64,000 bases of DNA, taken from Bacillota bacterium. Lineage in GTDB: Bacteria; Bacillota; Limnochordia; Limnochordales; DUMU01. The stretch spans positions 105,296 to 169,295 of the forward strand of contig DUMU01000035.1 of the NCBI GenBank assembly GCA_012839805.1. Direction: 5' to 3'. Of this stretch, positions 1 through 64,000 are shown piece by piece. The notes beneath the pieces were generated by a model. That model had not been told where the DNA came from. It was given only the letters and a program-made list of their open reading frames with translations, and did no database searches. How positions within the stretch are numbered: position 1 is the first letter of the stretch; each line of letters opens with the position of its first letter. The translations under genes were made by a program, and so were the position numbers.

Positions 1-1867
1 GAGGCTCCGGCGCGAAGATGTACCCGGCCACCGGGGCATCCGCGGCAAAAACCGCGCTCGCCCCGTCGATGTGGAGCAACCGGGGCAGATCAGCGGCCAG
101 GAGCGGCCGGATCGTGCCGGAGGCAAGCTGCACTTCAACGCCGCCACCGCCGCCCGCGGGTGACCAGCCACTCTCCAGATGAATGGAGCGGGTGGCCAGC
201 TCGGCGCCGTCCAGTCCGAGGAGTGCCCGGCGCTCGACATTGGCCTGGGCCAAGACCGTGTAGATTCCCGCAAAGGCAAAAAGGGTAGATAGCCCGATGA
301 GGGACGAGTAGAAGGCCTGTGCTCGTAGACCGGCTAGCACCCAGGCGGCCGGAGTGAGAGCGCCGGCGTGGCCGGCGGCCGCCGGGTAAGGGCGCTGCGG
401 TACATGCCACCAGTACCAGGCGGCAAGACCGAGACCTGCCACCGTCACGAGAGACAGGGTGACCAGAGTCCAGGTGCGGTAAGGAAGACGGCTCTCCAGT
501 CTTTCGGCCAGAACGTTTATTAGGTAGGTAGCACCCGTCATATCCGAGGGGTTCGCCGGTTCCCACAGGTTAACGCCAAACGTGGGCAGTACTACCAGCA
601 CGACCAGCCCTGAGAACGCCAGGAGGCCATATACCACCAGTATCCATTTCCAGACGCTCGTCAGATCTGCCCGGTGGCCACGCCGCTGCTGCCAGCGATG
701 TGCGAGCTCTACCAGGCCCCAACCGGCGAGGTACGGGATTCCGAAGAGCAGGGTCAAGAAGAGCAAGAGGGCCCCGCCGGGTGGCAGTGCCTTTAGCCAG
801 GCCAATCCCGGGGGCAGGGGGCCGCCGGTCTGCGAAAGCCAGCCGGCTGGCGGTGGGCTGTCCTGCGCCCCATCGCCTTCCGGCGCGGGTCCGGGAGGGA
901 GCTCGTCTCGTTGTGCTAAGGGGTGATCGATTGCGGCCCGTGGCGCAGCCGCTCCTGCGGCCGGCGTCGAACCACCGGCTCCGACCGCCAGCTCGACCAC
1001 GGGTGCGGCAAGCAGTGCCTGCAATTCGCGGCGAGCTCGGTCAAACTCAGCCGGTGGCACAAACAGCCAGTACGAAAGGGCTGAGTCTTCCCATTTCGGC
1101 ACCAAGCCCAGCGGTACGTACAAGTCCGGGCCGCCCGCTACCAGTACCTCTCCCGCCGCCGGGTTCACACCGGCGATCCGCCCGGCGACCGCTACGGCGG
1201 GGTCAACCGGGTCGAGCACGACTCCCACAATACGTATTTCACGTATTCCCGCGGCGGGGCCGGCCGTATCCTCACCGCCTGGCCGGGGCGGGCGGGCCGG
1301 CCTCTCCGGTCCGGCTGCCGGGTACGCGGGCGACCACTTGAGCTTCACCGCTTTGCCCACGGCCTCCTGGACCGAACCGATGCCCAAAGTGACCAGAGAG
1401 CGGGCGGTGATGACTCCCACCGGCTTCCCGGCTCGTGCTTCCTCGGAGGTGAAGGTGCGACCGGCGACGAGAAGATGAGCGGGCAGCATCCAGAAGGTAG
1501 CATCCACCCCGGCGACGCCCAGGGCCGAGTACTCTCCTTGGTTCCCCAGGCGAACTTGTGCCATCCTGCCCATCCATGAGGCCGCCGCCAGCGCCGGATG
1601 GAACCGGGCAGCCCACCGTTCCAGAACTCCCCGCTCGACGGACCCGCCCGTCCCAAACAGGCGCAGGGTGGAGGTGGCCGCATCGGCAACGATGTAGGAC
1701 CGCACTGGCACCTCCTCGGCTGCCTTGCACCCCGGCACGGGCGCGGCCGGCCGGGCAGCACTAAGGGCCAGCAGGAAGAGCCAGATCCAAGCGGCGAACG
1801 CCGGCCGGTCCCCGCTAACGAGTTTGGTTGCCCCGTGTTGCCTCATTGCGCTCGAGTTGCCCTCCAT
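1..1867 (-). CDS. membrane protein with MacB-like extracytoplasmic core domain (ABC-permease-like); 3' end runs off the window
   Basis: Translated by hand from the minus frame absent from the ORF track, because no stop lies inside the window. It reads MEGNSSAMRQHGATKLVSGDRPAFAAWIWLFLLALSAA (N-terminal TM). The segment GVAGVDATFWMLPAHLLVAGRTFTSEEARAGKPVGVITARSLVTLGIGSVQEAVGKAVKL...IRIVGVVLDP matches the MacB/FtsX-type periplasmic domain pattern. Several hydrophobic helices follow. The start is ATG 1867 or ATG 1846. Confidence 0.5.
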   Translation of the reverse strand, partial: MEGNSSAMRQHGATKLVSGDRPAFAAWIWLFLLALSAARPAAPVPGCKAAEEVPVRSYIVADAATSTLRLFGTGGSVERGVLERWAARFHPALAAASWMGRMAQVRLGNQGEYSALGVAGVDATFWMLPAHLLVAGRTFTSEEARAGKPVGVITARSLVTLGIGSVQEAVGKAVKLKWSPAYPAAGPERPARPPRPGGEDTAGPAAGIREIRIVGVVLDPVDPAVAVAGRIAGVNPAAGEVLVAGGPDLYVPLGLVPKWEDSALSYWLFVPPAEFDRARRELQALLAAPVVELAVGAGGSTPAAGAAAPRAAIDHPLAQRDELPPGPAPEGDGAQDSPPPAGWLSQTGGPLPPGLAWLKALPPGGALLLFLTLLFGIPYLAGWGLVELAHRWQQRRGHRADLTSVWKWILVVYGLLAFSGLVVLVVLPTFGVNLWEPANPSDMTGATYLINVLAERLESRLPYRTWTLVTLSLVTVAGLGLAAWYWWHVPQRPYPAAAGHAGALTPAAWVLAGLRAQAFYSSLIGLSTLFAFAGIYTVLAQANVERRALLGLDGAELATRSIHLESGWSPAGGGGGVEVQLASGTIRPLLAADLPRLLHIDGASAVFAADAPVAGYIFAPEP

Positions 1868-1878
1868 GGGCAGCGGGA

Positions 1879-3237
1879 CTATCCCTTAGTGCTCGCCTCA
1901 CCGCTTAGGATCTTTTCCAGCTGGGCACGCACTTCATCAAGTCTTCTAGCCACGATATCTGCCGGTGGATGACTTGCCCGGGGGCCTTGCGGAGCCCAAT
2001 CAAAAGCGGAGCGGAGCAGGCTATTCCTGGTCTGAACCAGCAAGGCCTCTTGCGGTATAAGATCGGGGAGCGCGGCATCGGGATTCTCGACCTCCTCCAC
2101 CAGGCTGAAAAGACTGGCAGGCCCCGGAACGTAGCGGACGTACAACGGCAGAATCTCGCGCAAAGCGGGGACCGTACGCGTCATGGTCATGCGCCGCATA
2201 GCCGCGTCCCGATCTAGTGCGAGGAAGGAGATCCAGCGCCATGCTTCTGATCGCCGCGGGGATGAGGCTACGAGCTGCAAAGAGGCCAGCCCGATCTTAC
2301 TACCGCTCCTGGCCTGCGGATGGCGGATCGCCGGAGGGGTGTCCGGCCCTTTGGGCAAGGGAAGCAACTCGTACTGGTCAAGAGCCATGCCACTCAGCTC
2401 CCACAGGTCCCGAGCGGTGCCTAAGCGCATGACGGCCTTCCCCTGGATGAACCACTCCTGATCCTCATTGCCGAAGGGTACGGGGTATGTGAAAGGGCGG
2501 TCGACCGCCAGGTACCAGTGGAGTACATACGAAGTAGCAAACGTAAAGACAGAACTATTGATTCGAACGGCGGAGCCCGACCGATCATACAGGTCGCCCA
2601 GCTGGTGATAGGCAATATCCAAAAAGTGCCAGTAGGCCTCGAATCCTGCCAACTCCGGAATCCGGTCATCATTTTGATGACGGGTGAGCTTTACGGCGAA
2701 GTTGCCGAGAGCATCCCATGACCACCGCGAAGAGCCGATGACCGGGGCGGTCAATCGATAGATGGCTTGTTGCAGATCGTCGCCGTGCCGGTACAGGATG
2801 ATCGTAGGGTTAACCCAGATCGGCAGACCGAAAAGGGGTTGCCCGGAACGGGTGTATTGATGGAGGATCGGGAGGAAACGGTCCAGATCTGCCTCTCGTA
2901 ACAAGGAACTCAGGTCTGCCAGGATGCCAAGCCGGGCTAAGAGTCCGGCTTGTTGGAAAGGCAAGTCGAGGACGTCCAGGGACGTGAGCGGCACCTGGGA
3001 CATGCTCGATCGGGCGACGTCGATTATCTCGATCTTGGTGCCCGGGTTTTTGGCCTCAAAGACTTCTTTGGCCCAGCTGAGATACTCAAGCCAGCCGGGC
3101 CAAGTAGAGTTGGTCGTACCGAAGCGTACGACTACCGGCGCGCTTTGGACACTGCCGTGCGTCAGGAGGGCAGTAAGTAACCAGAAGAGCACCAATGGGG
3201 CCAGCCAGCTACGGAGCACACCCGAAGTCGTTCTCAT
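1879..3237 (-). CDS. extracellular solute-binding protein (ABC, family-1-like)
   Basis: This is ORF 1879..3321. The likely start is ATG 3237 (MRTTSGVLRSWLAPLVLFWLLTALL), preceded by GAGGGGA 9 nt upstream. It has a signal/anchor helix followed by an SBP-like body (VVVRFGTT..WAKEVFEAKNPGTKIEII, LPIWVNPTIILY, LLPLPKGP). It sits directly upstream of, and on the same strand as, the permease-like gene at 1-1867. Confidence 0.6.
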   Translation of the reverse strand: MRTTSGVLRSWLAPLVLFWLLTALLTHGSVQSAPVVVRFGTTNSTWPGWLEYLSWAKEVFEAKNPGTKIEIIDVARSSMSQVPLTSLDVLDLPFQQAGLLARLGILADLSSLLREADLDRFLPILHQYTRSGQPLFGLPIWVNPTIILYRHGDDLQQAIYRLTAPVIGSSRWSWDALGNFAVKLTRHQNDDRIPELAGFEAYWHFLDIAYHQLGDLYDRSGSAVRINSSVFTFATSYVLHWYLAVDRPFTYPVPFGNEDQEWFIQGKAVMRLGTARDLWELSGMALDQYELLPLPKGPDTPPAIRHPQARSGSKIGLASLQLVASSPRRSEAWRWISFLALDRDAAMRRMTMTRTVPALREILPLYVRYVPGPASLFSLVEEVENPDAALPDLIPQEALLVQTRNSLLRSAFDWAPQGPRASHPPADIVARRLDEVRAQLEKILSGEASTKG

Positions 3238-3579
3238 GTTTTGCGTCCCCTCGCCATTCATGGTCCGTAGGTTTCCGGCCGACAGTTCGCGAGCACAGAG
3301 TTCCGAAATCATAGCCAACACAGAATCTTTTGAGGATGCCGCGATCAGTCCGGTTCGTGTTCCGGCAAAGGAGCTAGCTAATCCCTACCCAAGTAAGCTC
3401 AACTGCCAATCGGTTGAATTCAATATAGATGTAACCGAGTAGTACTTTTCAGAAGTTTAAACCCGGTCCAAGCTATTGGTAACAATCTCATGACATAGCC
3501 AACGACGTATTCTCCTGGCGGAACATCAATTTATTCGTCCCGCCAGATGGTTGTAGTCAACTGATGGGCAGTACCAAAA

Positions 3580-3741
3580 TCACATGTATCTATCTGTGTT
3601 GTTCTCGGTGCGGGGTATGTACGCGACCTGTTGCCAAACCGTTGACGTTCCCTCGACGTCCAGTGTATGTGCCGAGGACATCGGACCGAAGATGTCGATT
3701 CCGACCACGGCGAGTACGAACAGGGCTTGCCGTCATTTCAT
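3580..3741 (-). other. small signal-peptide-like ORF interrupted by an in-frame TGA at codon 3 (pseudogene, recoding or sequence error)
   Basis: AAGGAGGG (3749-3756) lies 8 nt before ATG 3741. The reading is ATG AAA TGA, then the same frame stays open: RQALFVLAVVGIDIFGPMSSAHTLDVEGTSTVWQQVAYIPRTENNTDRYM*. This frame has about 70 percent GC3, against about 43 percent for the overlapping ATG-ACG frame. The ORF is below the size cutoff of the track. Confidence 0.25.
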
Positions 3742-3954
3742 GTCGCTTCCCTCCTTGCAATTGCCAGGCTGACCGCGGTGCCCTTGTTTAGGATATGCGA
3801 CGTTTATCTGGAACGTCAACACATCTTTACCAGGTATTTATGACTGGTACCACGCTTGAGACCTGCGGCTTCACTAATTGAGCCAGGGTCGAGGTCCGGG
3901 CTTGCCATCCTGTGCTGGGTAAGGGCGGAGGACCTCGCCGTCATCCGGCTACGG

Positions 3955-5070
3955 CTAGGAGACGAAGGCCGTGGCCCGGGCAATGATCTCGTCCCGCAGC
4001 CGGCCGACCGCGCTGAAGTTCATGCTGGCCACGTAGTACTGTTCCAGCCGGTCGTGGAGAGTCTTGGCACGGGCGAGGGTAGCCAGGGCCTGGGAAAACA
4101 GCTGCTGGAAAAAGCGATGGGTGGTTTCCAGCTCGGCACTCCGGGCGGCCAGGGGAGCCCGGTCGAGCCCGGCGTCGAAGTTCAAGACCAGGTCGCCCGG
4201 CTGTTCACGATACGGGTGAACGGCGGTCGAAGTAATCACGGCTGCTTCGAGTTCGGCAATCCAGAGGTGCTCGGGGCGGGTGGGTCGCAGGGCGTCATAG
4301 AAGACATCGCAGTCGTACCCTTTCTCGAGCAGCCGGTCGAGGAGCCGTTCCACCAGAGTACTCTTGCCGGTGCCGGGCGCGCCCTGCAGGATGATCCGGC
4401 GGCGGGCGGGAGCGAAGAGATTGTCAAGAAAGCTGACAGGCCCCTTCGGAGTGACGGCGGTAGCGAAAAGACGACGAACGCGTCCCTCGCGCCGGCCACC
4501 GGGCGCCGTCCCCGAAAGAGGAGCACCGGCCGTACCAGGCTCGAGGAGCCAGTCAAGAGCTTTAGCCAGCGTCTCGCGAGCGCTGAAGAAGTCCATCGCG
4601 GAGCTATACAAGGCGGCCAGCTCTTCCCGCATCTGCCCGGCTGCTGCCAGGTAGCGGTAGGCCCGGGTGAAAACATCGCCGATTTCCTGGGTCAGGCGGA
4701 CGATCTCGGCCCGGGAGGCGGAAAGCATCCCCGCGTCCCAGAACGCCCCCAGGTTGACGATCTCCTCAACCGCCCCCGGGAACCTCGGGTCGAGGACGTG
4801 CGGCGCCGTTCCGTCGAGGACCGCCACCCCGGCCTGGCGGATGACGACGCCGTCGAGGGAATCGGGGTCTGACGAGCAATGGCAGAACTCCACGGCCAAT
4901 CCCCGGCCGACGAAAGCCTCGCCGATTCCCCGCATGAAAGTCGACTTGCCGGTGCCCGGACCACCCTTTATGAGGAAGATTCGCCGGGCGTCAAGCGGGC
5001 GCAAGGAGTCGTAGTAAGAGAAAAAGCCGCCGGGAGTGTTGTTGCCGGCGAAAAGATGCCGTACGGACAC
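3955..5070 (-). CDS. ATPase with two Walker-A P-loops (uncharacterised Firmicutes family)
   Basis: Lies within ORF 3955..5181. The best start is GTG 5070, 8 nt after AAAGGAGG (VSVRHLFAGNNTPGGFFSYYDS). There are two P-loops, GGPGTGKST and GAPGTGKST, in an internally duplicated architecture. Confidence 0.7.
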   Translation of the reverse strand: MSVRHLFAGNNTPGGFFSYYDSLRPLDARRIFLIKGGPGTGKSTFMRGIGEAFVGRGLAVEFCHCSSDPDSLDGVVIRQAGVAVLDGTAPHVLDPRFPGAVEEIVNLGAFWDAGMLSASRAEIVRLTQEIGDVFTRAYRYLAAAGQMREELAALYSSAMDFFSARETLAKALDWLLEPGTAGAPLSGTAPGGRREGRVRRLFATAVTPKGPVSFLDNLFAPARRRIILQGAPGTGKSTLVERLLDRLLEKGYDCDVFYDALRPTRPEHLWIAELEAAVITSTAVHPYREQPGDLVLNFDAGLDRAPLAARSAELETTHRFFQQLFSQALATLARAKTLHDRLEQYYVASMNFSAVGRLRDEIIARATAFVS

Positions 5071-5249
5071 GACCGAAACCTCCTTTGGACGCCGTCGGGA
5101 GACGTCCGGGTGCCTCTTGGGCCTGCCGGCCATCGATCCGGAGTTTGGCGCCGGCCGGCCGGGTATTAGGATATGGTCCAAAATGAGAGCCGGTTCCTAT
5201 CCATTTTCCCCACATGATGTTCACATGGGGAAGAAAAGTTTACATAATC

Positions 5250-5279
5250 TTGACGGAAAGGGATCAGATCAGGTATACT
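5250..5279 (+). promoter_or_regulatory. candidate sigma-A type promoter of glnR-glnA
   Basis: TTGACG (5250-5255), an 18-nt spacer, then TATACT (5274-5279). It lies 23 nt upstream of the glnR ATG, with GGGGGA as the SD in between. Confidence 0.5.
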
Positions 5280-5302
5280 GGTTAACACCTGAAAGGGGGA
5301 GC

Positions 5303-6010
5303 ATGGCAATGGCCGACGTGGATCCGGCGGTTCCCGTCTATCCCATCGGTGTGGTAGAAAAGCTGACCGGCCTTTCCGGACGACAAATCCGGTATTACGA
5401 GAAGACCGGACTCGTCATACCGGCCCGTACGAAGGGTAACCAGCGCCTCTACTCCCCCTTGGACGTGGACAAGCTCCTGCGGGTCAAGACGCTGCTGGCG
5501 GAAGGGCTCAACGTGGAAGGGGTACGCGCCATGCTGCGCAAGTCGGACCAGGAGCCGGCACGTGGCATCGCGGGGAGTTATGACCAGGCGGCAGCGACCG
5601 CCTCCGGCGGGGTGGGCGGGATGGTGGCCGCGGGCGCTACCGGCCCGAGCGGCCTGGCGAAACCCGGTAACATGGCGGGCCCGGCCGGCGCGGCCGGCGC
5701 GGCGGCTGGGGTTGCGGTAGCGACCGGGGTAGGAGGAACGACCTCTGCCGGGGCGGTGCAAATGACCGGCATCGGTACCGGTGCCGGTACCAGAGCCGAT
5801 ACGGCTCCGGGGTATTTGTCGTCGGAGCTTGCCGTATACGGAACGGGCCAGCTCGCGGAAGTTCCGTCACGGGAGGCCCTCGCGGCCGGCCGGAAGCTCT
5901 CCTCACTCTACCCGGTCACGAACCAGGCGGAGCTGCTGCGGATCTTGCAGGAGAACGAGCGCAGCGGGAAGAAGGGCCCGGCCAGGGAGGGCAAGACCGG
6001 GTCATGGTAA
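5303..6010 (+). CDS. glnR: MerR-family nitrogen regulator, GlnR/TnrA-like, with a long Ala/Gly-rich linker
   Basis: The start is ATG 5303 inside ORF 5036..6010. MAMADVDPAVPVYPIGVVEKLTGLSGRQIRYYEKTGLVIPARTKGNQRLYSPLDVDKLLRVKTLLAEGLNVEGVRAML aligns by eye with the B. subtilis GlnR HTH region. It overlaps glnA by 7 nt, the classic glnRA arrangement. Confidence 0.85.
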   Translation: MAMADVDPAVPVYPIGVVEKLTGLSGRQIRYYEKTGLVIPARTKGNQRLYSPLDVDKLLRVKTLLAEGLNVEGVRAMLRKSDQEPARGIAGSYDQAAATASGGVGGMVAAGATGPSGLAKPGNMAGPAGAAGAAAGVAVATGVGGTTSAGAVQMTGIGTGAGTRADTAPGYLSSELAVYGTGQLAEVPSREALAAGRKLSSLYPVTNQAELLRILQENERSGKKGPAREGKTGSW

Positions 6011-7332
6011 CCACTGCCAAAGATGTTCTGCAGCTGGTAGCCGAGAGGAACGTACGCTTTATCCGGTTGCAGTTCACCGACATATTGGGAGTGGTGAAGA
6101 ACGTCGCCATTCCCGTCAGTGAACTAGAGCGGGCGCTGGCCAACGAGATCATGTTCGACGGTTCTTCCATCGAGGGTTTCACCCGCATCGAAGAATCGGA
6201 CATGAACCTGCGCCCGGACCCGTCTACTTTCGCACTTTTTCCATGGCGACCGCGGGAGAACGCGGTCGCCCGCCTTATTTGCGACGTTTACCATCCGGAC
6301 GGTTCACCTTTTGCCGGTGATCCCCGCCACGTGTTGCGCCGGGCGCTGAACGAAGCGGCCACGCTTGGCTTTTCCGTGCAGATCGGCGCGGAATGTGAGT
6401 TTTTCCTCTTTCACCGTTCACCGGAAGGGAAGCCTACCACGGTGACCCACGACGAGGCGGGTTACTTCGATCTCGGGCCCGTCGACCTTGGTGAGGATGC
6501 CCGGCGCGACATCGTAATCGCGTTGGCCGAGATGGGGATACAAGTGGAAGCGTCGCATCATGAAGTAGCTCCCGGACAACACGAAATCGATCTAAAATAC
6601 AGTGACGCCCTTACTGCTGCCGACCAGGTGGTCACCTTGAAGTTCGTCGCCCGTACCATCGCCCGGCAGCATGACTTGCATGCCACTTTCATGCCTAAAC
6701 CTCTCTTTGGCGTCAACGGTTCGGGCATGCACGTGCACCTATCACTTCTCCGGGGCGGGCAGAATGCTTTCTTCGATCCTCAAGGGCCTCACGGGCTGAG
6801 CCAAGCAGCCCTGTATTTCATTGGCGGGCTGCTCGCTCACGCGCCGGCCTATACCGCGGTTACCAATCCGCTGGTGAACTCCTACAAGCGTCTGGTTCCC
6901 GGCTATGAAGCGCCGGTTCACGTCGCGTGGTCGGTGCAGAACCGCAGCACGCTGGTGCGAGTCCCGGTGCAGCGGGGAGCGGGCACGCGCCTCGAACTCC
7001 GTTCCCCGGACCCGTCCTGCAACCCGTATCTGGCGTTCGCGGTGATAATCCGGGCCGGTCTGGACGGCATTCGCCGGCGTATCGAGCCGCCGCCTCCGGT
7101 GGATCGGAATCTTTATGAGATGACCGCGGCGGAGCGGGCGAGCCTGGGTATCCGGCGCCTGCCCGCCAACCTGGCCGAAGCCCTGGCCGCCCTGGAAAAC
7201 GATCCGTTGATCGCCGAAACGTTGGGGGAGCATGTCTACACCCACTTCCTGGATGCTAAGCGGATCGAGTGGGAGATCTACAATAGCCAGGTTTCCAACT
7301 GGGAACTCGACCAATACCTGGGGACGTTCTAG
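6004..7332 (+). CDS. glnA: glutamine synthetase, type I (copy 1)
   Basis: 442 aa. Contains [40 protein letters not shown], the NGSGMHVH motif and [13 protein letters not shown]. Length and motifs are typical of GSI. Confidence 0.97.
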   Translation: MVTTAKDVLQLVAERNVRFIRLQFTDILGVVKNVAIPVSELERALANEIMFDGSSIEGFTRIEESDMNLRPDPSTFALFPWRPRENAVARLICDVYHPDGSPFAGDPRHVLRRALNEAATLGFSVQIGAECEFFLFHRSPEGKPTTVTHDEAGYFDLGPVDLGEDARRDIVIALAEMGIQVEASHHEVAPGQHEIDLKYSDALTAADQVVTLKFVARTIARQHDLHATFMPKPLFGVNGSGMHVHLSLLRGGQNAFFDPQGPHGLSQAALYFIGGLLAHAPAYTAVTNPLVNSYKRLVPGYEAPVHVAWSVQNRSTLVRVPVQRGAGTRLELRSPDPSCNPYLAFAVIIRAGLDGIRRRIEPPPPVDRNLYEMTAAERASLGIRRLPANLAEALAALENDPLIAETLGEHVYTHFLDAKRIEWEIYNSQVSNWELDQYLGTF

Positions 7333-7519
7333 CAACGCTCTAGGCTGACATACATGCCGCGAAGCTACCTGCACGGGCCTGTCCGGACGAACGAGGGGCG
7401 GGAGCAGGCCCGGCCTCTTGTTCCTTGACCCCTGGGCGGGCGGCCGGCCGGAATATTGTAACCGGGACCCGGATAGAGAAGAAGGAATCGGTCACCTTAC
7501 GTCGAATGCATCTGCAGTA

Positions 7520-7538
7520 ATTTGTCCAGTGGTCAAAT
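7520..7538. promoter_or_regulatory. 19-nt near-perfect palindrome, candidate operator upstream of the ROK regulator
   Basis: ATTTGTCCAGTGGTCAAAT has 8 of 9 symmetric pairs. It lies in an AT-richer patch about 75 nt upstream of the ROK regulator start. This resembles the AT-rich palindromic operators of NagC/XylR-type ROK repressors. Confidence 0.3.
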
Positions 7539-7613
7539 AAATCTCGCTTCTCCGCCTGGTTAGTCCTGGTAATGGTGCCGGCTGCCCGGGCGAAGAAAGG
7601 GCTTGAGCTCGCG

Positions 7614-8894
7614 ATGCGCAAACGAAGTTCACAGGAGATGCGCAGCCACAACCAGGCGCTTCTCATCAACCTGATCCGAGAACGGGGTCCTGTTTCCCGC
7701 GCCGACCTGGTCAGGCTTACTTCGCTCAGTCCTACTACTGTTTCCACGATCGTGGGTCGCCTTATTCGTCAGGGTTTGATTCTTGAAGAATCCTCTACCG
7801 CCCGCCGGGGCGGTGCTGGCCGGCCGGCTATCAAGCTCCGTCTGAACCCGAAGTACGGCCAGGTGATCGGCGTTGATCTCGGTGTGTCTCGCATCGTTGT
7901 GGCGCTGGCGGACCTGCAAGGCCAGCTGCTAGCCCGGGTCGAAAGTCCCACTCCCCGAGAGGCCGAAACCGGGAAAACCGTCTCGGCTTGTGTCACGACC
8001 ATTCTGATGCTGATCGAAAAGCTCCCCGTCGGGCGACTCCTCGGCGTGGGAATGGGTCTTCCCGGGCTCGTCGACACCGCCTCCGGCGTGTCGCTCGTCT
8101 CTCCCAACCTGGGCTTCCGGAACGTCCCCTTCGGCGAATTGCTTCACCGTGCCCTCCGGGTTCCGGTCTTCCTGGAAAACGTGATCCATGTAACGACGCT
8201 CGGTGAAAAATGGTTCGGAGCCGGGGTTGACGTCGACGACATGATCTGCCTCGGGGTGGGCAGCGGCATCGGGGCGGGCGTAGTGGTGGACGGTCGCCTC
8301 TACCGGGGTCCGCTTGACAGTGCCGGTGAGATCGGCCACTCGCCTATCCCCCAGATATGCGCGGCTGAACCGCTTATTCCCGTGGGTGAACGTTGTGCGT
8401 GCGGCCGCACCGGGTGCCTGGAAACGGTAAGCAGCGGGCCGGCCATCGCCCGGGCGGCCGCCCGCGCCGCGGCCTCCGGTAAGTCGCAGGTGCTGGCCGG
8501 CCGGCTGGCTGAGCAGGGTAGCCGGTTCAGTGCCGCCGATGTCACGTGGGCGGCGGAAGCAGGTGACCCCATCGCCAGGCAGATCCTCAGCGAAGCCGGA
8601 ACGTACCTGGGCCTTGCCGTTGCCACGCTGGTCAACGTTTTCGGCATCGGAACGGTAGTAGCCGGCGGTGGTGTTTTCGGAGCCGGTCGCTGGATATGGG
8701 AGCCCATGGTCCGGGCCGCCCGGGCGCATGTTTTCTCGGTTGCTCCGGAGACGCTGCAGATCCGGCCTCGAGCCCTCGGTAGTGACGCGAGCCTGGTCGG
8801 GGCGGTCTCCCTTGCCCTGCAGCATCTAGTCTTCGAGTTCCCCGAACAGGAGGTGGTGGCAAGTTGCGTCCGCTCAACCACAGACAACTACTGA
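7614..8894 (+). CDS. ROK-family transcriptional repressor (NagC/XylR type)
   Basis: The N-terminal wHTH reads NQALLINLIRERGPVSRADLVRLTSLSPTTVSTIVGRLIRQGLI. The ROK sugar-kinase fold carries the zinc motif CACGRTGCLE. The start is ATG 7614 or 7572. Confidence 0.85.
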   Translation: MRKRSSQEMRSHNQALLINLIRERGPVSRADLVRLTSLSPTTVSTIVGRLIRQGLILEESSTARRGGAGRPAIKLRLNPKYGQVIGVDLGVSRIVVALADLQGQLLARVESPTPREAETGKTVSACVTTILMLIEKLPVGRLLGVGMGLPGLVDTASGVSLVSPNLGFRNVPFGELLHRALRVPVFLENVIHVTTLGEKWFGAGVDVDDMICLGVGSGIGAGVVVDGRLYRGPLDSAGEIGHSPIPQICAAEPLIPVGERCACGRTGCLETVSSGPAIARAAARAAASGKSQVLAGRLAEQGSRFSAADVTWAAEAGDPIARQILSEAGTYLGLAVATLVNVFGIGTVVAGGGVFGAGRWIWEPMVRAARAHVFSVAPETLQIRPRALGSDASLVGAVSLALQHLVFEFPEQEVVASCVRSTTDNY

Positions 8895-10918
8895 AGGTTT
8901 TGCTCACCGGTCTCGTGATCCTGCCCGCAGTTTCGACGCCGGGAAGGTGGGGAGAGACCTTAACGAAAGCGGCCGAAGACACCCCCGCGCGTTGGCCCCA
9001 GCCGGAGACCAGCCTTCGCCGGGTGGACGGCCGCCCGGTAGTGTTCCAGTATGGTCTTCCTCTACCTGAGTTTGCCGAAGCCGGCGAACGTGAGCGGCTC
9101 GAACTCACCGGCAGTTGGGAGTTCCGCCCGGATCCTAAGGGCGAGGGAGACAGGCAACGCTGGTTTGATCCTGCGACGACCGTCCCCGGCCCGGCGCCCG
9201 CAGGCAGCGGGACTTTGCCATCCTCCGACGGTTGGATTGAGGTGCCCGTTCCCGGCGTTTGGGACGAATACGAAGGCGGTCGCTGGGCGACCTATGACGG
9301 TACCACGTGGTTTCGGAAGACTTTTGTTACTCCGTCCGGGTGGGAGTCACCTGAGCATCGTATCCAGCTGGTATTCCTTGGGGTCGCAGACCACGCCCGA
9401 GTGTGGCTCAACGGCATCCCCGTCGCCGAACACCGGGGGGCCTACTTTCCCTTCGCGGTCGACGTCACCGGCCGGCTGCGGGCTCCGGGCGAAACCAACC
9501 TGCTGGTGGTACGTGCCGCCCGCCGCCCCTGGGGGACGGAGGATCTGAACACGCTGCCTCCGGGCCGGGCGTACGATTGGTGGCCTTACGGCGGCATTAC
9601 CGCGCCGGTGTACCTGGAGCGCTATCCATCCCTAAGCATCCGGAAACTGCGCGCGGCAGCCGCCCGCGGTCGCTTCGTGGCCGATGTCGTCGTGATGAAC
9701 CAAAGCCAGCGGCCAGAAACGATCGAAGTCTTCCTGATGCCCTGGGAAGCCCCGGCCGGCCAGAAGGTCAACACGGCAACAAGGTATTCGACCACTTTAT
9801 CCATCCGGCCTAACGAGGCACGGGTAGCGCATTTCGACCTTCCCCTCCCGGACGACCTCCCGCGCTGGTCGCCCTCCCGCCCCGTGCTGCACGAGGCCCG
9901 TGCCGAGCTTTATCGCCGGCGAGCCGGGGACTCTAACGGGGCCGGCGAGCTGCTTGATCGGTTGGCGGTTCACTACGGTGCTGTCGAGGTGGCGGTCCGC
10001 GGATCGCAACTGCTGCTCAACGACCGCCCGCTTTTCCTCAAAGGCGTGAACTGGCATGCGGATGCACCCGGCGCCGGCAGTGCCTTGACCGGGGAGCAGG
10101 TGGCCCGTGACCTGGACCTGGCCCGTGCCGCCGGCGTCAACTTCGTCCGCCTGTCCCACTACCCCCGGACACCCGCGGCCTATCACTACGCCGACACCCA
10201 CGGTTTACTCCTCCTGGACGAACTGCCGCTTTACTGGCTGAACTGGTCGCAGATGGACGCACTTCTGAACGAGACCGGCATCGCTCGGGCCGCGGCTGCG
10301 GAAATGGTCTGGAACAACGGTAACCACCCTTCTATCCTCCTCTGGAGTCTTCTCAACGAATGCGATACCGGCTCGAGGAGTGCGCCGGTCTCGCGACCGT
10401 TCATCAGCGCTTTGCGGGACGTGATCCGCGAGCTTGACCTGGCAGGGCGTCCAATTACCTACGCGTCTAATCACCTGGAAGATGATGTAGGATGGGACAT
10501 CGTCGATGTCATCGGAGTCAACGAATACTTCGGCTTTTTCTACGGTACGGACGATCAGGTCGGGCCGTACCTTGACCGGCTTCATCAACAATACCCGGCG
10601 AAGCCTATTCTGGTGACCGAATACGGAAATTGGGCCGTACTCGGCACGCCCCGTGAGGAGATACAGGCCGAGAAGCTGCGCCGCCATTGGCAACAATTCA
10701 TCGAGCGCGCCCATTTCGTAGCAGGTGCCGCCTGGTGGGTCTTCATCGACTACCGGACCCGGCACGAACCCGATTCGGCGATCCCGTATGTCAACACCAT
10801 GGGCCTCTTGGATAGAGAACGCCGTCCCAAGGCGGCCTATCGGGCCTATCATGACCTTCCGCTTCCGGCCGCGCCGGAGGGTCCGGAGGGTCAAGCCCAA
10901 CCCGTGGAAGGGAGGTGA
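8864..10918 (+). CDS. glycoside hydrolase family 2 (beta-galactosidase/beta-glucuronidase-like), secreted or anchored
   Basis: TTG start at 8864, 8 nt after AGGAGGTG, with an N-terminal hydrophobic segment. The GH2 sugar-binding region reads TWFRKTF...VFLGVADHARVWLNGIPV. The acid/base motif is NHPSILLWSLLNE and the nucleophile motif is PILVTEYG. Confidence 0.85.
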   Translation: MRPLNHRQLLKVLLTGLVILPAVSTPGRWGETLTKAAEDTPARWPQPETSLRRVDGRPVVFQYGLPLPEFAEAGERERLELTGSWEFRPDPKGEGDRQRWFDPATTVPGPAPAGSGTLPSSDGWIEVPVPGVWDEYEGGRWATYDGTTWFRKTFVTPSGWESPEHRIQLVFLGVADHARVWLNGIPVAEHRGAYFPFAVDVTGRLRAPGETNLLVVRAARRPWGTEDLNTLPPGRAYDWWPYGGITAPVYLERYPSLSIRKLRAAAARGRFVADVVVMNQSQRPETIEVFLMPWEAPAGQKVNTATRYSTTLSIRPNEARVAHFDLPLPDDLPRWSPSRPVLHEARAELYRRRAGDSNGAGELLDRLAVHYGAVEVAVRGSQLLLNDRPLFLKGVNWHADAPGAGSALTGEQVARDLDLARAAGVNFVRLSHYPRTPAAYHYADTHGLLLLDELPLYWLNWSQMDALLNETGIARAAAAEMVWNNGNHPSILLWSLLNECDTGSRSAPVSRPFISALRDVIRELDLAGRPITYASNHLEDDVGWDIVDVIGVNEYFGFFYGTDDQVGPYLDRLHQQYPAKPILVTEYGNWAVLGTPREEIQAEKLRRHWQQFIERAHFVAGAAWWVFIDYRTRHEPDSAIPYVNTMGLLDRERRPKAAYRAYHDLPLPAAPEGPEGQAQPVEGR

Positions 10919-11013
10919 TGGAAGTAGTACTGGCCGATAGGCAAAGCTGCAGCGGCCGCCGAGCAGGCAGTAGTGGAATCCCTCGGGTTTGTTAGATGGA
11001 AGGAGGATATGAG

Positions 11014-12297
11014 ATGACAAGCAAGGTTGGAGCCCGTAACGTGAAGCTCGTACTGGCGGTAGCAGTAGTAGCTATCGTAGTCTGGTTCGGATCGACCGCG
11101 CCGGGACAAGCAGCGATCGAACTTCGCTGGGCCTTTTGGGGTGGGGCGGACGACATGGCCATCAACCGGCAGCTGGCCCAGGCCTATGAGGCGACTCATC
11201 CCGGGGTGAAGATCGTCCTCCTGCAAGAGAGCGATTACGATACCAAAGTAACCACCATGATTGCCAGTAACAACCCTCCCGACGTTATGGAACTGGCAGA
11301 ATCGTTCATATCCTACGCATCTAAAGGACTGCTTGCCGATTTGACCCCGTTCATCCAGAGAGACAAGTTCGACATTGATGACTTCTACGCGGGAGTGGTC
11401 CGCGCCTACAGCTACGACAATAAGGTCATGGCCATACCCGTTCGCTGGGGGCCGATGATCCAATACTATAACAAAGATCTCTTCGCCGAAGCAGGTCTGC
11501 GGGAACCTGACCCGGAAACATGGACCTGGGACACGTTCGTGGCCGCCGGGCGCAAACTCACGCGGCTCGAAGGCCAAAAGAAACAGTTTGCCATTGCATC
11601 GACCGGTGACTGGTGGCCGTGGTGGATGACCCCCATTTACCAGAACGGTGGGGCGGTTTTGAGCGAGGACCGGAAGCGATGCTTAATGGGAGAGCAAGCG
11701 GCCGTAGATGCTCTTGAATGGTACCAGGGTCTCACCTGGAAGGAGCACATTGCCCCGCAGCCGGCCGACTGGGCGGCTTTCTCCGGCATGGGGCCCGACC
11801 AGCTCTTCGAAAACGGCCGGGTGGCCATGAACTGGACCGGCTTCTGGGCGGTTTACTGGCTGCGGCTCTATAAGAAGGTGAACTGGGACGTGATGTTCCT
11901 GCCGAAGGGGAAGGTGCGGGCCACCCCGCTTTTCTCCAACGGCTGGGCGATTCCCTCTTCTTCGCCCCATAAAGACCAGGCCTGGGAATTCATAAAGTTC
12001 CTGAGCAGTCCTGAACAGCAGCGTGTCATCGCCCGGTCCGGGCACGATGTGCCCGTTCGCAAGTCGGTCGCCCAATCCGCTGCCTTCCTCGATCCGAACC
12101 TGGCCCCGTCCCGACTCCAACTGGTCCTGGCATCTGCAGCTCACCTCTACGCTCCGCCTACCACCCCTTACTGGGGTCAGATGCTGGGGTTGATGGGCCA
12201 GGAGATCAGCGCCATGCTCCGTAACGAGCTGACTGCCCGCCAAGCTGCCGACCGGATTGTTCCGGCGGTGAACCAACTGCTTTCGGGAGGTAAGTAA
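11014..12297 (+). CDS. ABC transporter sugar-binding protein (family 1)
   Basis: ATG 11014 lies 7 nt after GGAAGGAGGA. It has a signal/anchor helix and a typical SBP_bac_1 pattern (LRWAFWGG..AYEATHPGVKIVLL, YYNKDLFAEAGL, AMNWTGFW). No permease genes are adjacent. Confidence 0.9.
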   Translation: MTSKVGARNVKLVLAVAVVAIVVWFGSTAPGQAAIELRWAFWGGADDMAINRQLAQAYEATHPGVKIVLLQESDYDTKVTTMIASNNPPDVMELAESFISYASKGLLADLTPFIQRDKFDIDDFYAGVVRAYSYDNKVMAIPVRWGPMIQYYNKDLFAEAGLREPDPETWTWDTFVAAGRKLTRLEGQKKQFAIASTGDWWPWWMTPIYQNGGAVLSEDRKRCLMGEQAAVDALEWYQGLTWKEHIAPQPADWAAFSGMGPDQLFENGRVAMNWTGFWAVYWLRLYKKVNWDVMFLPKGKVRATPLFSNGWAIPSSSPHKDQAWEFIKFLSSPEQQRVIARSGHDVPVRKSVAQSAAFLDPNLAPSRLQLVLASAAHLYAPPTTPYWGQMLGLMGQEISAMLRNELTARQAADRIVPAVNQLLSGGK

Positions 12298-12300
12298 GGA

Positions 12301-15246
12301 ATGTTGACCGTAGCCGGTCGCCCCCGCCTGTTGCTCATGTCGTCACTCTTTTATTTTCGCCTTCCCCGGCCGCTTTGGGGCGACCGGCTGCGCCTCCTGC
12401 GGCAGGCCGGATACACTGCCGTCGACGTTTACATCCCGTGGAATTACCACGAGCTTCGCCCCGGCTCTTTCGACTTCTCCGGTGAGCGTGACATCGAGGC
12501 TTTTTTTGAGCTGTGCGCCGCCGAAGGGCTCGCGGTCGTGGCCCGGCCCGGCCCCTATATCTGCTCGGAATGGGACGGGGGCGGCCTCCCGGCCTGGCTG
12601 GGAACACGAGCGGGCATGGAGCGAGTACTGCGTCAAAACCACCCCCTTTGGCTGGCAGAAGTGGCCCGGTGGTTCGACCAGGTACTGCCCCGGATCGCCC
12701 GGTATCAGGACCGTGGTCATGGAGAAGGGCCGGTGGTGGCAGTTCAGCTGGAAAACGAGCTGGACTTCTTTCCGTGTGAAGATCCCTCCGGCTATCTGGC
12801 CGAGCTGGCCCGGATGGCTCGCGAACGCGGTATTGTCGTACCCCTGCTAGCCTGCGCCGGGCAAGATAAAATCGAGGCTGCCGGCGGGCTTGCCGAAGGC
12901 GTTTGGCCCACCGTGAACCTGTATCCTCACGAGGACGAGCCCGGCATCGAGGAAAGGGTCGACCGGGTGGCGGCCAGAATCCATCCCCGCGCGGTTCTGG
13001 TCACCGAGACCGGTCGTTCCCACTTCCTGCTGCGCCGGCTGCTTGCCGCCGGGGCTAAGCTCCTCGGGCCGTACCTGCAGACCTCGGGCAACAATTTCGG
13101 GTACTGGTCGGGTCAAAACGATTGGGCCACTCCCACCTGCTTTCAGCCCACCAGGTATGACTTCGGCGGAATGATCGATTATGAGGGCAGGCCGCGCTGG
13201 CCCGAGTTCGGGGAGGCCCAATTGCTCGGGCAGCTCATTCGTACCTTTGAACCGGAACTCCTGGCTGCGAGCAGTACTCCTTATCCGGTGGAAGTTATAG
13301 CTAGCGAAACCACCCGACCGGAGGTTCTCGTCAAAGCGCGCCAACTGGGCCCGTTCATTGCCCTGATCGGGCTGGGCAGCGCGCCGGTGAACGTGAGGTT
13401 CGCGGGCGGCCAAGGCGAATACGTGTCGGCCACCGCCTATCCCCGGCGGGTTCGCTTCTTGCCGGTCGGGCTCTCGCTGGCCCGGTTCGGCCTGCCGGTA
13501 ACAGTTGAGAGCGCCAACGCGGAACTCGTCTCGGTCGAAGTCGCTCCTACCGAGCCGCCCCCAGGGGAGAACGGGTATTCGCGAGCTACACTCACTTTCG
13601 TAGGTGAGCCGGGAGAGACCGTCGAGGTCCGGCTGAGCCCGCTCCTAAGAGCTCCCGCCGCGGATGCTGCCGAAGACTCCAGACGAGGTAATACCGGCCG
13701 GTGCGTGCGGCTGACCGTTCCCAGCGCGCCCGGCGAAACTTGCTCGATCGCGGTCGAACTATCAGATGCTGAATTCCCTGCCCTGACGCCCGAATTTGGC
13801 GACCCGGTGCTGGCTCGTACCATCGAGCTGAGGACGGTATCCTGGCCATCGCCTGTAGATCGACGCGATGAACACGACCGTGCTCTCTTGCCGGCGCGAA
13901 TCGTCCGTAACGCTGCCGTCCCGCTGCCCGATCTCAAATCTGAGCCGGCAGGACCCCTGCAACCGCTGGGGCCGCTGGAGGAAGCCGGAATCAACCGCGG
14001 GTACGGCTGGTACCTAATGGCACTAAGGGAGTCGGCCACCGGTGCGTCGAGCCGGCGGGAAAGTGAGGAGACGGAAGGAAAGCTCTTCTTTTCCGGAGGC
14101 AGTGACGTTTTGAGCGTTTACTGGAACGGAAAATACCGGGGAACTCTCTGCCCGCGAGGGCGCCCGTTCGTGATCGGCCTGCCGCGGCGTCAAAGGGGGA
14201 CGCTGGCCATCCGGGTTGAGATCTGGGGGCACTCCAATTTTCACCATACTCGCGAACCGGCGCTGAGACTCGGCAGTCTGAGGGGGCTCACCGCCCCGTG
14301 GGGGTGGCTGGTGGAGAGCATCCCGCTCCCGGTTGAGGAGGTCAGCCAGGGGGCCGGATGGAGCTGGCGGTTGAAGTTACCTGCCAACGTATTCTGCTCC
14401 GGCTCGCGATGCTCGTCCTCGTTTCAGGCCGCGATCCTCGTCACCGGGTTGACCGGGCCGGCTCGCTTGTACTGGAAGTCGGGGGAGTCTCTCCAACCAG
14501 AGGGCAAGGCGGTTTTGTCCGGGGATGAGAATGGGGAGGGCCTTCCTGATCCTTCCGGGTGGATCTGGGCGCCCGGCGGGGTAGTGGCCATCGACGAGGT
14601 TCAATTAAAGAGGATAAGACGCGGGGGTTACTACTGCCTGGAGCTTGCCGAGGGAGCTCGCGGGCGCCGTGGTTCGGGAGCGAGCTGTGACCTGCAGGCG
14701 CGGTGGTTATGGCTCGCGGCGCCGGACCTGGCCGGGTACTCGCTTTTGCCCTGGGAGGCGGCACCGGAAGCTTGGCCCGGTCCGCTGAGTGCTGCCGGGC
14801 CGGTTCCGTCCGGACAGGAGATCTTTCCTTTGCGTCTTTCCCCGGGAGAAGTCCGTGAATTGATAGTATCCTTCTCCGGCCAAGGCGAAGAAGAAGGGCG
14901 ATGGAAATACGCGCTGGAACTGGACGGCACGGATTGCAAGGGCATCGTCTACTTGAACGGGCACCTGGTGGGACGTTTCTGGTTCGGTCCATCGCTCCCG
15001 CCCGACGAACAACATGCGTCACTTCCTTCCAGCTTCTACCTGCCGGAATGCTGGGTCAGCCCCGGCATCCCGAATTACCTGCGGCTTCTCGTGGAAGGAC
15101 TTGCGCCCTTGTCCGTCCCGGACTGCCGTCTCCCTGGCGTTTCGACTCCTCGGTGGCCGATGACCACGCCGAGCTCACCCGGCCGGCCGGCGTCTCCCTG
15201 CCTGTCCGCGCTACGGGTCATGGCGACGAGACCGAGCGTTGGGTGA
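12301..15246 (+). CDS. glycoside hydrolase family 35 beta-galactosidase-like, large multidomain
   Basis: The N-terminal GH35 signature is YFRLPRPLWGDRLRLLRQAGYTAVDVYIPWNYHE...RPGPYICSEWDGGGLPAWL, with acid/base AVQLENELDF. A long beta-sandwich-like C-terminal region follows. The last 29 nt overlap the convergent methyltransferase gene. Confidence 0.85.
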   Translation: MLTVAGRPRLLLMSSLFYFRLPRPLWGDRLRLLRQAGYTAVDVYIPWNYHELRPGSFDFSGERDIEAFFELCAAEGLAVVARPGPYICSEWDGGGLPAWLGTRAGMERVLRQNHPLWLAEVARWFDQVLPRIARYQDRGHGEGPVVAVQLENELDFFPCEDPSGYLAELARMARERGIVVPLLACAGQDKIEAAGGLAEGVWPTVNLYPHEDEPGIEERVDRVAARIHPRAVLVTETGRSHFLLRRLLAAGAKLLGPYLQTSGNNFGYWSGQNDWATPTCFQPTRYDFGGMIDYEGRPRWPEFGEAQLLGQLIRTFEPELLAASSTPYPVEVIASETTRPEVLVKARQLGPFIALIGLGSAPVNVRFAGGQGEYVSATAYPRRVRFLPVGLSLARFGLPVTVESANAELVSVEVAPTEPPPGENGYSRATLTFVGEPGETVEVRLSPLLRAPAADAAEDSRRGNTGRCVRLTVPSAPGETCSIAVELSDAEFPALTPEFGDPVLARTIELRTVSWPSPVDRRDEHDRALLPARIVRNAAVPLPDLKSEPAGPLQPLGPLEEAGINRGYGWYLMALRESATGASSRRESEETEGKLFFSGGSDVLSVYWNGKYRGTLCPRGRPFVIGLPRRQRGTLAIRVEIWGHSNFHHTREPALRLGSLRGLTAPWGWLVESIPLPVEEVSQGAGWSWRLKLPANVFCSGSRCSSSFQAAILVTGLTGPARLYWKSGESLQPEGKAVLSGDENGEGLPDPSGWIWAPGGVVAIDEVQLKRIRRGGYYCLELAEGARGRRGSGASCDLQARWLWLAAPDLAGYSLLPWEAAPEAWPGPLSAAGPVPSGQEIFPLRLSPGEVRELIVSFSGQGEEEGRWKYALELDGTDCKGIVYLNGHLVGRFWFGPSLPPDEQHASLPSSFYLPECWVSPGIPNYLRLLVEGLAPLSVPDCRLPGVSTPRWPMTTPSSPGRPASPCLSALRVMATRPSVG

Positions 15247-16039
15247 TCCAGACGGCATCCGTGCTGGCTTCGGTGAGCGGCTCGTGGTGGAAGCCCCCCA
15301 GGACCTCCACCAGTTCAAGACCGGCCAGGCGCAGAAGTAGCGTACACTCGGCCGGAAAGACGTAACGGATGGAAAAACTCCCGTACACCCTTTGAACCGG
15401 CTGTCCTTTTTCATCCAGCAGGTCGAAGAAGAGATGATCGTCTATCCGCTGCTCGAGCCGGTCGAACTCGGTTGCCTCCCAGAGGAGGAACATCCTACCG
15501 GTACGGGGATGGCGGTATCGACCCCGAAAATGGTACGATGAGTCCTCGGAGGCGATCAACTGCAAGTCGGGCAAGAAGAAGTCGAAGATGAATCGCCCCC
15601 CGGGTGCGAGGTGTTCCCGTACCCGAGAGAGGGTGGCCAGCTGTTCCTCCTGGGTAAGGCAGTGGAGGAAAGTGCGGTACGGCATGATGATCAAGGGGAA
15701 GCGCCGGCCGAGGGAAAAATCGCGCATGTCGCCGGCCACGAACTGCACGTGACCGCGCAGGTCCGGCTGGGCCAAGCGCCGTCGTTCCGCTTCCTCCAGC
15801 ATCCGGGGGGAAAGCTCCAACCCCACGACGTCGAGGCCCGCGCGGGCCAGCGCGAAGCTGATGCGCCCGAGCCCCGAGCCGATCTCGAGGACCGGCCCGC
15901 CGGTGCGACCGGCCTGGGCCTGGTAGAAGGAGATGTCACCGGGTACGCCCGGTGAGGTCGCTTCGTAGAGTTCCGGCCAGTCGTAGTAAGTGTTGAGACC
16001 CTGTTCACCTGCGTGAGGGTGGTTCATGGCTGTAGACAA
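15218..16039 (-). CDS. class I SAM-dependent methyltransferase
   Basis: Motif I is VLEIGSGLGRISFALARAGLDVVGLELSPRMLE. The protein is 273 aa, a typical fold length. Confidence 0.9.
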   Translation of the reverse strand: MSTAMNHPHAGEQGLNTYYDWPELYEATSPGVPGDISFYQAQAGRTGGPVLEIGSGLGRISFALARAGLDVVGLELSPRMLEEAERRRLAQPDLRGHVQFVAGDMRDFSLGRRFPLIIMPYRTFLHCLTQEEQLATLSRVREHLAPGGRFIFDFFLPDLQLIASEDSSYHFRGRYRHPRTGRMFLLWEATEFDRLEQRIDDHLFFDLLDEKGQPVQRVYGSFSIRYVFPAECTLLLRLAGLELVEVLGGFHHEPLTEASTDAVWITQRSVSSP

Positions 16040-16242
16040 CCCTTCTCTGAGTGCTTCAGACTTGGCAGGCTTAACAATTCTGGAATAATTGTTCTTTCCC
16101 TGCCAGGAATGAGAGGAAAAAGGGCGAAGCCATATAGGTTAAGTCTAGCGATCGAAGTCGGGGCCGGGGGGTCTTCGCCCGGAGGATAGGTGTTGGTGAC
16201 GGGGCTTTCCCCGAGATAGGCCCTGTGAGGCAGGCGAGGCAG

Positions 16243-18030
16243 ATGCGCCTGGGGATAGATCGTCTGGTGACGGAGTACGCCAAGGAGATTCGCGGTCGCC
16301 GGGTGGGATTGTTGACCCACGCCGCGGCGGCTACGGCTTTGGCCTGGCCGGGCGACCCGGTGGAGATGCTCCTGGGGGCGGGGGTGGACATCGACCTGCT
16401 ATTCACCCCCTTGCATGGGTACTGGTCCGACTTGTCCCGGGACGAAGTCCGCCCGTTGAGCGTAGTTCATAACGGCATCCCGGTCATCTCGCTCCACGGT
16501 GAGGGCAGGAGGCCAACCCGGGACATGCTGGCTGACCTTGACGTAATCGTTGTCAACCTCCAGCACGTGGGCTGTAATACAGTAACCTATGTCTACACCC
16601 TGGCGCAGTTCATGGAGGTAGCAGGGGAACTCGGCAAGGAGATGATCGTGCTCGACCGGCCGGATCCGGCCGGGGGCCTGCTGGTAGAGGGCCCGTTGCC
16701 GGTTCCGGATCCGTTTAAAGAACGGTCTCGTTACGTATTACCGTTCCGGCACGGCCTGACCGTCGGTGAGGTAGCCCTCTTTTTCAACGAGGAGTACCAT
16801 CTGGGAGTGCCCTTGACCGTTATTACTATGGAGGGGTGGCGCCGGGACATGCTCTGGCGGGACACCGGGCTTCCCTGGATCGCTCCCTCCCCGGCTTTGC
16901 CTACGGCAGAAGCCGCACTGGCCTACGGGGCTACCGTCCTGCTCGAAGGCTCCAGCATAAGCGTAGGTCGGGAGACCCACAAACCGTTCGAGCGGCTGGG
17001 GGCGTCCTGGATCACCGATCCTCGACCCCTGGCGGAGGAACTCAACCGGCGGGTCGGGCCGGCGGTTCGTTTCCGGCCCGCCTTCTATTCGTCAGCCGAC
17101 GGGAAGCAGCGCTTTGGCGGGGTCGAGCTCTTCGTCCTCCGGCCCCACGAGTTCGAGTGGCTCGAGACGGCATTGGTCATCATCAGCGTATTCAGGGAGT
17201 TTGCCGGGAGCCGTTTCTCGTTCCGGCATGACCTTCTGGGTGATCCCGAGGTCGCAAACTTGATCGAACAAGGGCGGCCGGTACCTGAAATCCAGGCGGT
17301 GGTGCGACAGAAGCTGGCCGGCTGGCTGGAACTGCGCCGCCGCTACCTGCTGTACCCGATGGAGGCGAGCCCGGAGCGGGAGCAATGGCAGAAGCAGACA
17401 CAGGGGACAGCCCCGAGAACCCAGGTCGGTTTCGAACGGCGCCCGTTCCTGAACCTCTGGCCGCTCGAGCTTCATCTTTCTCCGGGGGAGACCAGAGAGC
17501 TGCAGGTGGCGGTGATCGACGAGGAGGGAAGGCGCCGGTTGCCGTCCCTGGGGGAAGTGGGTTGGGAGGTCGACGGTCCTCCGGGGCTGGCCACGGTCGA
17601 GGTTCTGGGTGATCCACCCCGAGCCGTATTGAAAGCCGGGCCGGCCGGCGGAGAGGGGGCATTGGTGGCGACCTGGCGGGGCCTGTCAGTACGGCGGCTG
17701 CTCGACGTTAGTCCCCTGGTGGTCACCGACATACGCGTGGGCACCCACCCCGGCTACCTGCGTATCGTCCTCGATGTAAGCCGGAGTACCGACTACCGCT
17801 GGGAGGTGGAGGCCGGGATCCTCCGCATCAGCTGCCGGGGCCAGTTCGGAGGGCGGCTCGACCCCCGGGGCGGTGAGATCCCCCTCGCCGACCCGCTGAT
17901 CCAGCGGATCACCTATGGCTACGACGCCGAAGGTTCAGCCGTGGTGGAGGCTTACTTGACCTCGCCAGTACTCGCCGATACCCCCTATTTCGGCCACCGG
18001 ATCGTCTTCGACCTGACCCCGCTCCTCTGA
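16243..18030 (+). CDS. DUF1343 (NamZ-like exo-beta-N-acetylmuramidase family) with C-terminal extension ending in an AMIN-like domain
   Basis: The DUF1343-type N-terminus reads RLGIDRLVTEYAKEIRGRRVGLLTHAAA...LFTPLHGY. The C-terminal 200 aa include VTDIRVGTHPGYLRIVLDVSRSTDYRWEVEAGILRISC...HRIVFDL, which matches the AMIN pattern. The start is ATG 16243 or GTG 16225. Confidence 0.8.
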   Translation: MRLGIDRLVTEYAKEIRGRRVGLLTHAAAATALAWPGDPVEMLLGAGVDIDLLFTPLHGYWSDLSRDEVRPLSVVHNGIPVISLHGEGRRPTRDMLADLDVIVVNLQHVGCNTVTYVYTLAQFMEVAGELGKEMIVLDRPDPAGGLLVEGPLPVPDPFKERSRYVLPFRHGLTVGEVALFFNEEYHLGVPLTVITMEGWRRDMLWRDTGLPWIAPSPALPTAEAALAYGATVLLEGSSISVGRETHKPFERLGASWITDPRPLAEELNRRVGPAVRFRPAFYSSADGKQRFGGVELFVLRPHEFEWLETALVIISVFREFAGSRFSFRHDLLGDPEVANLIEQGRPVPEIQAVVRQKLAGWLELRRRYLLYPMEASPEREQWQKQTQGTAPRTQVGFERRPFLNLWPLELHLSPGETRELQVAVIDEEGRRRLPSLGEVGWEVDGPPGLATVEVLGDPPRAVLKAGPAGGEGALVATWRGLSVRRLLDVSPLVVTDIRVGTHPGYLRIVLDVSRSTDYRWEVEAGILRISCRGQFGGRLDPRGGEIPLADPLIQRITYGYDAEGSAVVEAYLTSPVLADTPYFGHRIVFDLTPLL

Positions 18031-18117
18031 TCGGGTTGGGAGCTCACAATGCACCATCCGGCCCCGGGATAAAGCCGGGGCGCCCGCCCGGGCTGACCGG
18101 CGATCCGGGTTCGGCGG

Positions 18118-18900
18118 CTAGGCCGGCGGCAGCGGGCAGATGGGGATCGGGGCTCGCTTGTGCTCGCTCGCCTGCATCAGCTGGCGAATGCGCCGGGCAA
18201 CCGGCGGGGCGACTTCGCCCCCCAGCAGGAAGCGATCCAGATCGGCGTAAGTGAGCCCCATCTCGCCTTCGTCGGTCTGTCCGGGCCACAGCCCGGCCGA
18301 GGGCGGTTTGTCAATAATCGGCTGGGGGACGCCGAGCCACCGGGCTACCGCCCGCACCTGGGCCTTGACCAGGTTGCCCAGGGGCAGGAGATCCACGCCG
18401 CCGTCCCCGTACTTGGTGAAGTAGCCGACCGAGAGTTCGCTCCGGTTTCCCGTGCCGGCCACCAGGTAGCGGCGCCGGTTGGCGAAGTAGTAATTGGTCA
18501 GCATCCGCAGGCGGGGCTTCAGGTTGGCCAGAGCGAGCCTTTGGGCTTCGACGCCGGGATCGAGGTACGCGCCCGCCTCCTGGCCGGCAGCGGCATTGCA
18601 CAGCTGCACCAGCTGGTCATAGACCGGTGTCAGATCGACGGTGATCGTGTGAAGGCCGAAGTGCTCCGCCACTGCCCGGGCATCCTCAATGTCCTGGGCC
18701 AACGAGTGGCAGGGTTCGATCAGCCCGAGGACTCGACCGGGGGCGGCTCGTTCACATAGTCCGGCCACGACGGCCGAGTCGATGCCCCCGCTGATGCCGA
18801 CGACGAAACCCTGGCTGCCGCTCTTTTCCAGTTGCTCCCTCAGCCAGGAGGTTATCCAGAGGCCGAGGCGTTCACCTTCCCTGTCGCTGATCTCAACCAT
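18118..18900 (-). CDS. nadE: NH3-dependent NAD+ synthetase
   Basis: ATG 18900 lies 7 nt after AAGGAGAG, inside ORF 18118..19050. It carries the PP-loop GFVVGISGGIDSAV. At about 260 aa it is the short NadE form with no glutaminase domain. Confidence 0.9.
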   Translation of the reverse strand: MVEISDREGERLGLWITSWLREQLEKSGSQGFVVGISGGIDSAVVAGLCERAAPGRVLGLIEPCHSLAQDIEDARAVAEHFGLHTITVDLTPVYDQLVQLCNAAAGQEAGAYLDPGVEAQRLALANLKPRLRMLTNYYFANRRRYLVAGTGNRSELSVGYFTKYGDGGVDLLPLGNLVKAQVRAVARWLGVPQPIIDKPPSAGLWPGQTDEGEMGLTYADLDRFLLGGEVAPPVARRIRQLMQASEHKRAPIPICPLPPA

Positions 18901-19112
18901 GCCGGTTCTCTCCTTGGAGTTGACAGGCTTTCTATTCGTTGGCTCTCGCCAGTTCTTCACAGGCGGTCTCGTCTTAGTCTTCCCTGAGCCCAGGATACCG
19001 GGCTCTGGCGGTGCCGGCAACGGCCGGTCGGTAGAGCCACTTGGGCCCACAGCCTAAACCGGCCGGCCGTCCTCATCCTGGAATCGAGTAGACTGCGGTC
19101 TACGGATCTCGA

Positions 19113-20444
19113 TCAGAAAACCCCTAGATACTGATCGAGCTCCCACCGGTGAACTTGCGTCCGGTAAAGGTCCCACTCGATGCGTTTCGCTTCCACGAAA
19201 TGCTCGTAGATGTGGTTCCCGAGCACGGACTTGATCAGTTCGTCCTCACTGAGAAGACGGACGGCCTCCTCCAGGCTTCCCGGCAGCTGGCCGATACCGG
19301 CTGCCTCCCGTTCCGCCGGGGTCATGTGGTAGATGTTACGGTCCATCGAAGGGGGCGGGGTGAGCTTGCGCTTGATCCCGTCCAGCCCGGCTTTGACTAT
19401 CACCGCAAAAGCCAGGTAGGGATTGCAGGAAGGGTCGGGTGAACGGAGTTCGATACGGGTTCCGCTCTCGCGAGCTGCCGGCACCCGAACGAGGGCGCTA
19501 CGGTTCTGGGCCGACCAGCTGATGTAGACCGGCGCTTCATAACCGGGAACCAGCCGCTTGTAGGAGTTCACCAGGGGGTTGGTGATGGCCGTGAACGAAC
19601 GCACGTGTTCGAGGATACCCGCGATGAAGTGCAGCGCCACTTCGCTCAGCTGGTAGGGACCATTGGGGTCGTAGAAGGCGTTCCTGCCATTCTGGTAGAG
19701 TGAGATGTGGGTGTGCATGCCCGAACCGTTGATGCCGAAGATCGGCTTGGGCATGAAAGTGGCGTGCAGTCCGAGCTGTTGAGCAATGGTCCGGGTCACG
19801 AACTTGAAGGTGGTAACCCGGTCGGCGGTGGTGAGGGCGTCGTCATAGCGAAAGTCGATCTCGTGCTGGCCGCTGGCCACCTCGTGGTGGGAGGCCTCGA
19901 CCTCGAAACCCATCTCCTCCAAAGCAATGACGATGTCGCGGCGGGCGGCCTCCCCGAGGTCCACGGGAGCTAGATCGAAATAACCGGCGTTGTCGTGCGT
20001 CCGCGTAGTCGGTTCACCCTCGGGGCCGGTCCGGAAGAGGAAGAACTCGCATTCCGGCCCGGTGTTGACCGTAAAGCCGAGTTCCGCCGCTTCGGCCAGC
20101 GCTTGGCGCAGCACGTAGCGGGGATCGCCCTCGAAGGGTTCGCCGTTCGGCCGGTAGACGTCACAGATGAGGCGGGCTTCGGCGGCCTCCTTCGGCTTCC
20201 AAGGGAATATGGCCCAGGTGTCGTAGACGGGGCGCAGATTCATGTCTGACTCCTCGATGCGGGTGAACCCCTCGATCGAGGACCCGTCGAACATGATCTC
20301 GTTGTCCAGGGCCTTTTCCAGCTGGCTGACGGGGATGGCCACGTTTTTGACGATTCCGAGGATATCGCTAAACTGGAGACGGATGAACCGGACATTCTTC
20401 TCCTTGGCCAGACGGAGAATGTCCTCTTTCGAATAACGCGACAC
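19113..20444 (-). CDS. glnA: glutamine synthetase, type I (copy 2)
   Basis: GTG start at 20444, 6 nt after AGGAGGGA. 443 aa and collinear with copy 1 ([48 protein letters not shown]). The two copies are clearly diverged at the DNA level. Confidence 0.97.
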
Positions 20445-20480
20445 GACCTGTCCCTCCTAAGGGGAGTTTGGGTTAGGCAC

Positions 20481-20509
20481 ATGATATCTGCCGGGGCAGG
20501 CGATGTCAA
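20481..20509 (-). promoter_or_regulatory. near-consensus sigma-A type promoter for glnA copy 2
   Basis: On the minus strand: TTGACA (20504-20509), a 17-nt spacer, then TATCAT (20481-20486). It lies 36 nt upstream of the GTG start. Confidence 0.6.
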
Positions 20510-20525
20510 GTAGGTAGGAGATTTT

Positions 20526-21413
20526 ATGACAAAGAAGATCACTGCCATGAGCGCGGGCCGCAGGGAAGCCACGACGGGGGAGGCCGTGACCGGGGATACC
20601 GGCCGAGGGGATGGTGCTCCCGAGAACCCCCGAGGCGGGACGGTCGAGGGCGAGAGCAGGGGCGAGAGTAAAGGTACGATCCTGGTGGTGGACGACGAGC
20701 CCAACGTGGTGGAGATCGTTCGCCTGTACCTGAGTCGCGAGGGTTTCACCGTCTTGACGGCCCTCGATGGTGAGGCCGCTCTGGCCCTGGCGCGGCGCAC
20801 GCCTCCTCCCGACCTGATCGTTCTCGACCTCATGCTCCCCAAAGTCGATGGGTGGGAGGTCTGCCGGCGGGTGAGAACGTTCTCCGCCGTGCCCATCATC
20901 ATGTTGACCGCCCGGGGGGAGGACATCGATCGCATCGTCGGCCTGGAGCTCGGAGCCGACGACTATCTGGCCAAGCCCTTCAACCCTCGGGAACTGGTGG
21001 CGAGGGTGAAGGCGGTGCTACGCCGTACCAAGGGAGCGCTGGTCGCGGAGACCGCGAGCCCCGGCGGTTCGGCCAAAGCGGCAGGCCACACGACCCTTCG
21101 ATACCCCGGGCTTACCATCGACCGGGAGGCCCGGGAGGTTTGGGTGCGAGACCGCCGGATAAGCCTGACCCCCAAAGAGTTCGAGCTTCTCTGGCAGCTC
21201 GCGAGCTCCCCCGGCAGGACGTTCACCCGGGAAGAGCTGCTCGAGTCGGTATGGGGTTACGAGTTCTTCGGCAGTGATCGGACGGTGGATGTTCACATAA
21301 AGCGCCTGCGGGAAAAATTGGAAAAAAGTGAGGACCTGCCGCCCTATCTGCAGACGGTCTGGGGCGTGGGGTACAAATTCGACCCTCTGGCGGGCGACCT
21401 TCGGCAGCCGTAA
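20526..21413 (+). CDS. OmpR/PhoB-family response regulator with a roughly 50-aa low-complexity N-terminal extension
   Basis: ATG 20526 lies 5 nt after TAGGAG. The receiver domain reads ILVVDDEPNVV...DLIVLDLMLPKVDG. The winged helix reads LTPKEFELLWQLASSPGRTFTREELL...TVDVHIKRLREKL. Confidence 0.9.
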   Translation: MTKKITAMSAGRREATTGEAVTGDTGRGDGAPENPRGGTVEGESRGESKGTILVVDDEPNVVEIVRLYLSREGFTVLTALDGEAALALARRTPPPDLIVLDLMLPKVDGWEVCRRVRTFSAVPIIMLTARGEDIDRIVGLELGADDYLAKPFNPRELVARVKAVLRRTKGALVAETASPGGSAKAAGHTTLRYPGLTIDREAREVWVRDRRISLTPKEFELLWQLASSPGRTFTREELLESVWGYEFFGSDRTVDVHIKRLREKLEKSEDLPPYLQTVWGVGYKFDPLAGDLRQP

Positions 21414-21597
21414 AGGTTGTGGCTCGGGGCGGTGAGGGTTTCGGGTGGGAGCGTGCGGGGTTATGGCTGGAAAGGTGAGGGACAAGGCAGGAGAGGCCGG
21501 GGTTGGGGGTAGGAGCGCCGAAGGATCTGGGTAGGAGGGTCGGGATACGAAACGAACGCTTTTCGTACGGCTTTTCGCCAGCTACCTTCTTATCATC

Positions 21598-23442
21598 GTG
21601 GTGACCGTGCTGGTCTCGGGCTCGTTGCTGTCGTATTTCGTAAGCAACTACTTGTACCGCGAACAGCGCGAACGCCTGATCGTTCAAGCACAAGAGATCT
21701 CATTCCTGGTCGGTGCGGCGCTCGCTTTGCCGGGAAGCCCGGCGGCCATGCTACGCCTGGCCGATACTTTCGAGCGGCTGCTCGGAGCGGCGGTCTGGAT
21801 CACCGACGCTAGCGGGGAAGTAGTGATCACCTCCCCGCGTTTCCGCCAGGATCGGGGGCGCCGCTTGCCGGCCGCCGAAATAGAACGGGTGCTGGCGGGG
21901 AAGACGGTAGTTCACCTGCAGTACGACCCCCAGGTGCGGGAGAACGTGTTGAGCGTGGCCATCCCCATCTGGGTGAACGGCCGTCCGGCCGGTGCGGTAG
22001 TGGTCCGCTCTCCGCTCACGGGGATGGCCGCCACCTGGCAGGGAATCCGCCGTGAGCTCGGGCGGGCCGCGCTGCTGGCGGTGGTGTTCGCGGCGCTGGT
22101 GGGGCTCACGCTATCGCGGCGCATTTCCGGGCCGGTGCGGGAGATGACCGCCGCCACCCGGAAGCTGGCCGCCGGGCAATACCGGGTGAACGTGCCGGTG
22201 CGGGGCGATGACGAACTGGCGGAACTCGCCGGGGCGATCAATGAATTATCTGAAAGGCTCGACAATACCATTGCCGCCCTCAACCGGGAAAAGAGCCAGA
22301 CGCAGGCCATATTGACCAGTATCGCGGAGGGGGTCATCGCCGCCGGCGCGCGGGGAGAGGTGCTTTTCGCCAACGGGCCGGCCCGTCGTCTCCTGGGGTG
22401 TGATGACGCCCCGGATCAGGACGGAGGGGCGCGCCTCGCAGAACTAACCGGGACGCCGGTCCGGGAAGCGGCCCGAGAGGCGCTGATGCGGGCATTGACC
22501 CAAAACCAGGCCGTGCAGATACAGGTGGAAGGGCTGGGCGGGAGGCAGCTGGCCATTGTCGCTTCCCCGGTCCGGGGAAGCGCGGGAGAGTCGCAAGGGG
22601 CGGTGGCACTGCTCCGGGACATCAGCGAGGAGATAAGGCAGGAACGGAATCGCCGGGAGTTCCTCGCCAGCGTCTCCCATGAACTGAAAACTCCCCTTAC
22701 TTCCATCCGCGGTTTTCTGCAGGCGCTGGTGGACAAGGTGGCCGGGGATGAGAAGGAGGTTCAGCGGTATCACCGGCTCATGCTGCAAGAGACGATCCGG
22801 CTGACCCGCCTGGTCAACAGCCTCCTCGACCTTTCCCGCATCGAAAGCGGGGTGCTGCAACTGCACCTCCAGCCGGTCGACCTGGGTGAACTGGCCGACG
22901 AGGCAGTAAACCAGATGCTTCCCGAAAGTGACGATAAGGGGGTAAGCCTGGAGAACAAGGTTGGCGTCGAGGAGGAATTGCCCCTCGTGTGGGCGGACCG
23001 TGATCGGGTAAAGCAAATCCTGATCAACCTTCTTGACAACGCCGTTCGGCACACGCCGGCCGGAGGCCAGGTGGAGGTGAGTGCACACCTGGTTTCGAGC
23101 AGGGGCGCAGGCCCGGGCGCGGGTGCTGACACGGAAGTGGAAGTGCACGTCCGGGACACGGGCGTGGGCATACCGGCGGAAGAGCTTCCCAATATCTGGG
23201 AGCGGTTTTATAAGGTTGACAAGAGCCGGCGCCGTTACGTGGAGGGAGACGCCGGCGGTATGAGCGACCGTAGCGGGCGTGAAGCCGCAGGCGAGGGCAG
23301 CGGCACGGGGTTGGGGCTCGCCATCGTCAAGGAGCTGGTTCTTCTCCACGGCGGCCGGTTGGGTGTGGACAGCGAGCCCGGGCGGGGTTCGGATTTCTGG
23401 TTCACGCTGCCGGTGCAGGGACCCCGCCGGCCACCAGAGTGA
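21598..23442 (+). CDS. sensor histidine kinase (TM, HAMP, PAS-like, HisKA, HATPase_c)
   Basis: The H-box is SHELKTPLTSIRGF. The N, G1 and G2 boxes are NLLDNAVRHTP, RDTGVGIP and GTGLGLAIV. The first canonical start is GTG 21598, but the frame stays open and is TM-helix-like from 21535. See the finding on the start codon. Confidence 0.9.
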   Translation: MVTVLVSGSLLSYFVSNYLYREQRERLIVQAQEISFLVGAALALPGSPAAMLRLADTFERLLGAAVWITDASGEVVITSPRFRQDRGRRLPAAEIERVLAGKTVVHLQYDPQVRENVLSVAIPIWVNGRPAGAVVVRSPLTGMAATWQGIRRELGRAALLAVVFAALVGLTLSRRISGPVREMTAATRKLAAGQYRVNVPVRGDDELAELAGAINELSERLDNTIAALNREKSQTQAILTSIAEGVIAAGARGEVLFANGPARRLLGCDDAPDQDGGARLAELTGTPVREAAREALMRALTQNQAVQIQVEGLGGRQLAIVASPVRGSAGESQGAVALLRDISEEIRQERNRREFLASVSHELKTPLTSIRGFLQALVDKVAGDEKEVQRYHRLMLQETIRLTRLVNSLLDLSRIESGVLQLHLQPVDLGELADEAVNQMLPESDDKGVSLENKVGVEEELPLVWADRDRVKQILINLLDNAVRHTPAGGQVEVSAHLVSSRGAGPGAGADTEVEVHVRDTGVGIPAEELPNIWERFYKVDKSRRRYVEGDAGGMSDRSGREAAGEGSGTGLGLAIVKELVLLHGGRLGVDSEPGRGSDFWFTLPVQGPRRPPE

Positions 23443-23692
23443 TGGGTTCGCGATCCGACACAATCCGAGAAGAGGCGGCAAGGAAGAAGCAGCCTGTTCC
23501 AGCAAGCAGGAGTGGCAATACCGGAAAGCAGTTCAATAGGCTGAAAGTTACACAAGGAAAGAGAAGGTAGCTGTCGAAGACGACCCCGGGCCGGCTGCAG
23601 GCCGGGGGGCGGGGGGCCGGAGGCCGGGCGGGCATGCGCCGGGAGCCGGCGGGACGGACGCCACTGGCCTGGAGAGAGGAGGGTCAGCGCGA

Positions 23693-26140
23693 GTGAAGGG
23701 TCGAGTGCCAGCGAATAGGCGGCTTGCCCGGGTGGTGGTCCGGCTAGCGGCGGCGTGGTTCGTCGTAACCGGGGTGCTGGCTGGCGTTGCGTGGACCTCC
23801 GCTACCTTTGTCCTTAATCACAGCCCTCTGCCCGGTCTGGTGGCCCAACGGGTCGATGCGGCGCTGGAAGCGGCTCTGGGAGAAGGATACCAAGCCGTAG
23901 TGGCAAAACCCTACTTCACGTCGCCCCGGCGGCTGATCATACCTGAAATCCGCTTGTCCACGGAGCAGGGAATGCAGGTTGCCCGGGGTAACCGGGTCGC
24001 GCTTGCTTTCCAGTGGAAGACCGTTCTCCAGGCCCTAGTAGCGCGGGCCGACGCTACCCCGGCCATTGACCGCCTCGCGGTAGGCGAGCTGGCTCTCGAT
24101 GTCGGAACTCTGCCGGCGGGAGAGTGGGGCCGGCCGGGGGAGAATGGCCGCCAATCCCGCGGCCCCGATGATCGCTGGCGCGCGGGCGGGAGCGGGGACC
24201 TTTTGGCCGGGCTAGACTGGACGAAGGTGAGGGAAAGAGTGCAGGCCCTACCGGGCTTGGTCGAAATTCACAAGCTGAGGCTGGATAAAGCCGGAAGACC
24301 CCTCCTAACCGTTTCCCGGGTTGAACTCACCGCGAAGACAAGTGGCCTGATCCTGTCATTCCAGGTGAACCCGGCGGTGGCAGCGGTGGGGGTCCCCGTT
24401 TTGGATGGCCTTACTCGATGGAGAGCGAACGTGAGTTGGCCGGGCGGGTCGACAGTTCCCCGGGTCGAGATTGAAGGAAGCCTCGTACGTGGTGGGACCT
24501 TGCTCGTTGCCGGCAAGCTCGTCCCGATCGATTCGGGAGTGCTGGCGGCGGTCTGGCCCGGGGGCCGGGCCATCGATGCGGGTGTCACGAGTGCAGGTGC
24601 AACTGCAGGCCCGGGTACGAGCGTGGGTAGAGGCGCAGGAGGGGTTCGGATAACGCAGCTTCGCCTCACGAGTGGTGATAGCTCGGTGGTGGCGAAAGGG
24701 GATATCCTTCCTGGGGAAGGAGCACGTGGCGGTCGTGACTGGAGATATCCCCGGCTGAACCTGCAGGTCCGGGCCCAGAGGGTACGGTTTCCGGAGCAAC
24801 TACCCTTCCTGGCTGCCTACGGTGTGTCCGGTACCGCTTCTTTGAGCGACGGGCATCTTACGGGGCGTTGGCCGGATCCCGTCCTCACCGGCAGGGTGTT
24901 CAGCGAAGGAGGCACGCTCTTCGGCCGGGGTTTCCGGCGGCTGGAGGGAGACATTCAAGTCGACCGTTATAGCTTTCTCTTCCGGAACACGATATTATTA
25001 GGGAAAGCAACAGTTGCCATTGGATCCAGTCATTACCGATTGAACGGAAGGTTTGTTTACCCTCGTCCCGCGGCGGGACGGCGAGGGCAGCTCGAGATTA
25101 TCATGGAGACGCAGCAAGGCAGGATTGAAGAGTGGGGGCCGGTTTTCGTTCCTTCCCTGTCCGAGCTGAAGGGGCCGGTGGCCGGGCGGCTGGAAGTAAG
25201 CGGCCTCTTGGGAGATCTGGGGGTACGGGGGGACCTGGTGGTCGCGGGAGGGACGTACCGCAACGTACCCTTTGATCGCCTCGACGCCAGGTTTTTCTGG
25301 CGGGGCGGGCGGCTGCGCCTCGAGCAGGGCAGAGTGCAGGTGGCCGGGGCAAGGGTCGATCTGCAGGGGGAGGTAAGACCTTCGGGACTGATGACGATGG
25401 AGGTGGCCGGGAAAGGGGTGCCGCTCGAGCTCTTGTGGGCGGCGGGTGTGCCGGGGACGAGCGGGCCTGCCGGGTTTAGCGATTCTTCGCGGTCTGGCGA
25501 TTTTTATGGGAGGCTGGCTCAACTAGTTCGCGAGGCGAGAGATGGGTGGTTGGCAGACCGGGCGCTCGTGGCCGGAGAGGCGGAGTTCCACGGGGAGCTG
25601 GGGGGGACGACGGCAGCGCCGGCTCTGCGGGCCAATGTCCGGTCCGGGGGAGTGAGGATAGGGCGTTTCTGGTTCGATAGCGCTGCCGGGCAGGTCTCCT
25701 GGGACGGCCGGGATTTTACCATCCCGCTTCTCGCCCTCAAGCGGGAGAACGGCGGGATGTACCAGATGACCGGCCAGGTGAAAGAACTGGCTCTGGGTAC
25801 ACCCCAGCTCGACCTGCAAGTGCGGGTGAGTGGTGAACCGGTAGACCAGTTACTGGAGCTGGTAGCCGGCGGCGGGGGCCACGTAAACGGGAGCGGGAAG
25901 TCTGGCCGGGGCGGGCCGGGCGCAGGGCTTGAGGTCCGCTTGTCGGAGCTCGCCCTGGTGAACGGCTGGGTCTACGGGGAGGCCCGAGTATCGGGGACGC
26001 TTGCCGAACCGTCGGCGAGGGCCAGCCTGACGGTAGCGCAGGGCCGGATCTTAGGCCGGGCGCTGGACGTTGCCTTGAGCCTGCGGGTAGTCGAGGGCAA
26101 AGTACGGGTTGAGCGAGTACGGTGGTCGGCGGCGGGGTAA
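23693..26140 (+). CDS. membrane-anchored beta-rich protein, TamB/AsmA-like
   Basis: GTG start 9 nt after GAGAGGAGGG. It has one N-terminal TM (VVRLAAAWFVVTGVLAGVAW). Segments of the type LTGRWPDPVLTGRVFS, VSGLLGDLGVRGDLVV, LGGTTAAPALRANVRS and VSGTLAEPSARASLTV then recur. These resemble the G-x-L-x-x-P-x-L-x-G repeats of TamB/DUF490. No HMM search was run. Confidence 0.45.
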   Translation: MKGRVPANRRLARVVVRLAAAWFVVTGVLAGVAWTSATFVLNHSPLPGLVAQRVDAALEAALGEGYQAVVAKPYFTSPRRLIIPEIRLSTEQGMQVARGNRVALAFQWKTVLQALVARADATPAIDRLAVGELALDVGTLPAGEWGRPGENGRQSRGPDDRWRAGGSGDLLAGLDWTKVRERVQALPGLVEIHKLRLDKAGRPLLTVSRVELTAKTSGLILSFQVNPAVAAVGVPVLDGLTRWRANVSWPGGSTVPRVEIEGSLVRGGTLLVAGKLVPIDSGVLAAVWPGGRAIDAGVTSAGATAGPGTSVGRGAGGVRITQLRLTSGDSSVVAKGDILPGEGARGGRDWRYPRLNLQVRAQRVRFPEQLPFLAAYGVSGTASLSDGHLTGRWPDPVLTGRVFSEGGTLFGRGFRRLEGDIQVDRYSFLFRNTILLGKATVAIGSSHYRLNGRFVYPRPAAGRRGQLEIIMETQQGRIEEWGPVFVPSLSELKGPVAGRLEVSGLLGDLGVRGDLVVAGGTYRNVPFDRLDARFFWRGGRLRLEQGRVQVAGARVDLQGEVRPSGLMTMEVAGKGVPLELLWAAGVPGTSGPAGFSDSSRSGDFYGRLAQLVREARDGWLADRALVAGEAEFHGELGGTTAAPALRANVRSGGVRIGRFWFDSAAGQVSWDGRDFTIPLLALKRENGGMYQMTGQVKELALGTPQLDLQVRVSGEPVDQLLELVAGGGGHVNGSGKSGRGGPGAGLEVRLSELALVNGWVYGEARVSGTLAEPSARASLTVAQGRILGRALDVALSLRVVEGKVRVERVRWSAAG

Positions 26141-26154
26141 AGGAGGGAGCTGCC

Positions 26155-28029
26155 ATGGCGGGCCAGGGGCGGCGGCAGGACGTAGTCCCGGAGCTCACCG
26201 CAGCTCAGTGTGAGGCACTGGGGCGCTACGGCGGGCTGAACCTGATCACTGCCATGCTGGAGGCCATCGAGAGTCGCGAACCGCTCTACCGCGGCCATTT
26301 CTCGCGAGTCTCGAGTTATTCCCGTATCATTGCCCAGGAGCTTGGTTTTGGGCCGGATCAGGTACGGGCCGTAGAGGTGGCAGGCCTCCTGCACGACGTC
26401 GGCAAGGTGGGGGTAAGCGACGATATCCTGCGGCGGGTGAACGAGCTCGAGCTGCATGAGGTCCAGCTGCTGATGCAGCATGCGGTCATCGGGGCGGCGA
26501 TAGTTCAGCGTGACCCGGCCCTGGCGGCGCTTGCTCCCCTCATTCGCCACCATCACGAGTGGTATTCGGGCGGCGGGGTTCCGGATGGTCTGGTCGGGGA
26601 GGAGATCCCCTGCGGGGCGCGGATCATCAGCATCGCCGATGCTTTCGACCTGTTGACGTCGGTCTCGCCTTTCGGGGGGCCTATCCCCTGGACTGACGCA
26701 GTGGCGCGGCTGCGGGATCTGGCCGGGAGGCAATTCTGGCCGGCCGGGGTCGAGGCCCTGGCGAACCGGGTGGCGCGAGATGCCCAGGAGGGGGCGGCCT
26801 ACGTTCGGTTCCTGGACGGTCGGATACGGCCGATTCCCGGTGTGATCGTGCCCGGCGGCCCCGGCGGTTGGGGTAGCCCGGGCGGCCCCGGCAGTGCGGC
26901 GGGCCCGGGCAGCGCGGGTAACCAGGGCGAGGCGGCCGGCCCGGCGGGCTCTGGCGGCGGGAGCCTGGCCGGCAGCAGCGGCGCGGTGGCGGCCCGAGAA
27001 CTCTGGCAGGCGGGCATCGGCATCGGCCCGCTCTCCCCCGTTCATACCCGGTCGCTGGTGGTCCTTTACCGGGTGGCCACGGCGCTCGGCGCGGTTCTCG
27101 ACCTTCGTGAGATGTTAAGCCGTGTGATTGAGATCATCCAGCAGGACGTCGGATATGCTGACGCAGCCCTGGTCCTGTTGGATCCACATCAAGACCAGCT
27201 GGTGGTGGCGGCCGGGGGCGGGAGCTATCGCTCGCAGGAAGGTTTCTGCTTCTCAGCCCAGGAGGGGTTGAGCGGGCAAGCCTTGAAACGAAGGTCGGTC
27301 GTCTATGCCCCGGATGTTACCAAAGAGCCCAGCTATCTCCCGGGAGCGATTCGGATTAGGGCGGAGGCCGCCATCCCGCTCGTCGTCGACGACCGGCCGG
27401 TGGGGGTTTTGGTCATCGGCAGCCCGCACGTGGCCGGGGTCAGGCTCGAGGATATCCAGGTGTTGCGTATGATAGCCGCTGAACTGGCCACCGCCATCGA
27501 GGTGGCCCGCCATTACCAGGAGGCGAGCACGGCGTCCACGGTGGATGGCCTCACCCAGCTCTATAATCATCGCTATTTCTGGGACCGGCTGGCCCAGGAG
27601 ATCGCCCGGGCCGAGCGGTACCAGCATCCTTTGCAGGTGGCCATACTGGATGTGGATGATCTCAAAGCCATTAATGACCAGCGGGGGCATCTGGCCGGCG
27701 ACCAGGCTTTGCGGATGATCGCGCAGACGCTGAAGGTAAATACCCGCTCATCGGATGTCCTGGCCCGGTATGGTGGAGATGAGTTCGCGATCATCTTCCC
27801 GGAGACGCCAAAGGACGGGGCCTGGCGCACGCTCTGCCGGATCGGGGACGCGCTGGAGCACGGCACTTTCGAGATCGAAGGGGTCAAAGCACGAATCAGT
27901 GGGGTGAGCTACGGGCTGGCCGGTTACCCGGAGGAAGGCCGGACCGCGAAGGAACTGGTGGCCCTGGCCGACCAGCGGATGTACGTGATGAAGCAAGCGA
28001 AGGAAGCGGGCCGAACGGCAGCGACGTGA
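26155..28029 (+). CDS. c-di-GMP signalling protein: HD-GYP-like (HD-GVP), GAF and GGDEF domains
   Basis: ATG 26155 lies 6 nt after AAGGAGGGA. The HD domain reads GLLHDVGK and HHHEWYSGGGVPDGL. A Gly/Pro linker follows, then a GAF-like region, then a GGDEF domain with an intact RYGGDEFA. Confidence 0.85.
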   Translation: MAGQGRRQDVVPELTAAQCEALGRYGGLNLITAMLEAIESREPLYRGHFSRVSSYSRIIAQELGFGPDQVRAVEVAGLLHDVGKVGVSDDILRRVNELELHEVQLLMQHAVIGAAIVQRDPALAALAPLIRHHHEWYSGGGVPDGLVGEEIPCGARIISIADAFDLLTSVSPFGGPIPWTDAVARLRDLAGRQFWPAGVEALANRVARDAQEGAAYVRFLDGRIRPIPGVIVPGGPGGWGSPGGPGSAAGPGSAGNQGEAAGPAGSGGGSLAGSSGAVAARELWQAGIGIGPLSPVHTRSLVVLYRVATALGAVLDLREMLSRVIEIIQQDVGYADAALVLLDPHQDQLVVAAGGGSYRSQEGFCFSAQEGLSGQALKRRSVVYAPDVTKEPSYLPGAIRIRAEAAIPLVVDDRPVGVLVIGSPHVAGVRLEDIQVLRMIAAELATAIEVARHYQEASTASTVDGLTQLYNHRYFWDRLAQEIARAERYQHPLQVAILDVDDLKAINDQRGHLAGDQALRMIAQTLKVNTRSSDVLARYGGDEFAIIFPETPKDGAWRTLCRIGDALEHGTFEIEGVKARISGVSYGLAGYPEEGRTAKELVALADQRMYVMKQAKEAGRTAAT

Positions 28030-28051
28030 AAATGGAACTATGGCTTCAGGC

Positions 28052-29746
28052 TCAAAGTGGATGCTGTAGCGTGTCGACGGGGGCGTAGTCGTCGGTAAGC
28101 ACTGCTGCCCGGGCGGCCAGCTCGCGTTTGTCCGTCCACTCGACATCATCTACCAGCGTGTCCGCATAGAGTTCAACCGGTTCTTGGATATCCCCTTGCT
28201 CTCGGAGTTTAGCTGCCTCTTGCTGCCAGGTCAGGCGATCCCAGCGCCGGGCGGAACGGTTGGCGATCAGGATCACGTTGCGTTCACCCCAGTCGCCAGG
28301 GCCGGACCAGCCGCCGACCGGGAAAAGGTACCAGGTCGGGAAAACTTGAGCGAAAGTGCGGGTCATGGAAGCAAGCAGGCGGGCCTTGGGGCCTGCGAGT
28401 GCTCCGATGATGTTGGACACGACCGCGCCGTCGCGGGCGAGGATAGCGTCGAGTGAACTGATGAACTCATAGGTGGTAAGGTGGTAAGGAATCGCGTCGG
28501 CGAAGTAGGCATCGACCACGATTAGATCGTAGCGCTGGGCACGGCCGGCGCGGACGGCGGCGGCGGCCTGCTCGACGAAGAGACGCCCGTCCTGAACGAT
28601 GATGCGAAGGCGGGGATCATCGGGGAGGCGGAAGAAGCGGCGGGCGACGTTCACTACTTCGGGGTCGATTTCCACCACGTCGACCTGGCGCAAGGAAGGG
28701 TAGTCGTGCAGGAAGCGGGCCGGGGCGGAGCCGCCGCCAAGGCCGATGAAAAGCATTCGTTCCGGGCGAGGGCGGGCGACCACGCCCAGATGCAGGTACG
28801 AGGTGTAGGCAAAGGCCATGCGCAGCGGGTCGTCGAGATACATGCCACTTTGGAAAGAATTGTCGAAGTGAAGGTGACGTACGCCCTGGTAGTCGTCCAC
28901 GGTGATGTGGTGGTAGAGCGTATCACGGGAGTATAGGATCGTGGCCGAACCCGGCGGGTGCGGGCTGGCCTCGATCACGACGAAGCGCCAGACCAGGACT
29001 AAAATGAGAGCGGCGAAGAGGAGCAACAGTGAGGTCAAGGAAGCGAGCCGGCTCCGGCTCGAAAGGCCGCCGTCAATCGCAATCTGGCTCGGGCGAGTGG
29101 CGGCAGGGCCTCGATCGCCATGTTTGGCGCGCGGGATGGACTGCCGGACCGGTTCGCCGGTCTCGGACGCCAGGTGCTGCCGGCGGGCGAAGGTGAGGGC
29201 GGCCGCCGCCAGGAGAAGCAGGATCAGCCCCAGCATGTGAACTATATTCCGCACGCCGAGGGCGGGGATGAGGAAAAACGAGGTGACCAGGGTGCCCAGG
29301 ATGCTGCCGGCGCTGGAAAGAGCCGAGAGGCGGCCGGCGGTCTTGCCGATGGTGGTGAGGCTCCGGCTCGCGAGTTTGACGGAGTAAGGCGAGATGGAGG
29401 CCAGGAGAGTACTGGGCAGGAAGAAAAAGGCGACGGCGGCCAGGAGCGAGCCGGCCCGGGGACCGAGGCCGGCCAGGGCCTGGTTCACGCTGGCGCTCCA
29501 GACCGGGAGGAAGCCGACCAGGAGGCCGGCCAAGGCCAGGATGAGGCCCATGACCCCCAGGCTCGGCCGGCGATCGGCCATGCGACCGCCCAGGTAGTAG
29601 CCGAGGGTGAGGGCGGCCATGACCACAGTGATGAGCGCGCCCCAGACGTAGATAGAAGTTCCGAACGTGGGGGCGAGGAGGCGGCTACCGATCATCTCAA
29701 GGCCCATCAGGACCGCACCACTCAGGAACACGATGAGGTAAAGCAC
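28052..29746 (-). CDS. fused polytopic-membrane (MFS-like)/spermidine synthase-like protein
   Basis: Lies inside ORF 28052..30262. The likely start is GTG 29746 (VLYLIVFLSGAVLMGLEMIGSRLLAP). About 7 TM helices are followed by a spermidine-synthase fold (LFIGLGGGSAPARFL...VDVVEIDPEVVNVARRFF, YDLIVVDAY). The upstream 172 codons are Pro/Arg/Gly repeat sequence and are treated as non-coding. Confidence 0.8.
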   Translation of the reverse strand: MLYLIVFLSGAVLMGLEMIGSRLLAPTFGTSIYVWGALITVVMAALTLGYYLGGRMADRRPSLGVMGLILALAGLLVGFLPVWSASVNQALAGLGPRAGSLLAAVAFFFLPSTLLASISPYSVKLASRSLTTIGKTAGRLSALSSAGSILGTLVTSFFLIPALGVRNIVHMLGLILLLLAAAALTFARRQHLASETGEPVRQSIPRAKHGDRGPAATRPSQIAIDGGLSSRSRLASLTSLLLLFAALILVLVWRFVVIEASPHPPGSATILYSRDTLYHHITVDDYQGVRHLHFDNSFQSGMYLDDPLRMAFAYTSYLHLGVVARPRPERMLFIGLGGGSAPARFLHDYPSLRQVDVVEIDPEVVNVARRFFRLPDDPRLRIIVQDGRLFVEQAAAAVRAGRAQRYDLIVVDAYFADAIPYHLTTYEFISSLDAILARDGAVVSNIIGALAGPKARLLASMTRTFAQVFPTWYLFPVGGWSGPGDWGERNVILIANRSARRWDRLTWQQEAAKLREQGDIQEPVELYADTLVDDVEWTDKRELAARAAVLTDDYAPVDTLQHPL

Positions 29747-29956
29747 CTTGGCCCTGGCTCCCCTTTCGCCGGGTTTCAGGTCGTCCCGCCCGGTTCTTGC
29801 CGGTACGAGCTGCCGGGTGTGCGAGCCGGCCGGCCTGCGGGAGAGGCCGCAACCGTCTTCGGATGTCCTCCCTTCATTCTCCTGGGGACGGGGAACTCCT
29901 GCCTGCCGGCCCGGTAGGGGCTTGTGCGCTAAGGGCCGGCCCGTGCCGCCAGGGGG

Positions 29957-30260
29957 ATGGCGTATCCTGCACCGGCCGGGTGGCTGTCGTCGGGGAGATG
30001 GCGCATTCTGCACCAGCCGGCGGCGCGGGCGGTGGTGCAAAATGCACCATCCAGGGGGGAAGCGGGGCGGCGGGCCGTGGTCCGAGATGCAGGGCGAAGA
30101 CCGGGACGGCGGCCCGGGGCCGGGATGCAGGGCCCAGACTGCGGCGTGGGCCCGGGGCCGGGATGCAGGGCGCAAACCGGGACGGCGGGGCGTGGACTGG
30201 GCCGCAGGGCGTAGGTCCGGATGGCAGGGGTGGGGGTTGGGACGCAGGCCTTGGGTCGAC
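29957..30260. repeat. degenerate GC-rich tandem array, period about 38-41 nt (two half-units of about 19 nt)
   Basis: Units begin with GATGG/GATGC at 29957, 29998, 30086, 30124, 30162, (30201), 30220 and (30241). GGCCCGGGGCCGGGATGCAGGGC is repeated exactly at 30110-30133 and 30148-30171. Confidence 0.6.
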
Positions 30261-30547
30261 ATACCATCGTTTCAACGGACTGCTAAGGATTGTTCATAGA
30301 TTGGCCACACACTCCGGCCGGGGGTTTGCTATCTTTCTAAGTGGACGATGTCCAACGCGTGGTGCGGGATACCGGCCGGGGCTAGGCGGAGGCCGGTATT
30401 GGTTTCCCGGCCGAGGCCGGTAACGGCCGGCAACAGGTAGAGACCGGATGCAGGGCTGAGGCATTCGCCGAGGCCAGCCGAGGCATCTGCCAAGGCCAAG
30501 TGATAGGCCGAGACAGGCTGGGGGACCGAGTGCAAGGGGGTACAAAC

Positions 30548-31834
30548 ATGCGGGGACTGAAGAGATGGCTAACGGGACGAGCGGCGATCGTGGCAGTCAT
30601 CGTGCTGGTGGCGTTTTTCGCCGGTGCGGCGCTGGTTAGCCAAGGGATAATGCCGGCACCGTTCGACAAGGCGCTGGGGGATGAGGCGACGAAGGAGGCC
30701 GATACCGGGACACAGGTGGGTCCGGCGGTGGCCGGAGGCGTTCAGGCCCTATCTGCGATAGGCGGCGGCGTGCCGATGACCCAGTATACGGTGGCGGATG
30801 TGGCGGATCGGGTCTCACCGTCGGTGGCCTACATCGAAGTTCACTATGCTCTGGTACAAGCAGCGAGCGGGAGGCGGACCCAGCCACGGTTCAGCGACCC
30901 ATTCGATGAGTTCTGGCGCTATTTCTTCTTCGGTACTCCAACCCCGCCGGGGTCAGCCGAGATCCCGCCTTCGGTTGGCAGTGGGGTGGTGGTTAGCCCG
31001 GACGGCTACATCCTCACCAACCAGCACGTGGTAGACGTGCCCTCCGGGCTCAAGATCGACAAGATACAGGTAAGCTTGCCAGGTTTCAACGATCCATTGT
31101 CTGCGAAACTGATCGCCTCCGACCAGCAGCTAGACCTGGCGGTGCTGAAGGTCGATTCCAACCGGCCGTTGCCGGCGGCCCGTCTGGGAGATTCCGACGC
31201 GGTCCGCGTGGGCGAATGGGTAGTGGCCATCGGGAACCCGTTTGAACTGGACCATACGGTCACGGTGGGCGTGATTAGTGCCAAGGACAGGGCAATCGAC
31301 ATCCCGGACGACCAGGGGGGCGTGCGGCCGTACAAGCACTTGATGCAGACGGATGCGGCCATCAACCCCGGTAACTCCGGTGGTCCGCTGGTCAACCTCC
31401 GGGGCGAGGTGGTGGGCGTCAACACGGCAGTGCTGGACGCCAGCCAGGGCCAGGGTATCGGTTTCGCCATCCCGATCAACGCGGCCAAGGAGATGATCGG
31501 GCAGGTAATCCGGAGCGGCAAATACGTGAAGCCCTGGATCGGCATCTCCTACGGTCCGGTGACGGATGATGTCCGGGATTACTTCGGTTTGGACAAGAGC
31601 GTCCAGGGAGTGATCGTAGGCTCGGTCACTCCGGGTAGCCCTGCGGCCAAGGCCGGCTTAAAGCCGGGTGACATCATCACCGAAGTAAACCGCCAGAAGG
31701 TGGTGGATGACGAATCCTTTGCCAAGGCCATCGCGGACATGAAAGTAGGACAGAAGATGAGCTTCCTCGTCCTGCGAAACGGGAAGCCTCAGGTACTGAC
31801 CGTGGTGGTCGGCGAGTGGCCGCAAGAGGGCTAG
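30548..31834 (+). CDS. htrA: HtrA/DegP-family serine protease with PDZ domain
   Basis: ATG 30548 lies 7 nt after AAGGGGG. It has an N-terminal TM. The catalytic triad context reads ILTNQHVV, DLAVLKV and GNSGGPLVN. The C-terminal PDZ reads GSPAAKAGLKPGDIITEVN. Confidence 0.92.
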   Translation: MRGLKRWLTGRAAIVAVIVLVAFFAGAALVSQGIMPAPFDKALGDEATKEADTGTQVGPAVAGGVQALSAIGGGVPMTQYTVADVADRVSPSVAYIEVHYALVQAASGRRTQPRFSDPFDEFWRYFFFGTPTPPGSAEIPPSVGSGVVVSPDGYILTNQHVVDVPSGLKIDKIQVSLPGFNDPLSAKLIASDQQLDLAVLKVDSNRPLPAARLGDSDAVRVGEWVVAIGNPFELDHTVTVGVISAKDRAIDIPDDQGGVRPYKHLMQTDAAINPGNSGGPLVNLRGEVVGVNTAVLDASQGQGIGFAIPINAAKEMIGQVIRSGKYVKPWIGISYGPVTDDVRDYFGLDKSVQGVIVGSVTPGSPAAKAGLKPGDIITEVNRQKVVDDESFAKAIADMKVGQKMSFLVLRNGKPQVLTVVVGEWPQEG

Positions 31835-31861
31835 GCTGGCGGTAAGAAGCAACCGATAAAG

Positions 31862-31920
31862 CAAAGCACAGCCGGAAGAGGGCAAAAGCTAGACCTCTTC
31901 CGGCTGTGCTTTGTTTTTTT
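31862..31920 (+). terminator. rho-independent terminator of htrA
   Basis: A perfect 20-bp stem pairs CAAAGCACAGCCGGAAGAGG with CCTCTTCCGGCTGTGCTTTG. The loop is 12 nt and a T7 run follows. Confidence 0.85.
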
Positions 31921-31961
31921 GCTTCCCTGCGTGGGCTGTTAGGCGATCATTGCCGTGACGG

Positions 31962-32076
31962 CGGGCTTACGGGGTTTAAGCGCCGATGGGGCTTGAGTGC
32001 TAAGGGGGCTTAAGCGCTGGTGGGCTTGAGTGCCGGCGGGCGGCGGGGCTTGAGTGCCGACGGGGCTTTCGCGAGC
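31962..32076. repeat. degenerate tandem array, period about 17 nt (GGGGCTTRAGYGC units)
   Basis: GGGCTTGAGTGC occurs 3 times (31988, 32022, 32046). GGCTTAAGCGC/GGTTTAAGCGC variants occur at 31972 and 32006. GGGCTTAC and GGGCTTTC form the ends. Confidence 0.6.
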
Positions 32077-32747
32077 CAACGGTAGCCGGTGACCCAACCG
32101 GTTGAACGTGTTACCGGCGTGGCAGGTGGGAATTGTACCTGGCTTCCCGAGCCGAGCAGGTGAAAAATGTACCCACCGGCGGGCCCGGAACTCCTGCCCG
32201 GTGGGGGTGGGGAAGGCAGGCCGGCGAAGGCCAAGCGGTCTACCAGGAGTTTTGAACGCCGAGATCCTACGGGAGCGCCCGCCTCCCCCCTGGCTTACGG
32301 CCCGTGGGAGCGTTCTCAGGAGTTGGAAGGTACATTTTTCACCCACTGTCACTTCGAAGCCAGGTGCAAAAAGTACCTGCCGGCCCGGGGCGGGGGCGAT
32401 AGCACAAGCGCGGAAGAGTGTCGGCCGATGGCCGGAAGAGCGCCGGTCGGTGGGCGGAAAAGTGCGGCCGATGCGCGTGTGCGGAAGGATGCAGGCAAGC
32501 GCTGCCGGGTTCACCAGTACTTACAACGCTTCTAGCAGCAGGAATACAGAAGCCCAGCTAGAAATCTTGTGCCCGTGAACGAGAAGGCCGGACGTTCACC
32601 CGGATCGACCTTCACCTGGATCTCCGGTGAACGCTCTGCGGCCATGGAAGGGCGGAGAGGCCAGCCAGGTCTCGGATCGGCCAAAGTGTCGCAAGATTGT
32701 ACCTTTTAGGCTTTTATAAAGTTTACCCGTCGCGTGGGCCCTCTCGG

Positions 32748-32758
32748 GAAAGGAGGTG
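32748..32758 (+). promoter_or_regulatory. SD-like element GAAAGGAGGTG deep in the leader of porin-like gene 1 (STAB-SD-like)
   Basis: A perfect anti-SD complement lies 285 nt upstream of ATG 33043. Only a 7-codon ORF follows it. The same 11-mer occurs in the leader of the paralog, at 34638. Confidence 0.3.
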
Positions 32759-33042
32759 ACCCCTGCGTGCGGAGGGCGTGGCGAGGCGGGTAAAGGGGCG
32801 CAGACGCAGTCTTCGCAGCCGCCGGGAGCGTGTGCGAGGTGAGGAAACGAGGAAACTCCCCCCGCCTGAGCTCCCGCTACGTAGCCAGGAAGGAAACAAG
32901 GTCGTTCTAAGCTTCGAGATCTATCCGCACCATTCGGAGCAGCAATAGTCGAGGCTAGATCGGCAGTTCAGAAGCTGCGTCCCGGTTTCCGGTAACTCCA
33001 ACGCAGTTCATCTACGTAGCACGCAGCACAAGGGGGATATCC

Positions 33043-34260
33043 ATGAACAAACTAGCAGCAGTTGTATCCGTCGCATTGGCCGTCGCCATGGCGGCACCGG
33101 TCGTGGCGGCCGGCCCGAGCCTGAGCGGCTCGCTCGAGGGCAAGCTCCGCTGGCAGCAGGGCGCCGAGCCTACCTCAGGTGCAAACCTTAAACTCAATCT
33201 CGGCTTCCAGGCCGGTGACAAGACCAAGGCAGTCCTCGGGCTGGCCCCGAGCATCGACGGGAATGCTTGGGCGGCCGGCATCGAGCGCATCGACGTCACC
33301 AAGGCGTACGTTGAGACCCAGGGGCCGTGGTGGAAGGGCGGTCCGGCCGTTACCACCCGCATCGGCGACCTCGACATCGATTACTCGCCGTACGTGGCCA
33401 AGATCAGCTCGACCGAGGGCCAAACCCGTGGTCTCAGCGTGAGCGGGCTTCAGGTAGGCCCCTTCGCGCTGGCCGGGTTCCATGCCTGGGACAACAACGC
33501 CGGAACGTCGCCGTCAAAGCTCCAGAACCATCAGGCGACCGGTATCCGGGTGGCCGGGCAGATCGCCGGGATCAACCTGGCGGCCACCGGCGTGATGGAA
33601 GGTGAGCGCCTATCGGGAGCCCTCGAAGGATCAACCCAGGTGCTTCCCAACGTGGCCATCGGCGGGGCGCTAGCCCGGGATGAGGCCAACCGGGCGACCA
33701 TGTACCGCATCGGTGCCCAGGTCGTACCGGTCAGCAACCTGGCGGTCATCGCCGAGTACGGTCGGGTACCGAGCCAGTTCGCACCGCTCTACGTTGACGG
33801 TGACCCGAACGGCTTCGTAGCCCAGACCCGCGGCCAGGCGGTCGTCAATCTGGGTGCTGCCACGGAGCAGGCTGGATTCCGGCTGGGCGCAGGACTCAAG
33901 ATGGCCCGGGCGGAGAACGCCGACCAGTTCCGCCGGACCGAGACCACCTTCACGGCGGCTCGTACGGTGGCTCTGCAGGGCATCCCGGTGGAGACCAGCT
34001 ACCGACTGACGATCGACGGTCAGAACAAGATGACCCACGAGATCGCCGGTAAAGCGACGCTCAACCTGATCCCTGCCCTTCAGGGCCTGACGGTCGACGG
34101 TAAAGTGAAAATGGCGGACAGCAAGATGGCCTACGGTGTCAACGCCGGTTACACTGCACCGAACGGAATGCAGTTCGGACTCCACTACGACAACGGCGAC
34201 ATCGACGGTAACGGCACCGCCGGTCTCTCCGCCGACGCCGGCCTGACGGTCAGCTTCTGA
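33043..34260 (+). CDS. putative outer-membrane beta-barrel (porin-like) protein 1
   Basis: AAGGGGGA lies 5 nt before the ATG. The signal peptide is MNKLAAVVSVALAVAMAAPVVAAG. Amphipathic beta-strand patterning runs throughout. The C-terminus is ADAGLTVSF, with a terminal Phe and hydrophobic residues at -3, -5, -7 and -9. Confidence 0.6.
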   Translation: MNKLAAVVSVALAVAMAAPVVAAGPSLSGSLEGKLRWQQGAEPTSGANLKLNLGFQAGDKTKAVLGLAPSIDGNAWAAGIERIDVTKAYVETQGPWWKGGPAVTTRIGDLDIDYSPYVAKISSTEGQTRGLSVSGLQVGPFALAGFHAWDNNAGTSPSKLQNHQATGIRVAGQIAGINLAATGVMEGERLSGALEGSTQVLPNVAIGGALARDEANRATMYRIGAQVVPVSNLAVIAEYGRVPSQFAPLYVDGDPNGFVAQTRGQAVVNLGAATEQAGFRLGAGLKMARAENADQFRRTETTFTAARTVALQGIPVETSYRLTIDGQNKMTHEIAGKATLNLIPALQGLTVDGKVKMADSKMAYGVNAGYTAPNGMQFGLHYDNGDIDGNGTAGLSADAGLTVSF

Positions 34261-34283
34261 GCCAGGTCGAGCAGGCAAAGGAA

Positions 34284-34318
34284 CAAGCCCCCGAGGGGAT
34301 CGCCCCTTCGGGGGCTTG
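34284..34318 (+). terminator. GC-rich hairpin after porin-like gene 1 (no clear U-tract)
   Basis: CAAGCCCCCGAGGGG ... CCCCTTCGGGGGCTTG lies 24 nt after the stop codon. Confidence 0.4.
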
Positions 34319-34637
34319 CCGCGCTTGTGGCGTGCGCTTGATACGTGACCGCCAGGCGGGCGCAAGCCGTCGAACATAATCGTCCCCGCCGTGCATAGCG
34401 TGAACTACGCGCCGAGGTACTTCCAGTCGGGACAATTCCCGCACGATTACGACAATTGGTCCCCCCCTTTCCGAGCTGGTCGTTTCCGGTATAATCAGGG
34501 CTGTCTGGGGCGATGAAAAATCTCTGTCAGTCCGACGAAGATCTGGCAGGAATTCACGACCCCGGATCGAATACGGGAGTGATAGTGGCCAAGGTGTTCT
34601 TGGCGGGCGAGGTCGCGGCTTCCGCCGTGCGGGAACC

Positions 34638-34648
34638 GAAAGGAGGTG
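34638..34648 (+). promoter_or_regulatory. SD-like element GAAAGGAGGTG in the leader of porin-like gene 2 (STAB-SD-like)
   Basis: The same 11-mer as at 32748, here 173 nt upstream of ATG 34821. A perfect TATAAT at 34490-34495 is a possible -10 box for this leader. Confidence 0.3.
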
Positions 34649-34820
34649 TCTTCAGTTTGGTCCGTACGGGGGTAGCGGCGAGCCGATGGCGGGCGAAGGC
34701 ATCCTGGGGTGGGAAGAGAACGAGGAAGACTTCCCGCCGGACGGGGCGGCCTTCCCAGTCAGAGGTTGTTTCGCACTCCTGCATTCCAAGTTTCCTAATC
34801 CAAACTGAGGAGGTCGAAGT

Positions 34821-36380
34821 ATGAAGCGCATCTCCCTTCTACTTGCTCTCGTGGCGGTGTTGGCGCTGGCGGGGACTGCCGCTGCGGGGCCGAACGTCTC
34901 TATCAGCGGCGAGAGCACGCTGGTCGTCTCGGGCAACACGGACGATCTCACTCCGAGCGTTGGCGGCCTCACTTTCGGAATGAAGCAGGATATCTCCATC
35001 AGTGGCGACAAGTGGTCTCTGAGCGGGAAGCTGTATCTGCCCCATTCGGCTTCCCTGAGCATCAGTGACCCGACGGAAACGAAAGAAGTGCTTACCCGCT
35101 TCTGGGTAAAGGAAGTTAACGAGGGTACCGAGGAAGCCCCGGACTACCATTACTACGTGGAGGAGCTCGGATGGGAGCTCATTCAAGTGTCTGGGAACTG
35201 GGTAGCTATCACCGGCTACGATGACGAGGATAACCCGGAGTTGGTAGAGGAGTTCTACGAAATCTACATTGACGACCAGGATAAGCCGGTCGTCGTCGTA
35301 GCTCTTGTGAGTCTCACTTACGTGAAGGATGTGTCCGGCAGCCTTACGCATGGCTCGAATCCCTGGTTCTCACTTACGAGCTGGAAGCTGACGATGGACG
35401 CCGGGGCGGCCAAGTTCGCGTTCGCCAACGGCGCCGACCTGACAGACTATGGGGATCACCTGGGCTTCATCAGCTTGGCCAAGGGTGCAAGCGGTAATCA
35501 CATGCAGGTGACCGTACCGCTTCAGAACCTGACGCTTGTCTATGATAAGGCTGGTGCCCAGGAAGGCGCCTATGTTAAGATCGCAAAGGGGGTCATCCCG
35601 GCCGAAGTCATCGGGATGTACGACGCCACCACCAGCCGGTATTCTGCGACAGTCCGCTACGACTTCGGGGGTGGACTTTGGACCGAAATCGGTGCAGTAA
35701 TGGCGCAGGGCAAGACCAACGGTGCGGGCTACGGTGCCGAGGTCAACGTACCCCTCACCCAAGACCAGTCGCTGGTCGCGTACATCGTCGGCAAGCAGTT
35801 TGGCAGCGGGTATACGGACACAGCGCTTAACGGCCGTACTGTCACGCTAGGTCAGCTGACCTACACGCAACCGCAGTACAAGGCGAAGGCGTACATCTGG
35901 ACCAAGTTCAAGGCCGACGGTTCGGTCGAGCAGCGCGATCATTATTTGGAGGGCTCTCTCGTACAGAAGGCGGGAGACCCGCTCGGCTGGTACACCGACT
36001 GGCCCTATAACAAGTATCGCAACCTGAAAGGACTTGGGCTCTACGCGAAGTACGACATCGACTCGCCGGCTCTCGTGGCTGGCCTAGGGGCGCCGGTGGT
36101 CCCGGGTAAGGCTGCACTCAAGCTCTCGAGCCCGAACCTGCTGGCGAAGGACGCCAACAATAAGGGTATCGTAGAGGTCAACGGAGAGCTTTATGTGAAG
36201 CTGAGCGACAAGCTCAACTCGGTGACTAACGTGCAGTACAAGCAGGGCACGGGTGTGACCCAGCTCCAGGATACGCTCAACTACACCGTGTCGAGCAACT
36301 CTTCGATCAGCCTAACGCTGACGAAGCCGACTAATGCCAACCGGCTGGATTACACGGCCACCTTCAAGGTCTCCTACTGA
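34821..36380 (+). CDS. putative outer-membrane beta-barrel (porin-like) protein 2
   Basis: GAGGAGG lies 7 nt before the ATG. The signal peptide is MKRISLLLALVAVLALAGTAAAG. The mature N-terminus GPNVSISGE parallels GPSLSGSLE of protein 1. The C-terminus is LDYTATFKVSY, with a terminal Tyr and alternating hydrophobic residues at -3 to -11. Confidence 0.55.
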   Translation: MKRISLLLALVAVLALAGTAAAGPNVSISGESTLVVSGNTDDLTPSVGGLTFGMKQDISISGDKWSLSGKLYLPHSASLSISDPTETKEVLTRFWVKEVNEGTEEAPDYHYYVEELGWELIQVSGNWVAITGYDDEDNPELVEEFYEIYIDDQDKPVVVVALVSLTYVKDVSGSLTHGSNPWFSLTSWKLTMDAGAAKFAFANGADLTDYGDHLGFISLAKGASGNHMQVTVPLQNLTLVYDKAGAQEGAYVKIAKGVIPAEVIGMYDATTSRYSATVRYDFGGGLWTEIGAVMAQGKTNGAGYGAEVNVPLTQDQSLVAYIVGKQFGSGYTDTALNGRTVTLGQLTYTQPQYKAKAYIWTKFKADGSVEQRDHYLEGSLVQKAGDPLGWYTDWPYNKYRNLKGLGLYAKYDIDSPALVAGLGAPVVPGKAALKLSSPNLLAKDANNKGIVEVNGELYVKLSDKLNSVTNVQYKQGTGVTQLQDTLNYTVSSNSSISLTLTKPTNANRLDYTATFKVSY

Positions 36381-36398
36381 GACAAGGGGCTCGTGGAA

Positions 36399-36426
36399 GA
36401 ACCCCCCGGCGATCGCCGGGGGGTTC
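36399..36426 (+). terminator. perfect 28-nt palindromic hairpin after porin-like gene 2
   Basis: GAACCCCCCGGCGATCGCCGGGGGGTTC lies 18 nt after the stop. There is no U-tract. Confidence 0.5.
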
Positions 36427-36979
36427 TCGCGCGTACTCCCGGCAAGGGTAGTGCCTATACGGTGAACGTTAGGAGTGCAGGGAGACCTGCGGGTGGCCCG
36501 GAGCGACCGGCAATCCAGCCTGAGAGGGCTGGCTGGGCCCGCAGGAGTCAGTAGAGGTCATAGTATCTGCGGAGGCACGAACACAGGGAAGGGCCGAACG
36601 GTGGAACAAGGGATCGAATTGGGCAAGTTCGCGAGGCGAGCAAAAAAGGGAGCCAAGCTGGAAACAGCGATCGGGGGGTGTCGCGGTTGCGCCCCTCCTG
36701 CTCGATGTCACGGGGTGAGCTCCGACGGGTGGTGGAGCTGGGCAGGAGAGGCTTGAAAAAGATAGGGCAACGGCATTAGTGGCAGCAGGAGATCGTGCAA
36801 GGGCGTCGAATGGAGCAAAGGCGCGGAAGGACGTCCGGAAGGCGCTCGCGCCGTGGTTTGACCGCTCCCGCAGGCATGTTGACGCCCAAACGTCAATATG
36901 ATGGAGAGAGGGGCTTGCGGCGGGTAGCGCCGAGCAGGGCACAAAAGGGCCCGGAGGGCATTGCGGGGAGGTAGGAGGA

Positions 36980-38089
<1,110 letters not shown>

Positions 38090-38130
38090 GGGCAAGGTAA
38101 TCGGCGGCTTACGACCGCAAAGGGGAGCGG

Positions 38131-38161
38131 AGGCGAGCGGTACCCGTAACCGCTCGCCTTT
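38131..38161 (+). terminator. candidate intrinsic terminator after the ABC ATPase gene
   Basis: The stem pairs AGGCGAGCGG with CCGCTCGCCT. The loop is 9 nt and TTT follows. Confidence 0.5.
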
Positions 38162-38295
38162 GCCGCGTAGATGCCCCCTCCTACACGATTGTCCGTTAGT
38201 TTATACTGATACGCATGACGCGCCGGGCCGCAAGGCCGGCGCGCCGGGCCGCGAGGCCGTTCGGCCGCGCCCGGGCATAACTTTGGGAGCAGGGG

Positions 38296-39459
38296 ATGAA
38301 GGGCGTGGAGGGGACGAGGCAAGAGCAGGTGAGCAGGGAGGCTCAGGAGATGCGGGAGCTCCTGGACTCTCCGGCCAAGATGCGGGCGCTTGACCCGCAC
38401 GCCATGTATAAGTCCATTGCTGAACTGCCCGCCCAGGTGAGCGAAGCCTGGGAAATCGCACAAGGAACGGAGTTACCCCAGACGGGCGGGACGTTGCCAC
38501 GGTCGGTCATCATCAGCGGCATGGGCGGGTCCGCCATCGGCGGAGACCTGCTCCGGGCGCTGGTGGAAGACCGTGTCCCCGTGCCCGTGCTGGTCAACCG
38601 CGACTACTCGCTACCGGCTTTCGCCGGCCCCGACGATCTGGTCATTGTCTCCAGCTACTCCGGCAATACGGAGGAGACACTCTCGGTGTATGACGAGGCG
38701 AAGCGGCGGGGAAGCCGCGTGGTAGCGGTCACCTCCGGCGGCGAGCTGGCCCGGCGGGCCGCGGTCGACGGCTACCCCGTGGTCCGGATTCCCGGGGGAC
38801 TGATGCCCCGGGCAGCGCTCGGGTACTCTTTCATTCCGCTTTACAACCTCTTCTACCGGATGGGTCTTGCTGTGGGTGGCGATCTGGGGGCAGAAGGGGG
38901 TGTCCGGCAGAGCGAGGGAGAGATACGGATCCGCCGGCTCCGCGCCGCCCTGGAGAAGTGGCGCGATCGCTGGGGGCTGGAGCGGCCGGTGGCGGAAAAC
39001 CGGGCCAAGCAACTGGCCCTGGCGGTACGAGGGAAGCTGCTGGTCGTATACGGTTCACAAGGGTGGAAGGGGACGGTTGCCTACCGGTGGAAAGGGCAGT
39101 TCAACGAAAACGGGAAGAATTTCGCTCACACTAATGTATTCCCTGAACTGAACCACAACGAGACGGTCGGCTGGGAGAATCCCCCGGAGCTGGTGCAGAA
39201 GACTACCTGCGTCATCCTGTGGGATGAGGCAGACAACCCGAGGAATGCCAAGCGGGTGGCGGTAACCGCCCAGATCCTGAGGGAACGGGGGGTTCAGGTG
39301 GAGGAGGTCTGGGCAGAAGGGGAAAGTGAGCTCGAGCGTATGTTCTCCCTCATCTACCTGGGGGATTGGACCAGCCTGTACCTGGCTTACCTGAACGGCG
39401 TCGACCCTTATCCCATCGCCGTCATCGACCGGCTGAAAGCAGCTATGGCCGCCGAGTAG
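38296..39459 (+). CDS. bifunctional phosphoglucose/phosphomannose isomerase (SIS family)
   Basis: Contains SVIISGMGGSAIGGDLL, DLVIVSSYSGNTEETL, GSRVVAVTSGGEL and the C-terminal NHNE..GW motif region. An alternative start at ATG 38350 lies 8 nt after GGGAGG. Confidence 0.85.
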   Translation: MKGVEGTRQEQVSREAQEMRELLDSPAKMRALDPHAMYKSIAELPAQVSEAWEIAQGTELPQTGGTLPRSVIISGMGGSAIGGDLLRALVEDRVPVPVLVNRDYSLPAFAGPDDLVIVSSYSGNTEETLSVYDEAKRRGSRVVAVTSGGELARRAAVDGYPVVRIPGGLMPRAALGYSFIPLYNLFYRMGLAVGGDLGAEGGVRQSEGEIRIRRLRAALEKWRDRWGLERPVAENRAKQLALAVRGKLLVVYGSQGWKGTVAYRWKGQFNENGKNFAHTNVFPELNHNETVGWENPPELVQKTTCVILWDEADNPRNAKRVAVTAQILRERGVQVEEVWAEGESELERMFSLIYLGDWTSLYLAYLNGVDPYPIAVIDRLKAAMAAE

Positions 39460-39479
39460 CAGGGACGGGGTGAGAGAAC

Positions 39480-40592
39480 GTGACAGCGGCAGAACCATGG
39501 GTCGTAGCAGTGGACGTGGGTGGAACGAAGATCGCCACCGGCGTGGTGACCAGGAGCGGTGAGCTGCTCTCCCGGGTGGTAGTTCCCACCCGGGCCGCGG
39601 AAGGGCCGGAAGCGATCCGGGAACGCATCGCCGAAAGCATTGCGGAAGCCATCGAAGGAGCAACGGCAACCACCGAGGCGGTCGCTGCCGCGGGCGAAGG
39701 ACAGAACGGCCAAGCGACCGGTATGGCGCGTGGCCACGGGCAGGGCGACGGGCGGAGTAGCTTGGCCGGGCAGGACGGCCGGGGACATGGGAGAAGATGG
39801 CAGCCGCGGCCGGCGGCGATCGGGCTGGCGGCGCCCGGGCCGATGGATACCGAGCGAGGTGTCGCCCTGGCCGCCTCCAACCTGGGATGGTATGACCTGC
39901 CCGTGGGTCCGGTGCTCGAGGAGCGGTTTGGGTGCCCGGTCTACCTCGAGAATGACGCCAACGCGGCCGCCCTTGGCGAATGGCTCTTCGGCGCCGGGCG
40001 CGGGGCGGTCAACCTCATATACGTAACCATTAGCACTGGCATAGGTTCGGGGCTCGTCATCGGTGGACGGCTGTACCGGGGGAAGCATTTCAACGCCGGC
40101 GAAGTGGGGCACATGGTGCTCCTGGCCGACGGACCGCTTTGTACCTGCGGGCAGCGGGGCTGTTGGGAGGCACTGGCGTCCGGAACGGCCATCGCCCGGG
40201 ATGCCCGGCAGATCGCGACCGCCTTTCCCGAGGGCGAGCTCTACCGGCGTTGCGGAGGCGACGTGACCAAGATCGACGTGCCGCTGGTGGCCGAGGTAGC
40301 CCGGGCCGGGGACAAGCTCGCCCGGGAGGTGCTGGACCAGGCCATCAGGTACCTGGGCATCGGGTTCAGCAACCTCATCAACATGTTCGACCCGGACGTG
40401 GTGGTCGTGGGCGGTGGGGTGAGCAACCTGGGCGAGGCGCTCTTCGGCCCGCTCGGTGAATACGTCGCCCGGCACACGGAGCGGCGGGTGAAGGAGCCGG
40501 CGAGGATCGTCCGGGCGGCGCTGGGAGAGAATTCGGGGATACTGGGCGCGGCGGCGGTGGCCTGGCAGGAGCTGGGCGACGGCCGGGCGTAG
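39480..40592 (+). CDS. glk: ROK-family glucokinase with a roughly 50-aa low-complexity insertion
   Basis: Contains VAVDVGGTKIATGVV, ENDANAAALGE, the GHM motif EVGHMVL and the zinc motif CTCGQRGCWE. Residues 60-111 (ATATTEAVAAAGEGQNGQATGMARGHGQGDGRSSLAGQDGRGHGRRW) interrupt the fold. Confidence 0.85.
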   Translation: MTAAEPWVVAVDVGGTKIATGVVTRSGELLSRVVVPTRAAEGPEAIRERIAESIAEAIEGATATTEAVAAAGEGQNGQATGMARGHGQGDGRSSLAGQDGRGHGRRWQPRPAAIGLAAPGPMDTERGVALAASNLGWYDLPVGPVLEERFGCPVYLENDANAAALGEWLFGAGRGAVNLIYVTISTGIGSGLVIGGRLYRGKHFNAGEVGHMVLLADGPLCTCGQRGCWEALASGTAIARDARQIATAFPEGELYRRCGGDVTKIDVPLVAEVARAGDKLAREVLDQAIRYLGIGFSNLINMFDPDVVVVGGGVSNLGEALFGPLGEYVARHTERRVKEPARIVRAALGENSGILGAAAVAWQELGDGRA

Positions 40593-40604
40593 GGAGGCCT
40601 GCGG

Positions 40605-40943
40605 TTGCCGGGGCGGTTGCGGCGAGGCGAAGTGTACCTGGCCAATCTCAATCCGACGGTGGGTTCCGAGCAGCGCGGGGTAAGGCCGGTAGTGGTCCTC
40701 CAGAACGAGGTGGGCAACCGGGTGAGCCCCACCGTCATCGTGGCCCCGCTCACGTCCCGGCCCAAACGCCAAGAGCTGCCCACCCACGTGCCGCTCCCGA
40801 ACGGTGATGGCCTGGTCCTCCTCGAGCAACTGCGCACCATCGACCGCCGCCGGCTCCGGAAATTCCTGGGCCGGCTCGACCCGATTACTCTGGCCGCCGT
40901 TGACGAGGCCCTGCGAACCAGTCTGGGCTTGGAGAACCCTTAG
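40605..40943 (+). CDS. mazF: MazF/EndoA-family type II toxin endoribonuclease
   Basis: TTG start 7 nt after GGGAGG. RRGEVYLANLNPTVGSEQRGVRPVVVLQNEVGNRVSPTVIVAPLTS...LLEQLRTIDRRRL is collinear with B. subtilis EndoA. This includes the GVRP arginine and the downstream Thr. Confidence 0.9.
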   Translation: MPGRLRRGEVYLANLNPTVGSEQRGVRPVVVLQNEVGNRVSPTVIVAPLTSRPKRQELPTHVPLPNGDGLVLLEQLRTIDRRRLRKFLGRLDPITLAAVDEALRTSLGLENP

Positions 40944-40969
40944 CGCAACGTAGCCGGGGAGTGACGACC

Positions 40970-41917
40970 ATGGCGGGGATTCCGGTGATAGGTCTTACCT
41001 GCGGAGTTCAGCAGGTGCGAGACGACGCCTTCCGGTACTTCGTGAATAGCGATTACGTTCAATCGGTGACCGCGGCGGGGGGGTTGCCTCTTCTCTTACC
41101 ACCGCTCGAGACGACCGAGCAGATCGAAGGCCTCTTCGGCCTGATCGACGGTCTGCTACTACCAGGGGGCAACGACGTCGATCCCGCCTACTTTGGGGAG
41201 GAGCCTCTTCCGGCCCTGGGCGAAATCGAGCCGGAGCGGGACCGGCTGGAAGTAGAATTGACCCGCCGGGCCCTGCGGGACGGGATGCCGGTGCTCGGGA
41301 TATGCCGGGGAATACAGGTTCTCAACGTGGCCGCGGGTGGCAGCCTTTACCAGGATATCGGTACCCAGGTGAAAGGGGCACTCCGGCACTACCAGCAGGC
41401 GCCTCGCTGGTACGCGAGTCATGAAGTTCACATTCAACCGGGTTCGAAGTTGTGGGAGATCATGCAGGTGGAAAACCTCCGGGTCAACAGCTTCCACCAC
41501 CAGGCGGTGAAGGTGGTGGGCGACGATGTACTGATCTCCGCCAAGGCAAGAGACGGCGTGATCGAGGGTATTGAAAGCCATGTCCATCCTTTCGCGGTGG
41601 GGGTGCAGTGGCATCCCGAGTGCATGTGGCAGCGGGAACGGCTTTTCTTGCGGCTCTTCACGCGCCTGGTGGAGGAGGCGGCCCGGTACGCCGAAAGGCG
41701 AAGGAACGGCCTCGATATTCAAACGGGAGGCAGAGCGGTAGATGGCGGGAAAAACGATCTGGATCTCCATCGACTTCGAGGGATTGGCGGCAACGGTGAA
41801 CTGGCAGCAGGACCACGGCAGCCGGGAGAGCGAATTCCGGCGGATGATGACGGCGGAGGCGAATGCGGCGATCGCAGGGGCGAAGGAGGGGGGCGCGACC
41901 CGGATCATCGTCAATGA
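40970..41917 (+). CDS. gamma-glutamyl-gamma-aminobutyrate hydrolase family protein (peptidase C26, class-I amidotransferase-like); 3' end doubtful
   Basis: Contains IGLTCG...YVQSVTAAGGLPLLLPP, LPGGNDVDP, the nucleophile elbow GICRGIQVLN and VQWHPE. Family similarity ends near 41705. The ORF then runs on for about 70 low-complexity codons, overlapping the next gene. Confidence 0.85.
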   Translation: MAGIPVIGLTCGVQQVRDDAFRYFVNSDYVQSVTAAGGLPLLLPPLETTEQIEGLFGLIDGLLLPGGNDVDPAYFGEEPLPALGEIEPERDRLEVELTRRALRDGMPVLGICRGIQVLNVAAGGSLYQDIGTQVKGALRHYQQAPRWYASHEVHIQPGSKLWEIMQVENLRVNSFHHQAVKVVGDDVLISAKARDGVIEGIESHVHPFAVGVQWHPECMWQRERLFLRLFTRLVEEAARYAERRRNGLDIQTGGRAVDGGKNDLDLHRLRGIGGNGELAAGPRQPGERIPADDDGGGECGDRRGEGGGRDPDHRQ

Positions 41918-42578
41918 CTCCCATGACCACATGATCAATTTGATCCCGGAAGAACTCGATCCGGACGCCGAGCTGGTAAGCGGTTCACCCAAACCGCTAA
42001 GCATGCTGGAGGGTGTGGACGCAGGGGTGGACGGCGCCTTTTTCGTCGGCTATCATGCGGCCAGCGGCACGCTGCGGGCGGCCATGGACCACACCTATTC
42101 TAACCGGGCGGTACTGAACGTCTGGATAAACGGGCAGCGTGTAGGGGAAACCGGTATTAACGCGGGGGTATGCGGGGCGCTGGGCGTTCCGGTATTGCTG
42201 GTGACCGGGGACGAGGCGGTGGTGAAGGAGGCGCAGGAGTTACTGGGGCCGGGGGTGGAGACCCTGGCGGTGAAGCAGGCGGTGGGGAAGTTCGCGGCCC
42301 GTTGTCTTCACCCCCACCGGGTGCGGGAGATGCTCCGGGAGGCGGCCGCCCGAGCGGTGCGGCGGCTGGAGCGGGGGCAGGGGGTCGAACCCTTCCGCTT
42401 CCCTCCTCCTTACCGGTTCGAGGTGGAGTTCGTCCAGACGGCCATGGCGGACGTGGCCGAACTCGTCCCCTTTAGCCGCCGGATCGACGGGCGGCGGGTC
42501 GCTTACGAGGATGACGATTACATCCGGGCGTTCCGGGCTTTGCGGGCGATGATCAGCCTGGCTTACGGTGTGGCGTGA
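41742..42578 (+). CDS. dppA: M55-family D-aminopeptidase (DppA-like)
   Basis: MAGKTIWISIDFEGLAA...MTAEANAAIAGAKEGGATRIIVNDSHDHMINL is collinear with the B. subtilis DppA N-terminus. Confidence 0.85.
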   Translation: MAGKTIWISIDFEGLAATVNWQQDHGSRESEFRRMMTAEANAAIAGAKEGGATRIIVNDSHDHMINLIPEELDPDAELVSGSPKPLSMLEGVDAGVDGAFFVGYHAASGTLRAAMDHTYSNRAVLNVWINGQRVGETGINAGVCGALGVPVLLVTGDEAVVKEAQELLGPGVETLAVKQAVGKFAARCLHPHRVREMLREAAARAVRRLERGQGVEPFRFPPPYRFEVEFVQTAMADVAELVPFSRRIDGRRVAYEDDDYIRAFRALRAMISLAYGVA

Positions 42579-43060
42579 TGGGTGGCTCGCGAACCCGATG
42601 GACGGTGGCGACCGCCGCCGAGATGGAGGAGTTGGGCCGCCGGCTCGGGCAGAGGCTGTGGCCCGGAGCGGTGGTGGCCCTGATCGGCCCTCTCGGGGCG
42701 GGGAAGACGACCTTAACCCGGGGAATCGCCCGGGGTCTGGGGTGCGGTGAGGACGTGCGTAGTCCAAGCTTTACCTTGATACACACCTATCCCGGACGAA
42801 TACCGCTCTACCACATCGATGCGTACCGTCTTACAAACCTCGCCGAGTGGCAAGAGCTCGGACCGGAGGAGTTCCTGGAGGGAGAGGGCGTAACGGTGGT
42901 GGAATGGGCGGAACGGGTGAACGAAGGACTTCCGGAGGAAAGACTCGAAGTCGAGATCGCGGGAGTGGGGCTCAAGACGCCGCGGGAAGTTTACCTGCGG
43001 CCCTGCGGAAGTCGTTTTGAACGGCTGGTAGAGGAGCTGGTGGCCGCCGGCGAAGGCTAA
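42575..43060 (+). CDS. tsaE: tRNA t6A37 biosynthesis ATPase TsaE
   Basis: The P-loop is ALIGPLGAGKTTLTRGIARGL, followed by SPSFTLIHTY...HIDAYRL. There is an ATGA overlap with the dppA stop. Confidence 0.9.
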   Translation: MMGGSRTRWTVATAAEMEELGRRLGQRLWPGAVVALIGPLGAGKTTLTRGIARGLGCGEDVRSPSFTLIHTYPGRIPLYHIDAYRLTNLAEWQELGPEEFLEGEGVTVVEWAERVNEGLPEERLEVEIAGVGLKTPREVYLRPCGSRFERLVEELVAAGEG

Positions 43061-43125
43061 ATGCTCTGTTTTTGCCGGGGGGCGGCCGGCAAGGGGCGAC
43101 GCCGCCATGAAGGTGCAGTGGGGAC

Positions 43126-44088
43126 ATGGTGAAGGCGCAAGGCGCATCGAGGATGCCAAGCAGGGGGACGGCGAGAGGGACGGATAGCAAGCAGGCGGGT
43201 TCGGGATCGGCGGGCAGGGCGCTGCCCCGGCGTATCCTGGCTCTGGACACCGCTACCCGTTTCGGCGGGGCGGCGCTGGTGGAGGCGGGCCGGGTGGTGG
43301 CCGAGGTCTGGATCGGACCGGAACGCAGCACTTCCGCCCATCTTCTACCCCTGGTCCAGCAGCTCCTCGCCGCGGCCGGCTGGGCGAGGGAGCAGATCGA
43401 AGCGGTGGCCGTGACCGTAGGCCCGGGCTCTTTCACCGGCTTGCGGATCGGTGTCACCACGGCCAAGGCCCTGGCGTATGCCTGGCACGTCCCGGTGATC
43501 GGGGTGACCACCCTGCAAGTCATGGCTGCGCAGGCGCTTTGGGAGGGCCGGTGGCCGGGGAGCTTCAAGGGGTGGTTGGTCCCGGTGATTCGTTCCCGGC
43601 GCAACGAATTCTACATACAGCTGTTCGAGCTTCCTGCCTCGCCCGGGACGGCCGCTTCGCTCCGGCCGGCCGGCTCGTCCGGTCCCGTCGCCTGGCCGGG
43701 GCAGGCTGCTCCCCCCGGGCCGTCCGCCTCCCCCGCAGAGACGGTCCCGGTGCAAGGGTTGCCGCAACCGGTCACTCGCCCCGAGGTGCTCTCCGCGGCG
43801 GTTTGGATGAGTGGCGAATGGCTCCGGGCGAACGTGAGCGGAGATCTGATACTGATCGGTGATCCGTCGCTGATCAAAGAGCTCAAGGAGAGTTTTCCGG
43901 GGGAAGGCTCGGTGCTCCCGGAAACCGTTCACCATGAGCCCCTGCCTCCTCTTATCCGGCCGGCGGCGGTGGGCCGCGTAGCCTGGCTGCTGGCAGCGGC
44001 GAGGGTGCAAGGGGGAGAGGCGGTGGGAGAAACGGCGATGGCCGTTCAGCCGCTATACGTGGCGCGCCCTCTGGAAAAAGTAACCTAA
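43126..44088 (+). CDS. tsaB: tRNA t6A37 biosynthesis protein TsaB, with N-terminal extension and Pro/Ala-rich insertion
   Basis: ILALDTATRFGGAALVE...VAVTVGPGSFTGLRIGVTTAKALAYAWHVPVIGV is the YeaZ fold. The start is uncertain (43126 or 43153). Confidence 0.85.
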   Translation: MVKAQGASRMPSRGTARGTDSKQAGSGSAGRALPRRILALDTATRFGGAALVEAGRVVAEVWIGPERSTSAHLLPLVQQLLAAAGWAREQIEAVAVTVGPGSFTGLRIGVTTAKALAYAWHVPVIGVTTLQVMAAQALWEGRWPGSFKGWLVPVIRSRRNEFYIQLFELPASPGTAASLRPAGSSGPVAWPGQAAPPGPSASPAETVPVQGLPQPVTRPEVLSAAVWMSGEWLRANVSGDLILIGDPSLIKELKESFPGEGSVLPETVHHEPLPPLIRPAAVGRVAWLLAAARVQGGEAVGETAMAVQPLYVARPLEKVT

Positions 44089-44138
44089 CCCGGCCTGGCG
44101 GCGCCGACGGAGGAGCGGCGAAGGAAGGGGGTAGATGG

Positions 44139-44642
44139 GTGGCGACCGAGCCCAGAGAAGAACCGATCGGAGAAGCGATCACCATCGAACCCATGCGGCT
44201 GCGCGATCTCGACCAGGTGATCCGCATCGAACGGCTTTCGTTCTCGGCACCCTGGTCCAAGGCGGCCTTTCTCTCCGAACTCCTCGAGAACGACCGGGCG
44301 CGCTATCTCGTCGCCCGGGTTGGTGACCAGGTGGTGGGTTATACCGGCATGTGGATCATTCTCGACGAAGGCCACATCACCAACGTCGCCGTTCACCCCC
44401 ACTGGCGAAACCGCGGCGTCGCCACCCATCTTTTGACGGCACTGGAAGATCTCGCCTGGGAGCAAGGGGTCCGCCGGATGACCCTGGAAGTGCGAAAGAG
44501 CAATGTGGTGGCCCACACCCTCTACGAGAAGCTCGGTTTCCGGGACGCGGGGATCAGGCGGGCCTACTACCGCGACAACAACGAAGACGCGATCATCATG
44601 TGGAAGACGCTCTCCCCGAGAGGAGAAGCGAACTCCTTCTAA
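44139..44642 (+). CDS. rimI: ribosomal-protein-alanine N-acetyltransferase (GNAT)
   Basis: GTG start 7 nt after GGAAGGGGG. Contains IRIERLSFSAPWSKAAF...ITNVAVHPHWRNRGVATHLL. Its position after tsaE-tsaB matches the conserved operon. Confidence 0.85.
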   Translation: MATEPREEPIGEAITIEPMRLRDLDQVIRIERLSFSAPWSKAAFLSELLENDRARYLVARVGDQVVGYTGMWIILDEGHITNVAVHPHWRNRGVATHLLTALEDLAWEQGVRRMTLEVRKSNVVAHTLYEKLGFRDAGIRRAYYRDNNEDAIIMWKTLSPRGEANSF

Positions 44643-44698
44643 CATCCACACGTTACAGCTTGTTGCTAGACCGGCGAACGGGAAGAGGAGCGGTGAGC

Positions 44699-45382
44699 GT
44701 GCCGGCAGGCTGGAGAAGAGTGCGGGAGGCACCGGTTCACCGGAGGCTCCACGACGAGTTACTCGAACGGACTCGCCGGGGTGAACTGCGTCCGGGTGAC
44801 CGGTTCCCGTCGGAGAACGAGATCATCGCCGCTTACGGGGTGAGTTCGACCACCGCTCGCCGGGCTCTCTACGACCTGACCAGGGAGGGTTTCCTGGTTC
44901 GAGTTCGCGGCAGGGGCTCGTTCGTCGCCGACGTGAAAGGGAAGGAGTCGCGGCCGGTGGTCGGGGTGCTGTTTCCGACCCACGGGGTCAGCGATAAGTT
45001 GCTGGACGACTTCTACTTCGGCCGGGTACTGCAGGGCGTCAGGGAAGTGGTCGAAGAGGCGCAGGGCAGCACGCTCTTGCTTTCACTTCCCATCGTGAAG
45101 GGGGAGATGGCGGCCGTAGAGGTCGTATGCCCGGCTCGCCGCAGGCCATCCCGACGCGGTGGCACGAAGACCGGCCGGGCGGGCCGGGTGACCGCCCAAG
45201 GAAGGAGCGAAGGGGATGCTCAAAATCGGTACACGGGCCGTGGTGGTCGTGGTGGTTGCAGTTGTGGCCCTGGTGACGGTGGCGAGCGCGGCCGAGCCGG
45301 CTCGTTACTCGCTGCCCCCGTTGTCTTCCTCCCAGCTCGTGAGCTTGCCGGGGGCTTTGCGCCAGCGGGCGCTGCTCGATGA
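44699..45382 (+). CDS. GntR-family HTH regulator, apparently a truncated AraR-like protein (effector domain remnant); 3' part probably non-functional
   Basis: GTG 44699 lies 8 nt after GGAAGAGGAG. The GntR wHTH reads LRPGDRFPSENEIIAAYGVSSTTARRALYDLTREGFLVRVRGRGSFV. Only the first roughly 50 aa of a LacI/PBP1-type domain follow (VVGVLFPTHGVSDKLLDDFYFGRVLQGVREVVEEAQGSTLLL). The rest is Arg/Gly-rich read-through overlapping the next gene. Confidence 0.55.
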   Translation: MPAGWRRVREAPVHRRLHDELLERTRRGELRPGDRFPSENEIIAAYGVSSTTARRALYDLTREGFLVRVRGRGSFVADVKGKESRPVVGVLFPTHGVSDKLLDDFYFGRVLQGVREVVEEAQGSTLLLSLPIVKGEMAAVEVVCPARRRPSRRGGTKTGRAGRVTAQGRSEGDAQNRYTGRGGRGGCSCGPGDGGERGRAGSLLAAPVVFLPARELAGGFAPAGAAR

Positions 45383-47138
45383 GGGGCGTTTGCAACAGGC
45401 GGCCAGGCTCCTGGCGGAGGCCGAGTTCCAGGTGATGGTGGGGGCGGTCTCCCGTGAGGATTTGGTCCGGGCCTCGGAGATCTGGACCGGGCTGGCGCAG
45501 GTCTGGTCTCGATTGGCTCGCCGGCCCTCTCCTGCCCGGGAAGAGTGGGAAGAAGGGCTCGCCGAGATCGAGAGTGTGTTGCCGGAGCTTTGGCGTCTAA
45601 TCATCCCCTCCCGATCGGTCGAGGTTCGCATTCTCCCCGTCGATGCCTCCTCGTTGAGCCGGGCTTACCTGAACGACGACATTGACTTCATCGTCCGGAT
45701 GGCGAAGGCAGCGGGGTTCAACACCATCTTCGTCGAGACCCTGCGCGACGATGGATATCTCGTCTACCGGTCATCTTTCGGGGTGGAGGCTCCCGATCTC
45801 GCCGCCAAACACGGGCAGGAGGGAGAAGACGCCCTGGCGACGTTCCTTGCGGCCGCCCACGAGGAGGGGCTGGCGGTCTTTCCCTGGGTGAAGCTCCTCT
45901 TCGCCACGGCCAACGGGGAACTGGGGCCGGTGCTGAGCCAGCACCCCGAGTGGGCCGCGGTGGCCAGCGATGGGAAAATCCCCACCACGCCGTACAATCT
46001 GGTCTGGTTCAACCCGGCCCATCCGGGGGTGCGGGAGTTTCTCACCAACTCCGCGGCGGAACTGGCGGCCAACTACCCCATCGACGGCGTGCAGCTCGAC
46101 TACGTGCGGTATCCCAACCAGTACGGAGTCGACACCGACTATAGCTACGACGATTACACCGTGGAGCAAGTGAAGATGCTCTACGGCTTCGACCCGCGCA
46201 CGCTCCCTCGGCCGCGCCTCGGGGACATGGGTTCGGCCGGCTACCGGGTGGGTGACCTGCCCCAGGCCATGCAGGAGTGGAATGCCTACCGGGAGGAGAT
46301 GGTAAGCAGCCTCCTCGGCCGGGTGGTCAAAGCCATTCACGAGAAACGGCCGGGGATACCTATCTCGGTCGCGCCCCTGGTGGCCAACTGGGGAGGCGGA
46401 ACGTTACCGCAAGCGCTGGTAGTTCACCAGAACTGGCCGGTCTGGCTGGAACGGCATCTTGCCCTGCTGCTTTCGCCGCTTACCTATAGCGGAGACCCCC
46501 GGGTGGTCCAGCGGGAGCTGGGCAACGTCGTCGAGCTGGCCGCGGGCCGGGCGATGGTGGCGCCGAGCCTCTCCATTCAGCAAGTGGATATAGCGGGAGA
46601 GGGACCAGGGCTGGGTGCGGTAGAGTTGCTGCGAGAGGTGGATGTGGTTCAGCAGGGAGGCGGGGTCGGTTACCGGATTTTCGCCTTCCCGCATTTGAAG
46701 GCGGAACACTGGCGGGCGCTGGCCAAGGGGGCTTTCCGGCGACCGGCCACCAATCCGGTGGTTGAACCGGCCGCCGCCGCGCGCCAGCTCGTAGAAGAAG
46801 CGAAGTTATTGCTTAAGGGATTGCAGGAGGCGGGGTTCGAAAAAGAGGTCGCCCGGTGGGGGGCGCAGGTGGAACGGTTAGCGCAGTATACCTCCCCCGA
46901 GCGCCTGGGAGGACGGCAAGAACCGGGGCCACAGGGGCGGCAGGAGGCGCTGACGTGGGCAACCCTGGCGGCCCAGACCGGCTCGTGGCTGGAGCAGGTT
47001 CGCACGACGTGGACGGCGGAGGCGGAAGGGGAGCGCGCCCGGGCGGCCCGGGCGGTACTGGAGCGAACGCTGCTGGAACTGCAGGCGCTGGCGTCGGCCA
47101 TGGCCTACCAGGGCCGGCCGGTGAGCCGCGGCTGGTAG
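45216..47138 (+). CDS. glycoside-hydrolase-like family 10 (GHL10/YngK-like) secreted protein
   Basis: AAGGAAGGAG lies 8 nt before the ATG. The signal peptide is VVVVVVAVVALVTVASAAEP. The TIM-barrel-like core reads FIVRMAKAAGFNTIFVE, WFNPAHPGVREFL and IDGVQLDYVRYP. Confidence 0.8.
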   Translation: MLKIGTRAVVVVVVAVVALVTVASAAEPARYSLPPLSSSQLVSLPGALRQRALLDEGRLQQAARLLAEAEFQVMVGAVSREDLVRASEIWTGLAQVWSRLARRPSPAREEWEEGLAEIESVLPELWRLIIPSRSVEVRILPVDASSLSRAYLNDDIDFIVRMAKAAGFNTIFVETLRDDGYLVYRSSFGVEAPDLAAKHGQEGEDALATFLAAAHEEGLAVFPWVKLLFATANGELGPVLSQHPEWAAVASDGKIPTTPYNLVWFNPAHPGVREFLTNSAAELAANYPIDGVQLDYVRYPNQYGVDTDYSYDDYTVEQVKMLYGFDPRTLPRPRLGDMGSAGYRVGDLPQAMQEWNAYREEMVSSLLGRVVKAIHEKRPGIPISVAPLVANWGGGTLPQALVVHQNWPVWLERHLALLLSPLTYSGDPRVVQRELGNVVELAAGRAMVAPSLSIQQVDIAGEGPGLGAVELLREVDVVQQGGGVGYRIFAFPHLKAEHWRALAKGAFRRPATNPVVEPAAAARQLVEEAKLLLKGLQEAGFEKEVARWGAQVERLAQYTSPERLGGRQEPGPQGRQEALTWATLAAQTGSWLEQVRTTWTAEAEGERARAARAVLERTLLELQALASAMAYQGRPVSRGW

Positions 47139-47194
47139 CCACGGCCGGCACGCCGGAGGGAGCGTATGAGGCGTATGCGGGCGGCGGTGGCCGG

Positions 47195-48334
47195 CTAGCT
47201 ATAAAGCGGCAGGTTGGGGTCGGCGTCCAGGTCCCAGCCCGAGGTACGGCCGGTGGCCAGGCGGTGGAGGCCGGCGGCGGCGATCATGGCGGCGTTGTCG
47301 GTGCAAAGCTCTGGCGGTGGCACGTAGAGGGTGAGCCCGCGTTGCGCGCAGGCCCCGGCCAGGTCTTCCCGCAGGCGGCGGTTGGCGGCCACGCCCCCGG
47401 CGAGGAGCACCCGCTCTACTCCGGTTTCTTCGGCGGCGCGCACGGTCTTGGCCACGCAGACATCCACGATGGCCTGCTGGAAGCTGGCCGCGAAATCCTT
47501 TAGCGACTCCGGCCCCGCGGGCGCGGTGGCGGGCGCGGCCGGCGCGAGTTGCTGCAGGAAGTGCAGGGCCGCGGTCTTGAGCCCGCTGAAGCTAAAGTCG
47601 AGGCCGCCTTCCGGCCCCATCATGGCCCGGGGGAAAGGGATGGCCGCCGGGTCGCCGCCTTCGGCCAGCTTTTCCAGGGCCGGGCCGCCCGGGTAAGGCA
47701 GGCCGAGGATGCGGGCGATCTTGTCGAAGGCTTCGCCGGCGGCATCGTCACGGGTGCGGCCGAGCAGCCGGAATTCGCCATGGTCCACCATGAGGATGAG
47801 CTCGGTGTGCCCGCCGGAGACGATCAGGCCGAGGACCGGGGGACGCAGGTCCGGATGAGCCAGGAAATTGGCATAGATGTGGCCCTCGAGATGGTGAACC
47901 CCCACCAGGGGCAATCCGGCGGCGAAGGCCAGGGCCTTGGCGGCGGCCACGCCCACGAGGAGAGCGCCGATGAGCCCCGGGCCGTGGGTTACGGCCACGC
48001 CGGCGAGATCGGCGAGGGCAACTCCCGCCTGCTCCAGCGCCCGGTCCACCACCGGGATGACCAGCTCCAGGTGATGACGGCTGGCGATTTCGGGTACTAC
48101 GCCACCGTAGAGTCGATGGACGGGAACCTGCGAAGAAACTACGTTGGAACGGATCCCCGCGCCGTCCACCACTGCCGCGGCCGTCTCGTCGCACGAAGTC
48201 TCTATTCCCAGCACCGGGCCGAAGCCGATACGCCCGGCAGCCTCCGAGAGCGGGCGGGTGTAGGAGCGGGGACCGGCATGAGTACCGGGCGGCCCGGGCG
48301 CGGCACGTCCGGTCTCCGAAGAAGGGGGCGTCAA
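47195..48334 (-). CDS. tsaD: tRNA N6-adenosine threonylcarbamoyltransferase TsaD, with a roughly 40-aa N-terminal extension
   Basis: Contains LGIETSCDETAAAVV, GGVVPEIASRHH, VTHGPGLIGALLVG and SGGHTEL. The start is TTG 48334 after AAAGGAAAGG, or an internal GTG just before LGIETS. Confidence 0.93.
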   Translation of the reverse strand: MTPPSSETGRAAPGPPGTHAGPRSYTRPLSEAAGRIGFGPVLGIETSCDETAAAVVDGAGIRSNVVSSQVPVHRLYGGVVPEIASRHHLELVIPVVDRALEQAGVALADLAGVAVTHGPGLIGALLVGVAAAKALAFAAGLPLVGVHHLEGHIYANFLAHPDLRPPVLGLIVSGGHTELILMVDHGEFRLLGRTRDDAAGEAFDKIARILGLPYPGGPALEKLAEGGDPAAIPFPRAMMGPEGGLDFSFSGLKTAALHFLQQLAPAAPATAPAGPESLKDFAASFQQAIVDVCVAKTVRAAEETGVERVLLAGGVAANRRLREDLAGACAQRGLTLYVPPPELCTDNAAMIAAAGLHRLATGRTSGWDLDADPNLPLYS

Positions 48335-48437
48335 CGGTCAAAACCTTTCCTTTCTTCGTGAACGCGGATAGTATAGCCAGAGAAGGGATTGCCCTGCAAG
48401 GAACCGGGGCAGGTCTCGATGGAAGGAGGGCTTGGCC

Positions 48438-49091
48438 GTGCAGATCTTCGTGGATACGGCCAATGTCGATGAAATCCGGGAGGCGGCTTCCTGGGGCGTG
48501 GTGTCCGGAGTGACGACCAACCCGTCGCTGGTCGCGAAGGAAGGAAGAAGCTTCCGCCAGGTTATAGAGGAGATTGCCCGGATCGTGCCCGGCCCCATCA
48601 GTGCCGAGGTGCTGAGCAGCGACGCCGAGGGTATGGTCAAGGAGGCCGTCGAATATGCTTCCTGGTCTCCCCATGTCGTCATCAAAGTCCCGCTCACGGC
48701 CGAAGGACTGAAAGCCACTCGCCGGCTGGCCGAGAAGGGGATCCGCACCAACGTGACGCTGGTATTCAGTTCACCCCAGGGTCTTTTGGCGGCCCGGGCG
48801 GGGGCGACTTTCGTCAGCCCGTTCATCGGCCGCATCGACGACGTGGGAATGGACGGGATGGCCGTGGTTCGGGAACTGGCCCAAATCTACCAGATCCACG
48901 GCATGGGAACGAAGATCATCGCCGCCAGCATTCGCCATCCCCGTCACGTCATCGAGGCAGCTCTGGCGGGGGCGCACATTGCTACGATCCCGTTCAAGGT
49001 CCTGCAGCAAATGGTCCGGCACCCCCTCACCGACGCGGGGCTCGAGCGGTTCGCCGCCGACTGGCAGAAGGCGGGCGTAGCCGTGAAGTAA
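48438..49091 (+). CDS. tal: transaldolase / fructose-6-phosphate aldolase (short Tal family)
   Basis: GTG 48438 lies 7 nt after GGAAGGAGGG. Contains [24 protein letters not shown], the Schiff-base region VIKVPLT and NVTLVFS. Confidence 0.9.
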
Positions 49092-49134
49092 ATTAAAATG
49101 AATACGCACAGGAAACGCACAGGGAGGGATTGAA

Positions 49135-50145
49135 TTGAGCTGGACCGTGATGGGAGGGCCGCTTGGCCACTGGCGTCAGTACTTCCAGCTGGGCGTGGTT
49201 CATTTCATGCTCTATCCGGCTACTATGGCCGGAGAGGGACCGGTGCTGGAGAGCCTGACCGAACTGGCGAAGGATGCCGATCTCGAAGCGATGGAGATAA
49301 CCCACATTGCCGATGACGGTGTACGTCGCCGGGTGCGAGGATTGATTGACGCGGCCGGCTGGACGGTGGCCTTTGGCGCCCAGCCGGTTTTCCTGCGGCG
49401 CAGGCTCGACCTCAATGCTGCGGATCCGGCCGCCCGGGCCGAAGCGGTGCGGGTGGCGAAGGAGTGCGTGGACGAGGCTGCCTACCTGGGGGCGAAGTCC
49501 ATCGCGTTCCTGAGCGGCCCTGATCCGGTGGTCGCGGGCCCGGCGCCGGCGACGGGCGAGGGCGAGGTTCGAGCATCGGCCCGGGCCCGGCTCGTCGAGT
49601 CATTGCTTGAGATCTGCGCCTATGCCGAGCGGGCCGGCTTGCGGGTGGTGCTCGAGACCTTCGACCGCGAGGTAGACAAGAAAGCCTTGATCGGGCCAAC
49701 CGGCGACGCCGTCCTGGTGGCCCGGGCCGTGCGCCGGGAGTTCCCCGATTTCGGGCTGATGCTCGACCTCAGCCACCTTCCGCTTCTTTCCGAGACGCCG
49801 GAGGCGGCGCTGCGCACGGCCGGACCCTACCTGGTCCACGCCCACCTTGGAAACGCCGTCACCGACCCGCAAAGCCCGCTCTATGGTGATGCTCACCCGC
49901 GCTTTGGCGTGGCAGGCGGGGCCAACGGGCGAGACGACCTCACCCGTTTCTTGCGCGGCCTCTTGGAGTGCGGGTATCTGGCGGCCGATCCGGCGACGGC
50001 CACCGGCTGCCGTCATCCCGGCCGTCCCGCCCGGGGTGAACGCCCCGTCGTCAGCTTCGAGATCAAACCCGTGGGTGACGAAGACCCGCAGGTCCTCCTC
50101 GCGGGGGCCAAGCGCCTGCTGCAAGCGGCTTGGGTGGCCCTTTAG
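49135..50145 (+). CDS. sugar phosphate isomerase/epimerase (xylose-isomerase-like TIM barrel)
   Basis: TTG start after GGGAGGGA. Contains YLGAKSIAFLSGPDP, RVVLETFDRE, FGLMLDLSHL and HAHLGN. Confidence 0.75.
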   Translation: MSWTVMGGPLGHWRQYFQLGVVHFMLYPATMAGEGPVLESLTELAKDADLEAMEITHIADDGVRRRVRGLIDAAGWTVAFGAQPVFLRRRLDLNAADPAARAEAVRVAKECVDEAAYLGAKSIAFLSGPDPVVAGPAPATGEGEVRASARARLVESLLEICAYAERAGLRVVLETFDREVDKKALIGPTGDAVLVARAVRREFPDFGLMLDLSHLPLLSETPEAALRTAGPYLVHAHLGNAVTDPQSPLYGDAHPRFGVAGGANGRDDLTRFLRGLLECGYLAADPATATGCRHPGRPARGERPVVSFEIKPVGDEDPQVLLAGAKRLLQAAWVAL

Positions 50146-50217
50146 TCACCGGGCAACTTTAGTCACAGTTTAGCTTTAGTTAAAGCGCAGAAAAGGGCAA
50201 GAAAGGGGAAGGATCAA

Positions 50218-51207
50218 TTGGTCAAGCCGAAGGTACTTTGTACTCGTGAACTTCCCGGCCCGGCCATGGAAAGGCTCGCCCGGGAGACAGAGTTGACGCT
50301 CAACCGGGAAAACCGGCCGCTGACCCAGGCGGAGCTCCTCGAGCTCGTCCCGGGGAAGGACGGCCTCCTCTCGTTGCTTACCGAAGATATCAACCGGAGG
50401 GTCCTGGAAGCCGGCCGGCCCACGCTCAAAGTGGTCAGCAACTACGCCGTCGGGTTCAACAACATCGACGTCAAGGCTGCCACGGAGCTTGGCATCCTGG
50501 TCTGCAACACCCCCGGGGTTTTGACCGAAACCACGGCGGATCTGGCCTGGGCCCTCATCATGGCCGTGGCCCGGAGGGTGGTGGAAGGAGACCAGTTCAT
50601 GCGGGCCGGGCGCTACCGGGGCTGGGAACCCCAGTTGCTGCTCGGGTCGGACGTCTTCGGCAAGACCATCGGCATCATCGGGCTCGGACGGATCGGCCAG
50701 GCGGTGGCCCGCCGGGCTCATGGTTTCTCCATGCGGGTGCTCTACTACGACCCCCGGCGGCTCGAGACCGATGAGGAAAAGATCCTGGGGGTTACCTACG
50801 TGGAGCTTCCCGAGCTCTTGCGTGAGTCCGACTACGTGACCATCCATGTCCCGCTGACGCCCGAAACCCACCACCTGATCGGCGAGAAGGAATTGCGCAT
50901 GATGAAGCCGGGCGCTTACCTGATCAACACAGCCCGCGGGCCGATCGTGGACGAAACCGCGCTGGTCCGGGCGCTGGCCGAACGGAGGATCGCGGGAGCG
51001 GGGCTGGACGTTTACGAAAACGAACCGGCCATGGCCCCCGGTTTGGCGGAACTGCCCAACGTAGTTTTGCTACCGCATCTTGGCAGCGCCAGCCGGGAAA
51101 CCCGGGAACGGATGGCCGACATGGCGGTGGATAACCTCCTTTCGGCTCTTCGGGGTGAAAGGCCCCGGCACCTTGTGAATCCCGAGGTACTGGCAGCCCG
51201 GGCTTGA
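50218..51207 (+). CDS. D-isomer-specific 2-hydroxyacid dehydrogenase (glyoxylate/hydroxypyruvate reductase-like)
   Basis: The NAD-binding motif is GKTIGIIGLGRIGQAVARRA. The catalytic region reads LINTARGPIVDE and LPHLGSAS. Confidence 0.88.
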   Translation: MVKPKVLCTRELPGPAMERLARETELTLNRENRPLTQAELLELVPGKDGLLSLLTEDINRRVLEAGRPTLKVVSNYAVGFNNIDVKAATELGILVCNTPGVLTETTADLAWALIMAVARRVVEGDQFMRAGRYRGWEPQLLLGSDVFGKTIGIIGLGRIGQAVARRAHGFSMRVLYYDPRRLETDEEKILGVTYVELPELLRESDYVTIHVPLTPETHHLIGEKELRMMKPGAYLINTARGPIVDETALVRALAERRIAGAGLDVYENEPAMAPGLAELPNVVLLPHLGSASRETRERMADMAVDNLLSALRGERPRHLVNPEVLAARA

Positions 51208-51256
51208 GAGAAGATAGGGCACGGGTATACGAACGACGTGGGGTAGGGGGGCGGGT

Positions 51257-51805
51257 GTGACGATGCATGAAGATGTGGCGGAGGTCCTCCTCGAGGCCTC
51301 CGCCATCCAGCATAAAGTAGCGGAGATTGGACAGGCCATAACCCGGGACTACCAGGGGAAGGATCTCGGACTTATCTGTATCCTCAAAGGCGCGGTCGTC
51401 TTCATGTCGGACCTGATCCGGCACATCCAGCTGCCGGTCACGCTGGATTTCATGGCGATATCCAGCTACGGCGCGGGAACGAAGAGCTCCGGGGTAGTGC
51501 GCATCTTGAAAGACCTCGATCATCCGATCGAGGGCCAACACATCCTGATCGTAGAAGATATCGTGGATACCGGACTCACGTTGCGATACCTCGTGGAAAA
51601 CCTCCGTTCAAGGCGGCCGGCCAGCCTTAAAGTATGCACGCTGCTGGACAAGCCGAGCCGGCGGAGGGTAGAATGCGTCCCTGATTACAACGGTTTCCAG
51701 ATCCCCGACTGCTTCGTGGTCGGTTACGGGCTGGATTACAACGAACGGTACCGGAATCTTCCCTATATCGGGGTGCTGAAACCGGAAGTATACCAGCGGG
51801 GTTGA
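51257..51805 (+). CDS. hpt: hypoxanthine phosphoribosyltransferase
   Basis: The PRPP motif is ILIVEDIVDTGLTL. At 182 aa it has typical Hpt length. The start is GTG 51257 or ATG 51263. Confidence 0.92.
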   Translation: MTMHEDVAEVLLEASAIQHKVAEIGQAITRDYQGKDLGLICILKGAVVFMSDLIRHIQLPVTLDFMAISSYGAGTKSSGVVRILKDLDHPIEGQHILIVEDIVDTGLTLRYLVENLRSRRPASLKVCTLLDKPSRRRVECVPDYNGFQIPDCFVVGYGLDYNERYRNLPYIGVLKPEVYQRG

Positions 51806-51857
51806 ACGCGGCCGCCTCACGAACGGCAGCTAGTTCCGCAAAGGTGGGAAAGTACCC

Positions 51858-53390
51858 GTGTTACCCGTACTCGTCCTCGATTTCGGCGGACAGTACACCC
51901 AGTTGATCGCCCGGCGCATCCGGGAAGAACACGTCTACTGCGAGATCGCGCCCTGCGATGTACCGTGGGCGGAGCTCGAGCGCCGCCGGCCGCAGGCGAT
52001 CGTGCTCTCGGGCGGCCCGGCCAGTGTCTACGCGCCGGGTGCGCCCCGTTGCGACCCGGCGGTGTTCCGGGCGGGCGTGCCGGTCCTCGGGATCTGCTAC
52101 GGAATGCAATTGATGGCCCAGGAGCTCGGGGGTGACGTGCGCCGCTGGGAGGAGGGCGAGTACGGCCCGGCCGAGCTTTTCATTCATGCGGGCGCGTTCC
52201 AGCTCTTCTCGGGGGTCCCCTCCCCGACCGAGGTCTGGATGTCCCATGGCGACCAGGTATTGAGACCCCCGGCGGGGTTCGTCCCGCTGGCTTCCACGGC
52301 GGTAACGCCGGTGGCGGCGATGGGCGACGGCAGGCGGCGCCTCTTCGGGGTGCAGTTTCACCCGGAGGTGAAGCACACTCGCGAGGGCCGCCAGATCTTG
52401 CGGAATTTCCTTTTCGAGATCGCGGGGCTTGAGCCTCGCTGGACGCTTTCTGCCTTTCGGGAAGAGACGGTGGCGCGCATCCGGGAGCAGGTGGGAAAGG
52501 GCCGGGCGGTCTGCGGCCTGAGCGGCGGCGTCGACTCGGCCACCGCGGCGGCCCTGGTGCATGAGGCCATCGGGGACCAGCTCGTCTGCATCTTCGTGGA
52601 CCACGGCCTGCTACGAGCGGGGGAGGCCGAAGAGGTGGTGCGCACCTTCCGGGACCGGTTGGGAATACCGCTGGTTCACGTGGAGGCGTCGGAACGATTC
52701 CTGGAGCGGCTTAAGGGGGTCGCCGACCCGGAGGAGAAACGGAAGCGGATCGGCGAGGAGTTCATCCGGGTGTTCGAAGAAGAGGCGTCGCGGCTGGGCG
52801 AGGTGGACTTCCTGGTGCAGGGGACGCTTTACCCGGACGTGATCGAAAGTGGAGGCAGTTCCAAAGCCGCGGTGATCAAATCGCATCACAACGTGGGTGG
52901 CTTGCCGGAACGGATGCGCCTGAAGCTCATCGAACCGCTGCGGCTGCTCTTCAAGGACGAAGTTCGCCAGCTGGCTCTCGAGCTGGGTTTGCCGGAAGAG
53001 ATCGTGTGGCGGCAGCCGTTCCCCGGCCCGGGACTGGCGGTACGCATGATCGGCCCGGTCGACCGGGAGCGGCTGGAGCTCTTGCGGGCTGCCGACCGGA
53101 TCGTGACCGAGGAGATCAAGCGGGCGGGGCTGGAACGTTCGGTCTGGCAGGCGTTTGCCGTCCTGCCGGGGGTACGGACGGTGGGGGTCAAAGGGGACGA
53201 GCGTTCCTATGCGGAACTGGTGGCCGTCCGTGCAGTAAGTAGCGATGACGGGATGACGGCCGATTGGGTGCGGCTGCCCGAGGAAGTGCTGCGGCGGATT
53301 TCCACGCGACTGATGAACGAATTGCCCAGCGTCAACCGGGTCGTCTACGATATCTCGCCCAAGCCCCCGGCGACCATCGAGTGGGAATAG
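51858..53390 (+). CDS. guaA: GMP synthase (glutamine-hydrolysing)
   Basis: The GATase domain reads GICYGMQL and QFHPE. The PP-loop is GLSGGVDSA. The C-terminal dimerisation domain ends in TIEWE. Confidence 0.97.
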
Positions 53391-53430
53391 GGACCGGCGG
53401 TGACGCTGGCGGGGCGTAAGGAGCAGGCTC

Positions 53431-54684
53431 ATGAGAAGCGTTCCAAGTGCCGATTCCGACTCCCTAAGACATAGCCTTTGGGACGCCGGAGCGACGGGCC
53501 GGCTGCAAACCCCCACCGGAGTGCGGGATGTGCTGCCGGCCGAGGCCCGGGCGCGCCGGCAGCTCGAAGCGGTGATACGAGAGACTTTCGCCGAGGCAGG
53601 CTATGAGGAAGTCGAGACGCCGATCTGCGAATATGAGGAAGTATTCGCCGCCGCCGGGCTGGTGGAGGACTCGTGGCAGGTATACCGGTTCTTTGACCGG
53701 GAAGGGAGAACCTTGGTCCTGCGTCCCGACATGACCGCTCCCATCGCCCGGCTCGCGGCGACGAGGCTGGCGGGTGCGGCCCGGCCGCTCCGGTTGAGCT
53801 ATATCGGCGATGTTTTCAGGTACGAGGAGGTTCATGCCGGAAGGCAGCGGCAGTTCCGCCAGGCCGGAGTGGAGCGAATCGGCGGTGAACGTAGCGTCGA
53901 GGCCGACCTCGAGGTCCTGGCCCTGGCGGGCCGGCTGCTCTGGCGCTGCGGCCTTGAGCGTTTTCGCATCGACGTCGGGCATGCGCAGCTGGTTCAAGAG
54001 CTGGTGGCGGCTGGGCAGTGGCCGGAGCGTGAGGGTAAGGCGGTTCGGCGGGCGCTGCGGGAGCGCAACTACGTGCTGCTCGCCGAACTGGCCGGCGAAA
54101 GGTCCGCCTTGCCGGTGGAACCGCAGTCCCCGGCCACGTCGCCGCCGGCAGGGAGACTGCCGCCGGCGGGGACTACGGCATCGCTGGGGACGAGCGCCGC
54201 TACGGCAGCGACCGCGAGCCTCGCCCGGGAACTCGTGCTGGAGTTACCCAGGTGGCGGGGGGGCTTCGAAGTGCTGGCCGCGGCCCGGGCCCGGCTCGAG
54301 CCGCTTTTCGTCCAACGTCCCGGTTTGGCCGCCGCCCTGGATGAACTCGAACAGATCCTCGCCGGGGCGAAGGCTGCCGGGATGCAACTCTATGACCGTC
54401 ATGGAGATCCCGGGGGTGACCGCGGTGGCAGTAGCCCCGGCAGCCACGCGATGCCATCGACACCACTCGTCGGCGTGGACCTGGGCCTGGTGCGCGACCT
54501 CTCTTACTACACCGGCCCGGTGCTCGAGGGTTTTGTCCCCGACCTCGGCCTGGTTCTGCTCACCGGCGGCCGCTACGACCGCCTCGTAGAGCAGCTGGGC
54601 GGCCGCCCCGAGCCGGCCACCGGTTTCGCGGTCGGGCTCGAACGGCTGATGCTCGCGCGGGAGCGAGCAAGTGCGTCGCGTTGA
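53431..54684 (+). CDS. hisZ: ATP phosphoribosyltransferase regulatory subunit HisZ (HisRS paralog) with low-complexity insertions
   Basis: TAAGGAG lies 7 nt before the ATG. Contains GVRDVLPAEA..YEEVETPICEYEEVF, LRPDMTAPIAR and RQFRQAGVE. Insertions fall at about residues 225-265 and in the C-terminal part. Confidence 0.85.
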   Translation: MRSVPSADSDSLRHSLWDAGATGRLQTPTGVRDVLPAEARARRQLEAVIRETFAEAGYEEVETPICEYEEVFAAAGLVEDSWQVYRFFDREGRTLVLRPDMTAPIARLAATRLAGAARPLRLSYIGDVFRYEEVHAGRQRQFRQAGVERIGGERSVEADLEVLALAGRLLWRCGLERFRIDVGHAQLVQELVAAGQWPEREGKAVRRALRERNYVLLAELAGERSALPVEPQSPATSPPAGRLPPAGTTASLGTSAATAATASLARELVLELPRWRGGFEVLAAARARLEPLFVQRPGLAAALDELEQILAGAKAAGMQLYDRHGDPGGDRGGSSPGSHAMPSTPLVGVDLGLVRDLSYYTGPVLEGFVPDLGLVLLTGGRYDRLVEQLGGRPEPATGFAVGLERLMLARERASASR

Positions 54685-54819
54685 CAGGCTGCTTCCGCCT
54701 GTGGTAGCATGCCGGCATCAGGGAAGGCTGGAAGTGCGCCCCGTTGAGGGCGGTTCAGCACTCAGCCGGCGGAGCCCAGCGGGAACCTGGGAAATGGGGG
54801 CCACACGCAATGGCGGAGG

Positions 54820-55578
54820 ATGGGCAGCAGCCAGGAGGCCGCGAGCCGGACCATGCTCACCATAGCTCTACCTAAGGGACGGGTACTGGAGGCAGCTACC
54901 GCGCTCTTCCGGGAGGCCGGACTGGTGGCCCCGGAGAGCGCTCCGGTGGCAGATAGTTCAACTGGGGGAGCAGCCAAAGGTGGCACGTGGGAAGATTCAC
55001 GCCGGCTTATTCTGGAGGATAGTGCCTCAGGGCTCCGCTTTTTGCTGGCCAAGCCATGGGACGTTCCCACTTACGTCGAATATGGCGCTGCCGACCTGGG
55101 ACTGGCCGGCAAGGACGTTTTACTCGAACGCGGCAAGGCCGTAGCCGAGCTTCTCGATCTTGGCATCGGGCGCTGCCGCATGGTCTGTGCCGTGCCGGGG
55201 GATAGCGGCGTTACGGCACTCACGGACGAGATGCTTCCCTTTCCTTTTCGAGTGGCAACCAAATATCCCCGGATAACCAGGACCTTCCTCGAACATCACG
55301 GCGTGGCCGCGGAGATCATCAACTTGCAGGGCTCGGTGGAGGTAGCTCCTCTGGTGGGGCTGGCCGACGGAATCGTCGACCTGACCGAGACCGGGCGGAC
55401 GCTGCGGGAAAACGGGCTACGCGTCATTGCCGAGGTTTTGCCGGTGACGACCAGGCTGATTGCCAACCCGGTGCTGCATAAGGCGAAGCAGGAAGAGGTG
55501 GATAGGCTCCTCGAGCGATTGGAGCAGGTTCGGGCCGTCAGGCCCGGCCCGGGCGCGGGGAGGACAGACCTGGTCTAA
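54820..55578 (+). CDS. hisG: ATP phosphoribosyltransferase, short form
   Basis: MLTIALPKGRVLEAATALFREAGL is the typical HisG N-terminus, giving an alternative start at ATG 54853. Also contains AKPWDVPTYVEYGAADLGLAGKDVL and LVGLADGIVDLTETGRTL. Confidence 0.9.
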   Translation: MGSSQEAASRTMLTIALPKGRVLEAATALFREAGLVAPESAPVADSSTGGAAKGGTWEDSRRLILEDSASGLRFLLAKPWDVPTYVEYGAADLGLAGKDVLLERGKAVAELLDLGIGRCRMVCAVPGDSGVTALTDEMLPFPFRVATKYPRITRTFLEHHGVAAEIINLQGSVEVAPLVGLADGIVDLTETGRTLRENGLRVIAEVLPVTTRLIANPVLHKAKQEEVDRLLERLEQVRAVRPGPGAGRTDLV

Positions 55579-55617
55579 CCGGTCGGATTTCGGAAAAGCG
55601 AAGGGAAGGCGGAACCG

Positions 55618-57078
55618 GTGGTTGCGAGCAATGTCACGGGCAAGGCAGGGGAAGCAGGCGGGCCTCTGGTCCGGGTATGGCGCACCGAGGAACTGGGGGA
55701 GCGCCCCGAACGGGAGGTACGGCGGTTACTGCGGCGCGGGTTCGGGAGCGAGGTCAGCGATGGCCCTGGGGCCGGCGGCGTCGAGGTGGCTCCCGAAGTC
55801 ATGGCTCGCACCCTCGCGATCTTCGGTGAACCACTCTCCCCCCTACAGGCGGTCGAGAGGATAGTCCGGGACGTCGCTCGACGGGGGGATGAGGCGGTCG
55901 TCGAATGGACCTGGCGTATCGACGGCGTGAAGCTCGAACCGGAAGATTTCTGGCTCGGACCGGCAGATTTCGAGAAGGCTTTTCAATCCCTTGACCTCGC
56001 CACCCGTGATGACCTCGAGATGGCGGCCGAACGGATCCGGCGCTTCCACCGGGCGGCCCTTCCCAAAGGTTTTTTCCTTCAGGATGAGGCCGGCAACGTC
56101 ATGGGACAACGGTTCGTGCCGCTGGAACGGGTCGCGGCTTACGTTCCTGGCGGGCGTGCCCCCCTGTTTTCGACGCTGCTAATGACGGTCGTTCCGGCCC
56201 GTATAGCCGGCGTGGACGAGGTCATCGTGGCTACCCCACCCGGGCCGGGGGGAGAGGTTCATCCCGCGGTGCTGGCCGCGGCGAGGCTGGCCGGCGCGAG
56301 CCGGCTGCTCCGGGTGGGCGGGGCGCAGGCGATTGCCGCTCTCGCCTACGGTACCGCTTCGATCCCGGCCGTAGACAAGATCGTCGGACCGGGGAACCTC
56401 TTCGTCACTCTGGCCAAACGACTCGTCTTCGGCGCCGTCGGGATCGACATGCTGGCCGGCCCGAGTGAGGTAGTGGTAGTGGCAGAAAAGCTCGCGGGTA
56501 CCGATCCGGCTCATCTGGCAGCCGACCTGCTTTCTCAGGCTGAACACGACCCTGATGCCGCCTGCATCCTGGTTGCCGATGACGTCGAGCTGGCAAAGCA
56601 AGTACTCCACGAACTCGAGGAGCAGGTGGAAACCTTGCCGCGAGCTCCGGTGGCCCGGGAAGCGTTGACCCGGCACGGGTGCGTGTTCGTCGTGCGGAAT
56701 CTGGAAGAAGCCGCCCGCATCGTCAATGCCATTGCCCCGGAACACCTGGAGCTGCAGCTCAAGGACCCGTGGGCTTTCCTGAGCCAGGTTCGGCACGCCG
56801 GAGCGATCTTCCTCGGCCCTCATTCCTGTGAACCGCTCGGCGACTACCTGGCCGGCCCGAACCACGTCCTGCCGACGGGAGGCGCGGCCCGCTACGCTTC
56901 GATGCTGGGAGTGGAGGATTTCTTGCGGCGCAGTTCGGTATTACAGGTAAGCGAAGAGGGGCTTCTCGAAATCGGTGGGACTGCGGTCCGGCTCGCCCGT
57001 ATGGAGGGACTGGAGGCCCACGCCCGGTCGGTGGCCCGGCGGCTGGGCGAAGATGAAACCGGCGAGGGAAAGGCGTGA
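55618..57078 (+). CDS. hisD: histidinol dehydrogenase
   Basis: Contains [43 protein letters not shown] and [14 protein letters not shown]. Confidence 0.93.
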
Positions 57079-57084
57079 CGGCAC

Positions 57085-57753
57085 GTGTCAGAGACCCGGC
57101 GGGCGGTGGTGGAACGGCAAACCGCCGAAACCAAGATCCGGATAGAGGTAAATCTCGACGGGCGCGGGCAGGCACGAGTGAGAAGCGGGATCGGCTTCTT
57201 AGACCACATGCTGGCGACGCTGGCCCGGCACGCGTTCTTTGACCTCGACGTCGAGGCGCAGGGGGATCTCCAGGTAGATCCGCATCATACGGTGGAGGAC
57301 GTAGCCATCTGCCTGGGCCAGGCCATCGCGAAGGCTTTGGGCCGGCGGGAGGGGATTGCCCGTTTCGGGTGGGCGGTCATCCCCATGGACGATGCGCTGG
57401 TCATGGCGGCGGTAGACCTGAGCGGTCGCCCGTATAGCGACGTCGACCTGCCGTTGCTTTCGCCGCAGGTGGGGGCGCTCGATACCCAGCTTGTAGCCGA
57501 GTTCTTCCGGTCCTTGAGCTGGGCGGGGGCACTCAATCTGCACGTACGGCGGCTGGCAGGGCAAAACGACCACCACCTGGTCGAGGCGGCCTTCAAAGCA
57601 GTGGCCCGGGCCCTGGCCGCCGCGGTGGCCGGTGACCCGCGGACCGCCGGGAAGCCGCCGTCCACCAAAGGGGTGCTGGGCGAAGAGGATCACGGGGCGG
57701 ACGGGCAGTCGCAGCGACGGGCAGCGGGCGGCGGGAGCACGGGCGGCGGGTGA
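57085..57753 (+). CDS. hisB: imidazoleglycerol-phosphate dehydratase
   Basis: Contains RQTAETKIRIEVNLDG, GIGFLDHML, DPHHTVEDVAI and NDHHLVEAAFKA. The C-terminal tail is Gly-rich. Confidence 0.93.
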   Translation: MSETRRAVVERQTAETKIRIEVNLDGRGQARVRSGIGFLDHMLATLARHAFFDLDVEAQGDLQVDPHHTVEDVAICLGQAIAKALGRREGIARFGWAVIPMDDALVMAAVDLSGRPYSDVDLPLLSPQVGALDTQLVAEFFRSLSWAGALNLHVRRLAGQNDHHLVEAAFKAVARALAAAVAGDPRTAGKPPSTKGVLGEEDHGADGQSQRRAAGGGSTGGG

Positions 57754-59387
57754 GAAGATCTGTGGTGGAAGCGGAAACCGAAACCGTCATCGCCGTCCTG
57801 GATTACGGGATGGGGAACCTGCGCAGCGTGGCGAAAGCGCTGGAGCGGGCGGCCCAGGATGCAGCGGGCGACGGGCACCTCAAACCCAGGATTCTGGTGA
57901 CGAGCGATCCGGCGGTAGCCCGGAGCGCGGACGGGATCGTGCTGCCCGGAGTAGGTGCCTTCGGGGCAGCCATGGCCAATCTCCGGGATCGAGGGCTCGA
58001 CCGGGTCGTACGGGAGGCAATTTCCGAAAGCCGCCCCTTCCTGGGGATTTGCCTGGGCCTGCAGCTTCTCTTCGAAGAGAGCGAGGAGCGCTTCGGCGGG
58101 CTACGGCCGGAGGAACGGCTCAGGCCGGGGGCTTGGCCGGCGGCGGAGCAAGAGCCCGGGCTGGGGCGGCCAGGACGGGGGTCGCAGCCCAAGGCGGGGC
58201 AGGAGCAGGGTCAGGGGCTGCAGCCAGGGCAGGGGTTGCCCCGGGGGCTGAGCATCCTCCAGGGCCGGGTGCGCCGGTTTCCGCCCGGGCTGAAGGTCCC
58301 GCAGATCGGATGGAACGAACTCAAGCTTATCGATGCCGCTGCCAACCCTCTCTGGAGGGGCGTTCCACCCGGGGCTTACACGTATTTCGTTCACTCGTAT
58401 TATGTTGACCCGGAAGATCCGGCGGTGGTGGCGGCCACGGCGCATTACGGGGTGGAGTTCGCGGCGGCGGTGCGGCGGGGGAATCTGTTTGCCGTTCAGT
58501 TTCACCCGGAAAAGAGCAGCACGGTGGGGCTCACCATGCTGCGGAACTTCGTATGGGCGGTGGCCCGTTCACGAAAAGCCGCGGATTTTGTCTTGCCCGC
58601 GGTAGACCTCCGGGGAGGGCGGGCTGTGCGGCTGGTTCAGGGTGACCCGGCCCGGGAGACCCGTTATGCGGACGATCCCGTGGCGGTGGCGAGGGAGCTG
58701 GTACGCCAGGGGGCACGCCGGCTGCACGTGGTTGACCTGGACGGGGCTCTGGCGGGTGAGCCAAGGCAGCTGGAGCTGGTGGCCAGGATCGCCGAGGCGG
58801 TCCGGCAGGAGGCACGCTGGCAAGTCCGCATCGAACTGGGCGGGGGACTACGCACGTCCGATGATGTGGAGGCAGCCTTCGCCGCCGGGGTAGATGACGT
58901 GATTCTGGGCAGCTCTCTCCTGGCTGACGCCGGCCTGGTGGCCGAGCTGGTCCGCCGCCACCTGGGTCACGTGATGGCCGGCATTGACGTGCGCGCGGGG
59001 CGGGTGGCCGTGCGGGGCTGGCAGGAGGAAAGCGGGCTGGAAGCGAGGGCGGTGGTGCGCCGGGCTGTTGCTCTGGGTGTACGGAGGTTTATCGTGACGG
59101 ATATAGGCCGGGACGGGACGCTGGCCGGGCCCAATCTGGAGTTGGTCCGGGAGTTAGCCGAGGTGGCGGGCGAGCCGACGGGCCCGAGCGAAACCGCCGG
59201 GGCGGGCGGGCCGGTCCCGCTCGAGTTCGTCGTCTCGGGCGGGGTGCGGGACGAAAGCGATGTAGAAGCGGCAGCCCGGCTGCCATGGGCGGCCGGCGTA
59301 GTGGTGGGTCGAGCCCTCTACGACGGCCGGGTGAGCGTGGGACAGGCTTTGGCGGCCGCCCGGCGCGGGCTGGTGGCACGAGGATAG
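57750..59387 (+). CDS. single ORF encoding HisH (IGP synthase glutaminase subunit) fused to HisA (ProFAR isomerase)
   Basis: Residues 12-270 are HisH: IAVLDYGMGNLRSV, GICLGLQLLF, KVPQIGWN and FAVQFHPEKS. Residues 280-545 are HisA: VLPAVDLRGGRAVRLVQGD, HVVDLDGA, GGGLRT and FVVSGGVRD. I read the junction at 58500-58620 codon by codon and found no stop. Confidence 0.9.
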   Translation: MRRSVVEAETETVIAVLDYGMGNLRSVAKALERAAQDAAGDGHLKPRILVTSDPAVARSADGIVLPGVGAFGAAMANLRDRGLDRVVREAISESRPFLGICLGLQLLFEESEERFGGLRPEERLRPGAWPAAEQEPGLGRPGRGSQPKAGQEQGQGLQPGQGLPRGLSILQGRVRRFPPGLKVPQIGWNELKLIDAAANPLWRGVPPGAYTYFVHSYYVDPEDPAVVAATAHYGVEFAAAVRRGNLFAVQFHPEKSSTVGLTMLRNFVWAVARSRKAADFVLPAVDLRGGRAVRLVQGDPARETRYADDPVAVARELVRQGARRLHVVDLDGALAGEPRQLELVARIAEAVRQEARWQVRIELGGGLRTSDDVEAAFAAGVDDVILGSSLLADAGLVAELVRRHLGHVMAGIDVRAGRVAVRGWQEESGLEARAVVRRAVALGVRRFIVTDIGRDGTLAGPNLELVRELAEVAGEPTGPSETAGAGGPVPLEFVVSGGVRDESDVEAAARLPWAAGVVVGRALYDGRVSVGQALAAARRGLVARG

Positions 59388-59441
59388 CGGCCAACCCCGC
59401 CGCTTGACGAGGTACGGCGGGGGGGAGGAAGGGGAGCTTAC

Positions 59442-60260
59442 GTGCTGGCGAAGCGGATCATCCCCTGCCTGGACGTAAAGGGAGGACGAGTGGTCAAGGG
59501 TACTCACTTCGTTGAACTGCGAGATGCCGGTGATCCGGTGGAACTCGCCGCCTATTACGACCGGGAGGGTGCGGACGAACTGGTTTTCCTCGACATCACC
59601 GCCTCGGCCGAGCGGCGGCGTACCATTATCGATCTGGCGCGCCGGGTGGCCGAGGAGGTCTTTATACCCTTCACGGTAGGCGGGGGTATCGGCTCGGTGG
59701 AGGAGATCAGGGAAATCCTGCTCGCAGGGGCGGACAAGGTATCGATCAACACCGCGGCCGTCCAGCGCCCCGAGCTGATCAGCGAGGCCGCTGAACTTTT
59801 CGGCAGCCAATGCATCGTCGTGGCTATCGACGCCCGCCGCCGGCGGCCAGAGCCGGAGCAGGTCCAGGTGCAGACCCGGGATCAATGGCAGAACGAGGGC
59901 CCGGCGCCCCCCAGGTTCGAAGTGGTCATCCACGGTGGCCGAACCCCTACGGGGCTCGATGCCATCCGGTGGGCCCAAGAGGCGGAGCGCCGGGGGGCGG
60001 GCGAGATCCTGCTCACCAGCATGGACACCGACGGGGTCCAGGAGGGCTACGACCTCGAACTGACCCGGGCCGTAGCGGAGGCTGTCTCCATCCCGGTCAT
60101 CGCCTCCGGCGGCGCGGGCCGGCTGGAAGACCTGCGCGATGCCCTTACCATTGGCCAGGCGGACGCGGCGCTGGCGGCCTCCATCTTTCACTTCCGGCGG
60201 TTCACCATAAGAGAGGCGAAAGAGTTCTTGCGCGCTTCGGGAGTGCCGGTCCGGCTGTAG
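59442..60260 (+). CDS. hisF: imidazole glycerol phosphate synthase cyclase subunit
   Basis: GTG start 5 nt after GGAAGGGGAG. Contains [43 protein letters not shown] and IASGGAG. Confidence 0.95.
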
Positions 60261-60335
60261 TCGCGTGCAAGGCTGCGGCAGGTAGGCCGGTGGCCGGGAT
60301 GTGTATACGACAGGCATGCGGAGGTAACACGAAGG

Positions 60336-61064
60336 ATGGACGAACGGCAGCCGCGATCAGGGCAACCTCCGGAGCTGCGGTTTCAGGATGGGTTAATCCC
60401 GGCCGTGGTTCAGGACGTGGAAACCGGCCAGGTGCTGATGCTCGCCTACATGAATGAAGAGTCCCTGCGCCGGACGCTGGCCGAGAGGCGTACGTGGTTT
60501 TGGAGTCGCTCCCGCCAGGCGTTGTGGCCCAAAGGCGAGACCAGCGGCAATGTCCAGCAGGTGGTCTCGGTGACGCTGGACTGCGACGGCGATGCGCTGC
60601 TCGTCAAAGTGAGGCAGCAAGGAACGGGCGCCTGCCACGAGGGAGACTTCTCCTGCTTCCACTACCCGGTGGAACTGCCTGCTCCTGCTCCCGTCCCGCC
60701 ATCCGCCAGCTCAGGAGAGGGCTCACGAGAGCGCCCAGGAGCAGAGGAGGACGAGCCTCGTGAGGCCGGGGGCGACCTTGACGGGGCGGAAATCCTGGCC
60801 GAGCTCTGGCAGGTGATCGGTGAACGAAAGCAGCATCCCGCTCCGGAGTCGTACACCAGTCGTCTGTTCGAGCAAGGGGTCGCCCGGATAGCCCAAAAGG
60901 TGGGAGAGGAAGCTGTGGAGACGGCCATCGAGGCCGTGCGAGGGAATCCCGGCGGCGTCGCTTATGAAGCCGCCGACCTCATCTATCACCTGCTGGTGCT
61001 CCTGGCAACCAGCGGTATCTCCCCCCGGCAGGTCTTTGCCGAACTGCGCTCCCGCCGCCGCTAG
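60336..61064 (+). CDS. hisIE: bifunctional phosphoribosyl-AMP cyclohydrolase / phosphoribosyl-ATP pyrophosphatase
   Basis: The HisI part reads [38 protein letters not shown] and [16 protein letters not shown]. An acidic/Pro linker follows. The HisE part reads [23 protein letters not shown] and [13 protein letters not shown]. Confidence 0.93.
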
Positions 61065-61105
61065 ATCGACCGGGACGGGTCAGCGGGACCGGTCGCCGGG
61101 AGGGG

Positions 61106-61909
61106 TCAAGGCAGGGCTGCGAGCACGGGTCGGACGGCCTCGGCGAACGCTTCGGGCTGTTCCAGGGCGGTAAGGTGGCCGGCCTCCGGGATGCGCGCGA
61201 GGGTTGCCCCCGGAATGCGAGCGGCCATGGCCTCGGCCTCGGCGGGCGGCGAAAACTCGTCCTCTTCGCCCACGATGACCACGGTAGGCACGTTGATCGT
61301 GGGCAAGAGCTCGGTGGAATCGGGGCGCGCGGCCATGGCCAGCGAGGCTGCGATCATGCCCTCGACCGGGTTCTGCATGATCCAGTCGCGAAGCTGAGTA
61401 ATCAGGTCGGGACGCCGGGTTCGGCTGGTGGGCCCGATGAGCCGGGGCACGAACTGCTCCACGGCCGCGGCCGGGCCTTCGGCTTTGAGCCTTTCGACGA
61501 GGCGGAAGCGGTTCTCGCGGGCGGCGGGTGAGTCGGCGGTGGCCCTGGTATCGGCAAGGATCAGGCCGGCGACCCGTTCGCGGTGACGCCGCCAGGTGGC
61601 GAGCACGATGTAACCGCCCATGGAGAGCCCGCCGAAGACGGCCCGCCGGACTCCGAGGTTTTCCAGGAAATGAACGACCGCGTCGGCATAAGCGTCGAGC
61701 GAAGAAAGCTCGAGGCCTGGTACCCCGGTCATCGGGGTTCCGCCGAAGCCCGGGAGGTCGGGGGCAATCACCCGGGCTGCCTTCTCCAGCAAACGCACTT
61801 GCTCTTCCCACATTGCCTTCTGTAGCGGGAAGGCATGCAGAAGCACCAGCGGCATCCCTGCCGACCTGGAGTCAAGATATGACCAGCCGGATGCTCGTTC
61901 CTTATCCAT
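61106..61909 (-). CDS. alpha/beta-fold hydrolase
   Basis: Contains PLVLLHAFPL, APDLPGFGG and the nucleophile elbow GLSMGG. The start is ATG 61909 (MDKERASGW), or further upstream to 61966. Confidence 0.8.
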   Translation of the reverse strand: MDKERASGWSYLDSRSAGMPLVLLHAFPLQKAMWEEQVRLLEKAARVIAPDLPGFGGTPMTGVPGLELSSLDAYADAVVHFLENLGVRRAVFGGLSMGGYIVLATWRRHRERVAGLILADTRATADSPAARENRFRLVERLKAEGPAAAVEQFVPRLIGPTSRTRRPDLITQLRDWIMQNPVEGMIAASLAMAARPDSTELLPTINVPTVVIVGEEDEFSPPAEAEAMAARIPGATLARIPEAGHLTALEQPEAFAEAVRPVLAALP

Positions 61910-62758
61910 CCTTGTCTCTCGCCACCTATCCTTTCCATGCTCCATGCCGTATCTTATCCCGTACATCCGCCGGGCTCAACTCAGGTTCCGGGCATAGTTG
62001 GTGTTCTTGGGACGGAAGGCCGGCTGGTGGCCGGCGGGCGAGGCGAGGGGGGGCGCGGCGCCGTAGGAAAACGTGCTGAGCGGTGAATATCCATGCAGCC
62101 GGTGCGATATGAAAGCGCACATATAACACCTCTACCGGCAGTCGGCCTTCCCTGCCTCAAGTGCACCCGCATACAAATGGAATGTAACCTTTTTCTGAAC
62201 TGCCTGCCAAGTGAGCAAACTCCGCGCGGTCGACCGGTTCACGCTGGGCCTGAACCAGAATCCGAACGATCGGGAAAACCGGGAAACGGTAAAATGCGGC
62301 TTTTCTAACTGAATAAGGCAGCTCAGGATGCTTGCGCGCAGCTGCAGCTAGAAAACGTTCGACTTACTCCGAACGATGTCTCGTTGCCATCCCCCAATCG
62401 TTCGGCTTGTGGGCTCCTGCCAAAGGAACGCAGTGAAACAAGGCAGTGAAACAAGGAGATGCTGCAACGTTCGCCGCTCTGAGACCTAGTGCCGAGGACT
62501 TTTCAGCTGCCGCGCGAATTGCCGCGGCAATACCCAAAGGTTGCTGACGAAGGTGGCATGAGCCGGCTGACGAGAGGAGCTGGTCGGGAGCGTCTCCGGT
62601 CGCAGGTAAAAGCTTCGCACGCCCGGGGCGTTCCTCGTTTTCGCGCGGGCATGGTAAACTCCGTAGCGGTTCAAGCGGAGTGAACCAGGTGCCGCCATGG
62701 GAATTAGGCAGCGGTCATGAAGCCATAAGCCTGGTGAAGTTATGAGTACGGTGAGGTC

Positions 62759-63694
62759 ATGAGGGCGGTGAAAGCCGTGAGCGTTCTTGACATGCTCTCG
62801 TCCTGTGAGATCTGCCCGCTTCGCTGCCGGGTGAACCGCCTGGCGGGCCAAGCCGGGGGCTGCCGGGTAACCGGTCCGAACGTGCTCGTGGCTTCGGCCC
62901 AGCTGCACTACTGGGAAGAACCCTGCATAAGCGGTACTCGGGGCTCGGGCACGGTCTTTTTCGGCTCGTGCAACCTGCGTTGTGTGTTTTGTCAGAACTA
63001 TGAGATCAGCCAGGTGCGTACCGGCCGTGAACTTACCCCCTCACAGCTTTCCCGGGTTTTCCTGCGCCTGCAAGAGGCGGGTGCTCATAACGTGAACCTG
63101 GTTTCCCCCACCCATTTCCTGCCCCAGGTGGTGCTGGCGCTCCGGCAAGCCCGAAGCGAAGGGCTCACTATTCCGGTAGTTTATAACAGTAACGCTTATG
63201 AATTGCCTTCCGCTCTCCGCCACCTGGAAGGGCTGGTGGATGTCTACCTGCCCGACCTCAAGTATGCGAGCGAAGGGCCGCATGCGCCGGCCCGTCGGTA
63301 CTCCCGGGCGCCCGGGTACTTTGCGGCGGCCACCGCCGCCATCCTGGAGATGTACCGGCAGGTAGGCGCTCCGGAGTTCGATAGGGAAGGGTTGATTCGG
63401 CGGGGGCTAATCATCCGGCATTTGGTGCTTCCCGGGCTGCTCGACGAGACCAAAGCGGTACTGAAGTGGATCGCCGAGAAGCTGCCGCGTACGGTTCACG
63501 TGAGCTTGATGGCTCAATACGTTCCGGTCTACCGGGCCTTCCGGTTTCCGGAGATCAACCGGACCTTGACGAGCGCCGAGTACGAAGAGGCGTTGAACTA
63601 TTTCGACTCCCTCGGCCTCGAGAATGGCTACCGCCAGGAACTGGGCGCGGCCGACGAGAGTTTCATCCCTCCTTTTGACGTGAGCCTGGCTTAG
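62759..63694 (+). CDS. radical SAM protein, PflX-like (pyruvate formate-lyase activase-related)
   Basis: The N-terminal Cys cluster is CEICPLRCRVNR..GGCRV, followed by WEEPCISG. The radical SAM motif is CNLRCVFCQN. Confidence 0.85.
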   Translation: MRAVKAVSVLDMLSSCEICPLRCRVNRLAGQAGGCRVTGPNVLVASAQLHYWEEPCISGTRGSGTVFFGSCNLRCVFCQNYEISQVRTGRELTPSQLSRVFLRLQEAGAHNVNLVSPTHFLPQVVLALRQARSEGLTIPVVYNSNAYELPSALRHLEGLVDVYLPDLKYASEGPHAPARRYSRAPGYFAAATAAILEMYRQVGAPEFDREGLIRRGLIIRHLVLPGLLDETKAVLKWIAEKLPRTVHVSLMAQYVPVYRAFRFPEINRTLTSAEYEEALNYFDSLGLENGYRQELGAADESFIPPFDVSLA

Positions 63695-63826
63695 CGGCCG
63701 CAAGAAAACGCGCAAGAACTTCACCGGGGCGGTGGCCTGGATTCCCCTTCCTGGTATGCCGATCTATCGCGAAGGAGACTTCGTCGCGCTGGCGAACCCA
63801 AAAGGGTCTCAAGGAGGGGGAAGGGC

Positions 63827-64000
63827 ATGTTTTGGCGGCACGGGGCAACTGGCAATCGTGACCGCTCACGGCCATGGCGGTCGCGTCTCCTGCGAACCGG
63901 GTTGACCGTGGGGGTCGTACTTCTGGCGGCCGGATGTGGGGGGGGAGCGCCTCCCGGCACGGAGCCGTACGATGTCTCGGGACGGGTTCAGAACCTCGCT
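63827..64000 (+). CDS. putative lipoprotein, 5' fragment (runs off the window)
   Basis: AAGGAGGGGG lies 6 nt before ATG 63827. Translated by hand as MFWRHGATGNRDRSRPWRSRLLRTGLTVGVVLLAAGCGGGAPPG, with a lipobox LAAG-C. It is not in the ORF track because no stop lies in the window. Confidence 0.5.
   Translation, partial: MFWRHGATGNRDRSRPWRSRLLRTGLTVGVVLLAAGCGGGAPPGTEPYDVSGRVQNLA

Follow-up and report, generated by a model that had tools for sequence, protein, structure and literature searches.

Structured 5′ leaders with two conserved hairpins on neighbouring outer-membrane protein genes of a two-membraned Firmicute: a possible STAB-SD-like element at a hairpin apex

The 5′ leaders of two neighbouring genes for outer-membrane proteins in an uncultured two-membraned Firmicute carry two conserved RNA hairpins, H1 and H2. 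Both genes lie on the + strand of the stretch of DNA analysed here (the window, 64 kb), with the ATG of gene 1 at 33043 and that of gene 2 at 34821. H1 presents a conserved Shine-Dalgarno (SD)-like element complementary to the 3′ end of 16S rRNA, the stem of H2 covaries, and the leaders show no coding constraint. We tentatively read them as clade-restricted structured 5′ leaders in which a 30S subunit would dock at the H1 apex as a STAB-SD-like stabiliser. The transcription start sites, 30S docking, mRNA stabilisation and what H2 does are the interpretive parts of this reading, in which we place slightly less than even confidence.

Both proteins have a signal peptide and end in F or Y. Members of the gene 1 family match Porin_4 and SlpA_C; a PDB sequence search with gene 1 gave no match, and its structure model was set aside for low confidence (pLDDT 37). 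The gene 2 model (pLDDT 69) resembles large outer-membrane barrels, with low TM-scores of 0.2–0.4. Judged by the marks of the outer-membrane beta-barrel class (signal peptide, all-beta barrel, aromatic residue at the C-terminus), the two proteins belong to it; porin function is putative. Alignment of the two proteins was restricted to the signal peptide, with no homology otherwise. Orthologous leaders of the two genes were compared in four lineages, A–D, together with three distant gene 1 homologues (L084–L086) that have 28–29% protein identity to gene 1 and a different genomic neighbourhood. A profile search of genomes with gene 1 returned three loci only. Scanning metagenomes with CCAAACTGAGGAGGN7ATGA gave 64 loci, among which L038 alone was a true orthologue; the remainder (64 minus L038) served as the negative control for the H2 model.

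A preliminary description of this DNA had proposed that the two leaders are homologous and share five collinear blocks. All five blocks are present: block 1, CGGATCG, at 32673 and 34563; block 2, GGCCAARGTGT, at 32679 and 34587; block 3, GAAAGGAGGTG, at 32748 and 34638; block 4, AACGAGGAA, at 32846 and 34719; and block 5, GTTTCC, at 32985 and 34790. The distances given from the 11-mer of block 3 to the ATG, 285 nt in leader 1 and 173 nt in leader 2, are correct. Within the window, however, the similarity of the leaders is no better than chance by alignment, k-mer chains or profiles. The best local alignment scored 23, against 20.5 ± 2.4 for shuffled sequences (54 of 300 reached at least 23), and collinear exact-match chains were at least equalled by 21 of 500 shuffles at k=8, 345 of 500 at k=7 and 123 of 500 at k=6. 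Searching leader 2 with nhmmer profiles of leader 1 orthologues, and the reverse, gave no match even at E ≤ 10. By these comparisons leaders 1 and 2 are not globally homologous. Orthologues conserve blocks 3 and 4 in the leaders of both genes, as do the homologues of 28–29% identity, whereas blocks 1, 2 and 5 lack conservation among leader 1 orthologues. On this comparative evidence blocks 3 and 4 are the truly shared ones and the other three are coincidental. In the leader 2 orthologue alignment, block 1 and the −10-like GAAT of a promoter motif overlap, block 2 is one arm of a 5′-proximal hairpin (H0), and the conserved part of block 5 is CCAAAC only. Among the covariance models of Rfam release 15, neither leader was matched at the gathering threshold or at E ≤ 5, terminator-like noise apart.

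34588–34604, + strand: H0 hairpin of leader 2, GCCAAG-GUGUU-CUUGGC, 5′-proximal, holding block 2

Such a hairpin lies 4–9 nt from the predicted 5′ end of leader 2 in every lineage, with differing sequences.

Block 3 is the SD-like element, and H1 is the predicted hairpin around it.

32748–32758, + strand: SD-like element GAAAGGAGGTG of leader 1; with the next A, 12 nt complementary to the canonical 16S 3′ end
34638–34648, + strand: SD-like element GAAAGGAGGTG of leader 2
32722–32794, + strand: predicted H1 of leader 1; basal helix UUUACCC/GGGUAAA, inner helix GCCCUC.CG/CG.GAGGGC, SD-like element apical
34608–34685, + strand: predicted H1 of leader 2; irregular stem of ~28 bp, SD-like element at the apex

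The motif AAGGRGGTG forms part of a 9–12 nt complement of the 16S rRNA 3′ end, as scored against the canonical 16S 3′ tail, which was assumed for this organism. The 11-mer occurs twice in 64 kb (0.06 expected); when all 14-mers of the window are ordered by anti-SD duplex energy, the leader 1 element (−21.8 kcal/mol) comes second and the leader 2 element fourth. AAGGRGGTG is invariant in the leaders of both genes in four lineages and in the three distant gene 1 homologues, its sole variable position being A/G, so that pairing with CCUCC is maintained either way, and conservation around it reaches across the flanks that the anti-SD predicts. In every leader examined the element sits at the apex of H1, a predicted hairpin of ~70–75 nt. 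H1 of leader 1 is an RNAalifold consensus with compensatory changes in the L003 locus, and it recurs in single-sequence folds of all lineages and of L084–L086 (fold z-scores for leader 1 H1 of −3.0, −1.8 and −1.5). H1 of leader 2 has z-scores of −4.45, −3.74, −3.81 and −4.75, with 0 of 200 shuffles equally stable, and the pairing of its lower stem is kept though the sequence differs among lineages. An H1 model built from leader 2 detected leader 1 of the window only at E=0.84 and left other L1-type H1s unmatched with filters off; H1 is therefore shared as an architecture with an apical 9-mer rather than as homology that a model can detect. In all leaders, GGAGG and the following pyrimidine tract can form an apical mini-stem of 3–4 bp, in which case the SD-like element may be partly occluded, or may be a protein site.

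The preliminary description had noted that no conserved ORF follows the SD-like element, and codon-position counts and differing frames bear this out. The leaders lack third-position bias and accumulate 9–29 differences per 150 nt, versus 43–71 in the gene 2 coding start; a conserved small protein in the leaders was ruled out on the same counts and frame differences. It is improbable, though worth weighing, that the SD-like element is instead the real ribosome-binding site (RBS) of a leader ORF that is translated whatever peptide it encodes; its ribosomes would unwind H2 and the structured true RBS and terminate at or near the porin start, thereby coupling translation.

33030–33045, + strand: true RBS AAGGGGGATATCC and ATG of gene 1; CAAGGGGGAT invariant in orthologues and L084–L086
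34800–34823, + strand: true RBS CCAAACTGAGGAGG, 7 nt, and ATG 34821 of gene 2; invariant in all lineages

At all syntenic loci a GTG or TTG lies 10–11 nt downstream of GGAGG. From the TTG of leader 2 an ORF stays open for 48–55 codons in lineages A–D and ends at the true RBS or start, at TGA in CCAAACTGAGGAGG (−13) or at ATGA (+3), so this leader may be translated; in L003 the ORF of leader 1 reaches gene 1 at its ATGA after 100 codons. Most of the true RBS of gene 2 is predicted to be paired, with an opening cost of 9.6–12.6 kcal/mol vs 5–6 at the upstream SD-like element, in favour of such coupling. But the leader 1 ORF has only 8 codons in lineages A and B, its stop lying 250 nt before the ATG; the leader 2 ORF of L001 ends 39 nt early; and in L084 and L086 no start codon was found at usable spacing after the SD-like element. 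A conserved start and an ORF end at the RBS, the marks of a leader peptide or uORF, thus hold in most leader 2 lineages and in leader 1 of L003, and not in all members. The frames over conserved block 4 also differ, some lineages are stop-poor in other frames too, the codon-position signal is absent, and the conserved TTG sits in GUUUGG, paired within the H1 stem.

Block 4 had been taken as a linear block; covariation shows that it belongs to an RNA hairpin, H2, located ~80–95 nt downstream of H1.

32835–32868, + strand: H2 of leader 1 (block 4); stem 32839–32843/32856–32860, loop GGAAACGAGGAAA
34708–34742, + strand: H2 of leader 2 (block 4); stem 34708–34716/34730–34738, loop AGAACGAGGAAGA

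H2 consists of a covarying 5-bp stem and a 12–13-nt loop, G-N-A-A-C-R-N-G-G-M..A, with block 4 making up the loop and the 3′ arm. Paired cells amount to 86.9%, against 40–52% in slid controls, with compensatory changes at 7 of 9 pairs; with 14 sequences the values are 84.7% and 37–50%. H2 of leader 1, where GGGAGC (32824–32829) pairs with GCUCCC (32870–32875) as an outer stem, matches the covariance model at 41 bits. A model trained on leader 1 hairpins alone recovers H2 of leader 2 as the best non-training match in the window. Within the 64 kb the H2 model found no match beyond these leaders, and none in 332 kb of unrelated control DNA. Promoter motif, H1, H2 and true SD are all retained in the distant gene 1 homologues. 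Because H1 and H2 are kept where the proteins are only ~28% identical, they probably control mRNA stability or translation.

Such control could also be exerted in trans, with H1 and H2 binding a regulator (a GGA-binding protein of the CsrA kind, an autogenous regulator of the envelope, or an sRNA) that co-regulates both outer-membrane protein mRNAs, and with the SD resemblance incidental or competitive; we regard this as unlikely. In its favour, both hairpins have covarying stems and apical sequences that are purine-rich and invariant, two non-homologous genes carry the same modules, and the H2 loop is ACARGGA-like in 9 of 14 sequences. A repeated motif in leader 1 points the same way.

32799–33028, + strand: seven copies of (A/U)CG(C/U)AG(C) in leader 1, with CGYAG starting at 32799, 32805, 32814, 32880, 33002, 33015 and 33022

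Seven copies of CGYAG compare with 1.6 expected (0 of 1000 shuffles reached 7). The motif is enriched in 7 of 7 L1-type leaders and absent from L2-type leaders, and as a repeated, L1-specific (A/U)CGYAGC it suggests multi-site protein binding. CsrA leaders have GGA in the loop at every high-affinity site, one of these lying over the SD, but five of the 14 H2 loops have GGC in place of GGA, among them every leader 1 sequence of lineages B and C and that of L086, contrary to CsrA. The conserved 9–12 nt of H1, moreover, match the anti-SD complement end to end, a match that a generic protein site does not need. No syntenic candidate regulator gene was found in the loci seen, and a Pfam survey of 26 ORFs in the window found no RNase J, SigH, CsrA or Hfq.

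The preliminary description missed a third shared element, a SigH-type promoter motif (AGGAAT-N15-GAAT/GAAA) present once per leader.

32530–32565, + strand: promoter-like block of leader 1; AGGAAT at 32540–32545, 15 nt, GAAA(T) at 32561–32565, with 17 nt from AGGA to GAAA
34548–34572, + strand: SigH-type motif of leader 2, AGGAAT-N15-GAAT, with 17 nt from AGGA to GAAT
34487–34495, + strand: sigma-A-type −10 candidate CGGTATAAT upstream of leader 2, invariant in 4 of 4 lineages

The pattern AGGAWWW-N11-12-NNNGAAW has two matches in 64 kb (0.25 expected), one in each leader. The SigH consensus is −35 AGGA and −10 GAAT with a spacer of 17–18 nt (PMC12456013). AGGA-17 nt-GAAT is found in leader 2, in leader 1 of L003 and, as AGGAAT-N15-GAAT, in the distant homologues L085 and L086; leader 1 of the window has AGGA-17 nt-GAAA, one mismatch to the consensus. 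In leader 2, all lineages keep CTGGCAGGA-N16-CGAATA, though the spacer varies. Upstream of H1, the promoter block is the sole block that leader 1 conserves across lineages A–C, and in the window it lies within the palindrome TTCTAGC (32530–32536)...GCTAGAA (32557–32563). The SigH-type promoter is probably the start site for both transcripts, with predicted transcription start sites (TSSs) at ~32572 (leader 1) and ~34580 (leader 2). Lineages B and C do not conserve a −10 box proposed earlier, TATAAA at 32715, and a TSS set by this box would fall inside the conserved basal helix of H1. No full sigma-70 match or canonical −35 was found for the CGGTATAAT candidate. The SigH-like and TATAAT motifs are conserved and lie upstream of H1, the SigH-like one in every type of leader.

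That the shared blocks act as DNA operator or promoter elements, or are chance similarity without function, is highly improbable: the chance-level pairwise similarity of the window leaders would suit it, as would a shared promoter-like DNA motif with a palindrome around the leader 1 copy, but the compensatory changes and many G-U pairs in H1 and H2 are specific to the sense strand, the elements are kept among homologues with 28% protein identity, and H2 occurs neither elsewhere in the window nor in the 332 kb of control DNA.

In the mechanism we propose, each barrel gene would be transcribed separately with a 5′ leader of ~470 nt (gene 1) or ~240 nt (gene 2), a modular folded RNA with H1 and H2 as its two conserved hairpins. 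The H1 apex would display AAGGRGGUG, mostly within 11–12 nt of complementarity to the 16S rRNA 3′ end, and a 30S subunit would dock there, with no conserved peptide being productively translated. The docked subunit would stand in the way of exonucleases degrading the mRNA from 5′ to 3′, much as the STAB-SD of cry3A blocks RNase J1, and may double as a standby ribosome serving the true RBS, which is structured. As a second cis element, H2 would be read by some putative factor. Conservation of the SD-like element, its strong anti-SD complement, the lack of a conserved peptide and the promoter motifs upstream make a STAB-SD-like role plausible.

The STAB-SD of Bacillus thuringiensis cry3A was reportedly described by Agaisse and Lereclus in 1996, and its RNase J1 mechanism by Mathy et al. 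in 2007. Like it, the window element complements the 3′ end of 16S rRNA and is untied to a conserved ORF; the 11-mer includes GAAAGGAGG, and the primary TSS is predicted well upstream of the element, as for the −558 transcript of cry3A. At 285 and 173 nt it is an SD-like 16S complement (canonical 16S tail assumed) in a 5′ leader, remote from the start. The SD-like element of STAB-SD binds the 16S 3′ end without initiation, and RNase J1 trimming from −558 to −129 is blocked there (PMC4113751; PMC3997798). The window element differs in capping a conserved hairpin of ~70 nt, in being accompanied by a second conserved hairpin, H2, and in belonging to outer-membrane protein genes of a diderm Firmicute. 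In the phage SP82 polypurine and B. subtilis ermC, aprE and hbs 5′ stabilisers, ribosome binding or 5′ structure protects the mRNA, and not translation of its body (PMC5737220; PMC3997798). The window leaders resemble these as structured 5′ UTRs, leader 2 having the 5′-proximal H0 as well, but share no sequence or structural homology with them; hbs owes its protection to the SD of the true RBS itself, whereas here the element is a separate one upstream. The E. coli ompA 5′ UTR and the long leaders of S-layer and outer-membrane protein genes are likewise structured and on abundant envelope-protein mRNAs, for which stability control is plausible. The organism and decay machinery differ (RNase E in E. 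coli vs RNase J/Y), there is no homology, and ompA is without the upstream decoy SD that the window leaders have. As in ribosome standby and leader-ORF coupling, an accessible upstream element precedes a structured true RBS in leader 2, by prediction; unlike those systems, the element is 170–290 nt from the true RBS, and the wider leader family conserves neither ORF nor start codon.

To our knowledge, almost nothing is known of outer-membrane protein regulation in two-membraned Firmicutes. A leader more conserved than its proteins and common to two unrelated barrel genes suggests dedicated post-transcriptional control. The leaders could represent an undescribed, clade-specific leader RNA family on major barrel genes of Limnochordia-like diderm Firmicutes, in which ribosome-docking and factor-binding hairpins set the stability and translation of outer-membrane protein mRNAs; this is possible, but we lean against it at present. 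If true, it would amount to post-transcriptional envelope control similar in purpose to the sigma-E/sRNA control of Proteobacteria outer-membrane proteins and different in construction. If H1 does dock a 30S subunit, stabilisation of the STAB-SD type would not be confined to Bacillus toxins but would also act in envelope biogenesis, in a deep lineage of Firmicutes, and H1 would be a small stabiliser module that is portable. The loop of H2 would offer a handle for identifying a trans-acting factor.

Other pairings were considered in both leaders. A pseudoknot between GGAAAC of the H2 loop and GTTTCC of block 5 is possible in lineage A alone and is not conserved. A long-range GTTTGG/CCAAAC helix in leader 2 has two invariant strands, and folds pair GUUUGG within H1 instead; both candidates were rejected. 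In leader 1 a long-range helix, P2, is predicted.

32795–32803, + strand: 5′ strand of P2, GGGGCGCAG, partner 32975–32983
32975–32983, + strand: 3′ strand of P2, CTGCGTCCC, partner 32795–32803

The changes in P2 are G-U only, which makes covariation uninformative; RNAalifold gives it 9 pairs, and both strands are conserved amid diverged sequence.

Two unrelated outer-membrane beta-barrel (OMP) genes, gene 1 (OMP1) and gene 2 (OMP2), each bear a conserved, modular, structured sense-strand leader (leaders 1 and 2), in which an unusually long anti-SD complement is displayed at the tip of one hairpin (H1) and a second hairpin (H2) has a conserved loop. The source lineage is an uncultured Limnochordales-like Firmicute, as homologue names also indicate, and an outer membrane is present in this lineage (PMC11456536, PMC10628300). 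Both proteins have a signal peptide and a C-terminal F or Y; gene 1 relatives match Porin_4 and SlpA_C, and the predicted model of gene 2 (pLDDT 69) is a large beta-barrel, with usher, LptD and VDAC barrels matched at low TM-scores. Homology between the two proteins is detectable in the signal peptide alone. With a terminator after htrA and a terminator-like hairpin after gene 1, each OMP gene needs its own promoter.

Genes and terminators of the OMP locus
31851-31924, strong terminator 3' of the upstream htrA gene
33043-34260, gene 1, 405 aa
34287-34315, terminator-like hairpin 3' of gene 1
34821-36380, gene 2, 519 aa

A preliminary description had proposed that the two leaders are homologous and share five short blocks in the same order. 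All five blocks lie where it placed them, the distances to the ATGs are correct, and the 11-mer GAAAGGAGGTG occurs twice in the 64 kb, once per leader (expected 0.06). The homology itself did not survive, as the window leaders resemble each other no more than shuffled sequence. Their best local alignment, which is block 4, scores 23 vs. 20.5 ± 2.4 for shuffled sequence (54 of 300 shuffles as high), chains of collinear exact matches are unremarkable (k = 8, 7 and 6 gave 21, 345 and 123 of 500 shuffles as good, respectively), and profile HMMs from one leader's orthologues do not find the other leader at E ≤ 10.

Syntenic htrA-OMP1-OMP2 loci were recovered and sorted into four lineages: A (the window, L004, L012), B (L001, L006, L009, L011, L014, L015, L038), C (L003) and D (L017-19, leader 2 coverage only). 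In orthologue alignments, blocks 3 and 4 are kept in both leaders of every lineage and are real, but leader 1 orthologues do not keep blocks 1, 2 and 5, which reflect chance. Within leader 2, block 1 overlaps the -10-like GAAT of the promoter motif, block 2 is one arm of the 5'-proximal hairpin, and CCAAAC alone of block 5 is conserved, inside the invariant CCAAACTGAGGAGG ahead of the ATG. Sequence change is slower in the leaders than in the adjoining coding sequence: divergent pairs differ at 9–29 positions per 150 nt of leader vs. 43–71 in the opening 150 nt of gene 2, and leader differences show no third-position bias.

Block 4 is H2, which, aligned from both leaders, has a 5–9 bp stem and a 12–13 nt loop, G-N-A-A-C-R-N-G-G-M-N(N)-A. 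Across 11 sequences, pairing holds in 86.9% of cells vs. 40–52% with slid partners, compensatory changes occur at 7 of 9 pairs, and the observed covariation score was reached by 0 of 500 shuffles. Searches with an H2 covariance model gave precisely two hits in each locus and no others in the window; across 332 kb of metagenomic control DNA, unrelated to the locus, the single match was a true orthologue. A model built from leader 1 only returns the leader 2 hairpin as its top non-training match in five of five loci (E 0.0045 to 1.3). This covariation, specificity and recovery establish H2 as an RNA motif genuinely common to both leaders. With distant homologues added, the core stem pairs form in 14/14, 12/14, 14/14, 14/14 and 14/14 sequences, with swaps among GC, AU, UA and CG. 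In lineage A leader 1 only, a second H2 loop sequence, GGAAACAAGG, lies at 32891-32900 (region 32889-32915); it lacks a convincing stem and matches the H2 model weakly (E = 2.9).

Block 3, the SD-like element, lies in H1. In both leaders and all lineages, AAGGRGGTG occupies the tip of a long, irregular hairpin predicted from the surrounding 80 nt, with z-scores of -3.7 to -4.75 in leader 2 and -1.5 to -3.0 in leader 1. The lower stems vary in sequence by lineage with pairing kept, RNAalifold reports compensatory pairs, and the many G-U pairs assign the predicted structure to the sense strand. With every 14-mer of either strand scored, the SD-like elements rank second and fourth in the window for pairing with the anti-SD of an assumed canonical 16S tail, and the lone variable position in AAGGRGGTG (A/G) still pairs with CCUCC. 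In all leaders GGAGG can alternatively pair with a downstream pyrimidine tract in a 3–4 bp mini-stem, and the predicted cost of opening the element is small (2–7 kcal/mol). The H1s of gene 1-type (L1-type) leaders give no significant match to an H1 model derived from leader 2, so H1 is common to the leaders only as an architecture and an apical 9-mer. No Rfam family matches the leaders.

Distant homologues of gene 1 (28–29% protein identity), in a different neighbourhood (argG-argH-ask-porin), carry the same series of elements: the promoter motif AGGAAT-N15-GAAT, a long H1-like hairpin with GGAAAGGAGGTG at its apex, H2 model matches of 15.8–22.3 bits, and CAAGGGGG as the true SD. A heptamer, (A/U)CG(C/U)AGC, is present in 2–7 copies per L1-type leader (window 32799-33028, L001, L003, L006 and the distant loci L084-L086); it is enriched in 7/7 L1-type leaders, and gene 2-type leaders lack it.

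The sole strongly conserved block 5' of H1 in leader 1 is TTCTAGCAGCAGGAATAC..CCAGCTAGAAAT, with CTGGCAGGA-N16-CGAATA as its leader 2 counterpart. The promoter motif of both is AGGA-17 nt-GAAT/GAAA, and AGGAWWW-N11-12-NNNGAAW has two sites in the window, one per leader (expected 0.25). This putative promoter agrees with the published SigH consensus of B. subtilis, C. difficile and Sporomusa, the last a diderm Firmicute (PMC12456013). The candidate -10 suggested earlier, TATAAA at 32715, is not conserved, and transcription from it would begin within the H1 basal helix. To judge from these sequences, the leaders represent a new, narrowly distributed two-hairpin type with a shared SigH-type promoter motif. 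Further 5' in leader 2 lies the invariant CGGTATAAT (34487-95), and 17–18 nt 5' of it an invariant CCCCCTT(C/T)C tract (window 34460-34495) takes the -35 position, unlike TTGACA. A perfect 7-nt inverted repeat, TTCTAGC-N20-GCTAGAA (32530-32563), invariant in lineages A–C with much of its spacer, encloses the gene 1 SigH-like promoter and may be an operator overlapping it.

A conserved post-transcriptional element on OMP mRNAs, as first proposed, is very likely, and its predicted role as a STAB-SD-like stabiliser is plausible and the best-supported explanation of the leaders. The SD-like sequence of Bacillus thuringiensis cry3A does not serve to start translation. It binds the 3' end of 16S rRNA and halts RNase J1, the nuclease that shortens the -558 transcript to -129 (PMC4113751, PMC3997798). 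The window leaders also hold an SD-like 16S 3'-end complement far from the ATG. A 30S subunit would dock at H1 and shield the mRNA from 5'-3' decay. The leader 2 element could possibly also serve as a standby site, since the true RBS of leader 2 is predicted to be paired. Alternatively, a protein or sRNA may recognise H1 and H2, with CsrA an unlikely reader because 5 of 14 H2 loops have GGC in place of GGA. Coupling of a translated leader ORF to the porin start would suit leader 2, whose ORF, read from TTG, closes at -13 or +3 in most lineages, but leader 1 of lineages A and B contradicts it, and so do L084 and L086. In these last two loci no start codon at usable spacing follows the SD-like element, so leader-ORF initiation does not appear to be family-wide.

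At 31954-32073, in the interval from the htrA terminator to the leader 1 promoter, a ~17-nt unit (GGGGCTTGAGTGC...) recurs five to six times in tandem-like fashion. The window also has, 5' of the same promoter, a ~320-nt insertion (~32040-32359) that its 98%-identical relatives L004 and L012 lack; this insertion has inverted repeats GGTGAAAAATGTACC/GGTACATTTTTCACC (32159-73 / 32329-43) and 32114-46 / 32356-88, and looks MITE-like. Further 5' of the OMP genes (20526-23442 and 26122-31834) are an OmpR-family response regulator and its histidine kinase, an HD/GAF/GGDEF protein, a spermidine-synthase-like membrane protein and HtrA, with synteny of the GGDEF, spermidine-synthase and htrA stretch kept in relatives. 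Limnochordales-type OMP loci and leaders also sit on contigs deposited as 'Bacteroidota bacterium' MAGs (L006 and proteins P0015, P0019 and P0020), which probably reflects mis-binning; P0019 and P0020 look like a pair of paralogues from a single MAG. About 130 nt past the gene 2 stop, Rfam matches group II intron D1-D4-1 (57.7 bits, 36511-36594, + strand); this is apparently a 5' fragment or remnant, as no further intron domains or reverse-transcriptase ORF were detected in 36300-37100, and other lineages have an MFS gene in its place.

Follow-up and report, generated by a model that had tools for sequence, protein, structure and literature searches.

The loss of the outer membrane in bacteria has its main model in the diderm Firmicutes. 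What is known of their outer-membrane proteome comes almost entirely from Veillonella, in which OmpM acts as both tether and porin (PMC10628300). OmpM1 of Veillonella parvula (PDB 8BYT) and SlpA of Deinococcus radiodurans (PDB 7ZGX/8AGD) are outer-membrane beta-barrels of diderm Terrabacteria/Firmicutes which tether the outer membrane by means of an SLH domain and a coiled-coil stalk. The OmpM barrel has 16 strands (PMC10628300), while that of SlpA is much larger. Thermotoga has an SLH-less porin, Omp-beta, whose gene is separate from that of the SLH protein Omp-alpha; Omp-beta has been described as derived from the OmpM system by a split (10.1101/2021.05.31.446380). The general Gram-negative porins of the Porin_4 family (PF13609) carry a Sec signal and end in an aromatic residue, and the classical ones have 16 strands. 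In E. coli, malK adjoins the lamB maltoporin gene.

The locus presented here lies in a 64,000-nucleotide stretch of DNA (the window) from a Limnochordales-type MAG of a biogas reactor. Two of its genes, A and B, probably encode distinct outer-membrane beta-barrel proteins, each specific to the lineage of this Limnochordales-type diderm Firmicutes bacterium. Like OmpM and SlpA, they would be outer-membrane barrels of a diderm Firmicutes, but they have neither SLH domain nor coiled-coil stalk, the mature N-terminus leading straight into the first strand, and no tethering function is seen in them. By description they also resemble Thermotoga Omp-beta, an SLH-less porin of a diderm Terrabacterium; no Omp-alpha-like SLH/coiled-coil gene adjoins A or B.

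Sequence features of A and B

Both reading frames were found with the lengths and coordinates given in the first-pass annotation of this DNA. The coding features are as follows.

33043-34260, plus strand: gene A, predicted precursor of an SLH-less outer-membrane beta-barrel protein, 405 aa (ORF, AF2, Foldseek, periodicity and C-terminus)
33043-33111, plus strand: signal peptide of A, residues 1-23 (sequence inspection)
34234-34257, plus strand: beta-signal of A, DAGLTVSF
34821-36380, plus strand: gene B, predicted precursor of a second outer-membrane beta-barrel protein, sequence-unrelated to A, 519 aa
34821-34886, plus strand: signal peptide of B, residues 1-22 (sequence inspection)
35037-35330, plus strand: acidic insertion of ~98 aa in B (residues 73-170), between predicted strands 3 and 4 (alignment gaps)
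36354-36377, plus strand: beta-signal of B, TATFKVSY

By inspection, A and B each carry a putative cleavable Sec (SPase I) signal with no lipobox, made up of a K/R n-region, a hydrophobic core of 14-16 residues and a cleavage motif between VAA and GP (A) or AAA and GP (B). As previously claimed, both proteins are free of Cys (0 in A, 0 in B), and no 19-residue window of either mature chain exceeded the hydrophobicity threshold for a TM helix; the window value was 1.11 in A and a borderline 1.60 in B, the latter located inside the insertion. Wall-anchor domains (SLH, CWB2, LPXTG) had no Pfam match in A or B at E <= 1. The alternating pattern of beta-strands was confirmed by a period-2 hydrophobic moment with z = 4.1 for A and 2.9 for B over 500 shuffles. 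The C-terminal beta-signals were also confirmed, with hydrophobic residues at positions 0, -2, -4 and onwards to -10. The C-terminus of A fits the pattern polar-x-G-x-x-hydrophobic-x-aromatic, while that of B is without the Gly. The terminal F or Y is present in all members of both families (12/12 for A and 22/22 for B; 34/34 together).

The two genes had been described as a paralogous pair, and this was not upheld. BLASTP of A against B gave E = 1.9, alignment of the family profiles with hhalign matched 38 columns only, those of the signal peptide and of strand 1, and no significant sequence or profile similarity extends over the mature chains. Judged by their sequences, A and B are not demonstrable paralogues.

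Protein families and distribution

Neither A nor B scored above any Pfam or NCBIfam threshold, and searches of PDB sequences with single proteins and with profiles gave no meaningful relative of either. HMM searches for porin, OprB or OmpM membership did not result in a family assignment above threshold, but the weak matches were all to outer-membrane barrels (SlpA_C, Porin_4, OMP_b-brl and HP_OMP). SlpA_C (PF21620) was matched weakly by A and by three of the 12 A-family members (best 3.8e-6), with A itself, at 16.7 bits, far below the gathering score of 35 bits, and it had no match in B. Porin_4 was matched by two of the 12 A-family members (best E 1.4e-6) and OMP_b-brl by one. In the B family, one of 22 members, the distant relative P0031, reached 26.8 bits against the Porin_4 cutoff of 27. 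Distant members of both families thus reach an E of about 1e-6 with Porin_4, with which they share the Sec signal and aromatic C-terminus, while A and B themselves have no match to it at E <= 1.

Both families are small. An exhaustive HMM search for the B family found only 20 representatives among 1.84 billion, and a profile search for a deeper alignment of the A family returned the same six proteins again. The GTDB species-genome scan with A1 gave 11 loci, and that with A2 gave no relative. The closest named relatives of the two proteins are from MAGs of Limnochordales, Limnochordaceae or Limnochordia; the genome matches for family A did not include Limnochorda pilosa, the type species in culture. 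The earlier description of these proteins as so far undescribed is in agreement with these results, as both families are unnamed in databases and tiny, and all named members are from Limnochordia. What appears to be new here is two unannotated barrel families, restricted to Limnochordia where their members are named.

Predicted fold

The AF2 model of A was an all-beta hairpin meander of about 21 strands (pLDDT 57), and that of B an all-beta hairpin meander of about 24 strands (pLDDT 69, with residues 190-519 at 70-92). DSSP assigned exclusively hairpin strands in both models, which together with the period-2 moment agrees with a mature chain of amphipathic antiparallel strands, and the first strand began about 2 residues past the cleavage site. 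A barrel of 14-18 strands had been expected, which differs from the counts in these models. The strand numbers are those of the models, whose confidence is low (A) to moderate (B), and closure of the barrels is presumed. The predicted A is neither a 16-stranded OmpM nor the much larger SlpA barrel, and both models have more strands than classical Porin_4 porins.

When the models were compared with the PDB using Foldseek, the top 50 matches of each were all outer-membrane or mitochondrial barrels, including PapC/FimD, LptD, OprD/Occ, MOMP, VDAC, SlpA/SDBC, OmpM1 and TonB-dependent transporters (TBDTs). The best E values were 1e-5 and 2e-8 for the two models, with TM-scores of only 0.2-0.43. SlpA and OmpM1 chains (7zgx, 8agd, 8byt) were among the matches of model A, for which Campylobacter MOMP (5ldt) was the second-best match. 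The outer-membrane beta-barrel class proposed earlier is supported by the all-beta models, the barrel-only Foldseek matches and the barrel-only sub-threshold Pfam signals; A and B look, as modelled, like BAM-type outer-membrane beta-barrels and not like S-layer or wall beta-sandwiches.

As the best-scoring PDB matches were PapC, FimD and LptD, usher-like or LptD-like translocon barrels were considered for A and B. This identity is extremely improbable and was rejected: identity to these proteins was about 10% with TM <= 0.43, the plug, the N-terminal jellyroll and the N-/C-terminal periplasmic domains are lacking, and chaperone, pilin, lptE and lptA genes were not found nearby. The PapC/FimD/LptD matches most simply reflect the predicted size of the barrels.

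Host and outer membrane

Limnochordia is a Firmicutes lineage already described as having an LPS outer membrane (10.1101/2021.05.31.446380; PMC11448272; PMC10628300). The first-pass annotation had listed three diderm Firmicutes lineages, and the list includes that of this host, as the relatives are Limnochordales/Limnochordaceae MAGs. Its conclusion that the organism is diderm is therefore in line with the lineage, but is a known fact for Limnochordia and not a discovery, and two of its arguments were not diagnostic. The AMIN-like domain was below the Pfam cutoff (21.2 vs 27 bits). The HtrA, which had been called periplasmic, is of the Gram-positive type, since it has a membrane anchor and one PDZ domain and is located downstream of a WalRK-like two-component system; it is no evidence for a periplasm. 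The TamB-like gene was retained with a narrow margin.

23693-26140, plus strand: TamB/AsmA-like membrane-anchored protein, 815 aa, with an N-terminal TM segment (Pfam TamB 24.7 bits, cutoff 22.4)

This gene is syntenic with the A-B locus in relatives. An outer membrane in this host is supported at the level of the lineage only, Limnochordia, together with the TamB-like gene in the window. The genes bamA, skp, lpx, lpt and ompM were not found in the ~70 kb of the contig read (positions about 161-232 kb). The other context genes named previously (glnRA, tsaE/B-rimI, PemK/MazF, the his operon and ROK) were all present in the window.

The lack of BamA and LPS genes in the part of the contig read, and the modest confidence of the models, would also suit a monoderm cell in which A and B are beta-sandwich proteins, either secreted or associated with the wall, and the C-terminal motifs are coincidental. 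This is very unlikely, given the lack of any wall-anchor domain at E <= 1, the terminal F/Y conserved in 34/34 sequences, the occurrence of outer-membrane barrels only among the 100 top fold matches, and a known diderm lineage with a syntenic TamB-like gene.

Expression signals and non-coding elements

The following elements accompany the two predicted outer-membrane barrel genes.

32749-33042, plus strand: conserved, probably structured 5' leader of A (alignments, RNAalifold)
33030-33037, plus strand: Shine-Dalgarno of A, AAGGGGGA, invariant in five related loci
34284-34318, plus strand: GC-rich terminator-like hairpin after A, 15-bp core stem, no U tract (-46.2 kcal/mol, z = -4.4)
34490-34495, plus strand: perfect TATAAT hexamer, candidate -10 element with no good -35, 326 nt upstream of the start of B
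34807-34813, plus strand: Shine-Dalgarno of B, GAGGAGG (read from sequence)
36398-36427, plus strand: perfect palindromic GC hairpin after B, no U tract (-43.2 kcal/mol, z = -5.7)

The strong Shine-Dalgarno sequences and the terminal GC hairpins, one directly 3' of each stop codon, were as annotated. The non-coding stretch upstream is 1208 nt for A and 560 nt for B, and in the leader of A, RNAalifold predicted a long-range helix in which 32795-32803 is paired with 32975-32983. No Rfam family was matched by the leader of A or of B, and a sigma-70 promoter scan of 31800-37000 gave no match. It is plausible that A and B are each monocistronic with a long leader. Two ORFs, at 34554-34784 (minus strand, 76 aa, between A and B) and at 29748-30299 (183 aa), were considered spurious because gene calls were inconsistent between assemblies and their composition is Arg/Gly-rich.

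Gene neighbourhood

The conserved right-hand neighbour of the locus is a sugar transporter gene.

36980-38089, plus strand: MsmX/MalK-type sugar ABC-transporter ATPase (Pfam ABC_tran + OB_MalK + TOBE)

Its product is 96 and 90% identical in loci L006 and L007, and 71% identical to the MsmX closing a porin-LacI-SBP-permease operon in L009-L013. The order HtrA-A-B-(MFS)-MsmX-PGI-ROK was kept in six loci (L005, L006, L007, L018, L019 and L022), and the order AspK-porin-LacI-SBP-permease-permease-MsmX was present in five others (L009, L010, L012, L013 and L014). In two divergent clades, A-family genes directly precede those of sugar ABC importers and msmX, and A would therefore most likely be a diffusion channel feeding sugar ABC importers. 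This link rests on gene order, in effectively two independent clades.

It is possible, if doubtful, that A is instead a substrate-specific carbohydrate channel, with the role of LamB, ScrY or OprB for the adjacent MsmX-energised importers, and not a general porin. The five loci in which an A-family gene is followed by LacI, SBP, two permeases and MsmX would agree with this, as would the MsmX-PGI-ROK glucokinase genes following in this window and the resemblance of the layout to malK-lamB of E. coli, where a channel gene also lies beside a gene for a MalK/MsmX-type ATPase. However, the likeness to LamB concerns gene order only, with no sequence or family relationship to A or B, and the sugar-porin families (LamB, OprB) had no Pfam match at E <= 1. 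In addition, the five loci are close relatives and in effect count as two observations together with this one, a separate terminator hairpin follows each gene, and A was kept even where the transporter genes were missing. The 'major' or 'abundant' status of A and B and their role as a 'porin' (diffusion channel), both assigned in the first-pass annotation, are putative.

Replacement of B between strains

When the window was compared with locus L018 of a near-identical strain, the 96-98% homology of the DNA ended at 34895 and returned at 36776.

34896-36775, plus strand: hypervariable cassette, mature B coding sequence and 3' flank, replaced between near-identical strains

Between these two loci, B had an amino acid identity of 42-47% (dN 0.53, dS 1.38), while A, MsmX and ROK were 98.5, 100 and 98% identical (dS 0.02-0.05). 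The tree of B was discordant with its flanks: compared with L019, identity was 60% for B and 67% for A, and compared with L018 it was 42-47% and 98.5%, respectively. The acidic insertion is restricted to the alleles of 507-520 aa and was modelled by AF2 as a small beta domain (pLDDT about 70), which strand parity suggests may be an extracellular loop domain.

This kind of allele replacement is characteristic of major surface proteins that phages or predators attack. Neisseria PorB and Campylobacter MOMP, which are major porins, show comparable hypervariability. The loci of porB, porA/MOMP and the Clostridioides difficile slpA cassette are like that of B in having divergent alleles between near-identical flanks, but differ in protein family and host. 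B would probably be a surface-exposed barrel on whose external parts, among them the acidic loop domain of ~98 aa that this allele has, diversifying or frequency-dependent selection acts; recombination with its end points in the signal-peptide coding region and in the msmX leader would swap whole alleles. A is the conserved partner, with a rate of evolution equal to that of its neighbours, and is probably a distant relative of the OmpM/SlpA-type and Porin_4 barrels.

The cassette-like replacement with saturated dS and the large variable acidic surface insertion might also be expected if the B barrel served primarily as a structural or surface-array element, an adhesin or a receptor, in the way of a Deinococcus SlpA-like S-layer protein without SLH stalk, and not as a diffusion pore. 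A predicted barrel of about 24 strands, above classical porin size, would fit this as well, and SlpA/SDBC chains occurred among the Foldseek matches, but of A only. This function is unlikely, as B has no lattice, SLH or coiled-coil element, similar hypervariability is found in the major porins named above, and a distant B-family member touches Porin_4.

Proposed assembly and significance

For the two proposed outer-membrane barrels, each precursor would leave the cytoplasm through Sec, with signal peptidase I cleaving behind the VAA or AAA motif, and would cross the periplasm unfolded. Recognition would occur through the C-terminal beta-signal ending in F (A) or Y (B), followed by BAM-mediated insertion into the LPS outer membrane and folding as a large up-and-down barrel of about 21 (A) or about 24 (B) strands. 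More speculatively, Limnochordales may use SLH-less barrels of unusual size (~21-24 strands) from two clade-restricted families as principal outer-membrane channels, instead of or besides OmpM, with B as a dominant phage- or predator-targeted surface protein that is cassette-exchanged via its signal-peptide coding region and the msmX leader.

The A-B locus adds two unannotated barrel families for Limnochordia, the least-studied diderm lineage. Both families are usable as outer-membrane marker genes in MAGs and provide candidates for use in channel assays. The exchange of B between strains indicates that surface-directed selection is strong in biogas and compost communities, with phages as its probable agents.

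Sequence features of genes A and B

The first-pass observation held up for the most part. The open reading frames A and B were recovered in the window with exactly the coordinates and sizes given in the first-pass annotation, each with the strong Shine-Dalgarno sequence that had been claimed for it:

33043-34260 (+): gene A, 405 aa
33030-37: Shine-Dalgarno sequence of A, AAGGGGGA, strong as read from the sequence
34821-36380 (+): gene B, 519 aa
34807-13: Shine-Dalgarno sequence of B, GAGGAGG, strong as read from the sequence

The proposed signal peptides were present, consisting of a Lys/Arg n-region and a hydrophobic core of 14-16 residues followed by VAA-GP in A and AAA-GP in B. As had been reported, both proteins lack Cys and neither mature chain contains a hydrophobic stretch of transmembrane-helix grade. 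The alternating beta-strand patterning was also borne out: period-2 hydrophobic periodicity exceeded that of 500 shuffles (z = 4.1 for A and 2.9 for B), and helical periodicity did not. Both C-termini had been described as textbook beta-signals. That of A (DAGLTVSF) is an exact fit to the pattern polar-x-G-x-x-hydrophobic-x-aromatic, and that of B (TATFKVSY) ends in an aromatic residue but lacks the Gly. A terminal F or Y was found in all of the sequences collected for both families (12/12 for A, 22/22 for B), and of the window ORFs with 150 aa or more, A and B alone had a signal peptide together with a terminal aromatic residue and an OMP-like appearance. The claimed terminal GC hairpins are very stable (-46.2 kcal/mol for A and -43.2 kcal/mol for B; z = -4.4 and -5.7 against shuffles), and lie at most 25 nt past the stop codons, without a U tract.

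Predicted fold

AlphaFold2 models were built from shallow alignments (7 sequences for A, 9 for B), with low confidence for A (pLDDT 57) and moderate confidence for B (pLDDT 69, with residues 190-519 mostly at 70-92). Long antiparallel strands in hairpins made up the whole of both models, with about 21 strands in A and about 24 in B; B has, in addition, a small separate beta domain at residues 90-160 approximately. The best 50 Foldseek matches in the PDB for each model were exclusively membrane beta-barrels, including PapC/FimD ushers, LptD, OprD/Occ channels, Campylobacter MOMP, chitoporin, VDAC, OmpU, TonB-dependent receptors, Deinococcus SlpA/SDBC and Veillonella OmpM1 (lowest E-values 1e-5 for A and 2e-8 for B). 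The earlier reading of A and B as outer-membrane beta-barrel proteins is well supported, and they may be the 'major porins' of the organism.

Two families without detectable paralogy

Neither A nor B reached the Pfam or NCBIfam thresholds, and the PDB contains no sequence relative of either. The sub-threshold signals of both families were outer-membrane barrel models almost throughout. SlpA_C scored 16.7 bits against A (cutoff 35) and matched 3 of the 12 A-family members (best 3.8e-6), Porin_4 matched two of the 12 (1.4e-6) and OMP_b-brl one; one distant B-family member scored 26.8 bits with Porin_4 (cutoff 27). The A family formed six clusters in a 5.8-billion-protein index and spanned 10 species-level genomes, and the B family had only 20 representatives when 1.84 billion proteins were scored exhaustively.

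A and B had been presented as a paralogous pair. This relationship was not detectable and is unsupported, as BLASTP gave E = 1.9 and profile-profile comparison, with narrow and with broad family alignments, aligned 38 columns covering only the signal peptide and first strand. The alike termini of the two proteins are targeting and closure motifs and do not count as evidence of common descent.

Host lineage and the outer membrane

The window derives from a 331-kb contig (k127_89071 of ENA ERZ925058, NCBI locus tags GXX55_*) assembled from the metagenome of a biogas fermenter (PRJDB5067); the MAG was deposited under the name 'Firmicutes bacterium'. The named homologues of A and B, near and distant, all belonged to Limnochordales, Limnochordaceae, Limnochordia or unclassified Bacillota MAGs, the exceptions by label being two contigs of PRJNA950955 MAGs, L005 (Bacteroidota) and L014 (Betaproteobacteria). 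These two contigs are probably mis-binned or mislabelled, because the A-B pair of L005 and the porin-LacI-SBP locus of L014 are both typical of Bacillota/Limnochordia MAGs. L015, a low-GC 'uncultured Bacillus sp.' MAG, has two A-like genes in tandem at 5142-8271, both very distant (519 and 517 aa); one copy keeps the GDLAISYSPY motif of the A family and ends in F. The genome may be that of a mislabelled diderm, or the A family may be more widely distributed.

Limnochordia are the third Firmicutes lineage described with an LPS outer membrane, beside Negativicutes and Halanaerobiales (10.1101/2021.05.31.446380; PMC11448272; PMC10628300). The conclusion of the first-pass annotation that the host is diderm is therefore very probably right, but rediscovers known biology of the lineage. 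The additional genes cited for it fared unevenly. The TamB-like protein, which has an N-terminal membrane anchor, passed the Pfam TamB cutoff, but narrowly (24.7 against 22.4 bits), and the AMIN-like match in the NamZ protein fell below its cutoff. The HtrA encoded upstream of A, described as periplasmic-type, is anchored in the membrane at its N-terminus, has one PDZ domain and is encoded downstream of a WalRK-like two-component system, an arrangement classical for Gram-positive bacteria. The search of contig positions about 161-232 kb turned up no bamA, skp, lpx, lpt or ompM gene.

Strain variation of B

The window was compared with L018, a strain from an independent assembly (SRR28822772) with nearly identical flanks. 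MsmX is the sugar ABC-transporter ATPase encoded at 36980-38089 (+), and ROK the glucokinase.

Divergence between the window and L018
A: 98.5% aa identity, dS 0.045
MsmX: 100% aa identity, dS 0.019
ROK: 98% aa identity, dS 0.048
B (432 aa in L018, no insertion): 42-47% aa identity, dS 1.38, dN 0.53

DNA homology ends together with the signal-peptide coding region, at 34895, and returns at 36776 in the msmX leader. In a third strain, L022, the B allele was 90% identical to that of the window (dN/dS 0.20), and in a further relative, L019, B was 60% identical with A only 67% identical. The relationships of B thus conflict with those of its flanks (L018 against L019); the cause is allelic replacement by recombination rather than in-place acceleration. 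Unlike B, A keeps pace with HtrA in divergence (67%/60% for A, 67%/64% for HtrA). An acidic insertion of about 98 aa (B residues 73-170), also present in L019, was confined to alleles of 507-520 aa; strand parity would place it in an extracellular loop.

The 3' flank of B is strain-specific, with an MFS gene at this place in relatives, and contains one further element:

36511-36594 (+): group II intron piece, Rfam group-II-D1D4-1, 57.7 bits (gathering score 35)

The model describes the 5' part of domain I, and as no other intron domain was detected, the element is an intron remnant. It was shared only with L022, whose B allele is of the same type.

The region upstream of A

32749-33042 (+): 5' leader of A
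32530-32563: palindromic block TTCTAGCAGCAGGAAT...CCAGCTAGAA, arms TTCTAGC/GCTAGAA, about 480-510 nt upstream of A

The leader is conserved in four lineages with A proteins only 60-67% identical, and had no Rfam match. In the RNAalifold prediction, 32795-32803 pairs with 32975-32983 in a long-range helix of 9 bp, and a hairpin forms around GAGGAAAC...CUC; there are a few compensatory changes. The leader may be an mRNA-stabilising or regulatory element. The palindromic block, which occurs once in the window and is invariant and identical in L005 and in the relatives L006 and L007, could act as an operator or form a hairpin. A 319-nt segment of the HtrA-A intergenic region (32040-32358) was missing from the otherwise 90-96% identical L018; no second copy was found in the window or any retrieved locus.

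Other genes in the window

In the his operon, a 545-aa ORF (57750-59387, +) with GATase and His_biosynth domains is possibly a HisH-HisA fusion; a separate His_biosynth gene comes next. Two glutamine synthetase genes were present (6004-7332, +; 19113-20444, -), one following a MerR/GlnR-type regulator and the other standing alone beside a two-component system.

Gene neighbourhood and sugar import

20526-31834: response regulator, WalK-like histidine kinase, TamB-like, HD-GYP/GAF/GGDEF, SpeE-like membrane protein (minus strand), HtrA

The order TamB-like, HD-GYP/GAF/GGDEF, SpeE-like, HtrA, A, B, (MFS), MsmX was common to the window, Limnochordales Bu89 (L006) and Limnochordaceae Bu26 (L007). 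MsmX was 96% and 90% identical to that of the window in these two genomes, respectively; the TamB-like protein is fast-diverging (36% and 29%). In the clade of the window, the genes after A and B encode MsmX, phosphoglucose isomerase and ROK glucokinase, and most relatives also have an MFS transporter gene between B and MsmX. In a second, divergent clade (L009, L010, L012, L013 and L014), the A-family members have about 500 aa and are about 30% identical to A, and the genes downstream of them encode a LacI regulator, a sugar-binding protein, two permeases and an MsmX ATPase 71% identical to that of the window.

An A-family barrel gene therefore lies upstream of sugar-import genes in two clades, which suggests that this family may serve carbohydrate entry, like lamB beside malK. 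The new findings are modest in scope but concrete: two barrel families that are SLH-less, unannotated and clade-restricted, the cassette-like hypervariability of the B family, and the conserved link of the A family to sugar-import genes.

Follow-up and report, generated by a model that had tools for sequence, protein, structure and literature searches.

A hisH–hisA gene fusion in the histidine operon of a Limnochordales bacterium

Gene organization of the his locus

The window, i.e. the whole 64 kb stretch of DNA that was analysed, contains a histidine operon with the gene order hisZ-G-D-B-[HA]-F-IE. A single open reading frame on the forward strand, hisHA (57750..59387, +; 545 codons, GTG start, TAG stop), encodes the HisH glutaminase followed by the HisA ProFAR isomerase. 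The ORF listing agreed in this with the original prediction of one 545-codon frame, and the sequence was likewise uninterrupted between 58500 and 58620, where neither a stop codon nor a frameshift had been noted. The 541-residue form of the protein found in other assemblies corresponds to an alternative GTG start at 57762. The gene is translationally coupled to the upstream hisB (IGP dehydratase; 57085..57753, +; ORF listing and Pfam), the start GTG of hisHA sharing four nucleotides (GTGA) with the hisB stop; the C-terminal tail of hisB is of low complexity, with a GCGGCGG repeat at 57714–57750. The HisH half has as its obligate partner the cyclase subunit of imidazole glycerol phosphate synthase, and this subunit is encoded by a distinct gene, hisF (59442..60260, +; ORF listing and Pfam), at the position originally given for it, and a hisIE fusion is also present in the window (60336..61064; Pfam). 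The operon otherwise carries a single gene copy per pathway step, and no second copy of hisH or hisA was found within the 64 kb window.

The reading frame of hisF is that of hisHA, a point absent from the original prediction. The two genes are separated by the TAG of hisHA (59385–59387) plus 18 sense codons (59385..59441, +), and this interval includes a strong hisF Shine–Dalgarno sequence (GGGGGAGGAAGGGGAG). The stop-to-stop ORFs of locus L001 are contiguous (5887..7635 and 7639..8508), and a HisH–HisA–HisF triple fusion is one stop-codon mutation away at the hisHA/hisF locus.

The HisH half

The HisH (class I glutamine amidotransferase) domain was placed at residues ~12–274 of HisHA (57783..58571, +) using Pfam, NCBIfam, alignments and Foldseek. 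Pfam GATase (PF00117) matched residues 59–270 with 67.1 bits (threshold 22.8), and the NCBIfam HisH model TIGR01855 scored 198.2 bits (cutoff 105.4) in a match that was split into two stretches. The catalytic triad is present as C101 (in GICLG) and H252 and E254 (in FHPEKS); in an alignment of 48 fusions C101 was invariant and H252/E254 were conserved in at least 90% of the sequences. The AlphaFold (AF2) model of this half was compared with the PDB using Foldseek and gave TMt values of 0.89–0.91 to 4gud, 1kxj and 1ka9_H, the HisH structures 4gud and 1kxj scoring 0.91. The putative HisF-interface residues W188 and K255 are conserved in the alignment; these are the equivalents of W123 and K181 in Thermotoga maritima HisH, where both residues contact HisF (T. 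maritima IGPS numbering).

The loop following the SEE motif of HisH carries a G/Q/P-rich insertion, G117–P159 (58098..58226, +; from the alignment), which begins 16 residues past the catalytic Cys. An insertion of 50 residues had been claimed; it is there, but measures 43 residues against the four closest relatives and ~47 against distant ones, so the earlier size was about right. The insertion is missing from the four relatives (P0002–P0005) and from every distant fusion and is present in a 99%-identical variant (P0122), and it is specific to the species. Residues 128–159 were modelled with pLDDT below 50, against values above 90 for the flanking core, and the insertion is predicted to be a disordered surface loop. 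It contains an imperfect 18 bp (six-codon) tandem repeat of 3.7 copies (58169..58235, +), and slippage at this repeat was probably the origin of part of the insertion, which is without an evident role.

The HisA half

The HisA (ProFAR isomerase) domain, a (β/α)8 barrel, occupies residues 281–545 (58590..59384, +; Pfam, NCBIfam, alignment and Foldseek). Pfam His_biosynth (PF00977) matched residues 281–528 with 207.2 bits (threshold 23.6). The best-scoring NCBIfam model was the HisA equivalog TIGR00007, which gave 206.6 bits over residues 281–531, below its cutoff of 228.95; the HisF model TIGR00735 gave 61.5 bits. The shortfall to the TIGR00007 cutoff coincides with two small lineage-specific insertions, at ~349–353 and ~474–490. 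Residues D286, D413 and D455 align to D7, D129 and D176, respectively, of Salmonella enterica HisA (5ahe), of which D7 and D176 are the catalytic aspartates of strands 1 and 6, and are (nearly) invariant across the aligned fusions. All catalytic residues of both HisH and HisA were thus found, in keeping with the claim that both halves retain their signature motifs. Foldseek matched this half to the HisA/PriA structures 3zs4, 4tx9 and 5a5w (TMt 0.91, r.m.s.d. 1.8–1.9 Å). The sequence identity was 33–36% to the best HisA/PriA matches in the PDB versus 25% to HisF-LUCA, and was 26% to the HisF encoded in the window. By these profile, identity and model comparisons the barrel is assigned to HisA and HisF is excluded. 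An identity as PriA (bifunctional HisA/TrpF) was rejected, TIGR01919 having reached 131.5 bits where its cutoff is 306.

The junction

The two domains meet at R275–F280 (58572..58589, +), where sequence, model and relatives gave no sign of a stop codon, a frame shift or a Shine–Dalgarno-like sequence. The junction peptide quoted in the original prediction, FAVQFHPEKSSTVGLTMLRNFVWAVARSRKAADFVLPAVDLRGGRAVRLVQGD, matches the sequence exactly; the length of nine residues ascribed to the linker does not hold structurally, since in the model a connector of ~6 residues joins the C-terminal helix of HisH (257–274) to strand 1 of HisA (281–288). The length of the linker is identical in the alignment of five Limnochordia-type fusions, and in the AlphaFold model the region is an ordered helix-to-strand connection with a pLDDT of 96–98.

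An internal TTG at 58593 (L282), lacking a Shine–Dalgarno sequence, had been suggested as a possible start for free HisA. The codon is present and no Shine–Dalgarno-like sequence lies upstream of it. Relatives carry CTG, CTT and GTG at this position; the start-type codon is thus not conserved, which makes the TTG an unlikely internal start. No Shine–Dalgarno-like sequence was found within 18 nt before any in-frame ATG, GTG or TTG near the junction, either in the window or in three relatives.

Occurrence and inheritance of the fusion

An identical 545-residue HisHA protein was found on five contigs, and variants with 97–99% identity were present in Logan and ENA assemblies. The same fusion, with 55–63% identity, occurs in four relatives, all Limnochordaceae MAGs (P0002–P0005), and the check for a stop codon or indel in related genomes that had been proposed showed an uninterrupted junction in all four. 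The fusions of the relatives lie in syntenic his operons (L082/L083, L086 and L002; hisZ-G-D-B-[HA]-F-IE), L082/L083 being an NCBI MAG and an independent Logan assembly. Since the junction recurs both in assemblies made independently and in relatives that have diverged, HisH–HisA is judged, on sequence evidence, to be a true heritable gene fusion and no assembly artefact.

A scan of 185 579 GTDB species genomes yielded 80 loci that covered both halves of the query. Stop-to-stop ORF analysis identified a fused hisH–hisA ORF in two of these (L002 and L054). A widespread fusion across the 80 loci was rejected, as 78 of them are without a fused ORF, most having hisH and hisA as two genes. In 20 of the 80 loci the two genes share a reading frame, with a single stop codon between them. 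Thirteen HisH–HisA cluster representatives were among the best 150 matches in 1.84 billion. The HisH–HisA fusion is rare. Public sequence data hold at least 83 HisH–HisA proteins in 44 sequence groups, together with 16 HisH–HisA–HisF and 16 HisA–HisF fusions. The phyletic spread of the fusion had been left to be checked: it is rare but not unique, given the 83 or more proteins in 44 groups, which have gone unremarked.

For several HisH–HisA groups the nearest neighbour is a stand-alone HisA (66–74% identity). The fusion is polyphyletic and recurs in many other lineages; many of the non-Limnochordia examples rest on a single contig and some could be sequencing errors. The hisF gene lies directly downstream in every fusion locus examined, those of other lineages included. 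A Limnochordales lineage with a HisA–HisF fusion (P0074 and P0080) has an operon without hisH.

Structural models and HisF docking

The AlphaFold (AF2) model of HisHA has a pLDDT of 90.6 and a pTM of 0.89, and a normal fold is predicted for the HisH half as well as for the HisA half. Whole-chain comparison with yeast HIS7 (1ox4 and 1jvn) gave TM-scores of 0.34–0.36 and an r.m.s.d. of ~19.7 Å. Because the whole-chain TM-score to HIS7 is only 0.35, the HisA barrel is not considered to be modelled in the HisF position but away from it. To judge only from these whole-chain TM-scores, the HisF-binding face of HisH would be left free by HisA. A natural triple fusion, P0012, which is a different protein distantly related to HisHA, was modelled with a TM-score of 0.75 to HIS7 (normalized by HIS7 length) and a gap that spans HisA; this model shows HIS7-like HisH:HisF docking with HisA tethered to the C-terminus of HisH. 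The fusion had been described as mechanistically odd, HisH having to dock onto a separate HisF. In view of the modelled placement of HisA off the HisF position and the HIS7-like docking of P0012, that description is overstated.

Alternative explanations

A lost stop codon or a single-nucleotide indel at the junction could in principle have falsely joined two genes. The contig derives from a MAG, and the NCBI annotation of one relative gives only a 288-residue 'HisA' at the homologous locus (P0129). An artefact of this kind is, however, extremely unlikely in the face of the identical protein on five contigs, the near-identical variants in separate Logan and ENA assemblies and the uninterrupted junction common to four relatives. 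The P0129 locus itself encodes the entire fusion in one ORF, with a product identical to P0002; P0129 was rejected as a stand-alone HisA (288 residues, 67% identity), its annotation having begun at an internal ATG. It is also very improbable, if slightly less so, that one of the halves has degenerated and is only carried along, such as a HisH inactivated by its insertion, with another gene copy supplying the function. The large low-complexity insertion close behind the catalytic Cys and the score of the HisA half under the NCBIfam equivalog cutoff would fit such decay, and the genome sequence considered was that of the 64 kb window. Yet neither C101/H252/E254 nor D286/D413/D455 has been lost, and all six are conserved across fusions; the model shows the insertion as a disordered surface loop on a confidently predicted core, the fusion persists in relatives that lack the insertion, and the window holds no paralogue, with the operon otherwise having one copy per step.

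The ORF might be fused and still yield two proteins, through internal initiation (e.g. at GTG 58560 or TTG 58593) or cleavage of the linker, in which case the fusion would have no functional effect. Fused bacterial genes often have internal starts, and a GTG occurs at the V271 position in all four Limnochordia-type loci examined. The candidate starts nonetheless lack a Shine–Dalgarno-like motif, whereas hisF and hisIE have a clear GGAGG; two relatives have CTG or CTT in place of TTG 58593, and the linker, conserved in length, is modelled as well ordered and not as a flexible cleavable tether. Separate products are therefore improbable. The possibility that the HisA barrel, a paralogue of HisF, has taken over the HisF docking site and regulates or replaces the HisF partnership draws on the common fold of HisA and HisF and on yeast HIS7 (structures 1jvn and 1ox4), in which a short linker also joins a barrel to the C-terminus of HisH. 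The probability of such a new function is close to negligible: the whole chain superposes poorly on HIS7 (TM 0.35, r.m.s.d. ~19.7 Å) while the single domains reach a TM-score of 0.91, HisA chemistry does not need ammonia, and all the fusion loci examined have kept hisF directly after the fused gene.

Proposed origin and function

The reading preferred here, and considered very likely as a whole, is an inherited HisH–HisA fusion that arose through a lost stop codon, with both halves intact and HisH still docking a separate HisF. In a Limnochordia-type ancestor the stop codon between adjacent hisH and hisA genes would have been lost to give a single polypeptide. Stop-codon loss is the most likely origin; a single mutation would fuse the two genes wherever, as in the 20 loci described above, they are in frame with one stop codon between them. 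HisA catalyses the pathway step just before imidazole glycerol phosphate synthase. The HisH half would dock the separately encoded HisF as usual to form a 1:1 HisHA:HisF assembly responsible for pathway steps 4 and 5. Stoichiometry would be fixed by the fusion, and the producer of PRFAR would sit beside its consumer. PRFAR also activates the HisH glutaminase allosterically. The effect of the fusion may be real substrate channelling or a nearly neutral outcome of a compact operon.

Taken together, HisH–HisA, the HisA–HisF of sister Limnochordales and the triple fusions could be read as Rosetta-stone evidence that HisA generally binds the HisH:HisF synthase, and that in this organism the rigidly tethered HisA hands labile PRFAR directly to HisF, coupled to allosteric activation of the glutaminase. 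This wider reading is doubtful; if true, the hand-over of PRFAR would provide the first concrete handle on the long-hypothesized hisBHAF 'metabolon'. The fusions lend comparative support to the hypothesis that the hisBHAF 'core' enzymes may assemble with one another, and HisHA and HisHAF, as they occur in nature, offer ready-made constructs to test PRFAR channelling.

Comparison with known his systems

As in eukaryotic HIS7 and bacterial HisHF, HisH is N-terminal in HisHA and is followed by a short linker and a (β/α)8 barrel of the HisA/HisF superfamily, and neighbouring functions of the histidine pathway are fused. The barrel of HisHA is, however, HisA, the preceding enzyme, whereas that of HIS7 is HisF, the ammonia-accepting partner, and the modelled domain arrangement differs from that of HIS7 (TM 0.35). 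In catalytic residues, fold and pathway role the two halves of HisHA match the HisH:HisF heterodimer and monomeric HisA of T. maritima and Escherichia coli, and the putative interface residues W188 and K255 of HisH and the Asp of the HisF GADKVS motif are conserved as in the stand-alone HisH:HisF. What sets HisHA apart from these is the covalent link, the 43-residue disordered loop in HisH and the small insertions in HisA. Metagenomic HisH–HisA–HisF and HisA–HisF fusions (P0012, P0006 and P0007; P0074 and P0080 from Limnochordales) involve the same genes in the same order in his operons; unlike in the triple fusions, HisF is separate in the window, and the Limnochordales HisA–HisF lineage has the complementary fusion in an operon without hisH.

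Fusions of his genes are a textbook model for the evolution of metabolic pathways and operons. Like hisIE, hisNB and HIS4 (hisIED), hisHA joins adjacent his operon genes into a bifunctional polypeptide, but unlike them the hisH–hisA combination is absent from the catalogues of the reviews. Five his fusions were catalogued in PMC1963479, hisH–hisA not being included, and seven his genes were reported in fusions in PMC7284861 and PMC10138114, hisA not being one of them; the original placing of HisH–HisA outside the classical fusions was therefore borne out by all three. A search of full-text literature for a HisH–HisA fusion returned only Corynebacterium operon names and unrelated words, with nothing relevant. 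The field's catalogues list hisIE, hisNB, hisHF/HIS7 and HIS4 and no fusion of hisA to another his gene. They are extended here by hisH–hisA, inherited in a Limnochordia-type clade and recurrent elsewhere, alongside hisA–hisF and hisH–hisA–hisF. HisH–HisA proteins receive inconsistent labels from annotation pipelines, being called either 'HisH' alone or a truncated 'HisA' alone, and such labels can lead to hisA or hisH being falsely reported as missing in pathway reconstructions.

The fused ORF and its operon

As originally predicted, hisH and hisA were found to form one 545-codon ORF (57750–59387, + strand, GTG start), on which the ORF listing and the Pfam and NCBIfam domain assignments agreed. 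In Pfam, residues 59–270 of the product (HisHA) matched the class I glutamine amidotransferase domain and residues 281–528 the His_biosynth barrel. The N-terminal half was identified as HisH by TIGR01855 in NCBIfam (198 bits; cutoff 105), the match falling in two stretches because it is split by an insertion. The C-terminal half scored 206.6 bits with TIGR00007 (HisA), short of the 228.95 bits that the equivalog cutoff requires; in the ranking of barrel models HisA stood far above PriA (131.5 bits) and HisF (61.5 bits). The surrounding operon comprised a HisS-like hisZ, hisG, hisD, hisB, hisHA, hisF and hisIE, the start of hisHA overlapping the stop of hisB (GTGA), and no second copy of hisH or hisA was found within the 64 kb window. 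The hisHA stop codon (TAG, 59385–59387) was in frame with the hisF start (GTG, 59442), and the 18 codons separating the two are all sense codons; a single point mutation would turn the locus into a HisH–HisA–HisF triple fusion, a type known from metagenomes (for example protein P0012).

Catalytic residues and predicted structure

The HisH catalytic triad (C101, H252 and E254) was present, and HisA residues D286, D413 and D455 aligned to D7, D129 and D176 of Salmonella HisA. The triad and the aspartates were invariant or nearly so in 48 fused homologues, in keeping with the earlier reading that both halves retain their signature motifs. Residues W188 and K255 of the HisH half, the equivalents of W123 and K181 of T. 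maritima HisH at the HisF interface, were also conserved in the alignment of fusions.

An AlphaFold2 model of the fusion was built on the 48 fused sequences (mean pLDDT 90.6, pTM 0.89), in which disorder was confined to residues 1–7 and 128–159. The final HisH helix ended at residue 274 and HisA strand 1 began at residue 281, the junction (270–280) being modelled at a pLDDT of 96–98. Against the PDB, the HisH half matched HisH structures (TMt 0.89–0.91) and the HisA half matched HisA/PriA structures (TMt 0.91, r.m.s.d. 1.8–1.9 Å, 33–36% identity).

The HisH half was said to carry a 50-residue insertion; the insertion was confirmed, at 43 residues (G117–P159) relative to the four closest relatives. 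It is rich in Gly, Gln and Pro, lies in the loop that follows the SEE motif, includes an imperfect 18 bp tandem repeat (58169–58235) and was modelled as disordered over residues 128–159. Two of the relatives (P0004 and P0005) carried different low-complexity insertions at other positions, which suggests a tendency of the lineage to acquire such segments and not a functional module. Low-complexity additions also occur elsewhere in the operon: a GCGGCGG repeat (57714–57750) encodes a Gly-rich tail at the C-terminus of HisB, HisF (59442–60260) has an extra segment of ∼16 residues and HisIE (60336–61064) a long inter-domain linker rich in Pro, Ala and Glu.

Authenticity of the junction

An assembly artefact would show as a stop codon or indel at the junction in related genomes. 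No stop codon or frameshift was read between nucleotides 58500 and 58620, as had been predicted, and the exact 545-residue protein was recorded on five contigs, including a 331 kb biogas-fermenter metagenome contig (ERZ925058/DRR066657) and that of an NCBI MAG (protein HHV55551.1). Other Logan and ENA assemblies supplied variants of 541 and 545 residues (97–100% identity) to its 90% identity cluster. The four closest relatives (P0002–P0005; 55–63% identity) had the same two-domain chain and likewise an unbroken junction; P0005 was encoded in an operon hisZ-G-D-B-[HA]-F(-IE) in two independent assemblies, a Limnochordaceae MAG and a Logan assembly. P0002 corresponded to another NCBI MAG from the same series of accessions, in which the annotation gave only a 288-residue 'HisA' (P0129) and left 630 nt unannotated; translation of the locus gave an uninterrupted fused ORF. 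All five fusions aligned without gaps from ...LRNF to ...PA(I/V)DLR, and the linker length is therefore conserved. The fusion is real, not an artefact, and is conserved in its clade.

Free HisA might also arise by internal initiation near the junction, and TTG 58593 had been proposed as a possible start, although without a Shine–Dalgarno (SD) sequence. None of the in-frame start-type codons around the junction was preceded by an SD-like sequence, two relatives have CTG or CTT in place of TTG 58593, and the sole conserved GTG (V271) falls within the final HisH helix; internal initiation is therefore unlikely.

The exact protein (HHV55551.1) and P0005 are annotated solely as 'HisH'. At the P0002 locus (GCA_014896315.1, L086 5383–6867) the public 288-residue 'HisA' begins at an internal ATG inside the HisH C-terminal helix and the HisH part is unannotated. 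With one half left unnamed in this way, a pathway reconstruction could list hisA or hisH as missing.

Frequency and origin of the fusion

Scanning GTDB at one genome for each species returned 80 loci, two of which carried a fused hisH–hisA ORF: L002 (60% identity to the window protein, labelled Bacteroidota) and L054 (Thermoleophilia). At 20 of the 80 loci hisH and hisA were in the same frame and parted solely by the hisH stop codon, so that one point mutation would be enough to fuse them. Fusions dominated the best 120 full-length matches in a collection of 5.8 billion proteins. When 1.84 billion representatives of 50%-identity clusters were searched exhaustively with HMMER, 1496 proteins were obtained at E ≤ 1e-30, the best 150 of which included 13 HisH–HisA, three triple, 11 HisA–HisF and eight HisH–HisF representatives. 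Over all searches at least 83 HisH–HisA, 16 HisH–HisA–HisF, 16 HisA–HisF and 30 HisH–HisF chains were classified.

Grouped at 60% identity of their HisA parts, the 83 HisH–HisA proteins classified formed 44 groups, the largest having 12, nine (the clade of the window protein), seven and five members, and the nearest HisA of several singletons was a stand-alone protein (66–74% identity). Judged from these sequences, the fusion is rare, recurrent and polyphyletic, although errors may account for some of the cases seen on a single contig. In the contexts examined, HisH–HisA fusions stood immediately before hisF within his operons, and one triple fusion lay between hisB and hisIE. In a Limnochordales MAG (GCA_036562195.1, L084/L085 6001–7536) a 511-residue HisA–HisF fusion (P0074) occurred instead of HisH–HisA between otherwise syntenic flanks (hpt-guaA-hisZ-hisG-hisB-...-hisIE), and hisH and hisD were absent from this his operon.

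L002 is a 10 kb contig (JBLNBY010000262.1, 'Bacteroidota bacterium MAG139') with hisHA 60% and hisF 81% identical to those of the window, far above expectation for Bacteroidota; it is probably mis-binned or misclassified and from a Limnochordia-like organism. A 472-residue HisH–HisA protein with a linker of ∼40 residues (P0032, UniProt A0A9P1BGG0) on a 7.4 Mb contig of the dinoflagellate Cladocopium goreaui is either a eukaryotic instance or bacterial contamination.

Relation to known his fusions

The reviewed his fusions are five cases, namely hisA/hisF elongation, hisIE, hisHF/HIS7, hisNB and HIS4 (PMC1963479). In later reviews, seven genes (hisD, B, N, I, E, F and H) are described in fusions, hisA not among them, and a hisBHAF metabolon is an unconfirmed hypothesis (PMC7284861, PMC10138114, PMC8305728); a survey of archaea gave only HisHF and HisA/F–HisIE fusions (PMC11237513). 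HisH–HisA thus stands outside the classical cases, as first supposed. It was not found in full-text literature searches, and HisA–HisF is likewise absent from these his-fusion reviews. The HisH–HisA fusion is undescribed in the literature searched, yet present in sequence data, where the proteins are already deposited under HisH or HisA labels. Biochemically the fusion is plausible, and in evolution it would arise easily. It is of moderate interest, extending the catalogue of his fusions and giving comparative support for a HisH/HisA/HisF assembly, and is not a categorically new system.

Docking onto HisF

The fusion had been considered mechanistically odd, as HisH must dock onto a separate HisF. 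Superposed as a whole chain on yeast HIS7 (HisH–HisF), the model gave a TM score of 0.35 (r.m.s.d. ∼19.7 Å), although single domains fitted their own families at 0.91; the model thus does not put the HisA barrel where HisF sits. The natural triple fusion P0012 was also modelled (pLDDT 92.3, pTM 0.75), and this model matched HIS7 with a TM score of 0.75 normalized to HIS7 length over 788 alignment columns, so that HisH and HisF match HIS7 jointly, across a gap covering HisA. The models argue that HisA tethered to the HisH C-terminus would be compatible with canonical HisH:HisF docking, which lessens the oddity. The inferred 1:1 HisHA:HisF assembly would hold two consecutive activities and the glutaminase, would fix their stoichiometry and would place the source of PRFAR, the allosteric activator of HisH, beside its sink, with channelling as a hypothesis.

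Other features of the window

An Rfam match to group-II-D1D4-1 (36511–36594, + strand; 57.7 bits, E = 9e-8) lay in the gap between a 519-residue ORF (34821–36380, + strand), which had no Pfam match at E ≤ 0.001, and an ORF for a MalK-like ABC ATPase (36980–38089). As no reverse-transcriptase ORF adjoined it, the match may represent a fragment of an intron or an intron that lacks an ORF.
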